DNA of 64,000 nucleotides from the IMG/VR virus record IMGVR_UViG_3300008107_000017, positions 1-64,000 of that record; one strand, given 5' to 3'. This stretch comes from a virus. Of this stretch, positions 1 through 64,000 are shown piece by piece. How positions within the stretch are numbered: position 1 is the stretch's first letter; the number at the start of each line of letters is the position of its first letter. The position numbers and the translations under genes were made by a program. The notes under the pieces were generated by a model. The model had not been told where the DNA came from and made no database searches. It worked only from the letters and a program-made list of their open reading frames with translations.

Positions 1-8479: not shown

Positions 8480-9886
8480 ATGCTATTAGATATTACTCAA
8501 GAAGGTAGAACCCTTCATGTTTCTTATTATAACATGAACGGTAAGACCGATTTTATGATCTATGAGTTAGGTGAACATGATATGTTTAACTGGCAGGTAT
8601 GTGATCCAAATGATAAGGATGCCAGCCAAGTTACAAAAAACTGGGATGGTCGTTCAGTAAAAAAGGTTAGATCTAAAATCTTAAATAAGTTCCGTCTTAT
8701 TGAGTATGTTGATAATCTTCCTTGGACGGATAAAAATACTATCTTTGGTTATACATTTCCTAAGACATATTTTGTCGATATCGAAGTTGAAACAACCGAT
8801 GTTTTTCCTGAACCATCTAAAGCAACAAATCCTGTTACAGCGATATGTATTGTAACACCTGAAAGGCAATGTATTGTTTTAGCAACAAAGGATTTAGATA
8901 AACCAACACAGTCAAAGATTCAAAAACAGATAGACGAACACTTTAAAGATATTAATGATGAGTTTTCATTTATCTTTAAATGTTTTAAGTCTGAATATGA
9001 TATGATGTATACATTCATGGATTCTTTCGTTAAAAAGTTTCCTATGATGACCGGTTGGAACTTCGTAAAATTTGACTGGGCATACATTATTAACCGCTGT
9101 AAAAAGTTAGGAATTGATCCAGGCATCTCATCTCCTTTAGGAAGAACCTTTGGCCAAAATGAATTCCCATGCCATGTTGGAATAATGGACTATTTAGATA
9201 TCTATGCAAAATGGGATAGGACGGTTGATATTAAAGAAGACTTTAAACTTGATACTGTAGGTGATGCTGTCGTAGGTATCAGAAAAGTTAAGTACGAGGG
9301 TACTATCCAGGATATGTATACAAAGGATTATCCTAAATACATTTTCTATAACGTAATTGATACTGCTCTTGTGTATCTTATTCATCAAAAGATTAAGACA
9401 ATGGATATCGCATTAACCATTGCTCATATGAGTCAAATCAGTATCTTTAAAGCTGCATCACCAGTAGCAATTACTGAAGCTCTTCTTTGTCGAGAATTCT
9501 TAGGTAAGAAAATGGTAATGGCCGTGGATCCTAAGGCACCTCCAACTAAACGAGAGCAGTTTGAAGGCGCCTTCGTTAAAGAACCTATAACCGGTATGCA
9601 TAATGCTGTTGCCTGTTTTGACTTTGCCTCTCTATATCCTTCTATTATGAGGGAACTAAATGTATCACCTGAAAGTTTAATTAAGAAGGTTGATCCAGAA
9701 AAACGAGAATCTGAAAAATCACCAGAAAGAATTGTATCTGTTACCGGCGCCGTTTATCAAACGGAGAAATCAATTCTTAAAGAAGTTCTTACTCGCTTAT
9801 ATTCTCAACGTAAAGAATATAAGAAAAAATCTTTTGAGTTTCAACAGAAGGCATATGAATTGGAACAGAAACAGAAAAATTCTTAA
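8480..9886 (+). CDS. Family-B DNA polymerase, N-terminal subunit (3'-5' exonuclease, motif A, first fingers helix); split gp43A-like
   Basis: ExoI DIE, ExoII GWN..FD..YI, ExoIII YNVID and motif A DFASLYPSI; the ORF ends after LYSQRKEYKK with no motif B or C. Confidence 0.9.
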   Translation: MLLDITQEGRTLHVSYYNMNGKTDFMIYELGEHDMFNWQVCDPNDKDASQVTKNWDGRSVKKVRSKILNKFRLIEYVDNLPWTDKNTIFGYTFPKTYFVDIEVETTDVFPEPSKATNPVTAICIVTPERQCIVLATKDLDKPTQSKIQKQIDEHFKDINDEFSFIFKCFKSEYDMMYTFMDSFVKKFPMMTGWNFVKFDWAYIINRCKKLGIDPGISSPLGRTFGQNEFPCHVGIMDYLDIYAKWDRTVDIKEDFKLDTVGDAVVGIRKVKYEGTIQDMYTKDYPKYIFYNVIDTALVYLIHQKIKTMDIALTIAHMSQISIFKAASPVAITEALLCREFLGKKMVMAVDPKAPPTKREQFEGAFVKEPITGMHNAVACFDFASLYPSIMRELNVSPESLIKKVDPEKRESEKSPERIVSVTGAVYQTEKSILKEVLTRLYSQRKEYKKKSFEFQQKAYELEQKQKNS

Positions 9887-9979
9887 TTGGTTAAGATTCT
9901 ATTAGAATAAATAAAAAATAACAATCCCACCTCTTATGCAACTTAGGTTGCATATTTAGTCAAATAAACAAAGAAAAAC

Positions 9980-10975
9980 ATGAGTAATTTATTCGTTGAA
10001 AGAATCCCGTATAAGCCCTTTGAGTACCCAGATTATTATTTAGAAGGCTGGCTACCACAAGCACAAGCATTTTGGCTGCATACAGAAATTCCAATGCAGG
10101 GCGATATGAAAGATTGGAACGAATTTCTATCTACATCAGAAAAGAACCTGGTAGGAAATATCCTATTAGGATTTGCTCAAACCGAATGCGCCGTTTCTGA
10201 TTATTGGACCGGAATGGTTACTAAATGGTTTCCTAAACATGAAATTAAACAAATGGCAATGATGTTTGGTTCACAGGAAACGATTCATGCAACTGCATAC
10301 TCTTATCTAAATGAAACATTAGGATTAGAGGACTTTGAAGCATTCCTACATGAACCTTCTATTGCTAATCGCTTTGAATTTTTAATGAAAACCTCGGCTG
10401 ATTATACATATGAAGATCTTCAAACTAATCCAACTGCAAGAATTGAAGTTGCCCGTTCATTGGCAATCTTCTCTGCATTTGCCGAAGGGGTTTCGCTATA
10501 TAGTTCATTTGCTGTTCTCTATTCATTTCAATTAAGAAATTTACTCAAGGGAATTGGACAACAAATGAAATGGTCTGTTAGAGACGAATCACTTCATTCT
10601 AAAATGGGTTGCCGATTATTCCGCCATATGTGTGAGGAGTACCCAGAACTAAAAGAACTTGTACAATTTACCGTTGAAGAAGCTGCAACTTTAATGGTTG
10701 AAATGGAACATAAGTATATTGATAAGATTTTTGAACAGGGAGATTTGGAAAATCTTAAAGCACATGATCTTAAGAACTTTATATACCGTAGAGCTAATGA
10801 AAAATTAGAGGAATTAGGTTATCTTCCTATCTTTAATTATGAGAGTAAAAGTGCTGATAATTTAGACTGGTTCTATCATTTAACCGGCGGACATACACAC
10901 ACCGACTTTTTTGCAATTAGGCCAACTGATTATGCAAAGGCAAGTGAAGGTGATGATTGGGAAAACATTTGGTAA
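9980..10975 (+). CDS. nrdB: Ribonucleotide reductase class Ia beta subunit
   Basis: ETIHATAY, EGVSLYSSF, RDESLH and DFFA..PTDY motifs. Confidence 0.95.
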   Translation: MSNLFVERIPYKPFEYPDYYLEGWLPQAQAFWLHTEIPMQGDMKDWNEFLSTSEKNLVGNILLGFAQTECAVSDYWTGMVTKWFPKHEIKQMAMMFGSQETIHATAYSYLNETLGLEDFEAFLHEPSIANRFEFLMKTSADYTYEDLQTNPTARIEVARSLAIFSAFAEGVSLYSSFAVLYSFQLRNLLKGIGQQMKWSVRDESLHSKMGCRLFRHMCEEYPELKELVQFTVEEAATLMVEMEHKYIDKIFEQGDLENLKAHDLKNFIYRRANEKLEELGYLPIFNYESKSADNLDWFYHLTGGHTHTDFFAIRPTDYAKASEGDDWENIW

Positions 10976-10985
10976 TTTATAATTT

Positions 10986-12767
10986 ATGACAGAAGTAGAA
11001 AAAATAGCTCAAGAGCTTAACTGGGAAAAAGGTACTGACTATCCAGATTGGGGTCATACTGAGGTTTATTTAAAGACAATATCAAAAGGATATTGCTTGG
11101 CACACGAGACTCCTCGTGATGCATATTGGAGAGTTTCAACAGTTGTTGCAAATCGTTTAAAGAAACCTGAACTTGCAAAGAAATTCTTTGACTACGTTTG
11201 GAAAGGCTGGCTTAATCTTGCAACACCAGTATTAAGTAATACGGGTACTGAACGAGGTCTTCCTATTAGTTGTTTTGGTATTGATGTAGGAGATTCAATT
11301 CAAGAAATAGGTCAAAAGAATCTTGAATTAATGTTATTAGCAAAGCATGGTGGTGGGGTTGGAATTTGTCATAATCAGATTAGACCCGCAGGTTCTCCTA
11401 TTACCGATAATGGTACAAGTGATGGTGTAGTCCCTTTCATTAAGATTAATGATTCAACTATTCTTGCAACTAATCAAGGCGCTGTTAGAAGAGGAGCATC
11501 CAGTACAAATATTAATATTGAACATGCCGATTTTTGGGAATGGTTAGAAATTAGAGAACCTAAAGGTGATATTAATCGCCAATGCTTAAATATGAATCAA
11601 TGTGTTGTTGTTAGCGATAAGTTTATGAGAATGGTTGAGGAAGGGGATACTGAATCCCGCCGTCGTTATGCAGCCGTTCTTCAAAAAAGAAGGCAGACTG
11701 GTCAACCTTACATAATGTATCGTGGTAATGTTAATAAACAAAACCCAGATTCATATAAGAAAAATGGACTTAAAGTATTTATGACAAATATTTGCTCAGA
11801 GATTACTTTATTCACCGATGAGAATCATTCATTCGTATGCTGCCTATCTTCTCTTAACCTTGCTAAATATAATGAATGGAAAGATACTGATCTTATCTAT
11901 GATTCTATTTGGTTCTTAGATGGTGTCTTGGAAGAATTTATTCAAAAGGCAAAAGGTATGCGTGGTTTTGAAAACTCTGTTAGAACAGCAGAGAAAGGTA
12001 GAGCGTTAGGATTAGGTGTATTAGGTTGGCATACATATTTACAACAGAGAGGAGTATCATTTGAAGGCCTCCAGGCTCAGTTTGAAACGCGTAAAATCTT
12101 TTCACAAATTAGAATTGAAAGTGAACGTGCTAGCCGTGCATTAGCTGAAGCATACGGTGAACCTTTATGGTGTAGAGATACTGGTTTTAGAAATACTCAC
12201 TTAAGAGCAATTGCTCCAACCGTATCTAATTCAAAATTGGCAGGTGGTGTTTCTGCTGGTATTGAACCTATTCCTGCTAATATTTGGACTGACCAATCCG
12301 CCAAAGGTACCTTTATTAGAAAGAACCCAGTTCTTGAAGAGTACTTTGAGAGAATAGGTCATAACAATAAAAAGGTATGGGATAAAGTACTTGCCGATGG
12401 CGGTTCTGTACAGGATCTAAAGTTTTTAGATGAATGGTGTTTTGTTAAAGGCGAACTAACCAAGGTTAAGGAGGTTCCACAATTTGAAGAAGCCACACCA
12501 TTTAAGGATGTGTTCAAAACATTTAAAGAAATTAACCAATTAGAATTGGTAAAGCAAGCAGGAATTCGCCAACAGTACATTGATCAATCTGTATCACTTA
12601 ATCTTGCCTTCCCTAAAGAAGCTACACCAAAGTGGATTAATCAGGTCCACATGGAAGCATGGAAGCTAGGTATTAAGACACTTTATTATATGAGAACGGA
12701 ATCGGTTCTTCGTGGAGATATTGCTGCTAAAGCAATGGATCCGGACTGTCTATCATGCGATGGATAA
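10986..12767 (+). CDS. nrdA: Ribonucleotide reductase class Ia alpha subunit (short, no ATP cone)
   Basis: PISCF, GGGVG, TNICSEI, CCLSSLN, APTVSNS, DQSVSLN, KTLYY and C-terminal CLSCDG. Confidence 0.95.
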   Translation: MTEVEKIAQELNWEKGTDYPDWGHTEVYLKTISKGYCLAHETPRDAYWRVSTVVANRLKKPELAKKFFDYVWKGWLNLATPVLSNTGTERGLPISCFGIDVGDSIQEIGQKNLELMLLAKHGGGVGICHNQIRPAGSPITDNGTSDGVVPFIKINDSTILATNQGAVRRGASSTNINIEHADFWEWLEIREPKGDINRQCLNMNQCVVVSDKFMRMVEEGDTESRRRYAAVLQKRRQTGQPYIMYRGNVNKQNPDSYKKNGLKVFMTNICSEITLFTDENHSFVCCLSSLNLAKYNEWKDTDLIYDSIWFLDGVLEEFIQKAKGMRGFENSVRTAEKGRALGLGVLGWHTYLQQRGVSFEGLQAQFETRKIFSQIRIESERASRALAEAYGEPLWCRDTGFRNTHLRAIAPTVSNSKLAGGVSAGIEPIPANIWTDQSAKGTFIRKNPVLEEYFERIGHNNKKVWDKVLADGGSVQDLKFLDEWCFVKGELTKVKEVPQFEEATPFKDVFKTFKEINQLELVKQAGIRQQYIDQSVSLNLAFPKEATPKWINQVHMEAWKLGIKTLYYMRTESVLRGDIAAKAMDPDCLSCDG

Positions 12768-12777
12768 ATTATAAGTT

Positions 12778-13518
12778 ATGAAAAAATACATTTTAGGGCC
12801 TTGCTCATTAGAGAGTCAAGAAATTTGTAAACAAGTATTAGATGATCTTTATCCTGCTATGCAGGGTAAAGATTGGTACTTTAAAGGTTCTTTTGATAAA
12901 GCAAATAGAACATCGGTATATTCAAACAGAGGACCTGGATTAGAAGAAGGTCGTGAGATCTTTGCATGGATAAAAAATACATATCCAGGTGTTAAGACAT
13001 TAACTGATATTCATGAACCTTGGCAGGCTAAAGAGCTTCATCATTTAATTGATATGATACAAATTCCTGCATTTCTTTGTAGGCAAACAGATCTTATTAT
13101 TGAATGTGCAAAATGGTTTAATGAAATTAATGTTAAGAAAGGTCAGTGGCTTGCACCTGAGGCAATGGAACATGTTGTAAATAAGATAAGAGAAGTAAAT
13201 CCTAAAGCTAGAGTTTACATAACCGAAAGAGGAACTTCATTTGGTTATAGTGGTTTATTACCTGACTTTAGGGCCGTGGATATTCTTAAATCATTTTCTG
13301 ATGGTGTAATACTTGACTGTACTCATTCAACACAAAAGCCAAAGGGTGATACTACAGGCGGTGATAGAGAACTTGCTAAGAAGTATGCTCTTGCTGCAAA
13401 AATCTTTGAATACGACGGTGTCTTTATCGAAACTCACCCAAATCCAACTAAAGCAATATCTGATGCTGATAGCCAAGTTGAACTAGGATGGTTGTTGTCA
13501 CGGATAAATAATATATGA
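12778..13518 (+). CDS. kdsA: KDO-8-phosphate synthase
   Basis: GPCSLES, SFDKANRTS, QIPAFLCRQTDL, KKGQ, ERG..FGY, DCTHSTQ, ETHPNP..A.SD. Confidence 0.92.
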   Translation: MKKYILGPCSLESQEICKQVLDDLYPAMQGKDWYFKGSFDKANRTSVYSNRGPGLEEGREIFAWIKNTYPGVKTLTDIHEPWQAKELHHLIDMIQIPAFLCRQTDLIIECAKWFNEINVKKGQWLAPEAMEHVVNKIREVNPKARVYITERGTSFGYSGLLPDFRAVDILKSFSDGVILDCTHSTQKPKGDTTGGDRELAKKYALAAKIFEYDGVFIETHPNPTKAISDADSQVELGWLLSRINNI

Positions 13519-14009
13519 TAACTAAAAAATCTGCTGGTCTTGCAATAATTTATAAAGGTATGATTCTGCTAGGTCATACTACAGGCCGTGGGTGGTGGTC
13601 ATCGTATGGTATTCCTAAAGGTGGAATAGAAGAAGGTGAAGATAAATTATCGGCTGCAATCAGAGAAACATATGAAGAAGTTGGAATCAAAGTTCCTCTT
13701 TCTTTAATTGATACTACCGAACATACATTTACCTTAACATCAAGAGAGCATAAGTTTAATAAGATAGTTTCTTATTACATTGTTAAAATTGATGATCTTT
13801 CACAAATAGGTCTTAAAGATATTAAAGTACCTAAGTCTCAATTACAAGTTGAAGAAATAGACTGGGCCGGTTTTTTACCTTATAAGGAAGCCATGAAGAG
13901 AGTAATGAAATCTCAAGTGAGCTTAATAACCAACTTAATGGGAAAGGGACTACTTGAATCTAATCTATTATCATATGAGCAATTTATTAAATCAACCAAT
14001 AAATTATAA
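13515..14009 (+). CDS. NUDIX hydrolase
   Basis: Nudix box PKGGIEEGEDKLSAAIRETYEEVG. Confidence 0.88.
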   Translation: MITKKSAGLAIIYKGMILLGHTTGRGWWSSYGIPKGGIEEGEDKLSAAIRETYEEVGIKVPLSLIDTTEHTFTLTSREHKFNKIVSYYIVKIDDLSQIGLKDIKVPKSQLQVEEIDWAGFLPYKEAMKRVMKSQVSLITNLMGKGLLESNLLSYEQFIKSTNKL

Positions 14010-15057
14010 TGATCTACTTGGTCGTGATCCAATTCAGACCGATTTAGATAATATTGAAAAATTTATAAAGGGGAAGAGAGTTCTTGTAACTGGTGGGTGT
14101 GGATCAATAGGTAGTGAAATTGTTAGACAGCTTGTTAAATTTAAAGCTTCAACTATTATCGTATATGATAATGCCGAAACTCCTCTTTTTTATCTTGAAC
14201 AGGAAATTTCCAAAATAGCCAAAGATGTTCATATTCGTTATGTAATTGGCGATGTTAGGGATAAGGGAAGACTTGAGGAAATATTTGAAAGCTTTAAACC
14301 TAATGTAGTCTTTCATGCATCTGCATATAAGCATGTTCCTATGATGGAAAGAAATCCTATTGAAGCAATTAAAACAAATGTTTTAGGAACAAAGAATGTT
14401 GCAGACACTGCTTATTATCATAATGTTGAAAAGTTTGTAATGGTTTCAACTGATAAGGCAGTTAACCCAACTAACATTATGGGTGCAACGAAAAGAATTG
14501 CTGAAATCTATACACAATTCTTAAATGAAAAATCTAATACTTCATTCATTACAACTAGATTTGGTAATGTATTAGGATCTCGTGGATCTGTTATACCTAC
14601 CTTTGTTGAACAGATAAATGCAGGAGGTCCGGTGGAAGTAACACATGAAGAAGTTATTCGTTACTTTATGACAATCCCCGAAGCATGTCAGCTTGTATTA
14701 CAGGCATCTTCAATAGGTAAAGGCGGTGAAATCTTTATCTTTGATATGGGAGAACCTGTAAAGATTATGGATCTTGCAAAAAACTTAATTAAGTTATTAA
14801 ACAAACCTGAAATTCCAATTAAAATAATTGGATTAAGACCAGGAGAAAAACTATATGAAGAGCTTTTATGTAATGGTGAAAATCAAATACCAACAGATGA
14901 TCCAAATATAATGAAGCTTAAACACACTGATATTGACTTTAAAAGAGTTATGCCAGATATTGAAAGACTTGCAAAATTAAGAGATAATGATTTTTATAGA
15001 ATTATTTCACTTGTTAAAAACGTGGTACCAGAATTCAAAAGAGAAACTGAATTATGA
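13975..15057 (+). CDS. UDP-GlcNAc 4,6-dehydratase (PglF/CapD catalytic domain)
   Basis: LLGR, VTGGCGSIGSE, HASAYKHVP, STDKAVNP..MGATKR, RFGNVLGSRGSV, GLRPGEKLYEEL. Confidence 0.9.
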   Translation: MSNLLNQPINYNDLLGRDPIQTDLDNIEKFIKGKRVLVTGGCGSIGSEIVRQLVKFKASTIIVYDNAETPLFYLEQEISKIAKDVHIRYVIGDVRDKGRLEEIFESFKPNVVFHASAYKHVPMMERNPIEAIKTNVLGTKNVADTAYYHNVEKFVMVSTDKAVNPTNIMGATKRIAEIYTQFLNEKSNTSFITTRFGNVLGSRGSVIPTFVEQINAGGPVEVTHEEVIRYFMTIPEACQLVLQASSIGKGGEIFIFDMGEPVKIMDLAKNLIKLLNKPEIPIKIIGLRPGEKLYEELLCNGENQIPTDDPNIMKLKHTDIDFKRVMPDIERLAKLRDNDFYRIISLVKNVVPEFKRETEL

Positions 15058-15587
15058 TAAACATATACGGAAAAGGTGGGCATGCAAAAATGATTGCTTC
15101 ATTGCTTAATGAATCATATACATTTTATAATGATGCTGATTATACCAGAGCGGGAGATCACCCTTGGATAATTGCAATAGGTGATAATAGATCAAGGAAA
15201 TTTGTGGCTAATATTAATCTTAAGGATGTTGACTACATAACAGTAGATCAAGGAGTTTATGTTGCTGCAGAATATGTTGGCGTTGGTGTTCAAATTGCAC
15301 CAGGTGCTGTCATCCAAAATGGTGTAATTATTAAGGATCATACAATCATAAATACATCTGCATCGGTTGATCACGACTGTATTATTGGAGAATATTGCCA
15401 CATTGCACCAAACAGTACATTATGTGGAGCGGTTGAAATAGGAGATGGTACTCTTATCGGAGCAGGATCTGTTATTTTACCTGGGATAAAAATAGGTAAG
15501 AATTGTATAATTGGCGCTGGTAGTGTTGTAACTAAAAACATCCCGGATAACTCTAAAGCATTTGGAAATCCGGCAAAAATAAAATAG
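15054..15587 (+). CDS. Sugar N/O-acetyltransferase (PglD/NeuD family)
   Basis: YGKGGHA, AIGDN..R, INT.A.VDHDC, hexapeptide repeats, GNPAK. Confidence 0.88.
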   Translation: MINIYGKGGHAKMIASLLNESYTFYNDADYTRAGDHPWIIAIGDNRSRKFVANINLKDVDYITVDQGVYVAAEYVGVGVQIAPGAVIQNGVIIKDHTIINTSASVDHDCIIGEYCHIAPNSTLCGAVEIGDGTLIGAGSVILPGIKIGKNCIIGAGSVVTKNIPDNSKAFGNPAKIK

Positions 15588-15588
15588 T

Positions 15589-16695
15589 ATGAAAAGAATT
15601 TATCTTTCTCCTCCTCATATGTCAGGTAAAGAGTTGGGGTATATTAAAGAAGTATTTGATCAAAATTGGATTGCCCCAATAGGACCTCATTTGACAAGAT
15701 TTGAAGAAATCACTAAAGAATATACCGGAGCAAAATATGCAGTGGCTGTTACATCAGCAACCGCAGGTTTGCATCTTGCCTTAAAGGCTGTTGGTGTAGA
15801 AGAAGGTGATTATGTAATCTGCTCAACATTAACATTTGCAGGTACGGTTAATCCTATTAAGTATATGGGAGCAAATCCAGTTTACATTGATAGTGAACCT
15901 ACATTTTGGAATCTGGATCCTATTTTATTAGAAGGTGCAATACTTAATTTACCAAAGAAACCAAAAGCAATTATTCCTGTGCATTTATTTGGTGTACCTT
16001 GTGAAATGGATGCTATAAGAAAAATTGCAAACGAGTATGATATTCCTATTATTGAGGATGCTGCAGAAAGTCTAGGATCAACTTTCAATGGAAAACATAC
16101 CGGTACTTTTGGTGACATTGGCGTCTATTCTTATAATGGAAATAAACTTCTTACGACATCAGGTGGTGGTATGATAGTAACTGATAATGAAGAGTATGCA
16201 ACCTATATGAGATATCTTTCTACGCAAGCAAAAGATCCTCTTCCCTATTATTGGCATACAGAGGTTGGTTATAATTACAGATTAAGTAATGTTCTTGCTG
16301 CTATCGGTATAGGCCAAATGGAAGTTATTGAAGATCGCATTAAGAGAACTCGTGAAATTAATGAAATCTATAGAAAAGAGGTTGGAGAATTCTTTTTAGG
16401 ATTCCAATCAGAAAGACCTAATGATAGATCAAACATGTGGTTAACATGTGCAGTATTGCCAATTGAATACAAACCAGAAGATCTTATTGAACACTTAGAA
16501 AAATCAAATATTGAATCTAGAAGAATCTGGTGTCCAATGCATCAACAGCCTGCATATACACCGGCTCATAAATATATAAATGGAACATCTGATATTCTAT
16601 TTCAATACGGTATTTGTTTACCTTCAGGAACTAGTATGACAGATGAAGAACTTTATAAAGTTATAGAAGAAATAAAAAAATTCTTTAGGAAATGA
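15589..16695 (+). CDS. PLP-dependent sugar aminotransferase (PglE/DegT family)
   Basis: LSPPHM, IIEDAAESLG, SYNGNKLLTTSGGG, GYNYRLSN, CLPSG. Confidence 0.9.
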   Translation: MKRIYLSPPHMSGKELGYIKEVFDQNWIAPIGPHLTRFEEITKEYTGAKYAVAVTSATAGLHLALKAVGVEEGDYVICSTLTFAGTVNPIKYMGANPVYIDSEPTFWNLDPILLEGAILNLPKKPKAIIPVHLFGVPCEMDAIRKIANEYDIPIIEDAAESLGSTFNGKHTGTFGDIGVYSYNGNKLLTTSGGGMIVTDNEEYATYMRYLSTQAKDPLPYYWHTEVGYNYRLSNVLAAIGIGQMEVIEDRIKRTREINEIYRKEVGEFFLGFQSERPNDRSNMWLTCAVLPIEYKPEDLIEHLEKSNIESRRIWCPMHQQPAYTPAHKYINGTSDILFQYGICLPSGTSMTDEELYKVIEEIKKFFRK

Positions 16696-17591
16696 AATTA
16701 ATTTCATATGATGATTTTCTGCTAATTGAAAATTACATTGGTCCTAACTTCGAGGTTTTACTTGAAAAAAATCTAACCAGTGAAATTGACAAAAAGATTA
16801 AGTTTGGTATAGTAATGCCAACTCATAAAATAGCAGATGGTGGTGCTCAGGCCGGCAGACAAAAGTTTATGGATACACCATCTTTATTAAGAGATTCATT
16901 AGGTTGTATAAAGGATCAAAAGTATGACAATTATGTAGTCTATCTTGTTGGAGATTCATACGACGGCGATGATGAAATTAAGGAAGTCATGGAAGAAATT
17001 ATTCCTAAAGGAAAACTTAAGTATCATAATCTATCTACGCCCGGTGAAAGAAATAAAGGATTTTCAAAAGAACAATTTAGGTTTACTGCAGGATGCGGTG
17101 CAATGAATAAGGGGTTACAGATGGCTAAGTCTGATGGTATTGATTATATTGTTAGAATTGATCATGATGATAAATGGACGCCTGATCACTTAGAACTTTT
17201 GGCTAAAGCATATACACAGTATCCTGAACTTGCATATGTATTCACAAGAAGTCGTAAAAAGGTAGACGCAACAAATTCTTCTAAGAAGTATATGTATCAA
17301 CCTAATGATGATAGACACACCGGTACAATTGAACCTAATAATTTAGGCTATACCCATGGTGATGTTAGCCACTCTGCGGTATCATGGAGACCTAGTATGA
17401 TAGGTGATCCTAGATATCGTGACGCTGAAGAACAATCAAAAACTGAACCTAAAATTCCTATGACTAAAACGGCACCTGCTGATGTTGATATGTTTAGCAG
17501 AATGATGAAAATTATCAAGGATAAAGGGCATAAGTATATGTACATACCTAGATTGACCAGCTTTTATCGTAACCGCAAAGGAAAGTTCTAA
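16692..17591 (+). CDS. GT2/GT-A glycosyltransferase with N-terminal extension
   Basis: IVMPTH, MNKGL, RIDHDDKW..DHL (DxD motif). Confidence 0.78.
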   Translation: MKLISYDDFLLIENYIGPNFEVLLEKNLTSEIDKKIKFGIVMPTHKIADGGAQAGRQKFMDTPSLLRDSLGCIKDQKYDNYVVYLVGDSYDGDDEIKEVMEEIIPKGKLKYHNLSTPGERNKGFSKEQFRFTAGCGAMNKGLQMAKSDGIDYIVRIDHDDKWTPDHLELLAKAYTQYPELAYVFTRSRKKVDATNSSKKYMYQPNDDRHTGTIEPNNLGYTHGDVSHSAVSWRPSMIGDPRYRDAEEQSKTEPKIPMTKTAPADVDMFSRMMKIIKDKGHKYMYIPRLTSFYRNRKGKF

Positions 17592-17648
17592 ACAGAAAAA
17601 CTACTTATAGGGTGAATATATAAACTATAAATAATAAAAACAACAATT

Positions 17649-17825
17649 ATGGAAAAATTTAATGAAATTAAAGCAATCATCGAATCAGTATCTGATGATG
17701 TAGAAAAATTCTATGTAAAAGGAAATAAGGCTGCTGCCGTAAGAATTCGTAAAGCTATGCAGGATATCAAAAATCTTTCGCAAGAGTTAAGAGTTCACGT
17801 ACAGGAGACTAAGAATAATCTTTAA
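17649..17825 (+). CDS. Histone H1-like small basic protein (Hc1 family, Bacteroidota type), 58 aa (not in the ORF track)
   Basis: MEKFNEIKAIIESVSDDVEKFYVKGNKAAAVRIRKAMQDIKNLSQELRVHVQETKNNL carries the GNKAA..R.RK signature; has its own promoter-like GAATATATA and terminator. Confidence 0.8.
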   Translation: MEKFNEIKAIIESVSDDVEKFYVKGNKAAAVRIRKAMQDIKNLSQELRVHVQETKNNL

Positions 17826-17865
17826 TCGTTTTAGCGCCTATTAAGTTAGGCGCATCCTTGATCCG

Positions 17866-17899
17866 AGAAGGGGCCATCGAAAGATGGTCCTTTTCTTTT
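17866..17899 (+). terminator. Intrinsic terminator
   Basis: agaaggggccatc-gaaa-gatggtccttttct followed by Ts. Confidence 0.8.
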
Positions 17900-17966
17900 A
17901 TAAAAAGTCCTATTTGCTTAAAACCTTTTTCAATATCTTTGTATAATAATAAATTCAAAGATAGCA

Positions 17967-18524
17967 ATGAAGAAGTGCTTAATTATAGATTTTGATGATA
18001 CTTTAGTAAAGACTATTGATGTACATGCAGAATCATGGCAACATGCTCTTGAGCGGGTATTGGATATTGAAATCCCGATTGAAAGCATACATGCTGATAT
18101 TAATTATGGAATGGATGTTCTATTAAAAAAATATCAACTATCCGAAGAAGAATCATTATTAGCACAAGAATATAAAAAAGATATATTCTCAAAAATGATT
18201 CATAGAACTCAGGTGAATCATTTATTACATTATGTTATAAAGAATCACTATCCTAAAAAATGTATTATAGCATCAAATTCTTCCAGAGAAAATGTTGATA
18301 AAATAATGGCATATCATGGAATTGATCCTAATCTATTTTTAGGAATTTATACTAGAGAAATGGTTTCTAAAAAGAAACCTCATCCTCAAATGGGGGAACT
18401 TATTTTTAATGATCATACTTCACATAGATGGAATAGAGAAGATTACCTAATGATAGGTGATTCTGAAGTTGATTCTACTTTTGCACGTAAACTTGGTATT
18501 GAATGTCTGATAGTAAAATTTTAA
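17967..18524 (+). CDS. HAD-family phosphatase/phosphomutase
   Basis: DFDDTL, IASNS, KKPHP, IGDS..D motifs. Confidence 0.82.
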   Translation: MKKCLIIDFDDTLVKTIDVHAESWQHALERVLDIEIPIESIHADINYGMDVLLKKYQLSEEESLLAQEYKKDIFSKMIHRTQVNHLLHYVIKNHYPKKCIIASNSSRENVDKIMAYHGIDPNLFLGIYTREMVSKKKPHPQMGELIFNDHTSHRWNREDYLMIGDSEVDSTFARKLGIECLIVKF

Positions 18525-19249
18525 TAGGAAACAGCGGGGATAGAGTATATCTCCACGAGGATCATGTAATTAAAGAAGCTGGAGTTTATCCTGAAAAGTT
18601 TAAGCAGCAGATGGATTGGCTTATTAATTGTCCACATCCTAACTTTATTAAGATTGATCCTATTGGTGAATTTTCATATAGAATGAAAAAGTTTCCAACA
18701 TGGTATGATCAAATTTGTGATCAACCTATTACAAAGTCTGTATCTCAATTAGAGGATCTTATTCAAATAATCAATAAGTTTGAAGGATATGGTAAAGATG
18801 TTGATACCAGATCATATCTTGATAAATTAGAAGGAAGAACCGGTTATTATTATGAAGGTAAACTCGATGGTGTTTCTAAATGGGGTTTTGTACATGGAGA
18901 CTTAACCGTAAGTAATATTCTTTATGATAATAAATTTATCTTTATTGATCCTAGGGGTACCGAAGAACAAGATTATTATGACTTTGGTAAACTTATGCAA
19001 TCGTTTGTGATGGAGTATGAAACCCATATATACAATAACCAAAGTACAAAATATTCAAGGTTTTGTAAAGAAGCTGAAAAGATTATGTATGAATGGTACG
19101 ATGAGTATCTTTTGAAATTTTATTTAGCGGTACATCTCTTAGGAGCTGTTCCATTTTTTGAATTGAATGAAAGATATGAATTGGCAGGTACCTTCCTTAA
19201 AAAAGGTCACGAGTTATTTAATGAACTTGAAATAAAATATTCAAAATGA
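18503..19249 (+). CDS. APH/choline-kinase-like phosphotransferase (probable sugar or small-molecule kinase)
   Basis: HGDLTVSNIL (Brenner motif), FIDPRG, YDFGKL. Confidence 0.75.
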   Translation: MSDSKILIGNSGDRVYLHEDHVIKEAGVYPEKFKQQMDWLINCPHPNFIKIDPIGEFSYRMKKFPTWYDQICDQPITKSVSQLEDLIQIINKFEGYGKDVDTRSYLDKLEGRTGYYYEGKLDGVSKWGFVHGDLTVSNILYDNKFIFIDPRGTEEQDYYDFGKLMQSFVMEYETHIYNNQSTKYSRFCKEAEKIMYEWYDEYLLKFYLAVHLLGAVPFFELNERYELAGTFLKKGHELFNELEIKYSK

Positions 19250-19950
19250 GTAGAGTAAAAAAGGCAATTATCCTGGCTGCTGGAAAATCAACCAGATACG
19301 GATCAAATAAATTAATTGATCCTATTCTCGGTAAATCAACAATTCAGTATTGTATTGAATTTTGCATTGAAAATGGAATTGAAGAAGCATACATAACAAT
19401 CAGTAAATCAGACTTCTTCTTTAAGAATAACATTAAGTTATCTCATCCTATTATTGAATCTTTATCACAATATAAAGATAAGATAGATATTTACTATGAA
19501 TTCCAAAAGGATGACGAGTATGGTCCTGGTGCTGCTATTAAAGCATGGCAAGGTGCCTTTTATGAACCGTTCCTTTGCCTATTTGGTGATAACTTTTATC
19601 GTGGAAATATTGGATTAGAATATCATGATCCTAAGAAGAGTGTAATTACCTATAGAGATTATGAAACGCGAGCAAGGAATCTCCAATTGGCAACTATCCT
19701 AGATAACGTGGTTGTGGAAAAACCGCACGGTGTAGTAAGCGGTAGATATTTTTGTGGTTATATGATATTTGCAAAAGAAGCATTTGATAATTTAAGCAGT
19801 ATTAAATTATCTAATCGTAATGAATATGAAATTACCCATCTTATCAATTCAATGAATAACCTGGATATTCAACATCTTGATATTGATTGGTATGATTTAA
19901 CATATGAACAAGATAAAAAAGTAATTGAAGAATTAATCCAAGCTAAATAA
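19246..19950 (+). CDS. Sugar-1-phosphate nucleotidyltransferase (RmlA-like)
   Basis: AIILAAGKSTR..NK, LFGDN, VEKP, S.R.EYEIT, W.D motifs. Confidence 0.85.
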   Translation: MSRVKKAIILAAGKSTRYGSNKLIDPILGKSTIQYCIEFCIENGIEEAYITISKSDFFFKNNIKLSHPIIESLSQYKDKIDIYYEFQKDDEYGPGAAIKAWQGAFYEPFLCLFGDNFYRGNIGLEYHDPKKSVITYRDYETRARNLQLATILDNVVVEKPHGVVSGRYFCGYMIFAKEAFDNLSSIKLSNRNEYEITHLINSMNNLDIQHLDIDWYDLTYEQDKKVIEELIQAK

Positions 19951-19951
19951 T

Positions 19952-21199
19952 ATGAAAGAAAATGTAAAAAAGGTAGGCTTCTTTAAACTTGGCAAGGCTA
20001 TTAAGTTTAATGAAAATAGTTGGAATGCGATTGGCGGAGATTGTGAACCTAAACAATTAATCTGTGCAATTGCAAAAAGAAATCCTAATGTCGAGTATTG
20101 GCTTCTTAGTCCAAATGATTTAGGAAAGGTTAGAGCAAAAGAAAAACCTAAAGCAGCACCTCTGTTTGGACCAGCACCAGAATCATCAAATACGATTCCT
20201 TCTAATATTAAGGAATTTCATTCTAAAATGGATGAAAGAAAATCAACCGAAGAAACAGTTGAAACTATTAAGTCATTAGGATTAGACTATATCTTTTTCT
20301 ATACAGGACCGGCAAGTACTGTAAATATTGAAAACTTTATTAATAAGGTTGATGGTACTGGTACTGTTAAGTCATTAGACTTCTTTAAGTATTATGCTGC
20401 ACCAATTATTAAGGCTCTTAATGAAATGCCAAAGACTCCTATTGTAGGTCTATTGGTTGATAATAGATTTATTCTTGCTGCAAAAGATTATCAGGCTCAT
20501 AACCGCCCTACTTATTATCTTGCACAGAATAATTTTGAATTGGATGAAGAGTATTTTTGTAATCCACCTACTCGTGAAACTGCAAAGATACATTCTACTT
20601 TTGAATATTCAGGAATTGAAACGGTATTCTTATTAGATAAGAAAAGATATAACATTGATGAATTATTTAATATGAAAAAGACTAATTCATTTATGATGTT
20701 ACAGAATCAAGGTAAAGGTTCCGGCGGAATGGATCGTTGGGATCCTGTTAGAGAATACATTGTTAAAACTGGTGTTCAAACCGATATCTATGGTAAATGG
20801 GATGAAGAATTGGTTCAACAATACCCTAATTACTTTAAGGGGGAAATGAGAATTGAATCTTTAACTAAAGAACTCCTTAACACTAAATATACATTCTGCG
20901 TTCCTATTAAAGAGGGTATGGTCACTTCTAAGTATGCTGAAATGCTGCACTATGGTATTATACCTTTCTTACATCCATCCTACGATACTGAATGTAATGT
21001 GTTTCCAAAGGATCATTTTATTCGTTGTAAATCACCTGAAGATCTTAAAAAGAAAATTGAGTATCTAAACGAAAACCCAGAGCATTATAAAACTTTATTC
21101 TATAACCTTCAAACTAAATATCTAAAAGATTCATATTATACCGGTGAACATGTTGATAACAAGATCTGGGAAGCATATGAACGCGTAACTCAAAATTAA
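19952..21199 (+). CDS. GT-B glycosyltransferase, probably T4 beta-glucosyltransferase-like DNA-modifying enzyme
   Basis: N-terminal KVGFFKLG..GGDCEP and C-terminal VTSKYAE.....IPF....YDT......FIR..SPEDL..KI..L resemble my recollection of the T4 BGT fold signature; needs profile confirmation. Confidence 0.6.
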   Translation: MKENVKKVGFFKLGKAIKFNENSWNAIGGDCEPKQLICAIAKRNPNVEYWLLSPNDLGKVRAKEKPKAAPLFGPAPESSNTIPSNIKEFHSKMDERKSTEETVETIKSLGLDYIFFYTGPASTVNIENFINKVDGTGTVKSLDFFKYYAAPIIKALNEMPKTPIVGLLVDNRFILAAKDYQAHNRPTYYLAQNNFELDEEYFCNPPTRETAKIHSTFEYSGIETVFLLDKKRYNIDELFNMKKTNSFMMLQNQGKGSGGMDRWDPVREYIVKTGVQTDIYGKWDEELVQQYPNYFKGEMRIESLTKELLNTKYTFCVPIKEGMVTSKYAEMLHYGIIPFLHPSYDTECNVFPKDHFIRCKSPEDLKKKIEYLNENPEHYKTLFYNLQTKYLKDSYYTGEHVDNKIWEAYERVTQN

Positions 21200-21206
21200 T
21201 TATAAA

Positions 21207-22229
21207 ATGTATAACAAAGAAACGAGAATCCTTATTACTGGTGGAGCCGGTTTTGTTGGAACAAATTTTATTAACGATCTCTTAAAACGAGGTCATAATC
21301 CAGACTGCATTGCGGTTGTAGATAATCTTTCACATGGTACTTATTTACCACAAGTTCATGACAGGATTAAAAACTTTTATCAGGAAGACATCCGTAATGA
21401 GTATGTAAAGAGTATCATTTCTGAATTTAAGCCTGAATACATTTATCACTTTGCAGGTCTTGTTTCAATTTATGATTGCCATGCTAATCCTTATGAAGCT
21501 GTTGATAATAACATTCTAGGTAGTATTAATATCCTAGATGCAGCAGCGGAGAGCGGAGTTAAAAGAATCATCTTTAGTGAAACTTCAGCGGTTTATGAAA
21601 ATGAATTAATGGCCCCTACTGGGTTTCACGAAGGTCAATCTGATCCTACTACAATTTATTCTACAACTAAAGCATGTCTTGCACTATTAGCAGAATCATA
21701 TTCACGTACAAAGGGTGTTAATTATACTGCTCTTCGTTACTTTAATGTAGCAGGCCCTCTTCAGGATTATAATAGAACGGTACCTCCGGTTTTTGCAGGT
21801 TTTATTATTCGTCTAATGGGTGGTAAGAATCCTATTATCTTTGGCGATCCTATGAAGGCAAGAGACTACATCGACGTAGATGACGTAAATGCCTTTCATA
21901 TGTTATGCATGGAAAATGAAGAAACTGCTAATCAAACATTTAATCTAGGTACTGGTAAAATGACAACCTTAGCGGATCTTAAAGATATCATCGGTAAGGT
22001 TATGGGAATTGAAACTGTTAATTATGACCAATATGGTGCTATTGCCGGTGAGGCTCTTAATATTCGTGCTGATATATCTAAAGCAAAATCTATGGGATGG
22101 GAACCTAAAAAGAGTATGGAAGATACAATTAAAGAAACCATTACATATCTAGAAGAAGAGGTAAAGAAAGGTAACATAGATCCCTATACATTTATGGAGG
22201 ATCTTCAAATTGAAAAAGTTAAAATATGA
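21207..22229 (+). CDS. NAD-dependent NDP-sugar epimerase/dehydratase (extended SDR)
   Basis: ITGGAGFVG, YSTTK (YxxxK), LRYFNVAGP, RDYIDVDDV. Confidence 0.9.
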   Translation: MYNKETRILITGGAGFVGTNFINDLLKRGHNPDCIAVVDNLSHGTYLPQVHDRIKNFYQEDIRNEYVKSIISEFKPEYIYHFAGLVSIYDCHANPYEAVDNNILGSINILDAAAESGVKRIIFSETSAVYENELMAPTGFHEGQSDPTTIYSTTKACLALLAESYSRTKGVNYTALRYFNVAGPLQDYNRTVPPVFAGFIIRLMGGKNPIIFGDPMKARDYIDVDDVNAFHMLCMENEETANQTFNLGTGKMTTLADLKDIIGKVMGIETVNYDQYGAIAGEALNIRADISKAKSMGWEPKKSMEDTIKETITYLEEEVKKGNIDPYTFMEDLQIEKVKI

Positions 22230-23488
22230 GTAAAGAAATTAAATGGGGTACAATTATTCCCCTTATCGGTGGAAGTGCAATAGGTTGTTCTAGGTCAGCT
22301 GAATCTAAACCTGCATTTCATTTAAGTTATGAAGCATTTGCTGCAAATGAAAGTCATATAGAAAGATATTGGGAAGGTATTCCTATGTATCGTTTAGATC
22401 ACCCTGAACTTGAGATTCCTAATAATACATTTGAAAATGTTGATTATGTAAACTCTGTATGTCCATGCGCAGGTCTTAGTCTACTTAATTCTGCTAGAGG
22501 TAGTGCCGCTTCTCGTGGATCTGACGCGGTTCAAAATAAATGGATGTATGAATCATCTGAATATATTTTAGAACACGTAAAACCTAAAGTTCTTTGGGGT
22601 GAAAATGCGCCAGGTCTTTTTACTAAAATGGGTGAAGGTGTAGTTCGTAGGCTTAAGGAAATTGCTGAAAAACATGGTTATAGTTTTTCTCTTATTAAAA
22701 CTAATACTGAATTGCATGGTATTCCTCAAAGAAGAATCCGTACATTCTATTTCTTTTGGAACACTCCAACTGTACCTATGTTGGATTGGAAATTTAGGGA
22801 AAGAAAAACTTTATTAGAATATCTAAATGAAATTCCTGAAGATGCAACTCTACAAGATATGTTTATGGTGGATGGAAAAGTAACTGACCACTTTAGACCT
22901 TATGAATTTATTCTTGAAAAGAAAGGTTTAACTCATGCAGAATTTGCTGCGGAATTTAAGAAAGGTACCATTGCACAATATCTCGATGAACATAAACTAA
23001 TTGATGAATGTATCTCTTGGTTACAAGAAAAATATCCAAAGGAAGGATTTTCTAATAAGAAAAGTACTAAAACGTTTATTGATATGCTCCAACACCAACA
23101 GGCTAAAGTTGATGATGGAAAAGGATATTGGGATGCATCTCCACACTTTTTCCATGATTCTTTTTCTGCTCTTATCGGAAGAAATATGTTTAACGGCGTA
23201 CACCCTGTAGAAAATCGTTATCTTAATGTAAGAGAAATGTTACATCTTATGGGTATGCCTCATGATTTTGAAATTCAAGATTCTCGCCACATAAATCATA
23301 TTGCACAAAATGTGCCAGTAAGAACTGCGCAGGATATGGCTGATGAGGTTAAAAAATTCTGTCAAGGTACTGCTAAAATGACACAGTATAAATTCATGAA
23401 GCAGGACAATACCTTAAATAAAATAATTGAAGTTGAAGAACTTAATCAAGAACCTAAAAAAAGATATAAAGTAAACAGTGTAATATGA
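22226..23488 (+). CDS. C5-cytosine DNA methyltransferase-like protein with atypical motif I
   Basis: Motif IV PCAGLS, VI ENAPGL, VIII GIPQRRIR, IX HP...RYLNVRE, X QNVP; motif I reads IPLIGG rather than FxGxGG. Confidence 0.8.
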   Translation: MSKEIKWGTIIPLIGGSAIGCSRSAESKPAFHLSYEAFAANESHIERYWEGIPMYRLDHPELEIPNNTFENVDYVNSVCPCAGLSLLNSARGSAASRGSDAVQNKWMYESSEYILEHVKPKVLWGENAPGLFTKMGEGVVRRLKEIAEKHGYSFSLIKTNTELHGIPQRRIRTFYFFWNTPTVPMLDWKFRERKTLLEYLNEIPEDATLQDMFMVDGKVTDHFRPYEFILEKKGLTHAEFAAEFKKGTIAQYLDEHKLIDECISWLQEKYPKEGFSNKKSTKTFIDMLQHQQAKVDDGKGYWDASPHFFHDSFSALIGRNMFNGVHPVENRYLNVREMLHLMGMPHDFEIQDSRHINHIAQNVPVRTAQDMADEVKKFCQGTAKMTQYKFMKQDNTLNKIIEVEELNQEPKKRYKVNSVI

Positions 23489-24495
23489 GAGAAAATGCAT
23501 TAGCGATTGGCGTTTCTAGCCATGAGTTTATGAACATTCTTTTAACATACTATCCTAAGGATGTTCAAGAAAATTTTGATATTTACCTTTTCTTAGATGA
23601 TACTAAAGTCACCGAGGAAAGTGTAAGAGAAGTTATAGGTAATCATAATATTGAATCATTCAAGAATGCAACCTATATCAGTATTAAGGGCGTATATGAT
23701 TATTATGTAGAGAAGCATGAGTATGAAGGTAAGGCTAAAGAATTCCTTTATACTCATGGCTGTCTATTTAAGGCTTTAATGCCAATGTATCTTTTAGATA
23801 AGTATAAAGTTAAAAGAACCTATGTTTCAGATGATGATGTATTTATCTTTAATGATTTAAGTTATATGTTTACCGAATACCAAGAGTTCGGTTATAAAAA
23901 AGAAAATCTTTTTAATCTAAGAAATGCTGATAAGTATGAAGTACTTTCTGCATTTAATGAAATCTTTGAAAGTAATTTTACATTAGAAGAAATGAATGCA
24001 TTATCAATTAATGCAGGAAATGTTATTTATGGCCATGATCCTAAAATGGAATATTACTTTCAAAGATTTATGAATCACAAGATGGTACATCACCTATTCT
24101 TTGATTTTGTAGGATATACGAGTTGGACTGTAGAACAGAGGTTCCATCATTTTAACTTTCATAGACTTAGAAAGGAAGGCAGAACTGTAAATATGTTAAA
24201 GAGTAAAGATCTTCGTCTTATGCAAAATGTTGATAAGGAAGCTCTTGCTAATAATATACAGCCTCTTTATCTAAAGCAAGTTACACCGTCACTTTTGCAT
24301 TATCCTATTGGAACAAAGAAGCCTATTTTCTTACGTCAGTTCTTACGAGGAATTGAGTGGAAGTTTGGATTTGAATATCAACCTAAATATGAATTGAAGG
24401 ATATCTTATATGATGAATCATGGAGACCTCCTGCATTTAAAGCAGTTCAAAGTAAAATGAAAAAATCTGCAGTTAAAGTGTCATCTGTCTTTTAA
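23485..24495 (+). CDS. Putative GT-A (GT8-like) glycosyltransferase
   Basis: YVSDDDVFI (DxD), INAG, EQ and LLHY motifs. Confidence 0.55.
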   Translation: MRENALAIGVSSHEFMNILLTYYPKDVQENFDIYLFLDDTKVTEESVREVIGNHNIESFKNATYISIKGVYDYYVEKHEYEGKAKEFLYTHGCLFKALMPMYLLDKYKVKRTYVSDDDVFIFNDLSYMFTEYQEFGYKKENLFNLRNADKYEVLSAFNEIFESNFTLEEMNALSINAGNVIYGHDPKMEYYFQRFMNHKMVHHLFFDFVGYTSWTVEQRFHHFNFHRLRKEGRTVNMLKSKDLRLMQNVDKEALANNIQPLYLKQVTPSLLHYPIGTKKPIFLRQFLRGIEWKFGFEYQPKYELKDILYDESWRPPAFKAVQSKMKKSAVKVSSVF

Positions 24496-24541
24496 TCTTA
24501 AAACCAAGTAATCAATAATCAATATAATTAAAAAACAAATA

Positions 24542-25291
24542 ATGGAAACCACAATTAACAAAATCGATGCATACGAATTAAGTTCGTTTGTTAAGAAGCT
24601 TCTTCCAATTGATAAATTCATCTTTATGAAGATTGGTAAGGAAGGAACCGTTTCATCAGTATATTTTCCTGAGAGAGATGCGGTTAAATTAGTTAACACG
24701 CCAACAAAGGATATCTTTGATGCAGAGATTAGTTCCCCGCTCAAGGTAAGCTTTTATAATGGGAGTAAAGTAATTGATGCTCTTACTCATTTTAACGGAG
24801 ATGTTAAAGGACGTATCAGATATACTGAATACGATGGAGAATTAATGGCAAGTGATTTTATCTTAGAAAATGATGATCTTCAAATCAGTCTTGCTTGTAC
24901 CGATCCTTCACTTTCTTTTATGGAAATGAGTAAAGAAGAAACTGATCGTGCCTTTGGTACCGATAACAAAATGTTTGAATTTGATCTTCTTACTACTCAT
25001 GTAGATAAAATGAAATCATTGTTTAACCTTGATAAGGATGAAGATACTTTTACTATTTACACAAGTAATAAAGGAATCTGTATCAAAGGTTCTTCATACG
25101 ATGCTACACTTTGTCATACATTTGAAAGTAATGTTGATAGCGGTGCAAAGGTGGTTATTTACAAAAAGTATTTGAACCTTCTAGATAAGGAAAATTACAA
25201 GGTAATGGTATGCGAGAATAAAGTAGTATTTCGTTCATTAGATACTAATACGCATCTTACTGTAGCCGTTGCTATTACTGATGAAGAATAA
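24542..25291 (+). CDS. DNA polymerase sliding clamp (gp45-like)
   Basis: 249-aa acidic alpha/beta protein directly upstream of the polymerase C-terminal gene, with a C-terminus of YKVMV...VVF...VAV typical of T4-like clamps. Confidence 0.6.
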   Translation: METTINKIDAYELSSFVKKLLPIDKFIFMKIGKEGTVSSVYFPERDAVKLVNTPTKDIFDAEISSPLKVSFYNGSKVIDALTHFNGDVKGRIRYTEYDGELMASDFILENDDLQISLACTDPSLSFMEMSKEETDRAFGTDNKMFEFDLLTTHVDKMKSLFNLDKDEDTFTIYTSNKGICIKGSSYDATLCHTFESNVDSGAKVVIYKKYLNLLDKENYKVMVCENKVVFRSLDTNTHLTVAVAITDEE

Positions 25292-25410
25292 TCTCATAAT
25301 CTATTAACTTAGATTCTCAAGCGGAGAGGAATGAAAATTCCTTTCCGTTACGAGTAATAACGGAATATTAAAGTTAAACCTTTTACAAAGGTTTCATATA
25401 AAAATAAAAT

Positions 25411-26529
25411 ATGACTGAAGAGATACAACAGATTAAAGAAGAGGCTTCCAAATATTATAACTATGAACAGGCTGTTAAGCTAATGCTTAACTCTATTTAT
25501 GGTGCATTTGGTAATCCTTACTTCTATTTCTTTAATGTTGATATTGCGGAAACTATTACTCTTCAGGGAAAGGATGCAATTCTCTACACTGAAAAACTAA
25601 TTAATAAATACTTCCGTGAATTTTGGCATAAAGATTTAGAAACCCATAAACAAATGGGTATTACTGTCACTGGTAAAATTGAAAAACCAGTAGGTATTTA
25701 TATTGATACGGATTCAATCTATGTTAAGTTTGATGAAGTTATTGAAAAATCTGATTGGTCTGGCAACGAAAAGGAGTTTATTCTTAACCTCTATAAAACT
25801 AGGTTAGCAGATTATATTGAAAAGATTCTTCAGAAATATGCTGATGATAATAATGCTGAAAACTTCTTAAGCTTTGAATTGGAGAGTATTGCTAAAAATG
25901 CAATATGGCTTGCCAAGAAAAAGTATATGCAAAACATTGTATGGAAAGATCCTGATATTCATTATGATGAACTAAGTAAAATTAGTGCCAAGGGGTTTGA
26001 GATTATTCAATCATCAACCCCACAGTTTGCAAGAGAGAAACTAAAGGAACTGTTAACCTATATCTTTTCAAATAACCAACTAAATATGAAAGAGTTTGCC
26101 GCTTTATTAAAAGATATTAAGAGGCAGTTTAAACTTGCAAATATTGATCAAATTAGTTTCTCTAAAAAGGTTAATAACTATCAAAACTACATTATTAATG
26201 ATTATGATCAATTTGAAATTGGTTCTAAATGCCCAATAGGTGTAAGGGCTGCAGGTTATCATAATTACCTTTTGAATAATAACAATAAACTTAAAGGAAA
26301 GTATAAGCCTTTAGGAAACGGTGAAAAATTAAAAATGTACTTTTCTACTGATAAATCATGTGATGTATTTGCATATACTCCGGGCGAATATCCTTATGAA
26401 TTTTCACCTCAAGTAGATTATGATGTACAATTTGAAAAGACAATTTTAGATCCAATAAATAGAGTAGTAACTGCAATGGGATTTAAGGGATTTAATAGAA
26501 ATCTTATTTATACAACGAGTTTATTCTAA
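25411..26529 (+). CDS. Family-B DNA polymerase, C-terminal subunit (motifs B and C, thumb); split gp43B-like
   Basis: KLMLNSIYGAFG (motif B), ITLQG, YIDTDS (motif C), KKKY, KGFE...SSTP. Confidence 0.92.
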   Translation: MTEEIQQIKEEASKYYNYEQAVKLMLNSIYGAFGNPYFYFFNVDIAETITLQGKDAILYTEKLINKYFREFWHKDLETHKQMGITVTGKIEKPVGIYIDTDSIYVKFDEVIEKSDWSGNEKEFILNLYKTRLADYIEKILQKYADDNNAENFLSFELESIAKNAIWLAKKKYMQNIVWKDPDIHYDELSKISAKGFEIIQSSTPQFAREKLKELLTYIFSNNQLNMKEFAALLKDIKRQFKLANIDQISFSKKVNNYQNYIINDYDQFEIGSKCPIGVRAAGYHNYLLNNNNKLKGKYKPLGNGEKLKMYFSTDKSCDVFAYTPGEYPYEFSPQVDYDVQFEKTILDPINRVVTAMGFKGFNRNLIYTTSLF

Positions 26530-26542
26530 AAATAAATAAAAT

Positions 26543-27724
26543 ATGGAAAAAGACAAAAAGTTCAGAATACACGTTTTAGGTTTACCTCATACTAAAACAA
26601 CTAAAGATTTTACTGCTTGTGCCTATACACAAAAGGCATGGAAGTTTTGTAAAATGATGAAATCACGAGGACATTACTTAATGCATTATGGTCATGAAGA
26701 TTCTAACCCGGATGCAAATGAAAACATCACAGTAATTACAAATGATGTTTGGGAAAAGGTTTATGGAAGTCATGATTATAAGACTCATTTATTTAAGTAT
26801 GATACACAGGATGAAGCATATCAAACATTTTATAAAAATGCTATTCAAGAAATAGAAAAGAGAAAACAACCCGGTGATATTATTTTGCCTTTCTGGGGAT
26901 CTGGTGTTCGTCCTATCTGTGATGCCCACCCTGATTTATGTATTATTGAACCAGGCATTGGATATGCAGGTGGTATGTGGTCAGTATTTAAGATCTTTGA
27001 ATCATATGCAATTTACCATGCGTACTGCGGTTTAGGTAATGTAAGTATGTGTCGTCAGAGCTGGTATGACCAGGTTATTCCTAATTATTTTGATCTTGAC
27101 GAATTTGAATATTCAACAAAGAAAGAAGACTACTTCCTTTATGTAGGCCGTGTATATGATGGTAAAGGTGTTAATATTGCAATCCAGGCAACCGAGGCAA
27201 TTGGAGCAAAGCTTAAAATAGCCGGACAAATTGGTGATGAATTTTATACAAAGAATCCGTGGCCTAAACACGTTGAATTCATTGGATATGTTGATGCAGA
27301 ACAGAGAAAGAATTTAATGAAAGGCGCAATTGCATCATTCTTACCTTCAATGTATGTTGAACCTTTTGGTGGAGTTCAAATTGAAAACCTATTATGTGGT
27401 ACTCCAACAATTACGACTGATTGGGGTGCATTTGCTGAAAATAATATTCATGGTGTAACTGGATATCGCTGCCGTTCTTTTGAAGATTTTGTTAAAGCCG
27501 CTCGCGATTGCCAAGCTGGTAAAATTAAATCTATCGATTGCCGTAAGCATGGCGAAAACTTCTCTCTTGAGGCAATTGCTCCAAAATATGAAAAATATTT
27601 TAGAGAAGCCTTATATGTAACACTAGATAAAGGTTGGTACACAATAGAAGATCCAGAATTATATACTAAAAAATGGGTTGAAAAAATGTATTCTACTAAT
27701 AGAGGGAAAAAAAAACCAGAATAG
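26543..27724 (+). CDS. GT4-family glycosyltransferase
   Basis: LYVGR...KG, EPFGGVQIE...GTP.ITTDWGAF.E. Confidence 0.85.
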   Translation: MEKDKKFRIHVLGLPHTKTTKDFTACAYTQKAWKFCKMMKSRGHYLMHYGHEDSNPDANENITVITNDVWEKVYGSHDYKTHLFKYDTQDEAYQTFYKNAIQEIEKRKQPGDIILPFWGSGVRPICDAHPDLCIIEPGIGYAGGMWSVFKIFESYAIYHAYCGLGNVSMCRQSWYDQVIPNYFDLDEFEYSTKKEDYFLYVGRVYDGKGVNIAIQATEAIGAKLKIAGQIGDEFYTKNPWPKHVEFIGYVDAEQRKNLMKGAIASFLPSMYVEPFGGVQIENLLCGTPTITTDWGAFAENNIHGVTGYRCRSFEDFVKAARDCQAGKIKSIDCRKHGENFSLEAIAPKYEKYFREALYVTLDKGWYTIEDPELYTKKWVEKMYSTNRGKKKPE

Positions 27725-28608
27725 CAACATATAATGAGCCCGGTTGGGCTATAGGACGAATTCATACTGGTCTAGGTAATGCTTTATCTGACGAGTATGA
27801 ATTTGTTCATTTTAACTGGTCTAATTCAGACCATGTTAATTATCTTTGGAGAGATGGTGGGTGGAAAGAATTTGATATTATATTAGGTAATGGCACACTA
27901 TCTGCTATAGAAGGACTTCCTAAAGAAGCATATCAAAAAATGGTATGTGCAATATGGTCTATCCCAAATCTTAGTTCTCATTTTAGAGAAAATATTATAC
28001 CTAGAGAAGGTATTACCTGGTGTTCTGCTGGCGAAGACTTGCAAAAAGTACTTAAAGAACAGTATAATCTGGACTCCTCTCTTATAATAGCTGGCGTTGA
28101 TTCCAAAGAATTTATTCCTAATCGCAAAGTAACAAAGATTAATAAAGTAGGTCTTAATGGAGCCCCTTTCATAAATCCTGGTTGGGATCAGATAAAAAGA
28201 CCTCATATGTTAGTTAACATTGCAAAAGGTATTGGTGGTGATGCGGTATTTATTCATGGTAAAGACTTAGGCGAATCTCGGACTATGTATAATGATATTG
28301 ATATGTATATTTGTACAAGTACTAATGATAGAGGACCTTATGGAATAGCTGAAGCCGCATTTTGTAAAATTCCTGTATTATCAACTAAAACAGGATTTGC
28401 AAATAAATTTAAGAGTATTAAAACATTTGAAACCGTTGAAGAAGCGGTAAGTATCATAAAAGATTTTAATCTTAATCCAGATAAACTTAAAAAATATACA
28501 GAAGAAGTATATGATGAAATAACTAAGGAACTTAATTGGGATAATGTTGTTAATCAATATTGGAAGACTATCTTTAAGGATAAATTTTTATTAAACAATA
28601 GTAAGTAA
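27703..28608 (+). CDS. Second GT-B glycosyltransferase domain with no ATG at its apparent N-terminus; reachable from the upstream ORF by a -1 shift at A9
   Basis: The frame is open from 27703 (..KKTRIATYNEPGWAIGRIH..), 79 codons before the first ATG at 27940; C-terminal Y.CTS..DRGPYGIAEAA.C.IPVLST..G. Confidence 0.7.
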   Translation, partial: REKKTRIATYNEPGWAIGRIHTGLGNALSDEYEFVHFNWSNSDHVNYLWRDGGWKEFDIILGNGTLSAIEGLPKEAYQKMVCAIWSIPNLSSHFRENIIPREGITWCSAGEDLQKVLKEQYNLDSSLIIAGVDSKEFIPNRKVTKINKVGLNGAPFINPGWDQIKRPHMLVNIAKGIGGDAVFIHGKDLGESRTMYNDIDMYICTSTNDRGPYGIAEAAFCKIPVLSTKTGFANKFKSIKTFETVEEAVSIIKDFNLNPDKLKKYTEEVYDEITKELNWDNVVNQYWKTIFKDKFLLNNSK

Positions 28609-28631
28609 TTTGCATATAAAAATAAAAGAAT

Positions 28632-29831
28632 ATGAGTAAAGAATTTTCATTCGACGATTTAAACAAGGAAATGTCAAAACACTCTCAGTATGGAGACACT
28701 CTTGATAAATCAACAGTATCAGAAATTGATCACTTCATCCCAACTGGCAATTTTAATCTTAATGCATGTTTAACCGGCTCCTTTAGTGGCGGATATCCTA
28801 ATAACAGAGCAGTTGCATTAGCCGGACCATCAGGAACTGGAAAAACATTCCTTCTTCTTAATGCAATTAAACAGGCTCAACTTATGGGTTATAGTATTGT
28901 ATTTTACGATTCTGAAAATGCAGTAGATCGTGACCTAGTTGAAAAGTTTGGAATTGATCCTTCAAAATTCCGCTATGAACCGTGTAATACTGTTCAAGAA
29001 TTTAGAAGTTCGGTAACTGCATTAACTGACCTATTAATTGAACAAAAAAGTAAAGGAGTAGAATTACCAAAGATTCTTATTGCATTGGATTCTGCCGGTA
29101 ACCTTGCTACACAAAAAGAAATTGATGATGCCAAGAGTGGATCTGATAAAGCAGATATGACCCGTGCTAAATTATTGAAATCTGCATTTCGTATTCTTAT
29201 GACTAAATTAGGTATCTGTAAGATTCCTTTCTTATTCACTAACCACACATACCAAACACAAGACCTATTTTCACAAACGGTTTCAGGTGGTGGTACCGGT
29301 CCGGAATATGCTGCATCAATCATTCTTTTCTTAGGTAAGGCAAAACTTAAAGAAGGTACAGAACAAACTGGTATTGTTGTAACTGCTAAACCTAATAAGA
29401 ACCGTTTTGCAAAACCTTCTCCAATTAAATTCCACATTTCATTTAGTAAAGGAATGAATCCTTATATTGGATTAGAGGAATATATTAGTTGGGATAATTG
29501 CGGTATTGAAAAAGGAAGATTCATTACAGAAGGTCAATATGAAAAACTAACTGAAGCAGGTAAAACTGAATGTCGTCAACATATTTATAACAGAGACGGT
29601 AAAGAAGTAACCGTTTATTTTCAACCTTCAGCAACCGCTCGTAAATTAGCAGTTGCCCATCTTAATGACCTAGTTGAACTAAATGAATTATTTACGCCTA
29701 GAGTAATCACACAAGATGTTCTTGATCGTTTAGAACCTATTGTTAATGCTAAGTTCTGTTATGGAACTGATGATGTAGATCTTGGTAACCTAACTGAAAT
29801 TCTTTCTGAACATGCTGAAGAAAACGCTTAA
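28632..29831 (+). CDS. uvsX: UvsX/RecA-like recombinase
   Basis: Walker A AGPSGTGKT, YDSE, LDSAGNL, DMTRAK, TNHTY, SGG.G..YAAS, KNRF. Confidence 0.9.
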   Translation: MSKEFSFDDLNKEMSKHSQYGDTLDKSTVSEIDHFIPTGNFNLNACLTGSFSGGYPNNRAVALAGPSGTGKTFLLLNAIKQAQLMGYSIVFYDSENAVDRDLVEKFGIDPSKFRYEPCNTVQEFRSSVTALTDLLIEQKSKGVELPKILIALDSAGNLATQKEIDDAKSGSDKADMTRAKLLKSAFRILMTKLGICKIPFLFTNHTYQTQDLFSQTVSGGGTGPEYAASIILFLGKAKLKEGTEQTGIVVTAKPNKNRFAKPSPIKFHISFSKGMNPYIGLEEYISWDNCGIEKGRFITEGQYEKLTEAGKTECRQHIYNRDGKEVTVYFQPSATARKLAVAHLNDLVELNELFTPRVITQDVLDRLEPIVNAKFCYGTDDVDLGNLTEILSEHAEENA

Positions 29832-30111
29832 TACTGCTAAACTTAAGGTTAAGTATGTATTAGGCAATCACACGGCATTATCAGGATATCCCGATCCTGA
29901 AGATGTAATCTTTGAATTAATTAGAGATTATTGTGGTAAAGTTGCAAAGGAGATTAAATTCACTAATGTTTCTTTACAAAAGAAATACAGTTTAACCGAA
30001 GAACAGACCTCCACTATAATAGAGAGATTAGTTGCAGATAAAATTTTAGGAGAAGTTAATTCCACCTCGGCATATGTAACATACGAGGTACTTAAAAATC
30101 CTTATGAATAA
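29812..30111 (+). CDS. Hypothetical protein (possible winged helix)
   Basis: ORF between uvsX and the helicase gene with a helix-helix-helix-beta-hairpin-like pattern. Confidence 0.55.
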   Translation: MLKKTLNTAKLKVKYVLGNHTALSGYPDPEDVIFELIRDYCGKVAKEIKFTNVSLQKKYSLTEEQTSTIIERLVADKILGEVNSTSAYVTYEVLKNPYE

Positions 30112-30144
30112 AACTAAGTCAACTATTTTCATAAAAAAATAAAC

Positions 30145-31431
30145 ATGTATTCAGGCGTAGATCACGAAAAAATATTCTTTAACTATTTTATAAATAAGCC
30201 TCATTACCTTAAGTCGGTAAAACCAGGTTTCTTTTCTAATAGTGATGTAGATCATCTTGCAAAATTAGCAAAAGATTTTCATACCAAATTTGGAGAAAGT
30301 CCATCAAAGGATCAAATGAAAGCTTTAGTTAAAGATGATCCTAATGAAATTTCCGATGAAATCGTTTCTGCGGTTTATTCAATAAACATTAATGAGTATG
30401 ATCAGGATTGGATAAAAAGAACCAGTGAATCATGGATTAAATGGAAACATTTTGATAAGCAATTGGTTAAAACAATTGAATATGTAAAAACACAAGATGT
30501 ATCACCTGATAATGTTGAAGATATTGTAACCAGAGCAATTGGTATGATATCAGGAGAAGGTTCATTAAGTTTTGATTCTGATATAGGTTTAGACTTCTTT
30601 AATCCTGAACATCACATACAGCGAAAGAATAAGAAACTAGAAACAGGTTGGACTTTTATTGATAATGTATCAGGTGGTGGTTATGATCCTAAATCATTAG
30701 TAATATATGCAGGTGAACAAAACGTAGGTAAGTCTATTTGGTTGGCAAATGATGCTGCTAACTTTGTAAGGATGGGTCATAATGTAGTATTCATTACTGC
30801 TGAAATGTCTGCACAAAAAGTTCTTAAAAGAATTGGTGCTAACCTTTTAGATATTCCTATGATGGAGTATGATCAAAAATCAGTTAATCGTGATTTTATG
30901 AAACGCCGATTAGAAAAGATATCTCGCGGTTTATTACCACCAGGAAAACTTTTTATTAAGGAATTTCCAACATCACAAGGTTCTGTTCTTGATATAGAAG
31001 CCTATCTTAAAGAATTACAAGAATCACAAGATCATAAAGTTAATGTTTTGGTAGTTGACTACATTAACATTTTATCTAACTATCGCAATCCTAATACTGA
31101 AAATACCTATATGAAGATTAAGCAAATCGCTGAAGATCTTAGGGCATTGGCAGTAAAGAGAGATATGTTAGTAATCTCTGCAACACAGCTTAATCGTGGT
31201 GCCTGGGATTCAACTGAAATTAAAATGGAAAACATTGCTGAATCTGCAGGTCTTGCCCATACCGCCGATGTAATGTATGCTCTTATTCAAGATAGTATGA
31301 TGCATGCAAATCGTGAGTATTGGTTAAAGGTTCTAAAAATTCGTGATGGTCAAGGAAAAGGCAGCCGATGCAGATTTAATATAAACTATGATAACATGCG
31401 CCTTACCGAAACTGATGATATAACACATTAA
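30145..31431 (+). CDS. Replicative DnaB-like helicase (gp41)
   Basis: GEQNVGKS, ITAEM, VVDYIN, ATQLNR, AESAGL..TAD, KIRDG. Confidence 0.92.
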   Translation: MYSGVDHEKIFFNYFINKPHYLKSVKPGFFSNSDVDHLAKLAKDFHTKFGESPSKDQMKALVKDDPNEISDEIVSAVYSININEYDQDWIKRTSESWIKWKHFDKQLVKTIEYVKTQDVSPDNVEDIVTRAIGMISGEGSLSFDSDIGLDFFNPEHHIQRKNKKLETGWTFIDNVSGGGYDPKSLVIYAGEQNVGKSIWLANDAANFVRMGHNVVFITAEMSAQKVLKRIGANLLDIPMMEYDQKSVNRDFMKRRLEKISRGLLPPGKLFIKEFPTSQGSVLDIEAYLKELQESQDHKVNVLVVDYINILSNYRNPNTENTYMKIKQIAEDLRALAVKRDMLVISATQLNRGAWDSTEIKMENIAESAGLAHTADVMYALIQDSMMHANREYWLKVLKIRDGQGKGSRCRFNINYDNMRLTETDDITH

Positions 31432-31436
31432 CATTT

Positions 31437-31871
31437 ATGCAACACGACAAGATTTTCAATAATTCATACGGCGAACAGGATCCGTCTGAAAATAAGATAA
31501 CATTTAATGTTTCTAATACCTATGGTGATAACATGGACCCTGATGATAAGATGCATTATAATATGCTATTTTCAAAAGTGGATTCCTTAATTCGTGGTAG
31601 TGAATTCGAACATCTTAATATGGTAACTAAAGATGGCGTAATTAAGAAACTTAATAAGGTTCAGATTAATAAGATCTATTTTCATATCATTGAACATTTA
31701 GGTACTTCATATACCAGAGTTGATCTATTTAGTGTTATATCAGATTACTTTGATGTTTTTCCTAATAAGTTCTATAACTCATTATCAAATAAATTCAAGG
31801 ATGAATTAATTAAGGAACTTGATGATAAGTATAATATTTTAGAAAAACGAAAGATAAGAAAATTATTTTAA
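31437..31871 (+). CDS. Hypothetical protein (C-terminal half weakly reminiscent of the gp33 late coactivator)
   Basis: Clear ORF; helical C-terminus ending RKLF. The functional call is speculative. Confidence 0.5.
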   Translation: MQHDKIFNNSYGEQDPSENKITFNVSNTYGDNMDPDDKMHYNMLFSKVDSLIRGSEFEHLNMVTKDGVIKKLNKVQINKIYFHIIEHLGTSYTRVDLFSVISDYFDVFPNKFYNSLSNKFKDELIKELDDKYNILEKRKIRKLF

Positions 31872-31872
31872 T

Positions 31873-32961
31873 ATGAGTAGAGTTTGGATGATAAGTGATA
31901 CACACCTTGGCTGCAGATCTAATTCTGTTCTGTGGCTTGGTATCATTGAAGATTATTTCTTTAACTTTTTTATTCCTCTTGTAAAGAAAGAGTATAAACA
32001 GGGCGATGTTCTTTTTCACTTAGGTGATGTATTTGATAACCGCCAAAGTTTAAACCTAGCTGCTCAAGATTTAGGCATACGAGTTTTTGAAGAACTCTCA
32101 AAAATATTCCCAGAAATACATATCATAGTTGGTAATCATGATATCATGAGAAAGAATTCAAATGATATATCTTCTGTTGATTGCCTTAAGTATATTCCTA
32201 ATGTTACTGTACATAAAGAACCTAAGATTTTGGAATATGACGGTGCTACTTGTCTTCTAATGCCTTGGCGTAGAAATGCTGAACATGAAAAAGAAACTCT
32301 ATCTTCAATTAAGAAGAAGATTGATTATATGTTTTGTCATACGGAAACCCAAGGGGTACAAACTAGCCCTAGCACAAAACATCTCCACGAAGGTGGAAAT
32401 GATCTAAGTACATTTAAAAGATTTAAGAGGGTTTATTCTGGTCATATTCATTATCGTCAAGAAAAAGAAAACTTTATTTTGGTAGGTAATCCATATCAAA
32501 TGACAAGATCCGACCGTGGAAATATTAAAGGAATATATCTACTAGATCTTAAGACTGGTAATCATGAATTTATCCAGAATGAGAGATCACCTATCTTTAT
32601 TCGGTATTATATAAATGATATTCTAGAGAGGCGTATGGAGGATATACTTAATGAAATTAAAGATAATTTTGTTGATATTAATATTCCATCCAACGTTCTA
32701 GGTAAGTATAATATTAATAAGTTTATGGATTTTATGGATGGATATGCCAAGAATCTAGAACCTAAGATATACGATGAAGAAAATCCAATCGAATTAGATG
32801 ACGATGTACAGTCTTCTGACTTTAATGGAGAATTTAATTTAATGACAATTGCTGCTGACTTTATAAATGGTTTAGGTTATGATGATGACCTAAAAGAAAG
32901 ACTTATTAAGTCAGTATCTGAATTGTATAAACAAACATTAGCACCTTCTTATGAGGATTAA
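31873..32961 (+). CDS. Recombination nuclease gp47 (Mre11/SbcD-like)
   Basis: SDTHLG, GDVFDNR, GNHD, SGHIH metallophosphoesterase motifs. Confidence 0.92.
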   Translation: MSRVWMISDTHLGCRSNSVLWLGIIEDYFFNFFIPLVKKEYKQGDVLFHLGDVFDNRQSLNLAAQDLGIRVFEELSKIFPEIHIIVGNHDIMRKNSNDISSVDCLKYIPNVTVHKEPKILEYDGATCLLMPWRRNAEHEKETLSSIKKKIDYMFCHTETQGVQTSPSTKHLHEGGNDLSTFKRFKRVYSGHIHYRQEKENFILVGNPYQMTRSDRGNIKGIYLLDLKTGNHEFIQNERSPIFIRYYINDILERRMEDILNEIKDNFVDINIPSNVLGKYNINKFMDFMDGYAKNLEPKIYDEENPIELDDDVQSSDFNGEFNLMTIAADFINGLGYDDDLKERLIKSVSELYKQTLAPSYED

Positions 32962-34618
32962 TAAAGTAGAGTTTAAGAATTTTGCAAGTTACGGTAATAG
33001 AAAGCAGGTAATTGAATTTGATAAAGAACAAAGCGATCTTTATCTAGTATTAGGCGGTAACGGTGCTGGAAAGAGTACCTTAGCCAAAGTAATTACCTAT
33101 CTATGTTATGGTAGAGTTGAAGGGGCAAATCTTAAAGACCTTCCTAATCGTGTTAACGGAAATCTTTGGGGAAAAATCTGGATTGAAAGTAAAGGAAATC
33201 AAATTGAGATTGAAAGAGGAGTATCTCCAGGAATATTTAATGTTTCAATAAATGGAACCGAATATGATGTTGCAGGTAAGTCCAATTTACAAGAGTTTTT
33301 AGAATCCGAGATTTATGAAATTCCTTATCATGTATTTAAGAATGTTATCATCTTATCTGTAAATGATTTTAAGTCTTTTATTACAATGTCTCCATTTGAT
33401 AAGAAACAGATCATTGATAGGATATTTGGTTTCTCTGTAATCAATCAGATGAGAGAATTGGTAAAGAATAAGAGAAAGTTAATCATAGATGAAATTAGAA
33501 CCTTTGATGATGAAATCAGAACACTTGAAGAATCTATCCAATCTGTCTTACTTAAAATAGAACAATACGAAGAAGCATCAAAAGAAAAAGATGCCAATAA
33601 AGTAGCTGAACTTAAAAAGAAATTAGTTTCTCTTAATGAAATGAGAAAGAAACTAAAGGATGCCAATGATAAGACCAAGGTAAGAATTGATGAAAACGAT
33701 AAAAAATATAAAACTAAATCTTCAAAAGAAACTGAATTAAAATCTGAGATTAATGCGGTTAAAAAAGGATTAGAGCTTTATGAAAATAATACATGCCCAA
33801 CATGTAACTCTCCTCTTGATTCAGAATTTCATCAACATATTAAAAAGGAAAAGCAGGATCTTTTAGAAACATTAAATGCTAAGTATCAAAAGATACAAGA
33901 TGAGGTTGCAAAAATTGATGATTCTTTAACCACACTCAGGGAACAGGGTAGACAAATCCATGTAAAGGTTGGTCAATTGGAATCCCAAATGAATACCTTA
34001 AAGAATGAGATTATTGAATTAGCCGAAAAGGATGATTCATCTTCTGGGCATCTTAAAGAACTTATAAAAGAATTTAAGGAAAAGAAAGAAGAAAAGGGTC
34101 AGGTAAAACTTAAGAGCGAAGGCGAAGACTATTACTTAAGTATTCTTGAAACTCTTATGGGTGATGATGGAATTAAAAACTTGGCAGTTAGGTCCATTCT
34201 ACCATCCTTTAACAATAATATCCTTGTTATGGCAAAGGAAATGGGTATACCGTTTGGGATCCGTTTTGACGATAAATTTAATTGTACTATCCATCATTTA
34301 GGTCAGGAGATTAGTCCTAAAACCTTAAGTACTGGAGAAAAGAAAAAAGTTGATTTTGTAATTATCATGGCTTTAATTAAAATGATTAAGGTTAGATTCT
34401 CTAGTCTTAACATCTTATTCCTGGATGAAATCTTTTCTTCAATTGATGCTGATGGTGTTTATCATATCGTAAATATTCTTCATGAAACGATACAAGAGAT
34501 TGGGTTAAACACATTTGTTATTAATCATACCGTCCTGCCAAGTGAATATTTTGATAAGAAGTTGGAAATTACAAAGGATGGCGGCTTTTCTGAGTTTACA
34601 ATTGAAAGCATTAAATAA
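32951..34618 (+). CDS. Recombination ATPase gp46 (Rad50/SbcC-like)
   Basis: KNFASYGN, GGNGAGKST, zinc hook CPTC, LSTGEK, LFLDE. Confidence 0.93.
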   Translation: MRINKVEFKNFASYGNRKQVIEFDKEQSDLYLVLGGNGAGKSTLAKVITYLCYGRVEGANLKDLPNRVNGNLWGKIWIESKGNQIEIERGVSPGIFNVSINGTEYDVAGKSNLQEFLESEIYEIPYHVFKNVIILSVNDFKSFITMSPFDKKQIIDRIFGFSVINQMRELVKNKRKLIIDEIRTFDDEIRTLEESIQSVLLKIEQYEEASKEKDANKVAELKKKLVSLNEMRKKLKDANDKTKVRIDENDKKYKTKSSKETELKSEINAVKKGLELYENNTCPTCNSPLDSEFHQHIKKEKQDLLETLNAKYQKIQDEVAKIDDSLTTLREQGRQIHVKVGQLESQMNTLKNEIIELAEKDDSSSGHLKELIKEFKEKKEEKGQVKLKSEGEDYYLSILETLMGDDGIKNLAVRSILPSFNNNILVMAKEMGIPFGIRFDDKFNCTIHHLGQEISPKTLSTGEKKKVDFVIIMALIKMIKVRFSSLNILFLDEIFSSIDADGVYHIVNILHETIQEIGLNTFVINHTVLPSEYFDKKLEITKDGGFSEFTIESIK

Positions 34619-34642
34619 ATAATAGTAAATAATCACTACTAA

Positions 34643-35623
34643 ATGTCTGCTTATAACCAGGAATTTAATAAAGACAACACAATATTACGATATGTAACTG
34701 TAGCTACTCTTGCTGAATTAAGAAATAAAGTTTACTATTATAATCAGATTGATGAGGATACTGTACAAAAGGTAAATGTACCTTTCTATTATTCTGTTAC
34801 GGGTGATGATCGGTTTCTGGCAGATAACTTCTTATATGATGCTATTGCAGAAGGTAAAGCTATAGGAGATTATGAAGTTGTACCAAGAGGTGTACTTCAA
34901 TTAAATTCTCTTTCAATTGATTCAGGCGCCCAGACAAATAAATTTATTAGAGGTGAATTTGTCAGAGAGTGGAACGGCGTCTTAAAAAGATTTTCACTAG
35001 AGACAAACTTTTTACCTCTTACTATGACATTTGGAGTAACTGTTGTTTGTTCCAATAATCTTGAAATGTTAAAGGTTACCGAATCAATTTTATCAAAACT
35101 CTATAAGACAACTCTTTATAGTGTTGATTTAGGTATGACAAGAGTTCAGGCTGGTATGTCAGTTCCTGAAGACTATAGCCAAGATCGTCTCTTTGAATTT
35201 GCCCTTAACGATAAGAAAGAATTTAATGTAACCTTTGATTTGGAAGTTAAATCATTTATGCCATGTTTTGAAAATGGTGTTCTCTTATCAGAGGTTGATC
35301 TAATAGCCAGAGATTCAATTCAGAGTAACCCTGATGCCGAAGGTGTTGGTCTATTTAGAACTGGACCAAATGGAGATATTGGAATATCATTTGGTGGTGT
35401 ATTCCAGAAATTTGAATACACAATTGATAACATTGCAAAGATTGCTCCAGAAAATGTATTATCCAATAAGCAGTATGTTAATCCTTCTGATATTAATCGT
35501 GGAGGACCTTATATAGAAACTGAAACGACTTCTGCCAACTTTGACTTTGATGCTAAAAAATATGATGATTTAGAGGCACCAGAGAGTAAAGAATACAGAA
35601 ATGCAGAAGATGACGAAGGATAA
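34643..35623 (+). CDS. Tail completion/sheath stabiliser (gp15-like)
   Basis: VPFYY..T...FL, VPRG and P.TMTF motifs and position at the start of the late region. Confidence 0.55.
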   Translation: MSAYNQEFNKDNTILRYVTVATLAELRNKVYYYNQIDEDTVQKVNVPFYYSVTGDDRFLADNFLYDAIAEGKAIGDYEVVPRGVLQLNSLSIDSGAQTNKFIRGEFVREWNGVLKRFSLETNFLPLTMTFGVTVVCSNNLEMLKVTESILSKLYKTTLYSVDLGMTRVQAGMSVPEDYSQDRLFEFALNDKKEFNVTFDLEVKSFMPCFENGVLLSEVDLIARDSIQSNPDAEGVGLFRTGPNGDIGISFGGVFQKFEYTIDNIAKIAPENVLSNKQYVNPSDINRGGPYIETETTSANFDFDAKKYDDLEAPESKEYRNAEDDEG

Positions 35624-35669
35624 TAACTTTAGGATCTTAGAATATATAAAACAAATAAAATCATCAAAT

Positions 35670-37499
35670 ATGAGTAAAGCAGTTAATGAAGGACAAACTC
35701 AAGTCTATGCGAATGGTACTATTGAGCCTCAATATGGTGTAAACACTGATGCTCCGTATCTAAATAATCCCCCAAAGCAATTGATTGATCTTATTACCGC
35801 ATTTTATAAAAGTGGTAAATCAGATAGTCAAGTTTTAGCTATTCTTGTAGGAATGGGTACTCCACAACAATTAGCATTATCTGGTATTAATGCATATAAA
35901 GCCGCTGCTCAAACATTCACAACCGAAAACAATCAAAAAAATCATAATAATATGAAATTTACACTTGCAGGCTTGTATGAAAACGTTATGAAAGCCATTA
36001 ATGCATTAAATACGATGGGAGAAGATCAATCACGAGTATCTTATTCCGCAAAAAATGCACTTAACATTTTAGAAAATTCTTTAGGTAATTTTCCAATGAG
36101 ATTCTCTAGCGGAGATATTTCAATAATTAGTGAAGATATTGAAAACAACGTAAACCCCGCTCTTAAATTTAAGATTGCAAAAAATCTTCACAGAGATCTT
36201 GCTGCATCTGAATGGTTAAACCCAGTTAGAGAATTAAGAAGCTATATCATGGCTGCATATGATTCTTCTAAATGGTCATTTAGAATTGCTGAAGCAATCG
36301 ATAGATCAAATTCACAAAAAGGTAAACTATACGAAAGTCTAACCAATCAATTTGAAATTCTTTTAAAAGAATCTTCTGAAGACATTAAATCTAAATTTGC
36401 TATTATTGCTGCAAAGAACCCATGGTCTGCTGAATGTAAAAACATTCTAAACGAAATGGCTTCCTCTGAGCAAAAGGCCTATTCAAATCATGGTGGTAAG
36501 GTTTCTAAAATTCTTTCACCCGTGTTGGAGTCTGAAGAAGGATTAACATTCCACTTACATGGTAAGAACTATATCTTTACCGAAGGTAAGATTTCTGAAA
36601 CTGAAGTAACTGATTCTCGTTTCTTTGATGTTTTAGAAGGTATTAAAATGTTTAAACTTGACGGTAATTCATTAGTTACTTTTTCTGAAAATGGAAAAAC
36701 TTTAGAATATAACCTTACTGAAGGTACATTAAGCTTAGGTGGAGTAGATCTTACCAATGCAAGTATCGTAGAATTAAAGGAATCCCTTATTGCAACAAGA
36801 TTCTTTGGTTATAGAGATCAGTGGAAATCTGATACTGTATGTAAATTCTTTGAGAATGTAGATCTTTTACATGAAATGGATAATTTCACTGGAATTACTT
36901 CTACTGAATTCTTAAATCTTTTCTTAACTGTAATTGCTGTTGAGGAAGGTGTATGGGTTAATAAAGTTAACTTTGGAATGCAGGTAAATGAAATGAAATT
37001 CTATTCATCTGCAACTGAAGCTGTTAAGATGATTAAAGAATTCATTAATTATGATGCATCATCTATTCTTTCTGAAAGATTAGTGGCTGAAGGTAATCAA
37101 AAAGCAGTTGCTGATAAAAAGAGAAATGAAATCAATGATAAAATTTCTTTCTTAGAAGAGAAGAAGAATAAGGTATCTGAAGCAATCAAATCATTAGGAG
37201 ATTCTGAAGAATTACAGGAAGCATTAAAATTAATCAATACCGAAATCATTAAGTTTGAAAAAGAACTTCAAGAAACTTATTCTATAGTTGAAAAAAAAAG
37301 TAAAGACCAATATCTAAACGACGGTTATGTTGAAGCAAAAGTTCAAGATAACGTAAATGGATTAAAGAAAGGTCAAACTGTTTTTGTTAATGCAGAAGAA
37401 TATACTTCTTTAGGTGATACTGATTTACTTAATATCATCGTCCCTGAAACCGATAAATCTAAAATCGTAAAGAAGGCAAGCCTTAAGGTTGAAATTTAA
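35670..37499 (+). CDS. Large hypothetical late protein (probably virion-associated)
   Basis: ATG 35670 follows late-type GAATATATA at 35640; C-terminal coiled coil; several L/V-x-E motifs. Confidence 0.65.
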   Translation: MSKAVNEGQTQVYANGTIEPQYGVNTDAPYLNNPPKQLIDLITAFYKSGKSDSQVLAILVGMGTPQQLALSGINAYKAAAQTFTTENNQKNHNNMKFTLAGLYENVMKAINALNTMGEDQSRVSYSAKNALNILENSLGNFPMRFSSGDISIISEDIENNVNPALKFKIAKNLHRDLAASEWLNPVRELRSYIMAAYDSSKWSFRIAEAIDRSNSQKGKLYESLTNQFEILLKESSEDIKSKFAIIAAKNPWSAECKNILNEMASSEQKAYSNHGGKVSKILSPVLESEEGLTFHLHGKNYIFTEGKISETEVTDSRFFDVLEGIKMFKLDGNSLVTFSENGKTLEYNLTEGTLSLGGVDLTNASIVELKESLIATRFFGYRDQWKSDTVCKFFENVDLLHEMDNFTGITSTEFLNLFLTVIAVEEGVWVNKVNFGMQVNEMKFYSSATEAVKMIKEFINYDASSILSERLVAEGNQKAVADKKRNEINDKISFLEEKKNKVSEAIKSLGDSEELQEALKLINTEIIKFEKELQETYSIVEKKSKDQYLNDGYVEAKVQDNVNGLKKGQTVFVNAEEYTSLGDTDLLNIIVPETDKSKIVKKASLKVEI

Positions 37500-37515
37500 T
37501 CGCTAACCTTTATAT

Positions 37516-37548
37516 AAAAAGCTGACAGGTAAACTGTCGGCTTTTTTT
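37516..37548 (+). terminator. Intrinsic terminator overlapping the middle-type promoter of the gp55 gene
   Basis: aaaaagctgacag-gtaaa-ctgtcggcttttttt. Confidence 0.75.
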
Positions 37549-37575
37549 GCATATAATAAAAAAACAGTTCAGGTT

Positions 37576-37941
37576 ATGCCTAGAAAAAGGAATTACTTAA
37601 ATAATAGAGATCTTTTAGACGAAATACGTAAATCAAAAGAACTCGATGAATTAACACCAAAGGCTTTAGAGTTCTTAATGTTATTAGCAGATAAATGTTC
37701 AACCAAGCTTACATATCGCGATCCTGCTGATAGAGAAGATTGTATAGCATTTGCTTATATGGATCTCTACCGCTATTGGAGAAACTTTAATCCAGATAAA
37801 AGTGAAAATGCATTTGCATATTTTACAGAGATCGCAAAAAGAGGATTTGCAAAAGGTTGGAATAAATTACATCCAAAGAAATATGCAGGAACCGTTTCAA
37901 TAGACGGTAGTTCTGACGGGGAAGGAATTTATACCATTTAG
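37576..37941 (+). CDS. Late-transcription sigma factor (gp55-like)
   Basis: YLNN.DL, Y..NFNP.KS.NAFAYFT motifs. Confidence 0.85.
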   Translation: MPRKRNYLNNRDLLDEIRKSKELDELTPKALEFLMLLADKCSTKLTYRDPADREDCIAFAYMDLYRYWRNFNPDKSENAFAYFTEIAKRGFAKGWNKLHPKKYAGTVSIDGSSDGEGIYTI

Positions 37942-37951
37942 AATAATACCA

Positions 37952-38428
37952 ATGAGTATAAAGAATGTCAAACCTACGGCTAAATCAGGATTTAAACAAG
38001 GTTATTATAAACCACACAATCCTCATAAGTATATAGGACCAGGGCCTATCATATACAGAAGCTCGTGGGAAAGAAAATTCTGTCATTGGTGTGATCATAA
38101 TGAAAATGTAATTAGCTGGGTGTCTGAACCTTTTTCAATAAAATACTTTAATGTTTTGGATAATAAGTTTCATAACTATTATCCAGACTTTTATGTAAAA
38201 ATGAATAAAGAGGGTTTGGTTGAAGAATATGTGGTAGAGATAAAGCCAAAAGAACAATTAAAGAAACCATCTCCACCAAAAAGAAATACCAAAAAAGCAA
38301 TAGATAACTTTAAGTATGCCTATGAAACGTATGTTAGAAATCTTTGCAAAACAGATGCTCTTAATAAAGCTGCAACTCAAAGAAATTTTAAGGTTATGTT
38401 ATTAACCGAAGACTCAAATCTTTTTTAG
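37952..38428 (+). CDS. Head completion nuclease (gp4, TnsA-like)
   Basis: P.NP.KY.G, YRSSWE..F..WCD, W.SE, YYPDF, VEIKP. Confidence 0.88.
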   Translation: MSIKNVKPTAKSGFKQGYYKPHNPHKYIGPGPIIYRSSWERKFCHWCDHNENVISWVSEPFSIKYFNVLDNKFHNYYPDFYVKMNKEGLVEEYVVEIKPKEQLKKPSPPKRNTKKAIDNFKYAYETYVRNLCKTDALNKAATQRNFKVMLLTEDSNLF

Positions 38429-38429
38429 T

Positions 38430-39005
38430 ATGATAATAGGTAGTTTTACAGATGATTTAGATTTATACATTGCTGAGAATAAAGGTCAGTCTAAGGCCTC
38501 TAAAGCATCCTCTAAGGATTTATTATTAATGGGTGTTAAGGGAACTGGCGTTTTAGATCAAGGTAGGATGTATACATTTAGGTATTTTACTGAAGATGAA
38601 ACTTTTTATGATACCTTTCCTATTGTTATAGGATTAGGTGCTGTTCCTGGATCAATGACAAATCAATTAGGAATTAATTTACATTACATTCCTTATGATG
38701 CAAGAATACCTTTTATGGAAGATATCATAAAATCGTTTAGTGGTTTCTTTGAAAGACAATTTAATAATGCTGGAGAAGTTGCAAAACAAACATTTAATAA
38801 AGACTTTACATATGAAGCCGTTAAAAAGTCATTAGGTAGAAAATATAACTTAACATATGCAATTAGGCAATATAGATTAGATCGTATGAAAGATCCAAAG
38901 ATAATTGGTTATGAAGACTGGTACCTTGGTGCTGTTAATGATGATAACTTTTTCTTTGGTGGATCAATTTTACAGGCGCAAGATTTATATTACCAGAATA
39001 TATAA
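38430..39005 (+). CDS. DNA end protector (gp2-like)
   Basis: GRMYTF.Y, YDTFP, GINLHYIP...R motifs. Confidence 0.8.
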   Translation: MIIGSFTDDLDLYIAENKGQSKASKASSKDLLLMGVKGTGVLDQGRMYTFRYFTEDETFYDTFPIVIGLGAVPGSMTNQLGINLHYIPYDARIPFMEDIIKSFSGFFERQFNNAGEVAKQTFNKDFTYEAVKKSLGRKYNLTYAIRQYRLDRMKDPKIIGYEDWYLGAVNDDNFFFGGSILQAQDLYYQNI

Positions 39006-39023
39006 AACAATAAATGATAAAAC

Positions 39024-40673
39024 ATGGCAGGATTTACAAATAGAAGAGGTCCTCTTACAGACTCCAATCCAGTAAGAAAGATTCTAAAAGATCTTTCTAA
39101 CCTTGGGATGGCATATGATGATATGATCATTCGTAATTCCAGAGCAATCGGTTTTACCGAAAATGCAATGGGTTATACAATGAATCCAATGGGATCCGAT
39201 GCAGATGATATGTATGCTGCATTTGCTGCCTTATCATTAACCGATACGAGTCTTAAAAAGAACATCTCATTCTTTGATAGAGATTATGAAAAGAAGAGAG
39301 ATCAATTAAGAACCTTTGCGGTACAAGATGAAATTGAAGATATCCTTGATGTAGTTACCGATGAGGCAATAGTATTTGATAAGAGTAACTATTTTGCTTA
39401 TGCAGAATTTAACGGAGAAATAAGTAATTCTATTGAAGAAGAAATTGGAGATATCTATAATAACATTTACAATTATTTTGGGTTTAATGATGCTATCCAA
39501 CCTTGGAACTATTTTAGAAAATGGTTGGTTGATGGATATCTTGCATTTGAAATTGTTTATAATGATAAGCAAACCGAAATCATAGGCTTTAAAGAACTAG
39601 ATCCTATTTCTTTAATGCCAGGTTTAGATACTGAAACTGGAAAGAAAATGTGGGTTCAGTATAAAGGTGGCGGATCTAAGGAAAGAAAGCTTTGGGATTC
39701 TCAAATTCTTTATCTTTCATATTCACAAGTTAATTCACCACAGAGAATCTCTTATGTTGAGAGACTTATCCGCTCTTTTAACCTTTTAAGAATTATGGAA
39801 ACTACCAGAATTATCTGGGCTGTTTCTAATGCTTCGTTTAAGACACAGTTTATTATTCCGGTCGGTGGAAAATCTAAAACGAGGGCAAAACAATCCCTTG
39901 CCCAATTAATGAATTCTTATCGTGAAGTAGTAGACTTCAATTATGAAAGTGGAGAAATTCAAACAAACGGAAAACCAATGATGCCTTTTAATAAGGAATA
40001 CTGGTTACCTTCTAAAGATGGCGAACAACCTGAGATTAGTACAATCGGAGGAGATGGTCCTGATTTAGGAGACACCGAATCATTAAAATACTTTGCTGAT
40101 AAACTTAAACTTGCCTCAAAAATTCCATTCTCACGTTTCGATAAAGAAGGTGGTAATACCTACGATATGGATGCAAGTGGTATGTTAAGAGATGAAATTA
40201 AGTTTTCTAAATTTATTGATCGCTTAAGATCAATTTTCCAGGAAATCTTAATCAAACCTGTTTATCTTCAAATGTGTCTTAACCATCCAGAACTTAAAAA
40301 TGATATTGCATTTAAGGCTGGATTGGCATTAAGGTATATGAAGGACAACGTATTTGAAGAAATGAAAGAAATGGAACTTCAAACCAAGAGAGTAGACTTT
40401 ATTGGTAATATGAAGACCCAATTAAGTATAATGGATGAAAATATGACCGAAATACCGTATTTTGACTTAGGATGGTTAATTAAGAGGTATGGAGGATTTA
40501 CACAAGATGACCTTAAAGCCAATCAACGTGCTAAGGATAGATCTGATCTAAAGGCCCAAGGTTACACTGAGGAAGATATTGAAAAGATTCTTTTAGGCGC
40601 CGATAAGAAACTTTTTAAGCCAGAAAAGCCTGCAGGCGGTATTGAAGAAGATCCATTGGCGGGTTTAGGATAA
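39024..40673 (+). CDS. Portal protein (gp20)
   Basis: FRKWLVDG, LRIME...IIW, YWLP...G, EISTIGG, KIPFSRF, RDEIKFSKFI.RLR..F. Confidence 0.92.
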   Translation: MAGFTNRRGPLTDSNPVRKILKDLSNLGMAYDDMIIRNSRAIGFTENAMGYTMNPMGSDADDMYAAFAALSLTDTSLKKNISFFDRDYEKKRDQLRTFAVQDEIEDILDVVTDEAIVFDKSNYFAYAEFNGEISNSIEEEIGDIYNNIYNYFGFNDAIQPWNYFRKWLVDGYLAFEIVYNDKQTEIIGFKELDPISLMPGLDTETGKKMWVQYKGGGSKERKLWDSQILYLSYSQVNSPQRISYVERLIRSFNLLRIMETTRIIWAVSNASFKTQFIIPVGGKSKTRAKQSLAQLMNSYREVVDFNYESGEIQTNGKPMMPFNKEYWLPSKDGEQPEISTIGGDGPDLGDTESLKYFADKLKLASKIPFSRFDKEGGNTYDMDASGMLRDEIKFSKFIDRLRSIFQEILIKPVYLQMCLNHPELKNDIAFKAGLALRYMKDNVFEEMKEMELQTKRVDFIGNMKTQLSIMDENMTEIPYFDLGWLIKRYGGFTQDDLKANQRAKDRSDLKAQGYTEEDIEKILLGADKKLFKPEKPAGGIEEDPLAGLG

Positions 40674-40718
40674 AAACTTTATAAGTTGATAATATATAAA
40701 TCAAATAACAAGTAGAAG

Positions 40719-42449
40719 ATGTCAGGAAAAAAACTATTAATTCTTGAGAGATCACAGTCTAATTTATCATTTAAGACAGATGATGATGGCGCCGTCGTAT
40801 TAGAAGGCGTTTTTACTGAGTTCGGTGTTCGTAATAAGAATAACAGAATTTATGAGGAAAAGGAAGTTTTACCTCATATTAATGAACTCCAAGAAAAGGT
40901 AAAGACAAACAAACTTTTAGGTGAATTAGACCACCCAAAAGATTTTGATATTAGTCTCTCTAACGTATCCCATGTAATAGAATCTTTAAAGTACGATTCC
41001 GAAAACAAACAAGTTGTTGGAAGAGTTCGTTTATTAAATACTACAAAGGGTAAAGAAGCACAGGCTTTAATTAAGGACGGTATTCCTCTTCATATTTCAA
41101 GTCGTGCCGCTGGAACTGTTGATGAAAACGGTAAAGTAAAGATTAAGAAGTTTTTTACATATGACCTAGTTGCAGATCCTGGATTTGAAAATGCAGAATT
41201 ATCAAGGGTTAACGAATCTTACGGATTTGATGCCGACCCTACTTTATTCATTTATGAAATGGAAGAAACTAAAAATACAGAAGATAAAAAAGAACCAACA
41301 ATGGAAAATCAAAATTTTGTAACCGTTGAGGATTTTCAAAAATACACCGAATATGTTCAAGGCGTATTAAATAATGTAAAAGAATCCGCAAATTCAGACA
41401 ATACTGAAATCGTTGAAAAACTTATTAAGTACAGTGAACATATTGGAGAAAAGGTAAATCAGTTAAGCGATTATGCCGAGTATCTTTCTGAAAACCTTGA
41501 TAAGAGTATTTCTTATTCTGACTATCTAGCTGAAAATGTAGATAAGATTAAGAATTATACGACATACCTTGCTGAAGAATTGGATAACTCAATTCAATAT
41601 GCTGAACATGTTGCTGAAAAAGCTGATAAGGGAATTCAATATGCAAACTATTTAGGAGAGAACCTTGAAAAAGGAATTGAGTATTCCGAATATGTTGCTG
41701 AAAAGGTTGATCAAAACATTGCATACTCTGAACACCTTGCTGAAGGTTTAAGAAAGAGTATTAAATATGCTGAATACATTGCAGAAAATGTAAACACGGT
41801 TGAAGGTTCTGCTATTAATGAATCCGAAGTATCTGAAGAAGCTACTTGTGAAAAATGCGGTGAAGTTCATGAAGGATCTTGTGGATCTAAGAATGAAGAA
41901 AAAGAATCCGATAAGAAAGAATATAAAGATTCAATAGAAGAAGCCTTAAATAAATTAATTGCAAAGGCTGAAGCCAAAACTAAGGTTGTTACTGAAATGC
42001 ATTTTATGAACTTCCTTTCTGAATCTAAGAAAAATGAATTTAATTCACTTTCTGAAGAAAAGCAGAAAATGATTGTTGAATCAATGAATGCTAAACCAAT
42101 TATGTCAACTGTTCAGGCTGAAAATATATGGGAATCTTCATTTATTGAAAAGAAGAGAGAATTGAATTTTATTGCTGATATGCCTGAGAAATTCTCTGCT
42201 AAATGGGAAGCTTTATCAGAATCTCGTAAGAATCAAATTATTGCAGAATCTAAGTTCTATACCTTAACTACTCCTTACGCCATTAATAACTTCTGGGGAA
42301 CCAGAGATCTAAGACCATCTCAAATGGAATTAGAACAAATTAATGAAAGTAAAACAGCTGCTGAGGCCGCTGCACCTAAGGAGCCTTTAGTAAATGAATC
42401 TTTTGCTAATGACCTAGTTAATAGAGTAAAATTCAACTTAGGACGATAA
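40719..42449 (+). CDS. Prohead protease (gp21) fused to a scaffold-like repeat domain
   Basis: N.NNRIY, LGELDHP, VSH, ISSRAAG, YDLVADP protease motifs followed by 14-aa helical repeats. Confidence 0.88.
   Translation: MSGKKLLILERSQSNLSFKTDDDGAVVLEGVFTEFGVRNKNNRIYEEKEVLPHINELQEKVKTNKLLGELDHPKDFDISLSNVSHVIESLKYDSENKQVVGRVRLLNTTKGKEAQALIKDGIPLHISSRAAGTVDENGKVKIKKFFTYDLVADPGFENAELSRVNESYGFDADPTLFIYEMEETKNTEDKKEPTMENQNFVTVEDFQKYTEYVQGVLNNVKESANSDNTEIVEKLIKYSEHIGEKVNQLSDYAEYLSENLDKSISYSDYLAENVDKIKNYTTYLAEELDNSIQYAEHVAEKADKGIQYANYLGENLEKGIEYSEYVAEKVDQNIAYSEHLAEGLRKSIKYAEYIAENVNTVEGSAINESEVSEEATCEKCGEVHEGSCGSKNEEKESDKKEYKDSIEEALNKLIAKAEAKTKVVTEMHFMNFLSESKKNEFNSLSEEKQKMIVESMNAKPIMSTVQAENIWESSFIEKKRELNFIADMPEKFSAKWEALSESRKNQIIAESKFYTLTTPYAINNFWGTRDLRPSQMELEQINESKTAAEAAAPKEPLVNESFANDLVNRVKFNLGR
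41430..41807 (+). repeat. Nine 14-aa (42-nt) coding repeats, consensus Y(A/S)E(Y/H)(L/V)AE..DK.I.
   Basis: Read directly from the translation of 40719..42449. Confidence 0.85.
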
Positions 42450-42532
42450 TATATAAAAAATATAATCTAATAGCTAAGAAGCAAAGAGCTACAGATTGAT
42501 TAATAAAAACAAATAAAAAAACAAAAAACAAA

Positions 42533-44248
42533 ATGTACGCAAATCATTTAATTAATGAGGCTGAAGTACAAAAGACGTGGGCACCTATCATTGAGGAGGC
42601 TACTGGTATCACTGAGAAGTCTAAGTTATCTTGGATGTCTAAGTATTGCCATTACCATAACCTTAATGAAAGTGTTTACAATACTGTACACCTCAATCCA
42701 AACATGAACGTTCAATCAATGGGCGCTCCTACTTTCCCTGGAGATCCTACTACATTGAACGCTTTCTATTCTCAGGCCCCAGGTTCTGGTGATAGACCAT
42801 TCTCTTTGTTGCCACTTGCTATGCAAGTAGCTGCTCAGACTGTAGGTCTTGATCTTGTACCTGTAGTTCCTATGCAAGGTCCTATGGGAGTTCTTACTTA
42901 CCTAGACTTTGTATATGGTGGTGGTCGTGTAACTACTGCTGGTGGTATTAACGGTAACTCTGCTCCTTTAATGATCAAAGTTCCTTTAACTATCGCTACT
43001 GGTGGTGACTTAGCAGTTAACGATCTTCTTTACGTTGGTACTGGTAGCTTCGGTGCATACGAATTAACTTTCGTTGGTAAGTCTCGTATCGATGGTTATC
43101 CTATTTTCCGCGTAAGAGGTAAAGGAACTGACCAAGCTCAAGGTGCTGATCCTTTTGCACAAGGTGAAGAAGGTTATCAGCCAATCTATACTGCAATCAC
43201 TGCAGCTACTGATGGTTATTCTGATGATCCTCTAACTGTAGTTCGTGTTAACTTTGACGGAGCTCCTGAATTAGTTAAAGCTTTAGAAGACCACATCGTT
43301 GGTTTCTCTGGTAATGCATTCGCTGAGAACAACCCTGCTACAGGTGTTCCTTCTTTCGCTGAATCTATTAACAGTACTGATCCTTATCAAAGAGGAGATG
43401 GAGAATCTACTCCAGATAACATCATGGGTCTATCATTGTTCAACAAATCAGTTGCCGCTAAAACTTATCAAGTTGCTGCCGCTGTAACTCGCGAACAAGT
43501 ACAAGATCTTAAGCAATTCGGTATCGATGCAGTTGCTCAAGTAGAAGCTGTATTGGTTAATGAATTAACTCAATCTATCAACAAGTATATCTTGGATAGA
43601 ATCTTCAAGAATGGCGTAACTAACGCTTACCAAGTATCTCAAGTAGACGCTACTGTTCTTTCAGCTGCATTTACTACTGGTGCTACCGGTGCTGTTACTA
43701 TTCCTCTTGGAACTGACAATACTGGCGTTAACCGCTCTGTAACTGTTACTTCTGTATCAGTTGGTGGTGGTGGCGAAACTCAAGGTACATTGCAACGTAG
43801 AATCCTTACTAAGGTTCTTGCTGCTTCTAACTTGATCGCTACTCGTGGCCGTAGAGGACCTGCTACTTTCGCTGTAACTGGCGGTAAGATGGCATCTGCT
43901 CTTCAGGACATCGCTGGATTCGTTGCTTATCCTCTTTCTAACACAGTTAACCAAGCTGGTGGTTCTCTTTACCCAATCGGAGCTATCGCAGGTGTTACTG
44001 TTTATGTAGATCCAAACAGAGACTTTAACGATGTTAAGATCGCTGTAGGTCGTAAAGGTGATGGTAACTCTCCTGGTTTAGTATTCATGCCTTACTTAAT
44101 GGCTGAATCTGTTGAGACAATCGCAGAAGGAACTATGGCTCCTAAAATCGCGGTTAAATCTAGATTCGACTTAGTAGACGCTGGATTCCACCCACAAACT
44201 ATGTACTATGTATTGAACTTCAACTTCAACGGAGTTGATATTATCTAA
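42533..44248 (+). CDS. Major capsid protein (gp23)
   Basis: W.P.IE, DLVPVVPM.GP.G, V.AKT, EQVQDL, VYVDP, FMPY, PKIAVKSRF; strongly biased high-expression codon use. Confidence 0.93.
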   Translation: MYANHLINEAEVQKTWAPIIEEATGITEKSKLSWMSKYCHYHNLNESVYNTVHLNPNMNVQSMGAPTFPGDPTTLNAFYSQAPGSGDRPFSLLPLAMQVAAQTVGLDLVPVVPMQGPMGVLTYLDFVYGGGRVTTAGGINGNSAPLMIKVPLTIATGGDLAVNDLLYVGTGSFGAYELTFVGKSRIDGYPIFRVRGKGTDQAQGADPFAQGEEGYQPIYTAITAATDGYSDDPLTVVRVNFDGAPELVKALEDHIVGFSGNAFAENNPATGVPSFAESINSTDPYQRGDGESTPDNIMGLSLFNKSVAAKTYQVAAAVTREQVQDLKQFGIDAVAQVEAVLVNELTQSINKYILDRIFKNGVTNAYQVSQVDATVLSAAFTTGATGAVTIPLGTDNTGVNRSVTVTSVSVGGGGETQGTLQRRILTKVLAASNLIATRGRRGPATFAVTGGKMASALQDIAGFVAYPLSNTVNQAGGSLYPIGAIAGVTVYVDPNRDFNDVKIAVGRKGDGNSPGLVFMPYLMAESVETIAEGTMAPKIAVKSRFDLVDAGFHPQTMYYVLNFNFNGVDII

Positions 44249-44270
44249 TCAATAGTAATCATACTGTTTG

Positions 44271-44302
44271 AAAAGGTCCGCTTCGGCGGACCTTTTTTTT
44301 TT
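44271..44302 (+). terminator. Intrinsic terminator with C(UUCG)G tetraloop
   Basis: aaaaggtccgc-ttcg-gcggacc followed by T10. Confidence 0.92.
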
Positions 44303-44329
44303 CTTAATATATAAAACAAAAATAACAAT

Positions 44330-44578
44330 ATGTCACAAGGAGTTTACCGCGCAGCTGTTCTTTATAATTTTAGCCAAGATAAATACATTGCAATAGATCC
44401 TGGCACCATTGGTGGTGATCCTTCGGCGGTTACTTGGACATGGGTTACGAATCCTAATGGTGCTACTAAATGGGTTAACATCGTGGAACTTCAATACTAT
44501 TTAACTGATACACCTATTGGTGATCCTACTATAAATGCATACCCTTGGGAAATCCAATGGCTATACTTTGCAGCATAA
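44330..44578 (+). CDS. Small late protein (single copy of the domain repeated in the next gene); candidate capsid decoration protein
   Basis: Own late promoter; RAAVLY...Y...AT.W....W.IQ..YF pattern. Confidence 0.65.
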   Translation: MSQGVYRAAVLYNFSQDKYIAIDPGTIGGDPSAVTWTWVTNPNGATKWVNIVELQYYLTDTPIGDPTINAYPWEIQWLYFAA

Positions 44579-44630
44579 TCCTCTTTAAAATTTTTACTCC
44601 TAAAAGATATATAAAAATAAAAATTAGATT

Positions 44631-45746
44631 ATGGCAGTAAATAGAGCAGCCGTTATAAAAGCAAAAGACGCTGGAAGATGGCTTAAAGTAGACAATACCG
44701 TATTAGGTGTTAGGGGTGATACTGTTGAAATTGCTGATAACGCAACAAGATACACAAATCTTAATACACTCGATGCACAGATACCTTCTACATACTGGTA
44801 TCCTAACCAATGGGGTGATGAATCAAAGACACTTTTTGATGCAGCAAATGGATATGAAATTAAGGATAAGTTCTTTTCTGATCCGGTTGGATCTACTTCA
44901 TTTGGGGCTGCACCCACACCGAATGTTGCAGGTGGTGCAAAATCATCAAATACATTAGATAGAACAGCTATCCTATATTCATTTGATCTAGGCGCCTACA
45001 TTTATGTGATAAATCCTGGTGCTGCTCCAGCATCCTGGGAAGTTTACCTTGTTTCTAATGAAAATCAGGCAACTAGGTTTGATGATCTTCTTGATGTAGC
45101 TACATGGTTAAATGCCACATCTTATGGCAATGTCCCTTTTGGTTATGGTATTCAACAATATACATTTACTAAAGCACCACAAACCCCATTTTATTCTATA
45201 GGTAACTGGCCTACTACTGCAACCAAAACAATTGTTAGATCATATGTTCCATACTCTAATCAGGAAGGCGCATATCTTCGTGTTGAGGATACCGGTGTTC
45301 CTATTCCTAATATGACATTATCTTATGTTCCAAATGCATGGGAAGGCACTAGATTTGTAAACACTAATGACATTAAAGCCATTATAGATGGAAGACCTGA
45401 TTTCTTTGGCACAACCACTAAAGCAGGTTGGGAACTCCCACAGTTTTTCTTTACTCAGACCGTAAAAACACCTAGCGATAGTAATTTTAAGCAATTCTTT
45501 GACGGTTCGAATCCTTGTGGGGTAACTGATAATAGATACGGAAGTACCCTTGACTGGTTTAATGCATTAGCACAACAATACTGCTTTGACTTTCAAGCAT
45601 TCTATTCCACTATAGTTGATGGTATATTCCAGGACTCTAGCGTTTGGGTTGATTATAAATGTTTTCTTAACTGGTGGGATGCTCAAGATCATGCTGCATT
45701 CCAAGACTGGTTATACAATGACATCTGGTCACCAGTTATGTGTTAA
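44631..45746 (+). CDS. Late protein with three tandem homologous domains; candidate decoration/outer capsid protein
   Basis: Three repeats (RAAVI../RTAIL../KTIVR.. ... ATR(Y/F) ... (Y/W)xI/L...FF). Confidence 0.65.
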   Translation: MAVNRAAVIKAKDAGRWLKVDNTVLGVRGDTVEIADNATRYTNLNTLDAQIPSTYWYPNQWGDESKTLFDAANGYEIKDKFFSDPVGSTSFGAAPTPNVAGGAKSSNTLDRTAILYSFDLGAYIYVINPGAAPASWEVYLVSNENQATRFDDLLDVATWLNATSYGNVPFGYGIQQYTFTKAPQTPFYSIGNWPTTATKTIVRSYVPYSNQEGAYLRVEDTGVPIPNMTLSYVPNAWEGTRFVNTNDIKAIIDGRPDFFGTTTKAGWELPQFFFTQTVKTPSDSNFKQFFDGSNPCGVTDNRYGSTLDWFNALAQQYCFDFQAFYSTIVDGIFQDSSVWVDYKCFLNWWDAQDHAAFQDWLYNDIWSPVMC

Positions 45747-45768
45747 TAATCGTAAAATTAAATACTCT

Positions 45769-45797
45769 AAAGGTTCGCTTCGGCGAACCTTTTTTTT
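45769..45797 (+). terminator. Intrinsic terminator with C(UUCG)G tetraloop
   Basis: aaaggttcgc-ttcg-gcgaacc followed by T8. Confidence 0.9.
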
Positions 45798-45810
45798 GCT
45801 CTAGACCCTG

Positions 45811-45820
45811 GAATATATAA
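45811..45820 (+). promoter_or_regulatory. Putative gp55-dependent late promoter RATA(T/A)ATA (representative copy)
   Basis: GAATATATAA or close variants precede most structural genes (about 35640, 38996, 40690, 42447, 44306, 44607, 52121, 54539, 57246, 60514, 61158, 62914). Confidence 0.7.
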
Positions 45821-45842
45821 ATTACTAAAAAAATAATAAGAA

Positions 45843-47000
45843 ATGAAAGAACTTGTCAATTTTGAACATTTTAGAATAATTAAGGAAGCTGAGACTAGAT
45901 TAGAGGCTCATCTTGACCGCGTGGTTGAACAGGCTATTAATGAAGCTGCGCCTAAACCTGCACAAACTAGAGCAGGTGCCCTTTTTCAAAATCCTGTTAA
46001 ATTTTTAAAGATTAAGAACAATGCAAAGAAGTACCAACAAGCATTGGTACAAAAGGCTCTTAATAATGTAGACTATGAAAAGAAAATACAGGCATCTGGT
46101 GGAGAAGTAGATGCAGATAAAAAGGAGGTTCTTAGACAGGCTAATGCTGCAAAGAACCAGGCACTTACCGATAAGGCCAGCGCTATTTCTGACCGTATGA
46201 CTACTCTTGCAACGAGTCCAGGTTTACAGGCCGTTAAATCTCTTGCTATGTCAAAGGCTAAAGTTGCCGCTGCTGAAACTGCTCTTAAAGCTGCTGATGC
46301 CGAAGAAACTAAACAACTTAAGATCCAAATAAAGAAACTTAATGCACAAGCTGCTAAGGCAGAGCAAGATATTAAGGATTATGAAAAGGCCGAAGAACCT
46401 AAAGCAGAAGAACCACAGGCTCAAGAGCAACCACAGCAGCAAGAAATGCCTAAAGTAAAGGATAATAAACCTGCAGCTGAGACTAAGCCCGAAGGAGAGA
46501 CTAAGCCCGAAGGCGAGGATAATACTGAAAAGATAAACGTTATAGATTCTAAGATCAATAAATTAAAGGCAGATAAACAGTCTAAAGAAGATTCGCTTGG
46601 ATCTAAAAAACACCCTGATGTTTTAGCTATTGAAAGACAGATTAAAGCAGAAGAATTAGAAAAAGCAAAATTAGGAGGTAATTCTGATGACATTGCCGCT
46701 GCACAATCTGCTCTTAATGTTGCACAGGATGATCTAAAGGCTGCTGTTGCAACCGAGGAGGATCCTCTTGATAAAGAAATAGCAGATCAGGAAGATAAGA
46801 TAGCTGCAATTAAGAATAAAGCAAAGGATAAAAATAGTCCTCTTGCAAGTCCTGAAGTTTTAGCAAAGGCTCTTGAACCAGAAGAAAATAAACTAAAGGA
46901 TCTTAAAGATAAGAAGGCAGGTAAAAATGAATCTGCTGGTTATATTGGTGAATCTTTTACTGATAAATTTAGAAGATTAAGTAAAAATGTAAATGTATAA
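45843..47000 (+). CDS. Lys/Ala/Glu-rich coiled-coil protein, candidate internal head protein
   Basis: N-terminal MKELVNFEHFRIIKE; INE and NES motifs; late promoter at 45811. Confidence 0.6.
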   Translation: MKELVNFEHFRIIKEAETRLEAHLDRVVEQAINEAAPKPAQTRAGALFQNPVKFLKIKNNAKKYQQALVQKALNNVDYEKKIQASGGEVDADKKEVLRQANAAKNQALTDKASAISDRMTTLATSPGLQAVKSLAMSKAKVAAAETALKAADAEETKQLKIQIKKLNAQAAKAEQDIKDYEKAEEPKAEEPQAQEQPQQQEMPKVKDNKPAAETKPEGETKPEGEDNTEKINVIDSKINKLKADKQSKEDSLGSKKHPDVLAIERQIKAEELEKAKLGGNSDDIAAAQSALNVAQDDLKAAVATEEDPLDKEIADQEDKIAAIKNKAKDKNSPLASPEVLAKALEPEENKLKDLKDKKAGKNESAGYIGESFTDKFRRLSKNVNV

Positions 47001-47484
47001 AGTTCGTAAAATAAACTTTGGATGGTATAGAAGGCGGCATGGTATTCTTTTGGAGAACCTGCCGCCTTCAAAGCAACGATTTATGGCAGAGAATGACTAC
47101 CTTAAGTGGTTAGATCCAGACCCGCAAACATATGAAATCATTTTTAAGGTTGAGGATATGAATGACCATGAAAAGAATCCTAATAAGATTCTTTGGAATC
47201 CCTTTAGAGAAACCTTTACCACAATAAAGGAAGTAGAATCAGACTCAAATGTTATAGACTGGAACTGTGCAATCTGTTCTGTAGAGATTAAGGCAAGAAT
47301 GGATTCAAAGAAGATTGAAAACTTTGTATGTAGCAAATGTTCTGAGGCTCATAACTCACGGAATAAAAGGGTTGATCAACGAGTAATAGATTCATCTGTT
47401 AACTTTACTAAACACTGTAAATCTCTTCTAAAAGGTGAACAAAGGGAGTTTATCACACATATTAGAAGATCATTTAAAAGTTAA
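46993..47484 (+). CDS. Hypothetical Zn-finger protein
   Basis: CAIC...CSKC. Confidence 0.6.
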   Translation: MYKVRKINFGWYRRRHGILLENLPPSKQRFMAENDYLKWLDPDPQTYEIIFKVEDMNDHEKNPNKILWNPFRETFTTIKEVESDSNVIDWNCAICSVEIKARMDSKKIENFVCSKCSEAHNSRNKRVDQRVIDSSVNFTKHCKSLLKGEQREFITHIRRSFKS

Positions 47485-48279
47485 AGCTTTTTCTAATGTA
47501 ATCTTAGGCCAGGTATTTAATAAACTATTTGGAGATGCATTATAGACTTCAATTCCTTTTGTCTTAAGTAGATCTGCAAGTATCTTAAATCCTGGGATAA
47601 ATTGATCCCTGTAAATATTATCACCTGTTACCGGAACTGGATATCCATCATGATGATGTCCTCTTTTACCATCATTACCCATATCATATCCTAAAAGAAT
47701 AATTCGTTTTGCTCCTAAATGGTATGCAAGATTAATAGCAGCATATCCGCTATTATTACCATGTGATAGCGTATCTTTGGCTTCTTCTAAACCAAACTTA
47801 TTACCTTTTCTTAAAATCTTAATGTCGCCTATATATGATGGGTGATCTCGTATTGTATATTTAGGGCCTTTGAAATTATCAATGTCGGCTTTCATCCAGG
47901 AATAAACCCTAGAATCTGTCCAATAAAGAACATTTGCTTGAGGAAACGAAAGTAGTGATTTATTGATTGCAATGGTTTTCTTACCATAAAGACCAGACCA
48001 ATTAAAATCTTGAAGAGATGGCCCACCCCCTATAATGAAAACGGTTTCACCTAACCAAATAGGTTCAATTTTACTTATTGGTCTTTTTGTTACTTCAGCC
48101 GATGTTGTAATACTAAGATTTCTTCGCTGTATTGTTGGTATATTATCATTAGCAACAACTACTCTTCCTAACCTATTACTAGATTGCCCTTTCTTAATTA
48201 CAGTTGGAGGTAATCCCTTATTCTCTTTTATGACAGGAACTCTTCTGTCATTACCAAGTAATTTTCTTACTCTTCTCAT
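47470..48279 (-). CDS. DUF115/MptE/Maf-like protein (sialyltransferase-like fold)
   Basis: IIGGGPSL, IAIN, NSGYAAINLAYHLGAKRIILLGYDM, VYNAS; minus-strand late-type GGATAAATA at about 48301-48309. Confidence 0.72.
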   Translation of the reverse strand: MRRVRKLLGNDRRVPVIKENKGLPPTVIKKGQSSNRLGRVVVANDNIPTIQRRNLSITTSAEVTKRPISKIEPIWLGETVFIIGGGPSLQDFNWSGLYGKKTIAINKSLLSFPQANVLYWTDSRVYSWMKADIDNFKGPKYTIRDHPSYIGDIKILRKGNKFGLEEAKDTLSHGNNSGYAAINLAYHLGAKRIILLGYDMGNDGKRGHHHDGYPVPVTGDNIYRDQFIPGFKILADLLKTKGIEVYNASPNSLLNTWPKITLEKALTFK

Positions 48280-48364
48280 TGATGTCTTATATGATTTTTT
48301 TATTTATCCTTAGTAAAACTATCACTCAGGTTTGCATATAAAAATAAACAATAGTATCTTAATT

Positions 48365-49327
48365 ATGAGAAATGTACAGAATATTCTTTTAACTGAAAAG
48401 TACCGGCCACAAAACTTAGATGATCTTATTACACCTAAACGAGTAGGTGATAAATTATCAAAGGGTGTTTATCAACATCTTCTTTTACATGGTAGTCCAG
48501 GTACAGGTAAAACATCCGCTGCTAAAGCATTGGTTAAACATTTTAAGCATCCATATCTTTATATTAATGCATCAACAGATACCTCGGTTGATATTGTTAG
48601 AAATCGTATTACTGACTTCTGCGCAAACCGTTCCATTATGGATGAACCTGGTAAACTTAAGGTTATTATCCTAGATGAGATTGATGGTGTATCTGATCAA
48701 TTTTTTAAAGCCCTTCGTGCAACAATGGATCAATTTGCATCCAATGCCAGATTTATTGCAACATGTAATTACATTAATAAGGTTCCAGATCCAATTCAAT
48801 CAAGATTTGAAATGATTGATTTTGATTTTACGAAGGAGGAGGAAATGGAAATTATGAAAGGTTACATAATGAGAATTTTACAAATCTGTAAAGAAGAAGG
48901 AATTGGAATTGATAAACATGCAGCTGTTGAATTGGTAAAAAGAAAATTTCCGGATCTTCGTAATATGCTTAATCAACTTCAAGGGTTTAAATCCCAAGGT
49001 AAGGAAACTATTACTGTTGAAGATATTAAGAAGTTTAGTTCGGTTTACAAAGATGTTTATGATCTTATTATTGATAACACTGACCCGGTAAAAAATTACC
49101 AATATATGTTATCAAATTATGCAAACCGAGTAGATGATGTACTCTCTTCCTTAGGCGCTGAATTTATTGAATACATACAACAGGAAAGACCTTCTTATAT
49201 TCAATTCATACCGCAAACAATTGTAACGGTTTCAAAGTATCAATCGCAAAGACAACTTGTAATTGATCCTGCTGTATCAATGCTCGCTTGTATTTATGAA
49301 TTGCAATCAATATTAAATGGTGCATAA
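48365..49327 (+). CDS. Clamp loader large subunit (gp44/RFC-like)
   Basis: EKYRP, GSPGTGKTS, INAS, ILDEID, TCN, SRF, FPDLR. Confidence 0.92.
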   Translation: MRNVQNILLTEKYRPQNLDDLITPKRVGDKLSKGVYQHLLLHGSPGTGKTSAAKALVKHFKHPYLYINASTDTSVDIVRNRITDFCANRSIMDEPGKLKVIILDEIDGVSDQFFKALRATMDQFASNARFIATCNYINKVPDPIQSRFEMIDFDFTKEEEMEIMKGYIMRILQICKEEGIGIDKHAAVELVKRKFPDLRNMLNQLQGFKSQGKETITVEDIKKFSSVYKDVYDLIIDNTDPVKNYQYMLSNYANRVDDVLSSLGAEFIEYIQQERPSYIQFIPQTIVTVSKYQSQRQLVIDPAVSMLACIYELQSILNGA

Positions 49328-49328
49328 T

Positions 49329-49493
49329 ATGTCAGATAATTTACTAAATGAATTAATTAAGAGATATCCTAATCATTTTGCATTAGGTGAAGCAGTAAAA
49401 AGATTTTGGGAGTTTAAGAGAGAAAGATCTAATCAATCACAAGAACAGATTGAAAAAGAATTCCTTATTATAAACTTTCAGTTTAATTCTTGA
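49329..49493 (+). CDS. 54-aa hypothetical protein (not in the ORF track)
   Basis: MSDNLLNELIKRYPNHFALGEAVKRFWEF...; ATG 1 nt after the gp44 stop, TGA at 49491-49493. Confidence 0.55.
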   Translation: MSDNLLNELIKRYPNHFALGEAVKRFWEFKRERSNQSQEQIEKEFLIINFQFNS

Positions 49494-49524
49494 CCTGTTA
49501 TATTTTAATAAATTACAAAAATAG

Positions 49525-50739
49525 ATGAAAAAAACAGGTAGACACACACTAGTTGTGGATGGAAATTATTTTCTATTCAGAACATTATATGTCTTGCCTC
49601 GTCTAGGTAAGTCTAAAGAATTACTAGGTTCTTCTGAAGAGTCTCAATCCTTTATGGCAAAACTCGCAACTGATTTTGCATACCAGGTTAGATTATTTGA
49701 AGGTCTTATTGATAAAATTGTATGGACGGTAGATTCTCGTTCATGGCGTAAGGACTTTTACCCAGAGGCAGATTATAAAGGAAATCGTAAACAAGATTCC
49801 ACTATTAACTGGGAAAACTTTTCTAAAGTATCAGAAGACTTTATTGGTCTCTTGGTTCGTCAGGGTGTAATTGTTTCAAAAATTGATGGAGCCGAAGGTG
49901 ACGATTTAATGTATGCATGGAATACTGAATCTTTAGCCAATAACAAATCAGTAATTATGTTTACTGGTGACCGTGATATTGTTCAATTAGTTTGTAAAAA
50001 TAATGATACTCATACTATCCTATTTTCACCGGCTCATAAGAAACTCTATACCTATCAAGGCTTCTCTGAATGGATGAATACTGAAGAACAAGAAACATCA
50101 ACAGATATCTTTGATCTTATGAAGGTTTCAGTTTCACCAGAAAATCAAGCAAAGAAGCTATTACAAACTTTGGTAAAAAAGAAAAAGGTTGATATCATAG
50201 AGGTTGACCCCGAAGAGTTTCGTTTTAGAAAAGTTCTTACCGGTGATGCTGGTGATAATGTTACTCCTGCATATTGGTATGTATCTAAAGATCGCCGTTA
50301 TGGAATCAGCGAAAAGAAGGCAGAAGAAATTGTTTCTGAATTCAAACAGAAGCATGGCGTCCTTTCTCATATGTATCTTTATAATGATGAGTTGGTAACT
50401 GACCTTGCCAATATCATTATTCGTGTTATGAAGGCTAAACATATGACCAGGGAACAGATCATTGCCAATATTAAATCAAACGTAAACTTAATGGTTCTTT
50501 CTGCCGAATCTATCCCAGAGGGTATCCTAGACGAAATGTTTCGCTCTATTGAGTCTAAGATTAGTTTAAATACTTTAAAGATTAATGGTGTTTCTTCAAT
50601 GAAATCAATTTTAGAAAATAGCCCATATAAGACAGAAGATACCTCAATAGCAGTTTCATCTAAGATCTTTAAAGATGATGAAGATGACTCTGATTTTTCT
50701 TTCATATCAGATCGTAAACAAAAGGGAAAAATATTTTAA
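49525..50739 (+). CDS. rnh: T4 RNase H-like 5'-3' exonuclease
   Basis: VVDGN, SWRK..YP..YKGNR, AEGDD, TGDRD, GDAGDNV. Confidence 0.88.
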   Translation: MKKTGRHTLVVDGNYFLFRTLYVLPRLGKSKELLGSSEESQSFMAKLATDFAYQVRLFEGLIDKIVWTVDSRSWRKDFYPEADYKGNRKQDSTINWENFSKVSEDFIGLLVRQGVIVSKIDGAEGDDLMYAWNTESLANNKSVIMFTGDRDIVQLVCKNNDTHTILFSPAHKKLYTYQGFSEWMNTEEQETSTDIFDLMKVSVSPENQAKKLLQTLVKKKKVDIIEVDPEEFRFRKVLTGDAGDNVTPAYWYVSKDRRYGISEKKAEEIVSEFKQKHGVLSHMYLYNDELVTDLANIIIRVMKAKHMTREQIIANIKSNVNLMVLSAESIPEGILDEMFRSIESKISLNTLKINGVSSMKSILENSPYKTEDTSIAVSSKIFKDDEDDSDFSFISDRKQKGKIF

Positions 50740-50740
50740 T

Positions 50741-51031
50741 ATGACGTCAAGAATGCAAAAAAGAGTAGATGATGCGATGATGGAATGTTATCGTCGTCTT
50801 TTTAGAGAATCAACTCCTAGTGGCAATTTTGACTATTTAGTTGAAACTGCTTCTTTAAATGACAGAGGTCAAAAAGAGATACCTTTTTTAGATTATGAAT
50901 TAGAAGAAAGTAAATGGGAACCTATTTTTAAAGAAATTTATAAAGAATATAAGATCCCTAAATATCTTAGACAATCATTTAGAATATCTATTGTTTTAGG
51001 ATGTTCCCCTAAAACAAAAATGAACTGTTAA
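50741..51031 (+). CDS. Hypothetical protein
   Basis: ATG 50741 directly after the rnh stop; ends LGCSPK. Confidence 0.6.
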   Translation: MTSRMQKRVDDAMMECYRRLFRESTPSGNFDYLVETASLNDRGQKEIPFLDYELEESKWEPIFKEIYKEYKIPKYLRQSFRISIVLGCSPKTKMNC

Positions 51032-51050
51032 AGTATAATAAAAAAGGAGT

Positions 51051-51467
51051 ATGCAATTATTTGACTACATAAAGGTTTTATTTGGTAAAGACGCACAATG
51101 GGATAAAGTTTCTAGTTATGATAAGTCTCGTAATTCTTTTATGACCAATCGTTTTATGAGTATTAAATTTCCTATCCAGGCAAATCTGTTTAATACTCTT
51201 AAAATTGATCCAGTAGGACAGGCAGAAGCATGGAGAATGGTTGCTTCAAAGTTTAATAAAGTTCCAGGTTTTATTTACACAAAGGTAAAGAAACAAGAAA
51301 AAGAAAAGCAATGGTCACCAGATCCAAAGGCCGTTGAACTTTATATGAAATTTAATGAAATTGGTCATAGAGAGTTTAAAGAATGCCTAAAATATAACCC
51401 ATCAGAAGTCCGAACCGCGATAGATATATTAGAAAAACAGATGGGAAATGATGCTAATAGACAATAA
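51051..51467 (+). CDS. Possible clamp loader small subunit (gp62-like)
   Basis: LFDYI..., FMTNRFMS and FIYTK pattern and size; middle-type promoter upstream. Confidence 0.45.
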   Translation: MQLFDYIKVLFGKDAQWDKVSSYDKSRNSFMTNRFMSIKFPIQANLFNTLKIDPVGQAEAWRMVASKFNKVPGFIYTKVKKQEKEKQWSPDPKAVELYMKFNEIGHREFKECLKYNPSEVRTAIDILEKQMGNDANRQ

Positions 51468-52119
51468 GTTTGAGTTAGGTATTCCAACTCACATTTACTT
51501 TACTCTTTATAAGTTTGATCTCATTGATAGTATTATCATATCAAGAGTCATAAAAGAGTGTAAAAACTGGAATGAATCCGGTGATGAAAATCTTTTCACC
51601 GTTGATGTAGAATCTTTTAAGTCTGCTATTAGAGGTAATAAAAGACTGGATCATGAGATCACAAAAGCCGAGGTAGATGGTCTTGCTGCAATGCCTGGTA
51701 ATAAACCTAATTCGGTTACCTTTCTTTGGTCAATTATAGAAAGGCTAGAAAATCTAGAGTGGATGACATTTAGTATTTCTTATGATAAAAAATTCTCAAG
51801 AGTTGTTAAGATTGAGAATAAGGAAATTATGAGCTTTTATTTTAAGATAGAAGAAGGTATTTTTGACTTAACTCAAGTATTCCAAAGAAGCCAACTCGAT
51901 ATTATTAATAAAAAGATTATTGAGTACAAAATAATGCCTAACAAGTATTTAGAAAGATCTTCATATTTTTATATGAAAGCTTCACTTTTATTTGAAATTT
52001 TAGGCCAACTTGAAATTGATGGTACTCTTGGAACATTTGATCTTCTTGATCATATTGATCAAAAACTAGAAGAAGATGATCCTACCCTTTTGGTTAAGAC
52101 AGACTATACTCCTTATTAA
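51448..52119 (+). CDS. Hypothetical protein
   Basis: 223-aa ORF with codon use consistent with the genome. Confidence 0.65.
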   Translation: MMLIDNKFELGIPTHIYFTLYKFDLIDSIIISRVIKECKNWNESGDENLFTVDVESFKSAIRGNKRLDHEITKAEVDGLAAMPGNKPNSVTFLWSIIERLENLEWMTFSISYDKKFSRVVKIENKEIMSFYFKIEEGIFDLTQVFQRSQLDIINKKIIEYKIMPNKYLERSSYFYMKASLLFEILGQLEIDGTLGTFDLLDHIDQKLEEDDPTLLVKTDYTPY

Positions 52120-52143
52120 GGAATATATAAACAAAAAGGTCTT

Positions 52144-52572
52144 ATGAAAAGTTTTTTAAGGAGATGTTGCGAATCTAAGCGTGAATGCGTAACATATCTT
52201 GTGGTACTTTTATGGTTAGCTGTAGGTATTACTGCAACATATTTTGAAACCGATTTTACTGCTTTGGCTGCATATTTTGTTTCTTTAACAGGTTTCGTTG
52301 CTTCATATATATTTGGTGAAAGCGTTCGTAGAAGTAAAAATTCTTCAATATTTTTGCCAGGCCCTAACAGTAGAAGAGAAGTAATGATGTACATTACAAT
52401 TGGATTATGGCTAGCCGTAGGTTTATGGGTAATCGTAAATGGTTCAGATCTTATTGGAGTAAGCGCATATTTTGCAGCATTAACACCGTTTGTAGGTTCA
52501 TATATTTTAGGTGAAACTTTCAAAAAGGAAGTGGTTGAAGTTGAAGAAATAGAACAACAAATAAATTCTTAA
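52144..52572 (+). CDS. Four-TM membrane protein made of two homologous halves (holin candidate)
   Basis: S(K/R)RE...Y....LWLAVG...D.....AYF..LT.FV.SYI.GE occurs twice; late promoter at 52121. Confidence 0.7.
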   Translation: MKSFLRRCCESKRECVTYLVVLLWLAVGITATYFETDFTALAAYFVSLTGFVASYIFGESVRRSKNSSIFLPGPNSRREVMMYITIGLWLAVGLWVIVNGSDLIGVSAYFAALTPFVGSYILGETFKKEVVEVEEIEQQINS

Positions 52573-52575
52573 TAC

Positions 52576-54534
52576 ATGGCCGTTATAGGAACAACAACAA
52601 ATGAAAATGGCGATGCTATTTTAATAAGTCTTCAAGAGCCTTACAAGAATGTTGTTGAGGTATTAAGTTATAGTGATCAAACCGAAGGTGAATCTACATC
52701 AGTTTATTTTAGTAAATCTTTTAGATGGGGTATTGATGGAGTTACCTATTCTGATTGGATCTCATTAACTAATGCGAATCTAGACGGTTTGTTACTCAAT
52801 CCGATTAATCCATTTTGGGTGCAGTATAAGTATGAACAGGTGGGCGATGGCACACTAGAATTTAAGTCTATATCACTCGAAATAGTTACAGATGGTGGAA
52901 TGATTTGTAAAATTCCACAAATTAATTGTTGTGATAGCGGTTCATTATCAGGTGCGCAAAACCTTGTTATTGATTGCTGTGGTTCATCCTGGAACCCGTA
53001 TGATTTGTCCAGGGCATCACAGATGTATAACCAACTTTCTGCTGTTGCATCAAATTTATTTGGTTTTTGTGTTAAGTACTTTAAGACTGCTGCAGATCAA
53101 AGAAGTAAAGATGTTATCCTAAAAGAATATTCTTTATTTAATGTTATCTCAACTGCAGAAGTTAAGATAATGTTTCCTGATAACCAATTACCAACAAGGG
53201 ACATTCAGTATAATCCTCTTATGATGGATTTTCCTGTACAGTTTGAGGTGCATATTGTTAAATCAGCATTTGAACAAGTATTTGGTGTTGGTGCAAGACC
53301 ACAGATGAGAGACTATTTGTATTTTGAACAATATATGAACAGAATGTATGAAGTTGATGCTGTTACTGAAGCGGATGACTTTTTATATACCGGATCATAT
53401 TGGAGAGTAAGTCTTGTACCTTATCAACAAAGAACGGCTGTTCTCTATCCTAATAAAAACATTGAAGCTGAAAAGAATGCATTGGTAAGTGACCTTGAAT
53501 CTAAGTTTGGTGAAGAGGCTAATAAAGAATACGATGATGTAAGAAAGCCTAATCAATATAACACTATAGGTACTTTATCAAATGATTATGTTAGAAGAAT
53601 ACTTGATAAGAGACTTTTAATTAAAGAGGAGAATGTTTATAATAACTGGACTATTATTTCCAAATATCACTATCAGTTGTCCTCAATGGAAACAGGCATA
53701 GAAGGTGTTGAGTACAGATATAATAAAGGATGGAAAGAAACCGATGATAGAGCATTTACTTTTTGGGTAAGACCAAAATACACAAATCCTATTGGGATAA
53801 ATGTGGCAATCACAGGCATAACTAATAGCGGAGGAAAGGTAAAACTTAATACTTCAGGTTTACCTACCCTGTCACAAACCCTCTCTGTTGGAAATTGGGT
53901 TAAGGTTGCTGGTACCGCATCATATAACGGTATTCATAAAATAACCGCAATAGGATCTACTAGTATTAATATTGATGTAGACTATATTGATAATACATTC
54001 CAAGGTACTCCTAGATTTAACAGAGAGGCAAGTAATACCTTTATGGTTTATGAAACGTCTCTTTTACCACCTGCTCAACTTGTAGAATTCACATACACAC
54101 CAAATTGGTTTATAGTAAAGTTGGATGGTAACTATTTTAAGTATAATTTACAATCACAAGGTCTATCTCTTATTGAGAATAATTGGTATGCATTCGTAAT
54201 TAATCTTAATTCTATTGCAAAACAATTAAGCCTGTTTGGATATGAAACTCTTGATAAAACAGGTGCAATTAATCCAAAAAATAGCGCTCAATTAACAAAG
54301 ATATTTTCTGAGACCAAATTGTATACACCGATTGAAATACCAGATTTTAATTCATGGAAACTATTAGGGTGTAAAACAGACCTAACTAACCTTCGTATTT
54401 GGAGTAAACCTATTGAAGAAGAATTACAGGAATTGATATTATCACAATATGTAGTAAAAGATACTCATTTAACTTTACTACTGGATAATGCTGCACCACA
54501 ACTATTACTACAGAAAGAAACCAATCCTAGATAA
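52576..54534 (+). CDS. Neck/head-closure protein (gp14-like) with added beta-rich domains
   Basis: Central G..VKYF...D.ILKEYSL...FEVHI.K..FE..FG....P...DYLYF....RMYEV region; C-terminal LamG-like segment. Confidence 0.55.
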   Translation: MAVIGTTTNENGDAILISLQEPYKNVVEVLSYSDQTEGESTSVYFSKSFRWGIDGVTYSDWISLTNANLDGLLLNPINPFWVQYKYEQVGDGTLEFKSISLEIVTDGGMICKIPQINCCDSGSLSGAQNLVIDCCGSSWNPYDLSRASQMYNQLSAVASNLFGFCVKYFKTAADQRSKDVILKEYSLFNVISTAEVKIMFPDNQLPTRDIQYNPLMMDFPVQFEVHIVKSAFEQVFGVGARPQMRDYLYFEQYMNRMYEVDAVTEADDFLYTGSYWRVSLVPYQQRTAVLYPNKNIEAEKNALVSDLESKFGEEANKEYDDVRKPNQYNTIGTLSNDYVRRILDKRLLIKEENVYNNWTIISKYHYQLSSMETGIEGVEYRYNKGWKETDDRAFTFWVRPKYTNPIGINVAITGITNSGGKVKLNTSGLPTLSQTLSVGNWVKVAGTASYNGIHKITAIGSTSINIDVDYIDNTFQGTPRFNREASNTFMVYETSLLPPAQLVEFTYTPNWFIVKLDGNYFKYNLQSQGLSLIENNWYAFVINLNSIAKQLSLFGYETLDKTGAINPKNSAQLTKIFSETKLYTPIEIPDFNSWKLLGCKTDLTNLRIWSKPIEEELQELILSQYVVKDTHLTLLLDNAAPQLLLQKETNPR

Positions 54535-54564
54535 GCTAGAATATATAATCTAAATTAAGGATTA

Positions 54565-55182
54565 ATGAAAGAAGATTCTAAACATAAATTTAGAGATAGC
54601 CTTGGAGACTTATTAAATGATTTACCTGATGAGGTACCTGGTTTAGAAGATACCCCACAATTACCAAAGGTTAGAGCAGAAGGAACACAAGCTGTTGCAT
54701 TACAAACCGCAAAGAATAAGGCCCAGCGGGTTATGAATAATCTTCTTAAGTTCTATTTAAGTGAAGAGATTATTGAGGAGCATGAATACATTAAGGTTAA
54801 AGCAGAGCTAGATGAATATGCATTAGGTATGCTTATTCGCCAAATGCAAAATAGTGAAACTGCAATTTCAACATTAATGGATACTATTAATGAAGGTGAC
54901 GTTTCGCCTAGAATGTTTGAAGTACTTAGCGACCTACAGAGAACACTTTTAGATATCATTAAAAGTCAAACCATGTATATGGTTGCAATTGAAGAGAATG
55001 CTAAAAAGCTTTCCAGGGATATTGATGTTTATCATGGGGGTGCTAATACTGATACTGCTCAAAAGAAATCCGGTAACACTGGTGTTAAGGCAAGAGGAAC
55101 TAAGGATCTTATGAGAGCCTTACAAGATAGTATTAACGAAGAAGATATACAAGATGTCGATGCAGATCAAACTGAAGAATAA
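54565..55182 (+). CDS. Terminase small subunit (gp16-like)
   Basis: SPRMFEVL..LQ and GTKDLM motifs; lies upstream of the large terminase gene. Confidence 0.6.
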   Translation: MKEDSKHKFRDSLGDLLNDLPDEVPGLEDTPQLPKVRAEGTQAVALQTAKNKAQRVMNNLLKFYLSEEIIEEHEYIKVKAELDEYALGMLIRQMQNSETAISTLMDTINEGDVSPRMFEVLSDLQRTLLDIIKSQTMYMVAIEENAKKLSRDIDVYHGGANTDTAQKKSGNTGVKARGTKDLMRALQDSINEEDIQDVDADQTEE

Positions 55183-55426
55183 CTATGTTCTTACAAAAGA
55201 GATCATAGAAGAAAAAGTAACCGAAGGTGGAATTATACTTCCAACCGAAAAGTATAATCGTAAATGTATTGTAATTAAGTCCTCATCCGAAGATGTTAGA
55301 GATGGGCATACAATCATAAAAACAATTGGTAAGGGTACGATTTTTAATATAGACGGAGAAGAATACGAAGCTCTACATGAAAATCATATCTTAGCTATAA
55401 TAGAAGAAGATGGCACAGAAACCTAG
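55154..55426 (+). CDS. GroES-like co-chaperonin
   Basis: Mobile loop EKVTEGGIILP and C-terminal IDGEEY..LHENHILAII. Confidence 0.8.
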   Translation: MSMQIKLKNNYVLTKEIIEEKVTEGGIILPTEKYNRKCIVIKSSSEDVRDGHTIIKTIGKGTIFNIDGEEYEALHENHILAIIEEDGTET

Positions 55427-57227
55427 AGCAGAAAGCGCAGGATTTGAGTTTAAGATTGGCGCTGCAGAAGAATCCTTTTCATGGACATCAGAAAAGGTTG
55501 AACAACTTATGCTTGCATTAGAGGAAGGGTATAAACCTAAAGCAACTCCTTTCTATGAAGGTAATTCTAATCTTAGGAAGGGAAACATAGTTTTTAATTA
55601 TACACCGCATGAGATTAGAGAAATAAAGAAATGCGCAACTGATATTGTTTATTTTGCAAATACTTATTGTACCGTAATGACCGATCATGGTCTTCAGACA
55701 ATTAAGTTAAGAGGATATCAGGAAGAGATGTTAAGACAATTTCAAAAGGAAAGATTTAATTGTTGTTTAGCATCTCGTCAGATTGGTAAAACAATTTGCT
55801 CATCAATTTTTATTGCATGGTACTCTTTATTTAATTTTGATAAGAATTCTCTTGTACTTTCAAACAAAGGGGCTACCACTCGTGAAATTATTGATAAAGG
55901 AAAAACGATTCTTGAACACTTACCGTTTTTCTTAAAGCCTGGTGTTATTAAATGGGATGTATTTAATTCCAAGTTTGATAATGGCTGTCGTATTATTGGT
56001 CAAACCACTACAAAGAAAGCCGCAATTGGTTTTACAATTCACTTACTGTTTATGGATGAGTTCGCTCACATCCCACAGAACTTCGTGGAAACATTTTATG
56101 AAAACGTTTATCCTACTGTATCTGCTTCTTCAAATTCAAAGGTAATTATTACAAGTACACCGAACGGATTTAATAAGTTTTATGATATTTACTCATCTGC
56201 AGAAAAAGGATTAAATGAATATTCACCGTTTAGGGTTGACTGGTGGGATGTTCCTGGTAGAGACGAGGCATGGATGAGGCAAGAAGTTGCTAACCTTGGT
56301 TCAGAGGAGGCTTTTAATAGACAATACGGAAATCAGTTTATAGCAAGTTCTTCTCTCTTATTAGGCGCAGATAGTCTTAAAAAGCTTCAACAAAACCAAA
56401 AAGAATTTATTCATAAAGAGATTCCTGAATTTGAGGATGAGAACATTGAGTATGCAGGCTTATTATGGGATCCTGATTTTAATCTTGATGAAATTGAAGA
56501 AGATACAAATTATTGGGTCTTTTCAATTGATATTGCAGAAGGAAATGGTGGTGACTATTCAATTATAAATATCTTTAAGATTGAAATCATGGATGAGCAG
56601 GACTGGAAAAAGATAACCTCGCCTGGGTCGTTTGTAGACTTTTTTAGACTTAGACAAATAGGAAGATTTAGAAGTAATGAACATACTATAGAAGAATTTG
56701 CAAAAGCTGTTTATATTTTATCATTTGATATGTTTCATTCAGAAAACGTAAAACTAATAATCGAGTGGAATATGTTTGGCGGTGAATTAATTAAGAGACT
56801 GGAAACTGTCTTTCCACAGAGAAATGAATTTGATGAAGAAATGGTTGTTAAGTTTAAACATCGTATTGATGCAAGAACTAAAAACTTTGGTCTTAAAATC
56901 AAAAAAGATAATAAACCTATCTTTTGTCAAAACTTTAAGAAATATATAACCCAGAATAGAATTGTAATTAAAGATAAGAAAACTGTGTATGAAGCCTCTA
57001 CGTTTGGAAAGATGCCTAATGGAACATATGCAGGACAATTAGGTCATGACGATCTTATAATGACCAGCATAAATAGTTCAGAATTTTTCTTTACTTTAGA
57101 CTTTTCCGACTTTGTTGAAGAGATTTATGATACCGTAGAAGAATCTCTACAAACTAAGATTGATGAGATCTTAGAAAAGGATTCTAAGGGAGGAAATCTC
57201 AATTACGATATTTATGATCTTGTGTAG
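55410..57227 (+). CDS. Terminase large subunit (gp17)
   Basis: LRGYQ, SRQIGKT, FMDEFAH, ITSTPNG.N.FY, DIAEG.GGDYS, HDDLIM. Confidence 0.95.
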   Translation: MAQKPRAESAGFEFKIGAAEESFSWTSEKVEQLMLALEEGYKPKATPFYEGNSNLRKGNIVFNYTPHEIREIKKCATDIVYFANTYCTVMTDHGLQTIKLRGYQEEMLRQFQKERFNCCLASRQIGKTICSSIFIAWYSLFNFDKNSLVLSNKGATTREIIDKGKTILEHLPFFLKPGVIKWDVFNSKFDNGCRIIGQTTTKKAAIGFTIHLLFMDEFAHIPQNFVETFYENVYPTVSASSNSKVIITSTPNGFNKFYDIYSSAEKGLNEYSPFRVDWWDVPGRDEAWMRQEVANLGSEEAFNRQYGNQFIASSSLLLGADSLKKLQQNQKEFIHKEIPEFEDENIEYAGLLWDPDFNLDEIEEDTNYWVFSIDIAEGNGGDYSIINIFKIEIMDEQDWKKITSPGSFVDFFRLRQIGRFRSNEHTIEEFAKAVYILSFDMFHSENVKLIIEWNMFGGELIKRLETVFPQRNEFDEEMVVKFKHRIDARTKNFGLKIKKDNKPIFCQNFKKYITQNRIVIKDKKTVYEASTFGKMPNGTYAGQLGHDDLIMTSINSSEFFFTLDFSDFVEEIYDTVEESLQTKIDEILEKDSKGGNLNYDIYDLV

Positions 57228-57283
57228 AAAAGTGGCTATGCCGTGGATATATAAAAAAAGCAATAAAAAAAATATAATACAAG

Positions 57284-60200
57284 ATGGCACTAGATCCAAG
57301 AATCGCTTCTCTTAAAGCCGCAGGTACATACCGCTTCGAATTTGATAAGAGTCAAGTTGTTAGCATTCCTGCAAACCAAACAAGATTAATTGTTGGTTTT
57401 TCTAAGAAAGGTCCTTTTAATACCCCAGTTTTTGTACCGGATACTGCATTTTTTAAGCAAGTATTTGGAGATATTGACAGAAACCTCGAAAGAAAGGATT
57501 CATACTTTCATAGAAGCTGCTTAGCTGCATTAGAAAGAGGACCAATTTTAGCCCTTAACCTTTTAGCATTAGACTCAAACGACGATGTAGACTACATTAA
57601 GTTAGGTACTGCTGCTACACCGGAAGCTCAAAATAATGCAGGTGCTTCTGGAGAATATCAAAAATTTTACAACAGGGATAAATTCTTTTTCCCTGATAGT
57701 GATGCATTCCTAGATAACGTTGGAGCAAACAGAAATGTATTAAGCTCTCTAACTACTAATGATCTTTTAGATTTTGTTAACTTAGGTCAAAATCCAATAT
57801 CAATAATTGTTAGAAAAGCTGCAAACGATAATGTTGCAAGCTTTAATGTTACTGTTGAAGAATGGTACGGAACTGCAAATGTTCCTGGTTTCTTAGATAA
57901 AGACAGTTTAATCTCTGACTTTATGGTAGATGTATTTGTCATTGAAGGTAACTTTGGTGGAAACTTCGGTTCTGCTACACCTTATGACAGATTTACTGCC
58001 GATCCTACATTCCAACAATATTTTAATCCAACTAAAGGTATTGAGAGAAAGAAATTTGCATCTGACACAACCGATACTAAATTACAAGAATTCTTTAATG
58101 AATCAGAAGTAAACCTAATTGCAACTTACACTGCATGTTTAATTCCTGATTTTGTAGATTTACTTGGTAATAACTTATTCATTGAGAAATTAATCAATGC
58201 TGATACTGCTACAACCGGATTATTCTGCGCTGTGAATGAAGATCTCTTCAGTGGAGATTTTCTAATCGATGGTGTAAAAGGTGGTATTGACCTAATTGGA
58301 CATAACATCGAATATACTCAGGCTACTGGTATTCAGGATGATGTTAATTTCCTTTCATATAGCGAAGCAATTGTGGCTGACCTTCCTTATGCAAGAGCTG
58401 CACAAGGTGTAAACCTAGCAACTATTGCAACAGGTGACATAGTATCTGTTAATACTTTAACAGGAGGAAATATTCAGATCTCAGTAATTGGATCTGCGGG
58501 TAATCCTTTATATGATGCATTCGCAAGTATGTCTGCTAACTCTCCTACAACAGTAGGTTCTTACATTAAAGGTGCAATTAGCAATAAGTATGTTCCTGTA
58601 CTTTCTGTGAATGTTACCAATACCGTTGTTACTGTTGTTTTATCAGGAGTAGGTGGAATTGTATCTGGTGATTTTCCAACATCATTAGGAACTACATATA
58701 CTTATGTAAATGAAGAAGACTTAGGTTTTACCGTTCATGAATTTGAAACTTCAAATACTAATGCTAATATCATTGGTTCTTACGGAAGTGCTCTTTACAG
58801 TTCATTCTCTAACGGAACTCTTACTGATGGTGATGAAGCAGTATGGGAAATCTCTGGTAATGAATATACATCTTACCTAGTATTTAATGCTACTAGTTAC
58901 GGATTTATTCATACTGGTGTACCTGCTACTGTAAGTACTAAGTTTGCAATCTCTGACCCTGCATATTACATACCAGGTGTTAGAATAACTCCTTATCAAC
59001 AAGATACTTTTGTAAACGTTACTCCAAGATCTCAGTTTAATATGGATAGCGGTACAGGATACTTCTTAAATTCAAACGGAGGCTCTGTTGGATTAAACAC
59101 GTTAGATATCCAAACACTTAAAGGATCTCTTAATCGTTCAATCGATATTATATCAGATTCTTCAACTGAACCACTTCTTAAACCTAACCAGGTACTTATT
59201 GCATCAACTAACCCTGATGCTTCTACTGTGGTTGTAGGAAATTATCTTTTACATTTTGAAGGTAATGTTTCAGTACCTCACTCTAGATTAACTAGAATTA
59301 ATCAAGTTCAAGGTGGTAAAACGAATAATGAATTCCCTACTATCCCAGTAGGAACTACTGCATTACTTGTGACATGTCAATCTGAAATTAACGTTACTAC
59401 TGTAAATTCTATTAAGAAGGTTGAACTTTATTACCCAATTGATACTTGGGTTGATTACCTAAACATCTTTACTCTTGACGGATTTGTATTGGATGTTAAT
59501 AAACACGTACCTAACGGAACCAATGATCGTCAGAATGCTATTCTTAATGGAACATTAAGTGGAACAAATTTATTTAAAGCATTAACTGATAGAGAAACTA
59601 TTAACTTCCGTTACTTAATTGATACTTTTGGAAACGGTATTGAAAGTGGATCTAAGTCAATCTATACTAACTTATGTCAAACTAGAAAGAATGCATTTGC
59701 AATTATTAATGCACCTTCTGCAAAAGACTTTAAGGCTAACGTAGACCCTTCATTCGTGGATGCAACTGGAGCCTTATCATCTAGATTTATTTCTACAGGT
59801 GGTGATCTTTCTAAGAACCCAACAGTTAGATACTCATTGCCTGCATCTACTCAAGGTGGAAGCTGGGGTGGATTCTATTATCCTTTTATTACTGTAAGGG
59901 ATTTAGGAAAGAACATTAACGTTCCTCCTGCTGCTTATGTATCAAATAACTTTATTGCAAAGTATGAAAATGCATTACCTTGGTCTTTGGTTGCAGGTGT
60001 TCGTAGAGGTGTTGTAGGTGGAACTGGTGTGGTAGGATTAGAAATTAATCTTGACCTATCAGATAGAGAATACTTAGAACCATTTGGATTGAATCCAATC
60101 ATTTTCCAAAGTGGAACTGGTCCAACTATCTTTGCAAATAAAACTGCTCAACAAACTCCTAAATCTGCATTAAGTTCAATTAATGTGAGAGAGGTTGTTA

Positions 60201-60499
60201 TTTACATCCAGGATGGTATTGAGGCAATTCTTAAGAATTACTTATTTGAGTTCAATACTGCTCAAACAAGATTGGAAATTAAAACTCTTGCTGATAACTT
60301 CTTATCAACGGTCCAAAACGATGATGGTGTATATGACTTCAGAAACGTAATGGATGAAACTAATAATACGCCGGAAGTTATTGATCAAAATGTTGGTATC
60401 CTAGATACTTATATTGAACCAGTAAGAGGAATGGAAATTTTGGTTCAAAGAACCACTATTTTAAGAACTGGAGCAATTAGTTCAGGAAACTTCCAATAA
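57284..60499 (+). CDS. Contractile tail sheath protein (gp18)
   Basis: G.Y.FEFDKS, GFSKKGPFN.P, VPPA..V, PW..VAG.RRG, INVR, FEFN...TR, IEPVRGME. Confidence 0.93.
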   Translation: MALDPRIASLKAAGTYRFEFDKSQVVSIPANQTRLIVGFSKKGPFNTPVFVPDTAFFKQVFGDIDRNLERKDSYFHRSCLAALERGPILALNLLALDSNDDVDYIKLGTAATPEAQNNAGASGEYQKFYNRDKFFFPDSDAFLDNVGANRNVLSSLTTNDLLDFVNLGQNPISIIVRKAANDNVASFNVTVEEWYGTANVPGFLDKDSLISDFMVDVFVIEGNFGGNFGSATPYDRFTADPTFQQYFNPTKGIERKKFASDTTDTKLQEFFNESEVNLIATYTACLIPDFVDLLGNNLFIEKLINADTATTGLFCAVNEDLFSGDFLIDGVKGGIDLIGHNIEYTQATGIQDDVNFLSYSEAIVADLPYARAAQGVNLATIATGDIVSVNTLTGGNIQISVIGSAGNPLYDAFASMSANSPTTVGSYIKGAISNKYVPVLSVNVTNTVVTVVLSGVGGIVSGDFPTSLGTTYTYVNEEDLGFTVHEFETSNTNANIIGSYGSALYSSFSNGTLTDGDEAVWEISGNEYTSYLVFNATSYGFIHTGVPATVSTKFAISDPAYYIPGVRITPYQQDTFVNVTPRSQFNMDSGTGYFLNSNGGSVGLNTLDIQTLKGSLNRSIDIISDSSTEPLLKPNQVLIASTNPDASTVVVGNYLLHFEGNVSVPHSRLTRINQVQGGKTNNEFPTIPVGTTALLVTCQSEINVTTVNSIKKVELYYPIDTWVDYLNIFTLDGFVLDVNKHVPNGTNDRQNAILNGTLSGTNLFKALTDRETINFRYLIDTFGNGIESGSKSIYTNLCQTRKNAFAIINAPSAKDFKANVDPSFVDATGALSSRFISTGGDLSKNPTVRYSLPASTQGGSWGGFYYPFITVRDLGKNINVPPAAYVSNNFIAKYENALPWSLVAGVRRGVVGGTGVVGLEINLDLSDREYLEPFGLNPIIFQSGTGPTIFANKTAQQTPKSALSSINVREVVIYIQDGIEAILKNYLFEFNTAQTRLEIKTLADNFLSTVQNDDGVYDFRNVMDETNNTPEVIDQNVGILDTYIEPVRGMEILVQRTTILRTGAISSGNFQ

Positions 60500-60539
60500 A
60501 AGAAATAAAGAAAGAATAAATAAAAAAATAAGTTAAACT

Positions 60540-61103
60540 ATGCCATTACCACATTACACTCAATCAAGGGCAAGTAATAACAGATACGAACCTATTCAGC
60601 CTAACCTATTTGAGGTAACACTCTTTACCCCAAATGGTGATGATACTGGTTTGATCCTTGAACATGTTATATCTGTTGGAGGTTTAAATGCATTAAATCC
60701 TTCAGTAGATGCAATTGGTCAAAAATATAAATTTGCAGATCGTTCTTTTGCAGGTATGCCTGGTCAGACTTTCGTAGATCTTACTATCGCGTTTACACTG
60801 AATCTAAATGATGCAAATGAAAACTACATTTACAATACCATGAGAAACTGGTATAAATTAATCTACGATCCATTGACTGGTGAAATGGGATTAAAGAAAG
60901 ACTATGTAGGAAGCATGATCATTGTTCAATATAACCGTGCAGGGGATATCTTCAGAAAGATTACTTGTAAGGACATCTTCCCAACTGGTGCACCTGATTT
61001 TATTGATGCACTTGATTATGGAACAGCCGATGCTGCCCAGTTATCAATGACTTATCGTTGTGACCATTGGGTTGAAGAAAACGTTGGAGCTCCAAATAAC
61101 TAA
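60540..61103 (+). CDS. Tail tube protein (gp19)
   Basis: Follows the sheath gene; NLFEV, W..LIYDP.TG, FPT, D.W motifs. Confidence 0.85.
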   Translation: MPLPHYTQSRASNNRYEPIQPNLFEVTLFTPNGDDTGLILEHVISVGGLNALNPSVDAIGQKYKFADRSFAGMPGQTFVDLTIAFTLNLNDANENYIYNTMRNWYKLIYDPLTGEMGLKKDYVGSMIIVQYNRAGDIFRKITCKDIFPTGAPDFIDALDYGTADAAQLSMTYRCDHWVEENVGAPNN

Positions 61104-61118
61104 ATCTAAACATTTAAC

Positions 61119-61146
61119 AAAAACTGGCCTTAGGGCCAGTTTTTTT
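61119..61146 (+). terminator. Intrinsic terminator
   Basis: aaaaactggcc-ttag-ggccag followed by T7. Confidence 0.85.
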
Positions 61147-61190
61147 GTCTTATCTCTAATATATAATATAGAATACATAATCTATAGATC

Positions 61191-61661
61191 ATGATTATAT
61201 TTAAAGTAGAAAATATATCCAATGGGAAAACCTATGTGGGATATGCAGTTAATGATAATCCTAATAATTTAGGTACCGGAAAATACATTAAGAGAGCCGT
61301 AAAGGATTTTGGCACAACATCCTTTAAGAGAGATGTGTTAGAAAGATTTGATGAAGAAGAATCTTTAGGTATTGTAATGGACCGGGTTGAATTTTGGATT
61401 AAAAAATTCAAATCTGACAATCCTAAATTTGGATATAATGAAAGCGTACAGGAAATGATTCCTCAAAAAAAGAAATTGACAAAAAAATTACAAGTTCTTT
61501 TAACACCTGAGGATGAAGATAACTTAAATACTATTATCATTCAAAAATCAATGGAATCTGGTATTAGGCCAATTCCTATCTCAAGATATGTTAGAAACAT
61601 TATTGTTGAACATATTGTAGAAGAAACTACACCAGAAAAACAATTAACAAAAAACAAATAA
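61191..61661 (+). CDS. Degenerate GIY-YIG domain protein with C-terminal ribbon-helix-helix-like segment
   Basis: IIFKVEN..NGKTYVG, G.G, E.FWI, GYN; C-terminal KKLQVLLT...ISRYVRNII. Confidence 0.65.
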   Translation: MIIFKVENISNGKTYVGYAVNDNPNNLGTGKYIKRAVKDFGTTSFKRDVLERFDEEESLGIVMDRVEFWIKKFKSDNPKFGYNESVQEMIPQKKKLTKKLQVLLTPEDEDNLNTIIIQKSMESGIRPIPISRYVRNIIVEHIVEETTPEKQLTKNK

Positions 61662-61662
61662 C

Positions 61663-62655
61663 ATGAGTAATCACGAAGAAAATATCAAAAAAGAGTTTGA
61701 AGCAGCAGAAGGCATTCAACCAGCAACAGTAGTTAATGATGGTAAAATTACAAATTTAGGTAAAGTTGATCCAACCAAAGGGATGGGACTTACTTCACCA
61801 GACGATCCTGAGATTAGAAGAATTCAGGAGTTAACCGGTTATATGAAGTTAGATTTAGGAAATCTTCCTTCTGCTGGTAAATTTTATCGTGAAGATTTTG
61901 AAATTCATATTAGAGCTGCAAGAGTTGGTGAGATTAGAGATTTCTCTACAATCGATGAAGAAAACATTAGAGACGTAGATGAAAAACTAAATTCTATTCT
62001 TGTAGGCTGTACTAAAATTATGTACGGTAACCAAAGAGGATCATATCGTGATATTCTTGAAGAAGACCGTATTTATGTTTTACTTTCAATCAGAGAGCTT
62101 ACATTCAAAAATGGTGAAGCTAAATTAATGATGCCAGTAGGTAAAAAGAAATGTACTTCAGGTTCATGTAAGTCACAGGATAGTGTAGAATTAAAAACAG
62201 CCAATCTTCAGTTTAATGAAGTAGATGATCTTATTGAAAAGTATTATGATTCTGTAAATAAATGCTACACTATTCCAACCAAAAGCCACGGTGAATTAGT
62301 ATTAGCACCACCTACAATTGGTGTTATGAGAGCTATTACTGATTGGGCAAGAAAGAGAGAGGAAGAAAATAAATCGTGGGATAAATCTTCTCTTGGTATA
62401 CTTCCTTATGTGCAAAGAGAATGGCGAGGATTTGATGAAAAGCAAATCTTCTCTGCTATGACATCATTCCAAGGATGGGATTCTGGTAAATATTCAATAA
62501 TTTTTAGATTGGTGGAAAAAATGAAAATAGGTATTAAGCCTGAATTTGTTTACCCATGTCAATCTTGTGGCGCGGAGGTCACAGTTCCGCTTTCCTTTCC
62601 CGGCGGAATCAAATCTCTGTTCATTATTCAAGATATCTCTTCTGAACTTCTATAA
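61663..62655 (+). CDS. Baseplate hub/tail assembly protein (gp26-like)
   Basis: LPS.GKFY, DR.Y.LL.IR..TF, Cys pairs and C-terminal C..CG...GGIKSLF; lies after the tube gene. Confidence 0.6.
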   Translation: MSNHEENIKKEFEAAEGIQPATVVNDGKITNLGKVDPTKGMGLTSPDDPEIRRIQELTGYMKLDLGNLPSAGKFYREDFEIHIRAARVGEIRDFSTIDEENIRDVDEKLNSILVGCTKIMYGNQRGSYRDILEEDRIYVLLSIRELTFKNGEAKLMMPVGKKKCTSGSCKSQDSVELKTANLQFNEVDDLIEKYYDSVNKCYTIPTKSHGELVLAPPTIGVMRAITDWARKREEENKSWDKSSLGILPYVQREWRGFDEKQIFSAMTSFQGWDSGKYSIIFRLVEKMKIGIKPEFVYPCQSCGAEVTVPLSFPGGIKSLFIIQDISSELL

Positions 62656-62671
62656 GATCAGGGTATTACTT

Positions 62672-62914
62672 ATGGAAAAATTGCATGTTCAGCCTACCGA
62701 GCTGGACATGCTTCCATATTATGAATTTGAGTATACTCTTGAAATCTATAATGACATCATTAAAGAACGTAATGATGAAGAAAAGAAACAAAATCAAGAT
62801 GCTGAAGATAAGTATAACATAGCTGGAATGCAGAAAAATGCTACCAATATGAATAAAAATATGTCTAGTTATAAGCAACCTTCTATGCCTAAGATAAGTA
62901 TGCCAAGATTCTAA
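62672..62914 (+). CDS. Baseplate hub assembly protein (gp51-like); may be translated as an extension of the upstream gene
   Basis: LM...H....ELD.LPYYE.E......N....E pattern; the frame is open from 62546. Confidence 0.55.
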   Translation: MEKLHVQPTELDMLPYYEFEYTLEIYNDIIKERNDEEKKQNQDAEDKYNIAGMQKNATNMNKNMSSYKQPSMPKISMPRF

Positions 62915-62938
62915 ATATATAAATAAAGACAAAAGATA

Positions 62939-63931
62939 ATGGATAGACAACAAATTCTTAAAGATATTCAGGCAAAGAGCCAGGCTGCTTTTTCTGAAAT
63001 TAGAACACAGGCATTACAAGAAGCGGTTAGAAATATGTCAGCTGTTGCTGCAACCGGAGACTCAAGTAGCGGTGGGGGTGGTAGAACACCTTCATTGGAA
63101 TTTGTAGTAAATACCTTTGACAGTACTTACTTTGAATTTGATTTTACTTCTACTGGTGAACCTATTGAATTTACAATTGAATGGGGTGATGGTAATGTAC
63201 ATGTGGATTCAGGTGGTGGTGGCTATTACAGCGAAAACCATACATATGATGAGATTGGCGATTACACAGTTAAAGTATACTTTGATGATCCTCTAAAAAT
63301 CTTACAATTAAATTTTCCTGGTGATGGTGATGCACCTATTAAGTCAATATCACGTTTACAAACCCTTGCTAATTTACAAGAATTTAGGGCAGACTATAAT
63401 GCGTTAGAAAGTGTAGATTTTTCTGGTTTAACAAACCTTACATATATTGATATAAGTGACTGTGATCTTGTTGATACAAACACACCATCATTAACTTCTG
63501 TTAATTTATCAGGTTGCTATAATTTAATTGAGCTTCGTGTAGACGATAGTGATTTTTCAGGTGGATTCCCAGATCTTGTAGGATTAGTTAATCTTGAATT
63601 TTTTGATGCTGACCAATCTCTTATTGCAGGTAGTCTTGACATATCAATGTTACCTTCATTAACTGGATTTGATCTTAATGGAAATACAGATTTAACCGAG
63701 ATAATTATTGATAGCAGTCAACCTCTAGGTAATGGCGGCTATGATGTAAATGCATATAACTGTGACCTAACGGAAGAAGCGGTAGATAACATCTTAGTTG
63801 CTCTTTCTACAAACGGTGTATCAGGTGGATATGTTGAGTTAAACGGAGGAACTAATGCTACTCCTAGCGCAACTGGTCTTGCTGCTAAAGCGGTCCTAGA
63901 AGGTAACGGCTGGACGGTTGACGTTAACTAA
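62939..63931 (+). CDS. PKD-like plus leucine-rich-repeat protein
   Basis: IEWGDG...HTY...GDYTV (PKD-like), several LxxLxxLxL repeats, C-terminal VDNILVAL...GWTV. Confidence 0.75.
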   Translation: MDRQQILKDIQAKSQAAFSEIRTQALQEAVRNMSAVAATGDSSSGGGGRTPSLEFVVNTFDSTYFEFDFTSTGEPIEFTIEWGDGNVHVDSGGGGYYSENHTYDEIGDYTVKVYFDDPLKILQLNFPGDGDAPIKSISRLQTLANLQEFRADYNALESVDFSGLTNLTYIDISDCDLVDTNTPSLTSVNLSGCYNLIELRVDDSDFSGGFPDLVGLVNLEFFDADQSLIAGSLDISMLPSLTGFDLNGNTDLTEIIIDSSQPLGNGGYDVNAYNCDLTEEAVDNILVALSTNGVSGGYVELNGGTNATPSATGLAAKAVLEGNGWTVDVN

Positions 63932-63947
63932 TAAAATAACTCCATGA

Positions 63948-64000
63948 ATGGCAGTAGTAACCTTAAAGGATCTTATGGATCCTCTAACCAAGATAGCAAA
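63948..64000 (+). CDS. Start of the next gene (truncated by the window edge)
   Basis: ATG 63948, MAVVTLKDLMDPLTKIA..., open to the end of the window. Confidence 0.4.
   Translation, partial: MAVVTLKDLMDPLTKIA

Follow-up and report, generated by a model that had tools for sequence, protein, structure and literature searches.

The seven genes at positions 17967-24495 of the analysed window, a 64,000-nt stretch covering positions 1 to 64,000 of the virus record IMGVR_UViG_3300008107_000017, very probably form a DNA hypermodification operon, as the initial annotation had proposed. In the reading that we favour, to which we give a probability of roughly 0.6, the operon would carry out the post-replicative half of a cytosine hypermodification of the T-even type, in which a synthase encoded further along the same genome would supply 5-hydroxymethyl-dCMP and the operon would add sugar to the hydroxymethylcytosine in DNA.

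The seven tightly packed, co-oriented genes described initially were all recovered at the same positions of the + strand as abutting ORFs, with successive junctions of -22, -4, +1, +7, -4 and -4 nt. Their products are, in order, a HAD phosphatase, an APH-like kinase, a sugar-1-phosphate nucleotidyltransferase, a GT-B glycosyltransferase, an SDR epimerase, a C5-methyltransferase-fold protein and a DxD protein (ORF7). The first ATG (17967) lies 3' of an intrinsic terminator (17867..17894, + strand; 12-bp stem with 5 GC pairs and a T-run), situated downstream of an Hc1 histone-like gene, and of a promoter-like site (17918..17947, + strand; TTAAAA-18-TATAAT, with an AAAC..TATAAT arrangement); the promoter placed ahead of the operon is to be read as a consensus match only (10/12). 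The source is an uncultured, T4-like freshwater phage. The block is located in a replication-gene cluster, between the N-terminal (8480-9886) and C-terminal (25411..26529, + strand; phrog_1918 7e-67, PF00136 3e-19) halves of a split family-B DNA polymerase. Of the two replication genes annotated downstream, the polymerase half was solidly identified, whereas the gp45-like sliding clamp (24542..25291, + strand) is a candidate suggested by language-model neighbours only (gp45-slide_C at 0.93-0.94), with no HMM or PDB match. When neighbourhood conservation was checked in the loci of close relatives (51 loci; 73-99% identity in the methylase-like protein), the order HAD-APH-NT-GTB-SDR-MT was retained in those that extend far enough (29 of the 51).

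The absence of TET and hydroxymethylase genes from the 64 kb, as noted in the initial annotation, was literally true, but the record runs on to 139.8 kb and, 14 kb after the end of the window, contains a thymidylate-synthase homolog (78254-79135). A hydroxymethylase elsewhere in the genome had been named beforehand as a finding that would refute the original proposal by making the pathway a known one, and this homolog is, as predicted from its sequence, such an enzyme. The homolog matched PF00303 at 78290-78988 (3.5e-26), and a separate true ThyA (1.6e-88) is present in the same record. Its best PDB relatives were the CMP hydroxymethylase MilA (3e-25) and the T4 dCMP hydroxymethylase (1e-23), followed by thymidylate synthases (4e-11). 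Its alignment, in E. coli ThyA numbering, displayed C146, L143D, D169 and N177D, the full 5-hydroxymethyl-dCMP synthase signature; Asp at 143, 169 and 177 separates this enzyme from 5-hydroxy-dCMP synthase or thymidylate synthase (PMC13326640). Guanylate-kinase-like and thymidylate-kinase-like genes lie immediately upstream of it, and an NTP pyrophosphohydrolase (7965..8459, + strand; phrog_173 1.5e-17, phrog_18650 dUTPase 2e-8) is a candidate dCTPase/dUTPase that may deplete dCTP. Since the same genome encodes a synthase homolog with this signature, the hydroxymethylcytosine acceptor is most likely made before replication, as in T4. TET was found in no record searched, Tet_JBP being absent from the phage's own record and from those of five relatives, two of them at least 97% complete; the phage record is ~45% complete by CheckV, so that the absence of TET, CmoA or a T4-type dCTPase applies to its sequenced part.

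According to the favoured reading, the synthase homolog, as predicted from its sequence, would make 5-hydroxymethyl-dCMP, which the adjacent nucleotide kinases, and probably also the 7965 pyrophosphohydrolase, would channel into DNA in place of cytosine. The activated sugar would be built via the route known from RB69-type phages, with the APH-fold kinase phosphorylating a sugar phosphate at C1, the HAD phosphatase removing the other phosphate, the nucleotidyltransferase yielding the NDP-sugar and the SDR epimerase then altering it. The BGT-like GT-B enzyme would transfer this sugar onto the hydroxymethyl group in DNA, and ORF7, perhaps with neighbouring glycosyltransferases, may lengthen the glycan.

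The C5-cytosine-methyltransferase-fold enzyme (22226..23488, + strand; PF00145 6e-19), referred to here as PLIGG-type, was modelled by AF2 with a pLDDT of 90, and Foldseek matched the model to MET1, HaeIII and HhaI. The motifs IPLIGG, CPC, ENAP, QRRIRTF and AQNVP were present as described earlier, and the view that the catalytic motifs are retained and the cofactor motifs rebuilt was borne out. PF00145 aligned only over profile positions 54-324, leaving the motif I-III region unrecognised. In the family, P12, G15, C81, E126, Q168, R170 and R172 are invariant, giving the signature PLIGG, PC-Ala/Ser, ENA and QxRxR. Most likely, the enzyme acts on C5 of DNA cytosine, is catalytically intact and forms part of the hypermodification pathway, without being the source of the primary acceptor. 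Among distant phage loci, a synthase with D143/D169/D177 lies within 10 kb of the methylase-like gene in 26 of 36, and the gene immediately upstream of the latter is often BGT-like, AGT-like (PF11440) or 5-hmdU-DNA-kinase-like (PF18723). Bacillus phage G has the same gene set.

The alternative that survives best, although we consider it rather doubtful, takes the PLIGG-type enzyme for a SAM-dependent 5-methylcytosine methyltransferase of the ordinary kind whose motif I has diverged, and which would add a second protective layer by methylating specific sites or leftover cytosines that were not replaced. The full two-domain C5-MTase fold with an intact Rossmann half, the retention of every catalytic motif and of the motif X Asn, and a C-terminal tail that resembles that of the polymerase, as would fit mopping-up coupled to the fork, are all consistent with it. 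The transcriptome of a copepod, an animal in which a hydroxymethylcytosine pathway is not expected, includes homologs of ~52% identity that share the MIPLIGG motif, which suggests that the family can work on ordinary DNA. Nevertheless, the positions that correspond to the adenine-stacking Phe of motif I and to the ribose-binding Glu of motif II do not conserve these residues, and the Pfam and Dcm profiles leave the N-terminal 60 residues unaligned. Furthermore, all 38 family members have Ala or Ser directly after the catalytic Cys, in place of the Gln82 that is important for methyl transfer by M.HhaI, and a generic methylase would not be expected to be so strictly linked to genes for hydroxymethylases and for the O-modification of hm-pyrimidines. 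In the favoured T-even-style scheme, the PLIGG-type enzyme would act on cytosine C5 at the replication fork, either mopping up cytosines that escape replacement or acting on hydroxymethylcytosine via a remodelled, enlarged pocket. A point against this scheme is that a C5 enzyme would have no obvious substrate if hydroxymethylcytosine fully replaced cytosine.

A dedicated NDP-sugar supply had also been proposed, and profiles and alignment assigned all four of its enzymes, encoded on the + strand. The HAD protein (17967..18524; PF13419 6e-21) is a predicted sugar-bisphosphate phosphatase with an AfhF-like role, by analogy with PMC13326640. The APH-fold protein (18503..19249), a predicted anomeric sugar(-phosphate) kinase, gave a weak Pfam match (PF01636 0.008) and a match to phrog_21938 (4e-11), and its HGD/IDPRG core aligned (4e-7) with the kinase half of a 506-aa fusion protein (L058) that joins NT and APH in a related locus; 82% of the length of this fusion shows homology to bifunctional AfhE-type proteins from Mosigvirus-type phages. 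The nucleotidyltransferase (19246..19950; TIGR03992 1e-16, TIGR01208 9e-15, PF00483 3e-6) and the SDR NDP-sugar epimerase/dehydratase (21207..22229; PF01370 5e-44, galE model 1e-42, phrog_540 3.5e-61) complete the set. The combination of HAD, kinase and nucleotidyltransferase follows the logic of UDP-arabinose synthesis (PMC13326640).

The operon lies within a more extensive sugar island (about 12.8-28.6 kb), also on the + strand, which starts with a KDO-8-phosphate synthase (KdsA, 12778..13518; NF003543 268 bits, cut-off 242; PF00793 1e-43) and continues with a PseB/PglF-like NDP-HexNAc 4,6-dehydratase (13954..15057; PF02719 2e-119, TIGR03589 1.5e-66), a NeuD/PglD-type sugar N-acetyltransferase (15054..15587; TIGR03570 5e-47), a LegC/PseC-type sugar aminotransferase (15589..16695; PF01041 2e-98, TIGR04181 3e-115), a GT2-family glycosyltransferase (16692..17591; PF00535 5e-11) and, past the operon, a GT4-family glycosyltransferase (26543..27724; phrog_3408 1e-163, PF00534 4e-19). 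Because these typical surface-polysaccharide enzymes (KdsA, PglF/E/D-like, GT2, GT4) are encoded together with KdsD-like and KdsB-like genes elsewhere in the genome, some or all of the sugar genes could be devoted to glycosylating the cell surface or the virion. The stronger proposal, that the island remodels the host envelope or glycosylates virion proteins and not DNA, its proximity to replication genes being incidental and the methylase-like gene unrelated, seems improbable to us, even though ~65% of phage GT-containing contigs lack a neighbouring base-modification gene (Pyle et al., bioRxiv 10.1101/2023.12.21.572611). The GT-B protein (19952..21199, + strand) argues against it, the closest solved structure being a DNA enzyme: in the Foldseek check of its AF2 model (pLDDT 93) against the PDB, the top four matches were all T4 beta-glucosyltransferase (1qkj, 8.5e-12), with moderate TM-scores (0.55-0.72). 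The modelled fold supports its assignment as a BGT-like, putative DNA glycosyltransferase; its Pfam match was weak (4e-5), and at the level of sequence it did not match the Pfam family of BGT. In unrelated phages, homologs of the GT-B gene lie directly beside the methylase-like gene and beside hydroxymethylase genes, the latter in Enterococcus phage 9183-type genomes and metagenomic phages, and in the VPE25 group the glycosylation of cytosine has been shown experimentally (PMC4999554). Other lineages hold AGT-family DNA glucosyltransferases in the same slot, and the position of the block between the polymerase halves likewise speaks for DNA as the substrate.

ORF7 (23485..24495, + strand) occupies a variable slot, being present in ~29 of the 51 close relatives' loci, and is possibly a second, GT-A-like transferase. 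Of the DxD region reported for it, the DD pair (D117-D118, inside SDDDV) was found to be invariant; the GT-A identity rests only on this motif and on language-model neighbours (Atlas features, Nucleotid_trans/GT8 at 0.96), no Pfam, PHROG or PDB sequence match having been obtained.

The original proposal made the methylase-like enzyme the source, via an altered cofactor, of a non-methyl C5 group on which the glycosyltransferases would act. It can draw on an invariant PLIGG beside a variable acidic motif II position, on the Ala/Ser after the catalytic Cys (in M.HhaI, Q82A lowers methyl transfer ~16-fold and favours larger groups; PMC3526304) and on natural C5-MTase homologs that use carboxy-SAM (PMC12783734), but it is very unlikely, given the hydroxymethylase-type enzyme in the genome and at 26/36 distant loci, the presence of CPC and Asn362 where CmoX has SPPC and an Arg at the HhaI N304 position, and the lack of a CmoA in the 140 kb of the record. 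As the acceptor would already be supplied by the synthase homolog flanked by nucleotide kinases, the methylase-like enzyme is not needed as its maker, though it may still use an altered cofactor or have a non-methyl role.

In the T-even pathway, glucosyl-hydroxymethylcytosine is produced by the gp42 dCMP hydroxymethylase, the gp1 dNMP kinase, the gp56 dCTPase and alpha/beta-glucosyltransferases. Here too, 5-hydroxymethyl-dCMP would be made ahead of replication by a thymidylate-synthase homolog whose active site bears the same signature, and the two systems would also have in common nucleotide kinases nearby, a transferase of BGT fold and a T4-like replication module. However, T4 takes its UDP-glucose from the host, and the present phage has genes of its own for an NDP-sugar supply and an epimerase; its GT-B is only a distant structural relative of T4 BGT, extra transferases are present, and the C5-methyltransferase-fold enzyme has no counterpart in T4.

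The Afh arabinosyl-5-hydroxycytosine pathway of RB69, DLP3 and HY126 (PMC13326640) has, like the present system, a phage-encoded NDP-sugar supply made up of a HAD phosphatase, an APH-fold kinase and a MurU/RmlA-like nucleotidyltransferase, and it too combines GT-B DNA transferases with a kinase and a thymidylate-synthase homolog; the NT-APH fusion of the related locus has the architecture of AfhE. Because the synthase here keeps Asp169, 5hmC rather than 5hoC is expected by the D169N diagnostic (PMC13326640). Unlike in the Afh pathway, kinase and transferase are separate genes, an SDR epimerase and the methylase-like enzyme are added, and the arabinose-5-P isomerase homolog of this genome may belong to a KDO route instead.

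Phage clusters of C5-MTase, TET/5mYOX and glycosyltransferase genes were reportedly described by Burke and colleagues in 2021, and are also covered by Pyle et al. These clusters likewise group a C5-methyltransferase-fold gene, an epimerase and glycosyltransferases, and the neighbours named by Pyle et al. include genes for clamp, polymerase, APH and epimerase. They differ from the present system, which lacks TET/JBP in the six records mentioned above, would obtain its hydroxymethyl group from a nucleotide-level synthase and has a methylase-like enzyme with non-canonical cofactor motifs. Finally, CmoX, the DNA cytosine C5-carboxymethyltransferase of Synechococcus phage S-B43 (PDB 8YF3; PMC12783734), is a phage C5-MTase homolog with non-methyl chemistry via an altered cofactor and ranked 23 among the structural matches of the methylase-like model. 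Besides its distinctive SPPC and Arg, missing here, CmoX keeps the canonical adenine- and ribose-binding residues (PMC12783734), which the PLIGG-type family does not conserve.

The seven co-oriented genes at 17967-24495 proved to be real ORFs that abut or overlap one another, as the initial annotation had described them. Directly upstream, a gene for a 58-aa Hc1 histone-H1-like protein (17649-17825; PF07432, 3e-22) is followed by a strong terminator (17867-17894), and a promoter-like site (17918-17947) precedes the operon. Four products could be assigned to families with good support (HAD phosphatase, SDR epimerase, nucleotidyltransferase and C5-methylase fold); support was weaker in the case of the APH-like kinase and of the GT-B enzyme. 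The assignment of the last gene, ORF7 (23485-24495), as a GT-A enzyme was only suggestive, and no match was obtained for it in profile searches against Pfam, PHROG, NCBIfam and PDB profiles. The sliding-clamp candidate (24542-25291) gave neither an HMM nor a PDB sequence match. The cassette is a portion of a larger sugar island, which includes genes for KdsA (12778-13518), a NUDIX hydrolase, a PglF/PseB-like dehydratase, a PglD-like acetyltransferase, a LegC-type aminotransferase and a GT2 enzyme upstream of the operon, and for a GT4 enzyme and a short GT-B-like ORF downstream. Additionally, a KdsB-like cytidylyltransferase (genome positions 92983-93567) and a KdsD/GutQ-like SIS protein resembling the arabinose-5-P isomerase KdsD (138538-139161, 1e-46) were detected; together with KdsA they make up most of a CMP-KDO pathway, spread over the phage genome.

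The neighbourhood was compared in the loci of 51 close relatives, whose methylase-like proteins are 73-99% identical. The order HAD phosphatase, kinase, nucleotidyltransferase, GT-B, SDR and methylase-like gene, followed by the clamp candidate and the C-terminal half of the polymerase, was kept wherever the locus extended that far (29 of the 51). ORF7 was present in about 29/51 of these loci and therefore occupies a variable slot.

The source is an uncultured T4-like phage with a G+C content of about 33%, and the window is the opening 64 kb of an IMG/VR record of 139,776 bp, estimated to be about 45% complete. It encodes a family-B polymerase in two parts (8480-9886 and 25411-26529), together with UvsX, a DnaB-like helicase, a ribonucleotide reductase and a sigma factor of its own. 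Near-identical DNA was found in 20 public sequencing runs from 15 studies, corresponding to lake or freshwater metagenomes, some of them labelled fungus metagenome, and no RNA dataset was listed among these runs. A megablast search of the operon against deposited phage genomes gave no match. At the start of the window, positions 2-2275 reach 53% G+C and encode a collagen-repeat protein with an S74 peptidase chaperone domain at its C-terminus, probably a tail fibre; foreign DNA was rejected as the source of this jump, since Gly and Pro codons account for the composition.

It had been proposed that the methylase-like enzyme (22226-23488) must create the acceptor by installing a glycosylatable group on cytosine C5, neither a TET protein nor a hydroxymethylase being in view. 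Nevertheless, when the whole record was searched for the thymidylate-synthase family, two genes were found, a true ThyA (1.6e-88) and a homolog at 78254-79135. Among PDB relatives, the protein encoded by the latter was closest to the MilA CMP hydroxymethylase (3e-25) and the T4 dCMP hydroxymethylase gp42 (1e-23), whereas ordinary thymidylate synthases reached 4e-11. Its active site, NKDFVC...MRSNDLILGTPTD, was aligned in ThyA numbering to give D143, D169 and D177. According to Lee et al. (NAR 2026; PMC13326640), who used the numbering of E. coli ThyA, N177D leads to the cytosine substrate, L143D/E to a hydroxymethyl product and D169N to 5-hydroxycytosine. The phage protein has all the signature residues of a dCMP hydroxymethylase (C146, L143D/E, N177D and D169 kept), and from D143, D169 and D177 it is predicted to make 5hm-dCMP. 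A 5-hydroxycytosine chemistry (5ho-dCMP synthase, D169N) was rejected, since Asp is kept at position 169. The presence of a dCMP-type synthase in the same record, an outcome named beforehand as refuting, overturned the proposal that the methylase-like enzyme must supply the acceptor. The TET part of the earlier statement stood, as no match to TET/JBP (PF12851) was obtained in this record of about 45% completeness, nor in those of five relatives, including 100%- and 97%-complete ones; the TET-dependent route (MTase, TET (5mYOX) and GT) was rejected on these grounds.

Immediately upstream of the synthase gene are a guanylate-kinase-like gene (phrog_1815, 2e-34) and a thymidylate-kinase-like gene (phrog_761, 3e-16), candidates for the dNMP kinase that would phosphorylate the modified nucleotide. 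Within the window, an NTP pyrophosphohydrolase gene (7965-8459; phrog_173, 1.5e-17) and the sigma factor gene adjoin a gene for a homolog of formamidopyrimidine-DNA glycosylase/endonuclease VIII (7121-7918; TIGR00577, 4e-26). The pyrophosphohydrolase is a candidate for a dCTPase that would keep dCTP out of the DNA. Furthermore, an ATP-grasp ligase-like gene (genome positions 79102-80103; locus L002:2313-3314) overlaps the 3' end of the hydroxymethylase gene, and a NodU/Nol-like carbamoyltransferase gene (106009-107166; locus L001:145-1302; phrog_1601, 4e-91) is situated just upstream of the true ThyA. Either product could carry out a further decoration of the base or the sugar.

The GT-B protein (19952-21199) was modelled with a pLDDT of 93, and the four best PDB matches of the model were all T4 beta-glucosyltransferase, with every cell-wall or small-molecule GT-B enzyme ranking below them. 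This bore out the likeness to T4 beta-glucosyltransferase originally noticed; at the sequence level, the protein matched neither the BGT nor the AGT family of Pfam. Sequence relatives of this protein adjoin hydroxymethylase homologs in 9183/VPE25-type Enterococcus phages and in Pseudoalteromonas phage XG4. The DNA of phages VPE25 and VFW is resistant to bisulfite and MspI and sensitive to PvuRts1I, which indicates glycosylated cytosine (PMC4999554).

With respect to the sugar donor, the HAD phosphatase, the APH-fold kinase and the nucleotidyltransferase are encoded by three adjacent genes. In RB69, DLP3 and HY126, arabinose-5-P is converted into UDP-arabinose by the HAD phosphatase AfhF together with AfhE, in which a nucleotidyltransferase and an APH-fold kinase are fused (PMC13326640). 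A nucleotidyltransferase-APH fusion was also found at a related locus (L058), beside hydroxymethylase, GT-B and methylase-like genes; it is homologous to AfhE-type proteins across 82% of its length, and its kinase half aligns with the operon kinase. By analogy with the Afh logic, we infer that the three operon enzymes would supply an NDP-sugar. The KdsD-like isomerase could feed an arabinose route or the KDO route implied by KdsA and the KdsB-like gene.

The AF2 model of the methylase-like protein (pLDDT 90) was matched by Foldseek to MET1, M.HaeIII, M.HhaI and DNMT1 over both domains (values of 1e-12 to 3e-13 for the first three), and the protein matched PF00145 at 6e-19. The two-domain C5-methyltransferase fold and the catalytic motifs IV (PC), VI (of the ENV type), VIII (QxRxR), IX and X are all present. 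When 38 members of the family, with identities down to 30%, were aligned, C81, E126 (the Glu of ENxP) and Q168, R170 and R172 (QxRxR) were invariant, as were the Gln and Pro of the QNVP sequence of motif X, the Asn being nearly so. Motif I was invariably PLIGG; the canonical FxGxGG was absent from the 38-member alignment, and the acidic residue of motif II was not conserved, the position after beta-2, which holds the ribose-binding Glu in canonical enzymes, being variable (E/T/N/K/S/P). The unusual cofactor motif alongside retained catalytic motifs, recognized earlier in this one protein, is a property of the family. Because the profile comparison with E. coli Dcm gave an alignment over motifs IV-VIII only, the equivalence of residues in motifs I-III rests on secondary-structure position; the N-terminal 60 residues were aligned neither by Pfam nor by the Dcm comparison.

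The residue after the catalytic Cys was Ala or Ser in 38/38 members and never the Gln of PCQ. In M.HhaI this residue, Gln82, stands beside the transferred group, and the Q82A change reduces methylation about 16-fold and favours larger groups (PMC3526304). Carboxymethylation of the type carried out by CmoX from Synechococcus phage S-B43 (PMC12783734) was rejected, since the protein has CPC instead of SPPC, and Asn362 where CmoX has Arg (the N304 position of HhaI). CmoA (TIGR00740), the partner of CmoX, gave no match in the 140-kb record.

The strongest clue on this family is its genomic company. More than 2000 database relatives were found, in genomes including T4-like, jumbo, cyanophage and Bacillus phage G genomes. 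A synthase with D143/D169/D177 was located within 10 kb of the methylase-like gene in 26 of 36 distant loci; the rest were incomplete, or of the clamp/polymerase type described here with the synthase elsewhere in the genome. In Bacillus phage G, the methylase-like gene, an alpha-glucosyltransferase, a nucleotidyltransferase, a HAD phosphatase and the synthase are all within 15 kb, and in cyanophage S-TIM54 a dCMP-type thymidylate-synthase homolog is 2 kb from the methylase-like copy. The gene immediately 5' of the methylase-like gene, often with abutting stop and start, encodes a BGT-like GT-B enzyme, an AGT-family DNA glucosyltransferase or a 5-hmdU DNA kinase helical-domain protein; AGT-family genes fill the GT-B-equivalent slot in other lineages, and two tandem methylase-like paralogs occur in one lineage. 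Given the linkage to the synthase, these O-modifying neighbours and the lack of TET/JBP in the five related records, the family belongs with nucleotide-level hydroxymethylcytosine pathways and not with the TET route. Since the GT-B and methylase-like genes abut in several lineages, a complex of the two proteins was also predicted, and the score of 0.00 speaks neither for nor against binding.

In jumbo-phage-sized contigs the gene for the 5-hmdU DNA kinase helical-domain protein precedes the methylase-like gene, with inositol-1-P-synthase-like, FkbM methyltransferase and SDR genes alongside, and another lineage has a single block made up of an AGT-like gene, a GT-B gene and a tandem pair of methylase-like paralogs. 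Examples of 5-hmdU-kinase-like and AGT-like neighbourhoods are L080:8541-9995 and L088:7093-12378 (positions within loci). Outside phages, several transcripts of 640-670 aa, about 52% identical to the phage protein, were found in the transcriptome of the copepod Neocalanus flemingeri (EukProt EP00092; P0049, P0083, P0040 and P0070). They keep MIPLIGG, CPCAG and QNVP and carry long C-terminal tails with Cys/His zinc-finger-like pairs; a CXXC zinc finger was observed on one metagenomic relative. These homologs may derive from a phage-to-animal (or animal-virus) transfer.

As regards function, the intact apparatus for covalent catalysis is more in keeping with an enzyme than with a scaffold. The boldest reading, with a probability of roughly 0.3, is that the PLIGG-type proteins form a novel class of DNA-modifying enzymes linked to the nucleotide-level hydroxymethylcytosine routes. 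They would use the covalent Cys-C6 mechanism and an enlarged pocket for a reaction other than methylation, perhaps at the fork and tethered to the clamp. The PLIGG-type enzyme might hydroxymethylate leftover cytosines in DNA, or activate 5hmC (or a phosphorylated or glycosylated form of it) for group exchange at the 5-methylene. Alternatively, the protein may be an ordinary SAM-dependent methylase acting on residual cytosines, as favoured by the intact C5-methyltransferase fold and by the 52%-identical copepod transcripts that carry the same motif. It may also use the enlarged pocket for chemistry other than methylation, with cytosine or 5hmC as substrate; C5-methyltransferases without SAM are able in vitro to add or remove hydroxymethyl groups and to exchange the hydroxyl of 5hmC. 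A role as maker of the acceptor is now unnecessary.

Tethering to the clamp is hinted at by similar C-terminal tails, ...K.xS(V/L)(I/F), in the methylase-like protein (...YKVNSVI), ORF7 (...VKVSSVF) and the polymerase C-terminal half (...YTTSLF), which may be a sliding-clamp-binding signal. The pattern, basic and then S-hydrophobic-hydrophobic, was also observed on the exonuclease at 49525-50739 and on many GT-B relatives elsewhere (...KSKSLF), and it was matched by 80% of the ORF7 family versus 8/136 genome ORFs. One of these eight + strand ORFs encodes a head-closure protein; therefore chance matches occur and the motif is not specific.

Strong constraint acts on the methylase-fold enzyme, and its gene is consistently linked to those for hydroxymethylcytosine, although the carbon that such enzymes normally target should be occupied beforehand. 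Identifying what it catalyses could uncover a DNA base, or a natural use of C5-methyltransferase chemistry, that is new, and could provide an enzyme with which 5hmC can be labelled or read.

Since glycosylation of hydroxymethylcytosine is already known as a defence of phage DNA against restriction and CRISPR, the operon extends a known theme, bringing it to an abundant T4-like lineage of fresh water that encodes its own supply of sugar donor. The pathway is predicted to operate in the manner of the T4 glucosyl-hydroxymethylcytosine system, but with a private supply of sugar as in RB69; the PLIGG enzyme embedded in the operon and the additional transferases would make it a new version. The likeness to the T4-type pathway lies in the dCMP-type synthase signature, and that to the Afh-type pathway in the APH-fold kinase, the nucleotidyltransferase and the HAD phosphatase; it differs from the latter in that Asp169 is kept in the synthase.
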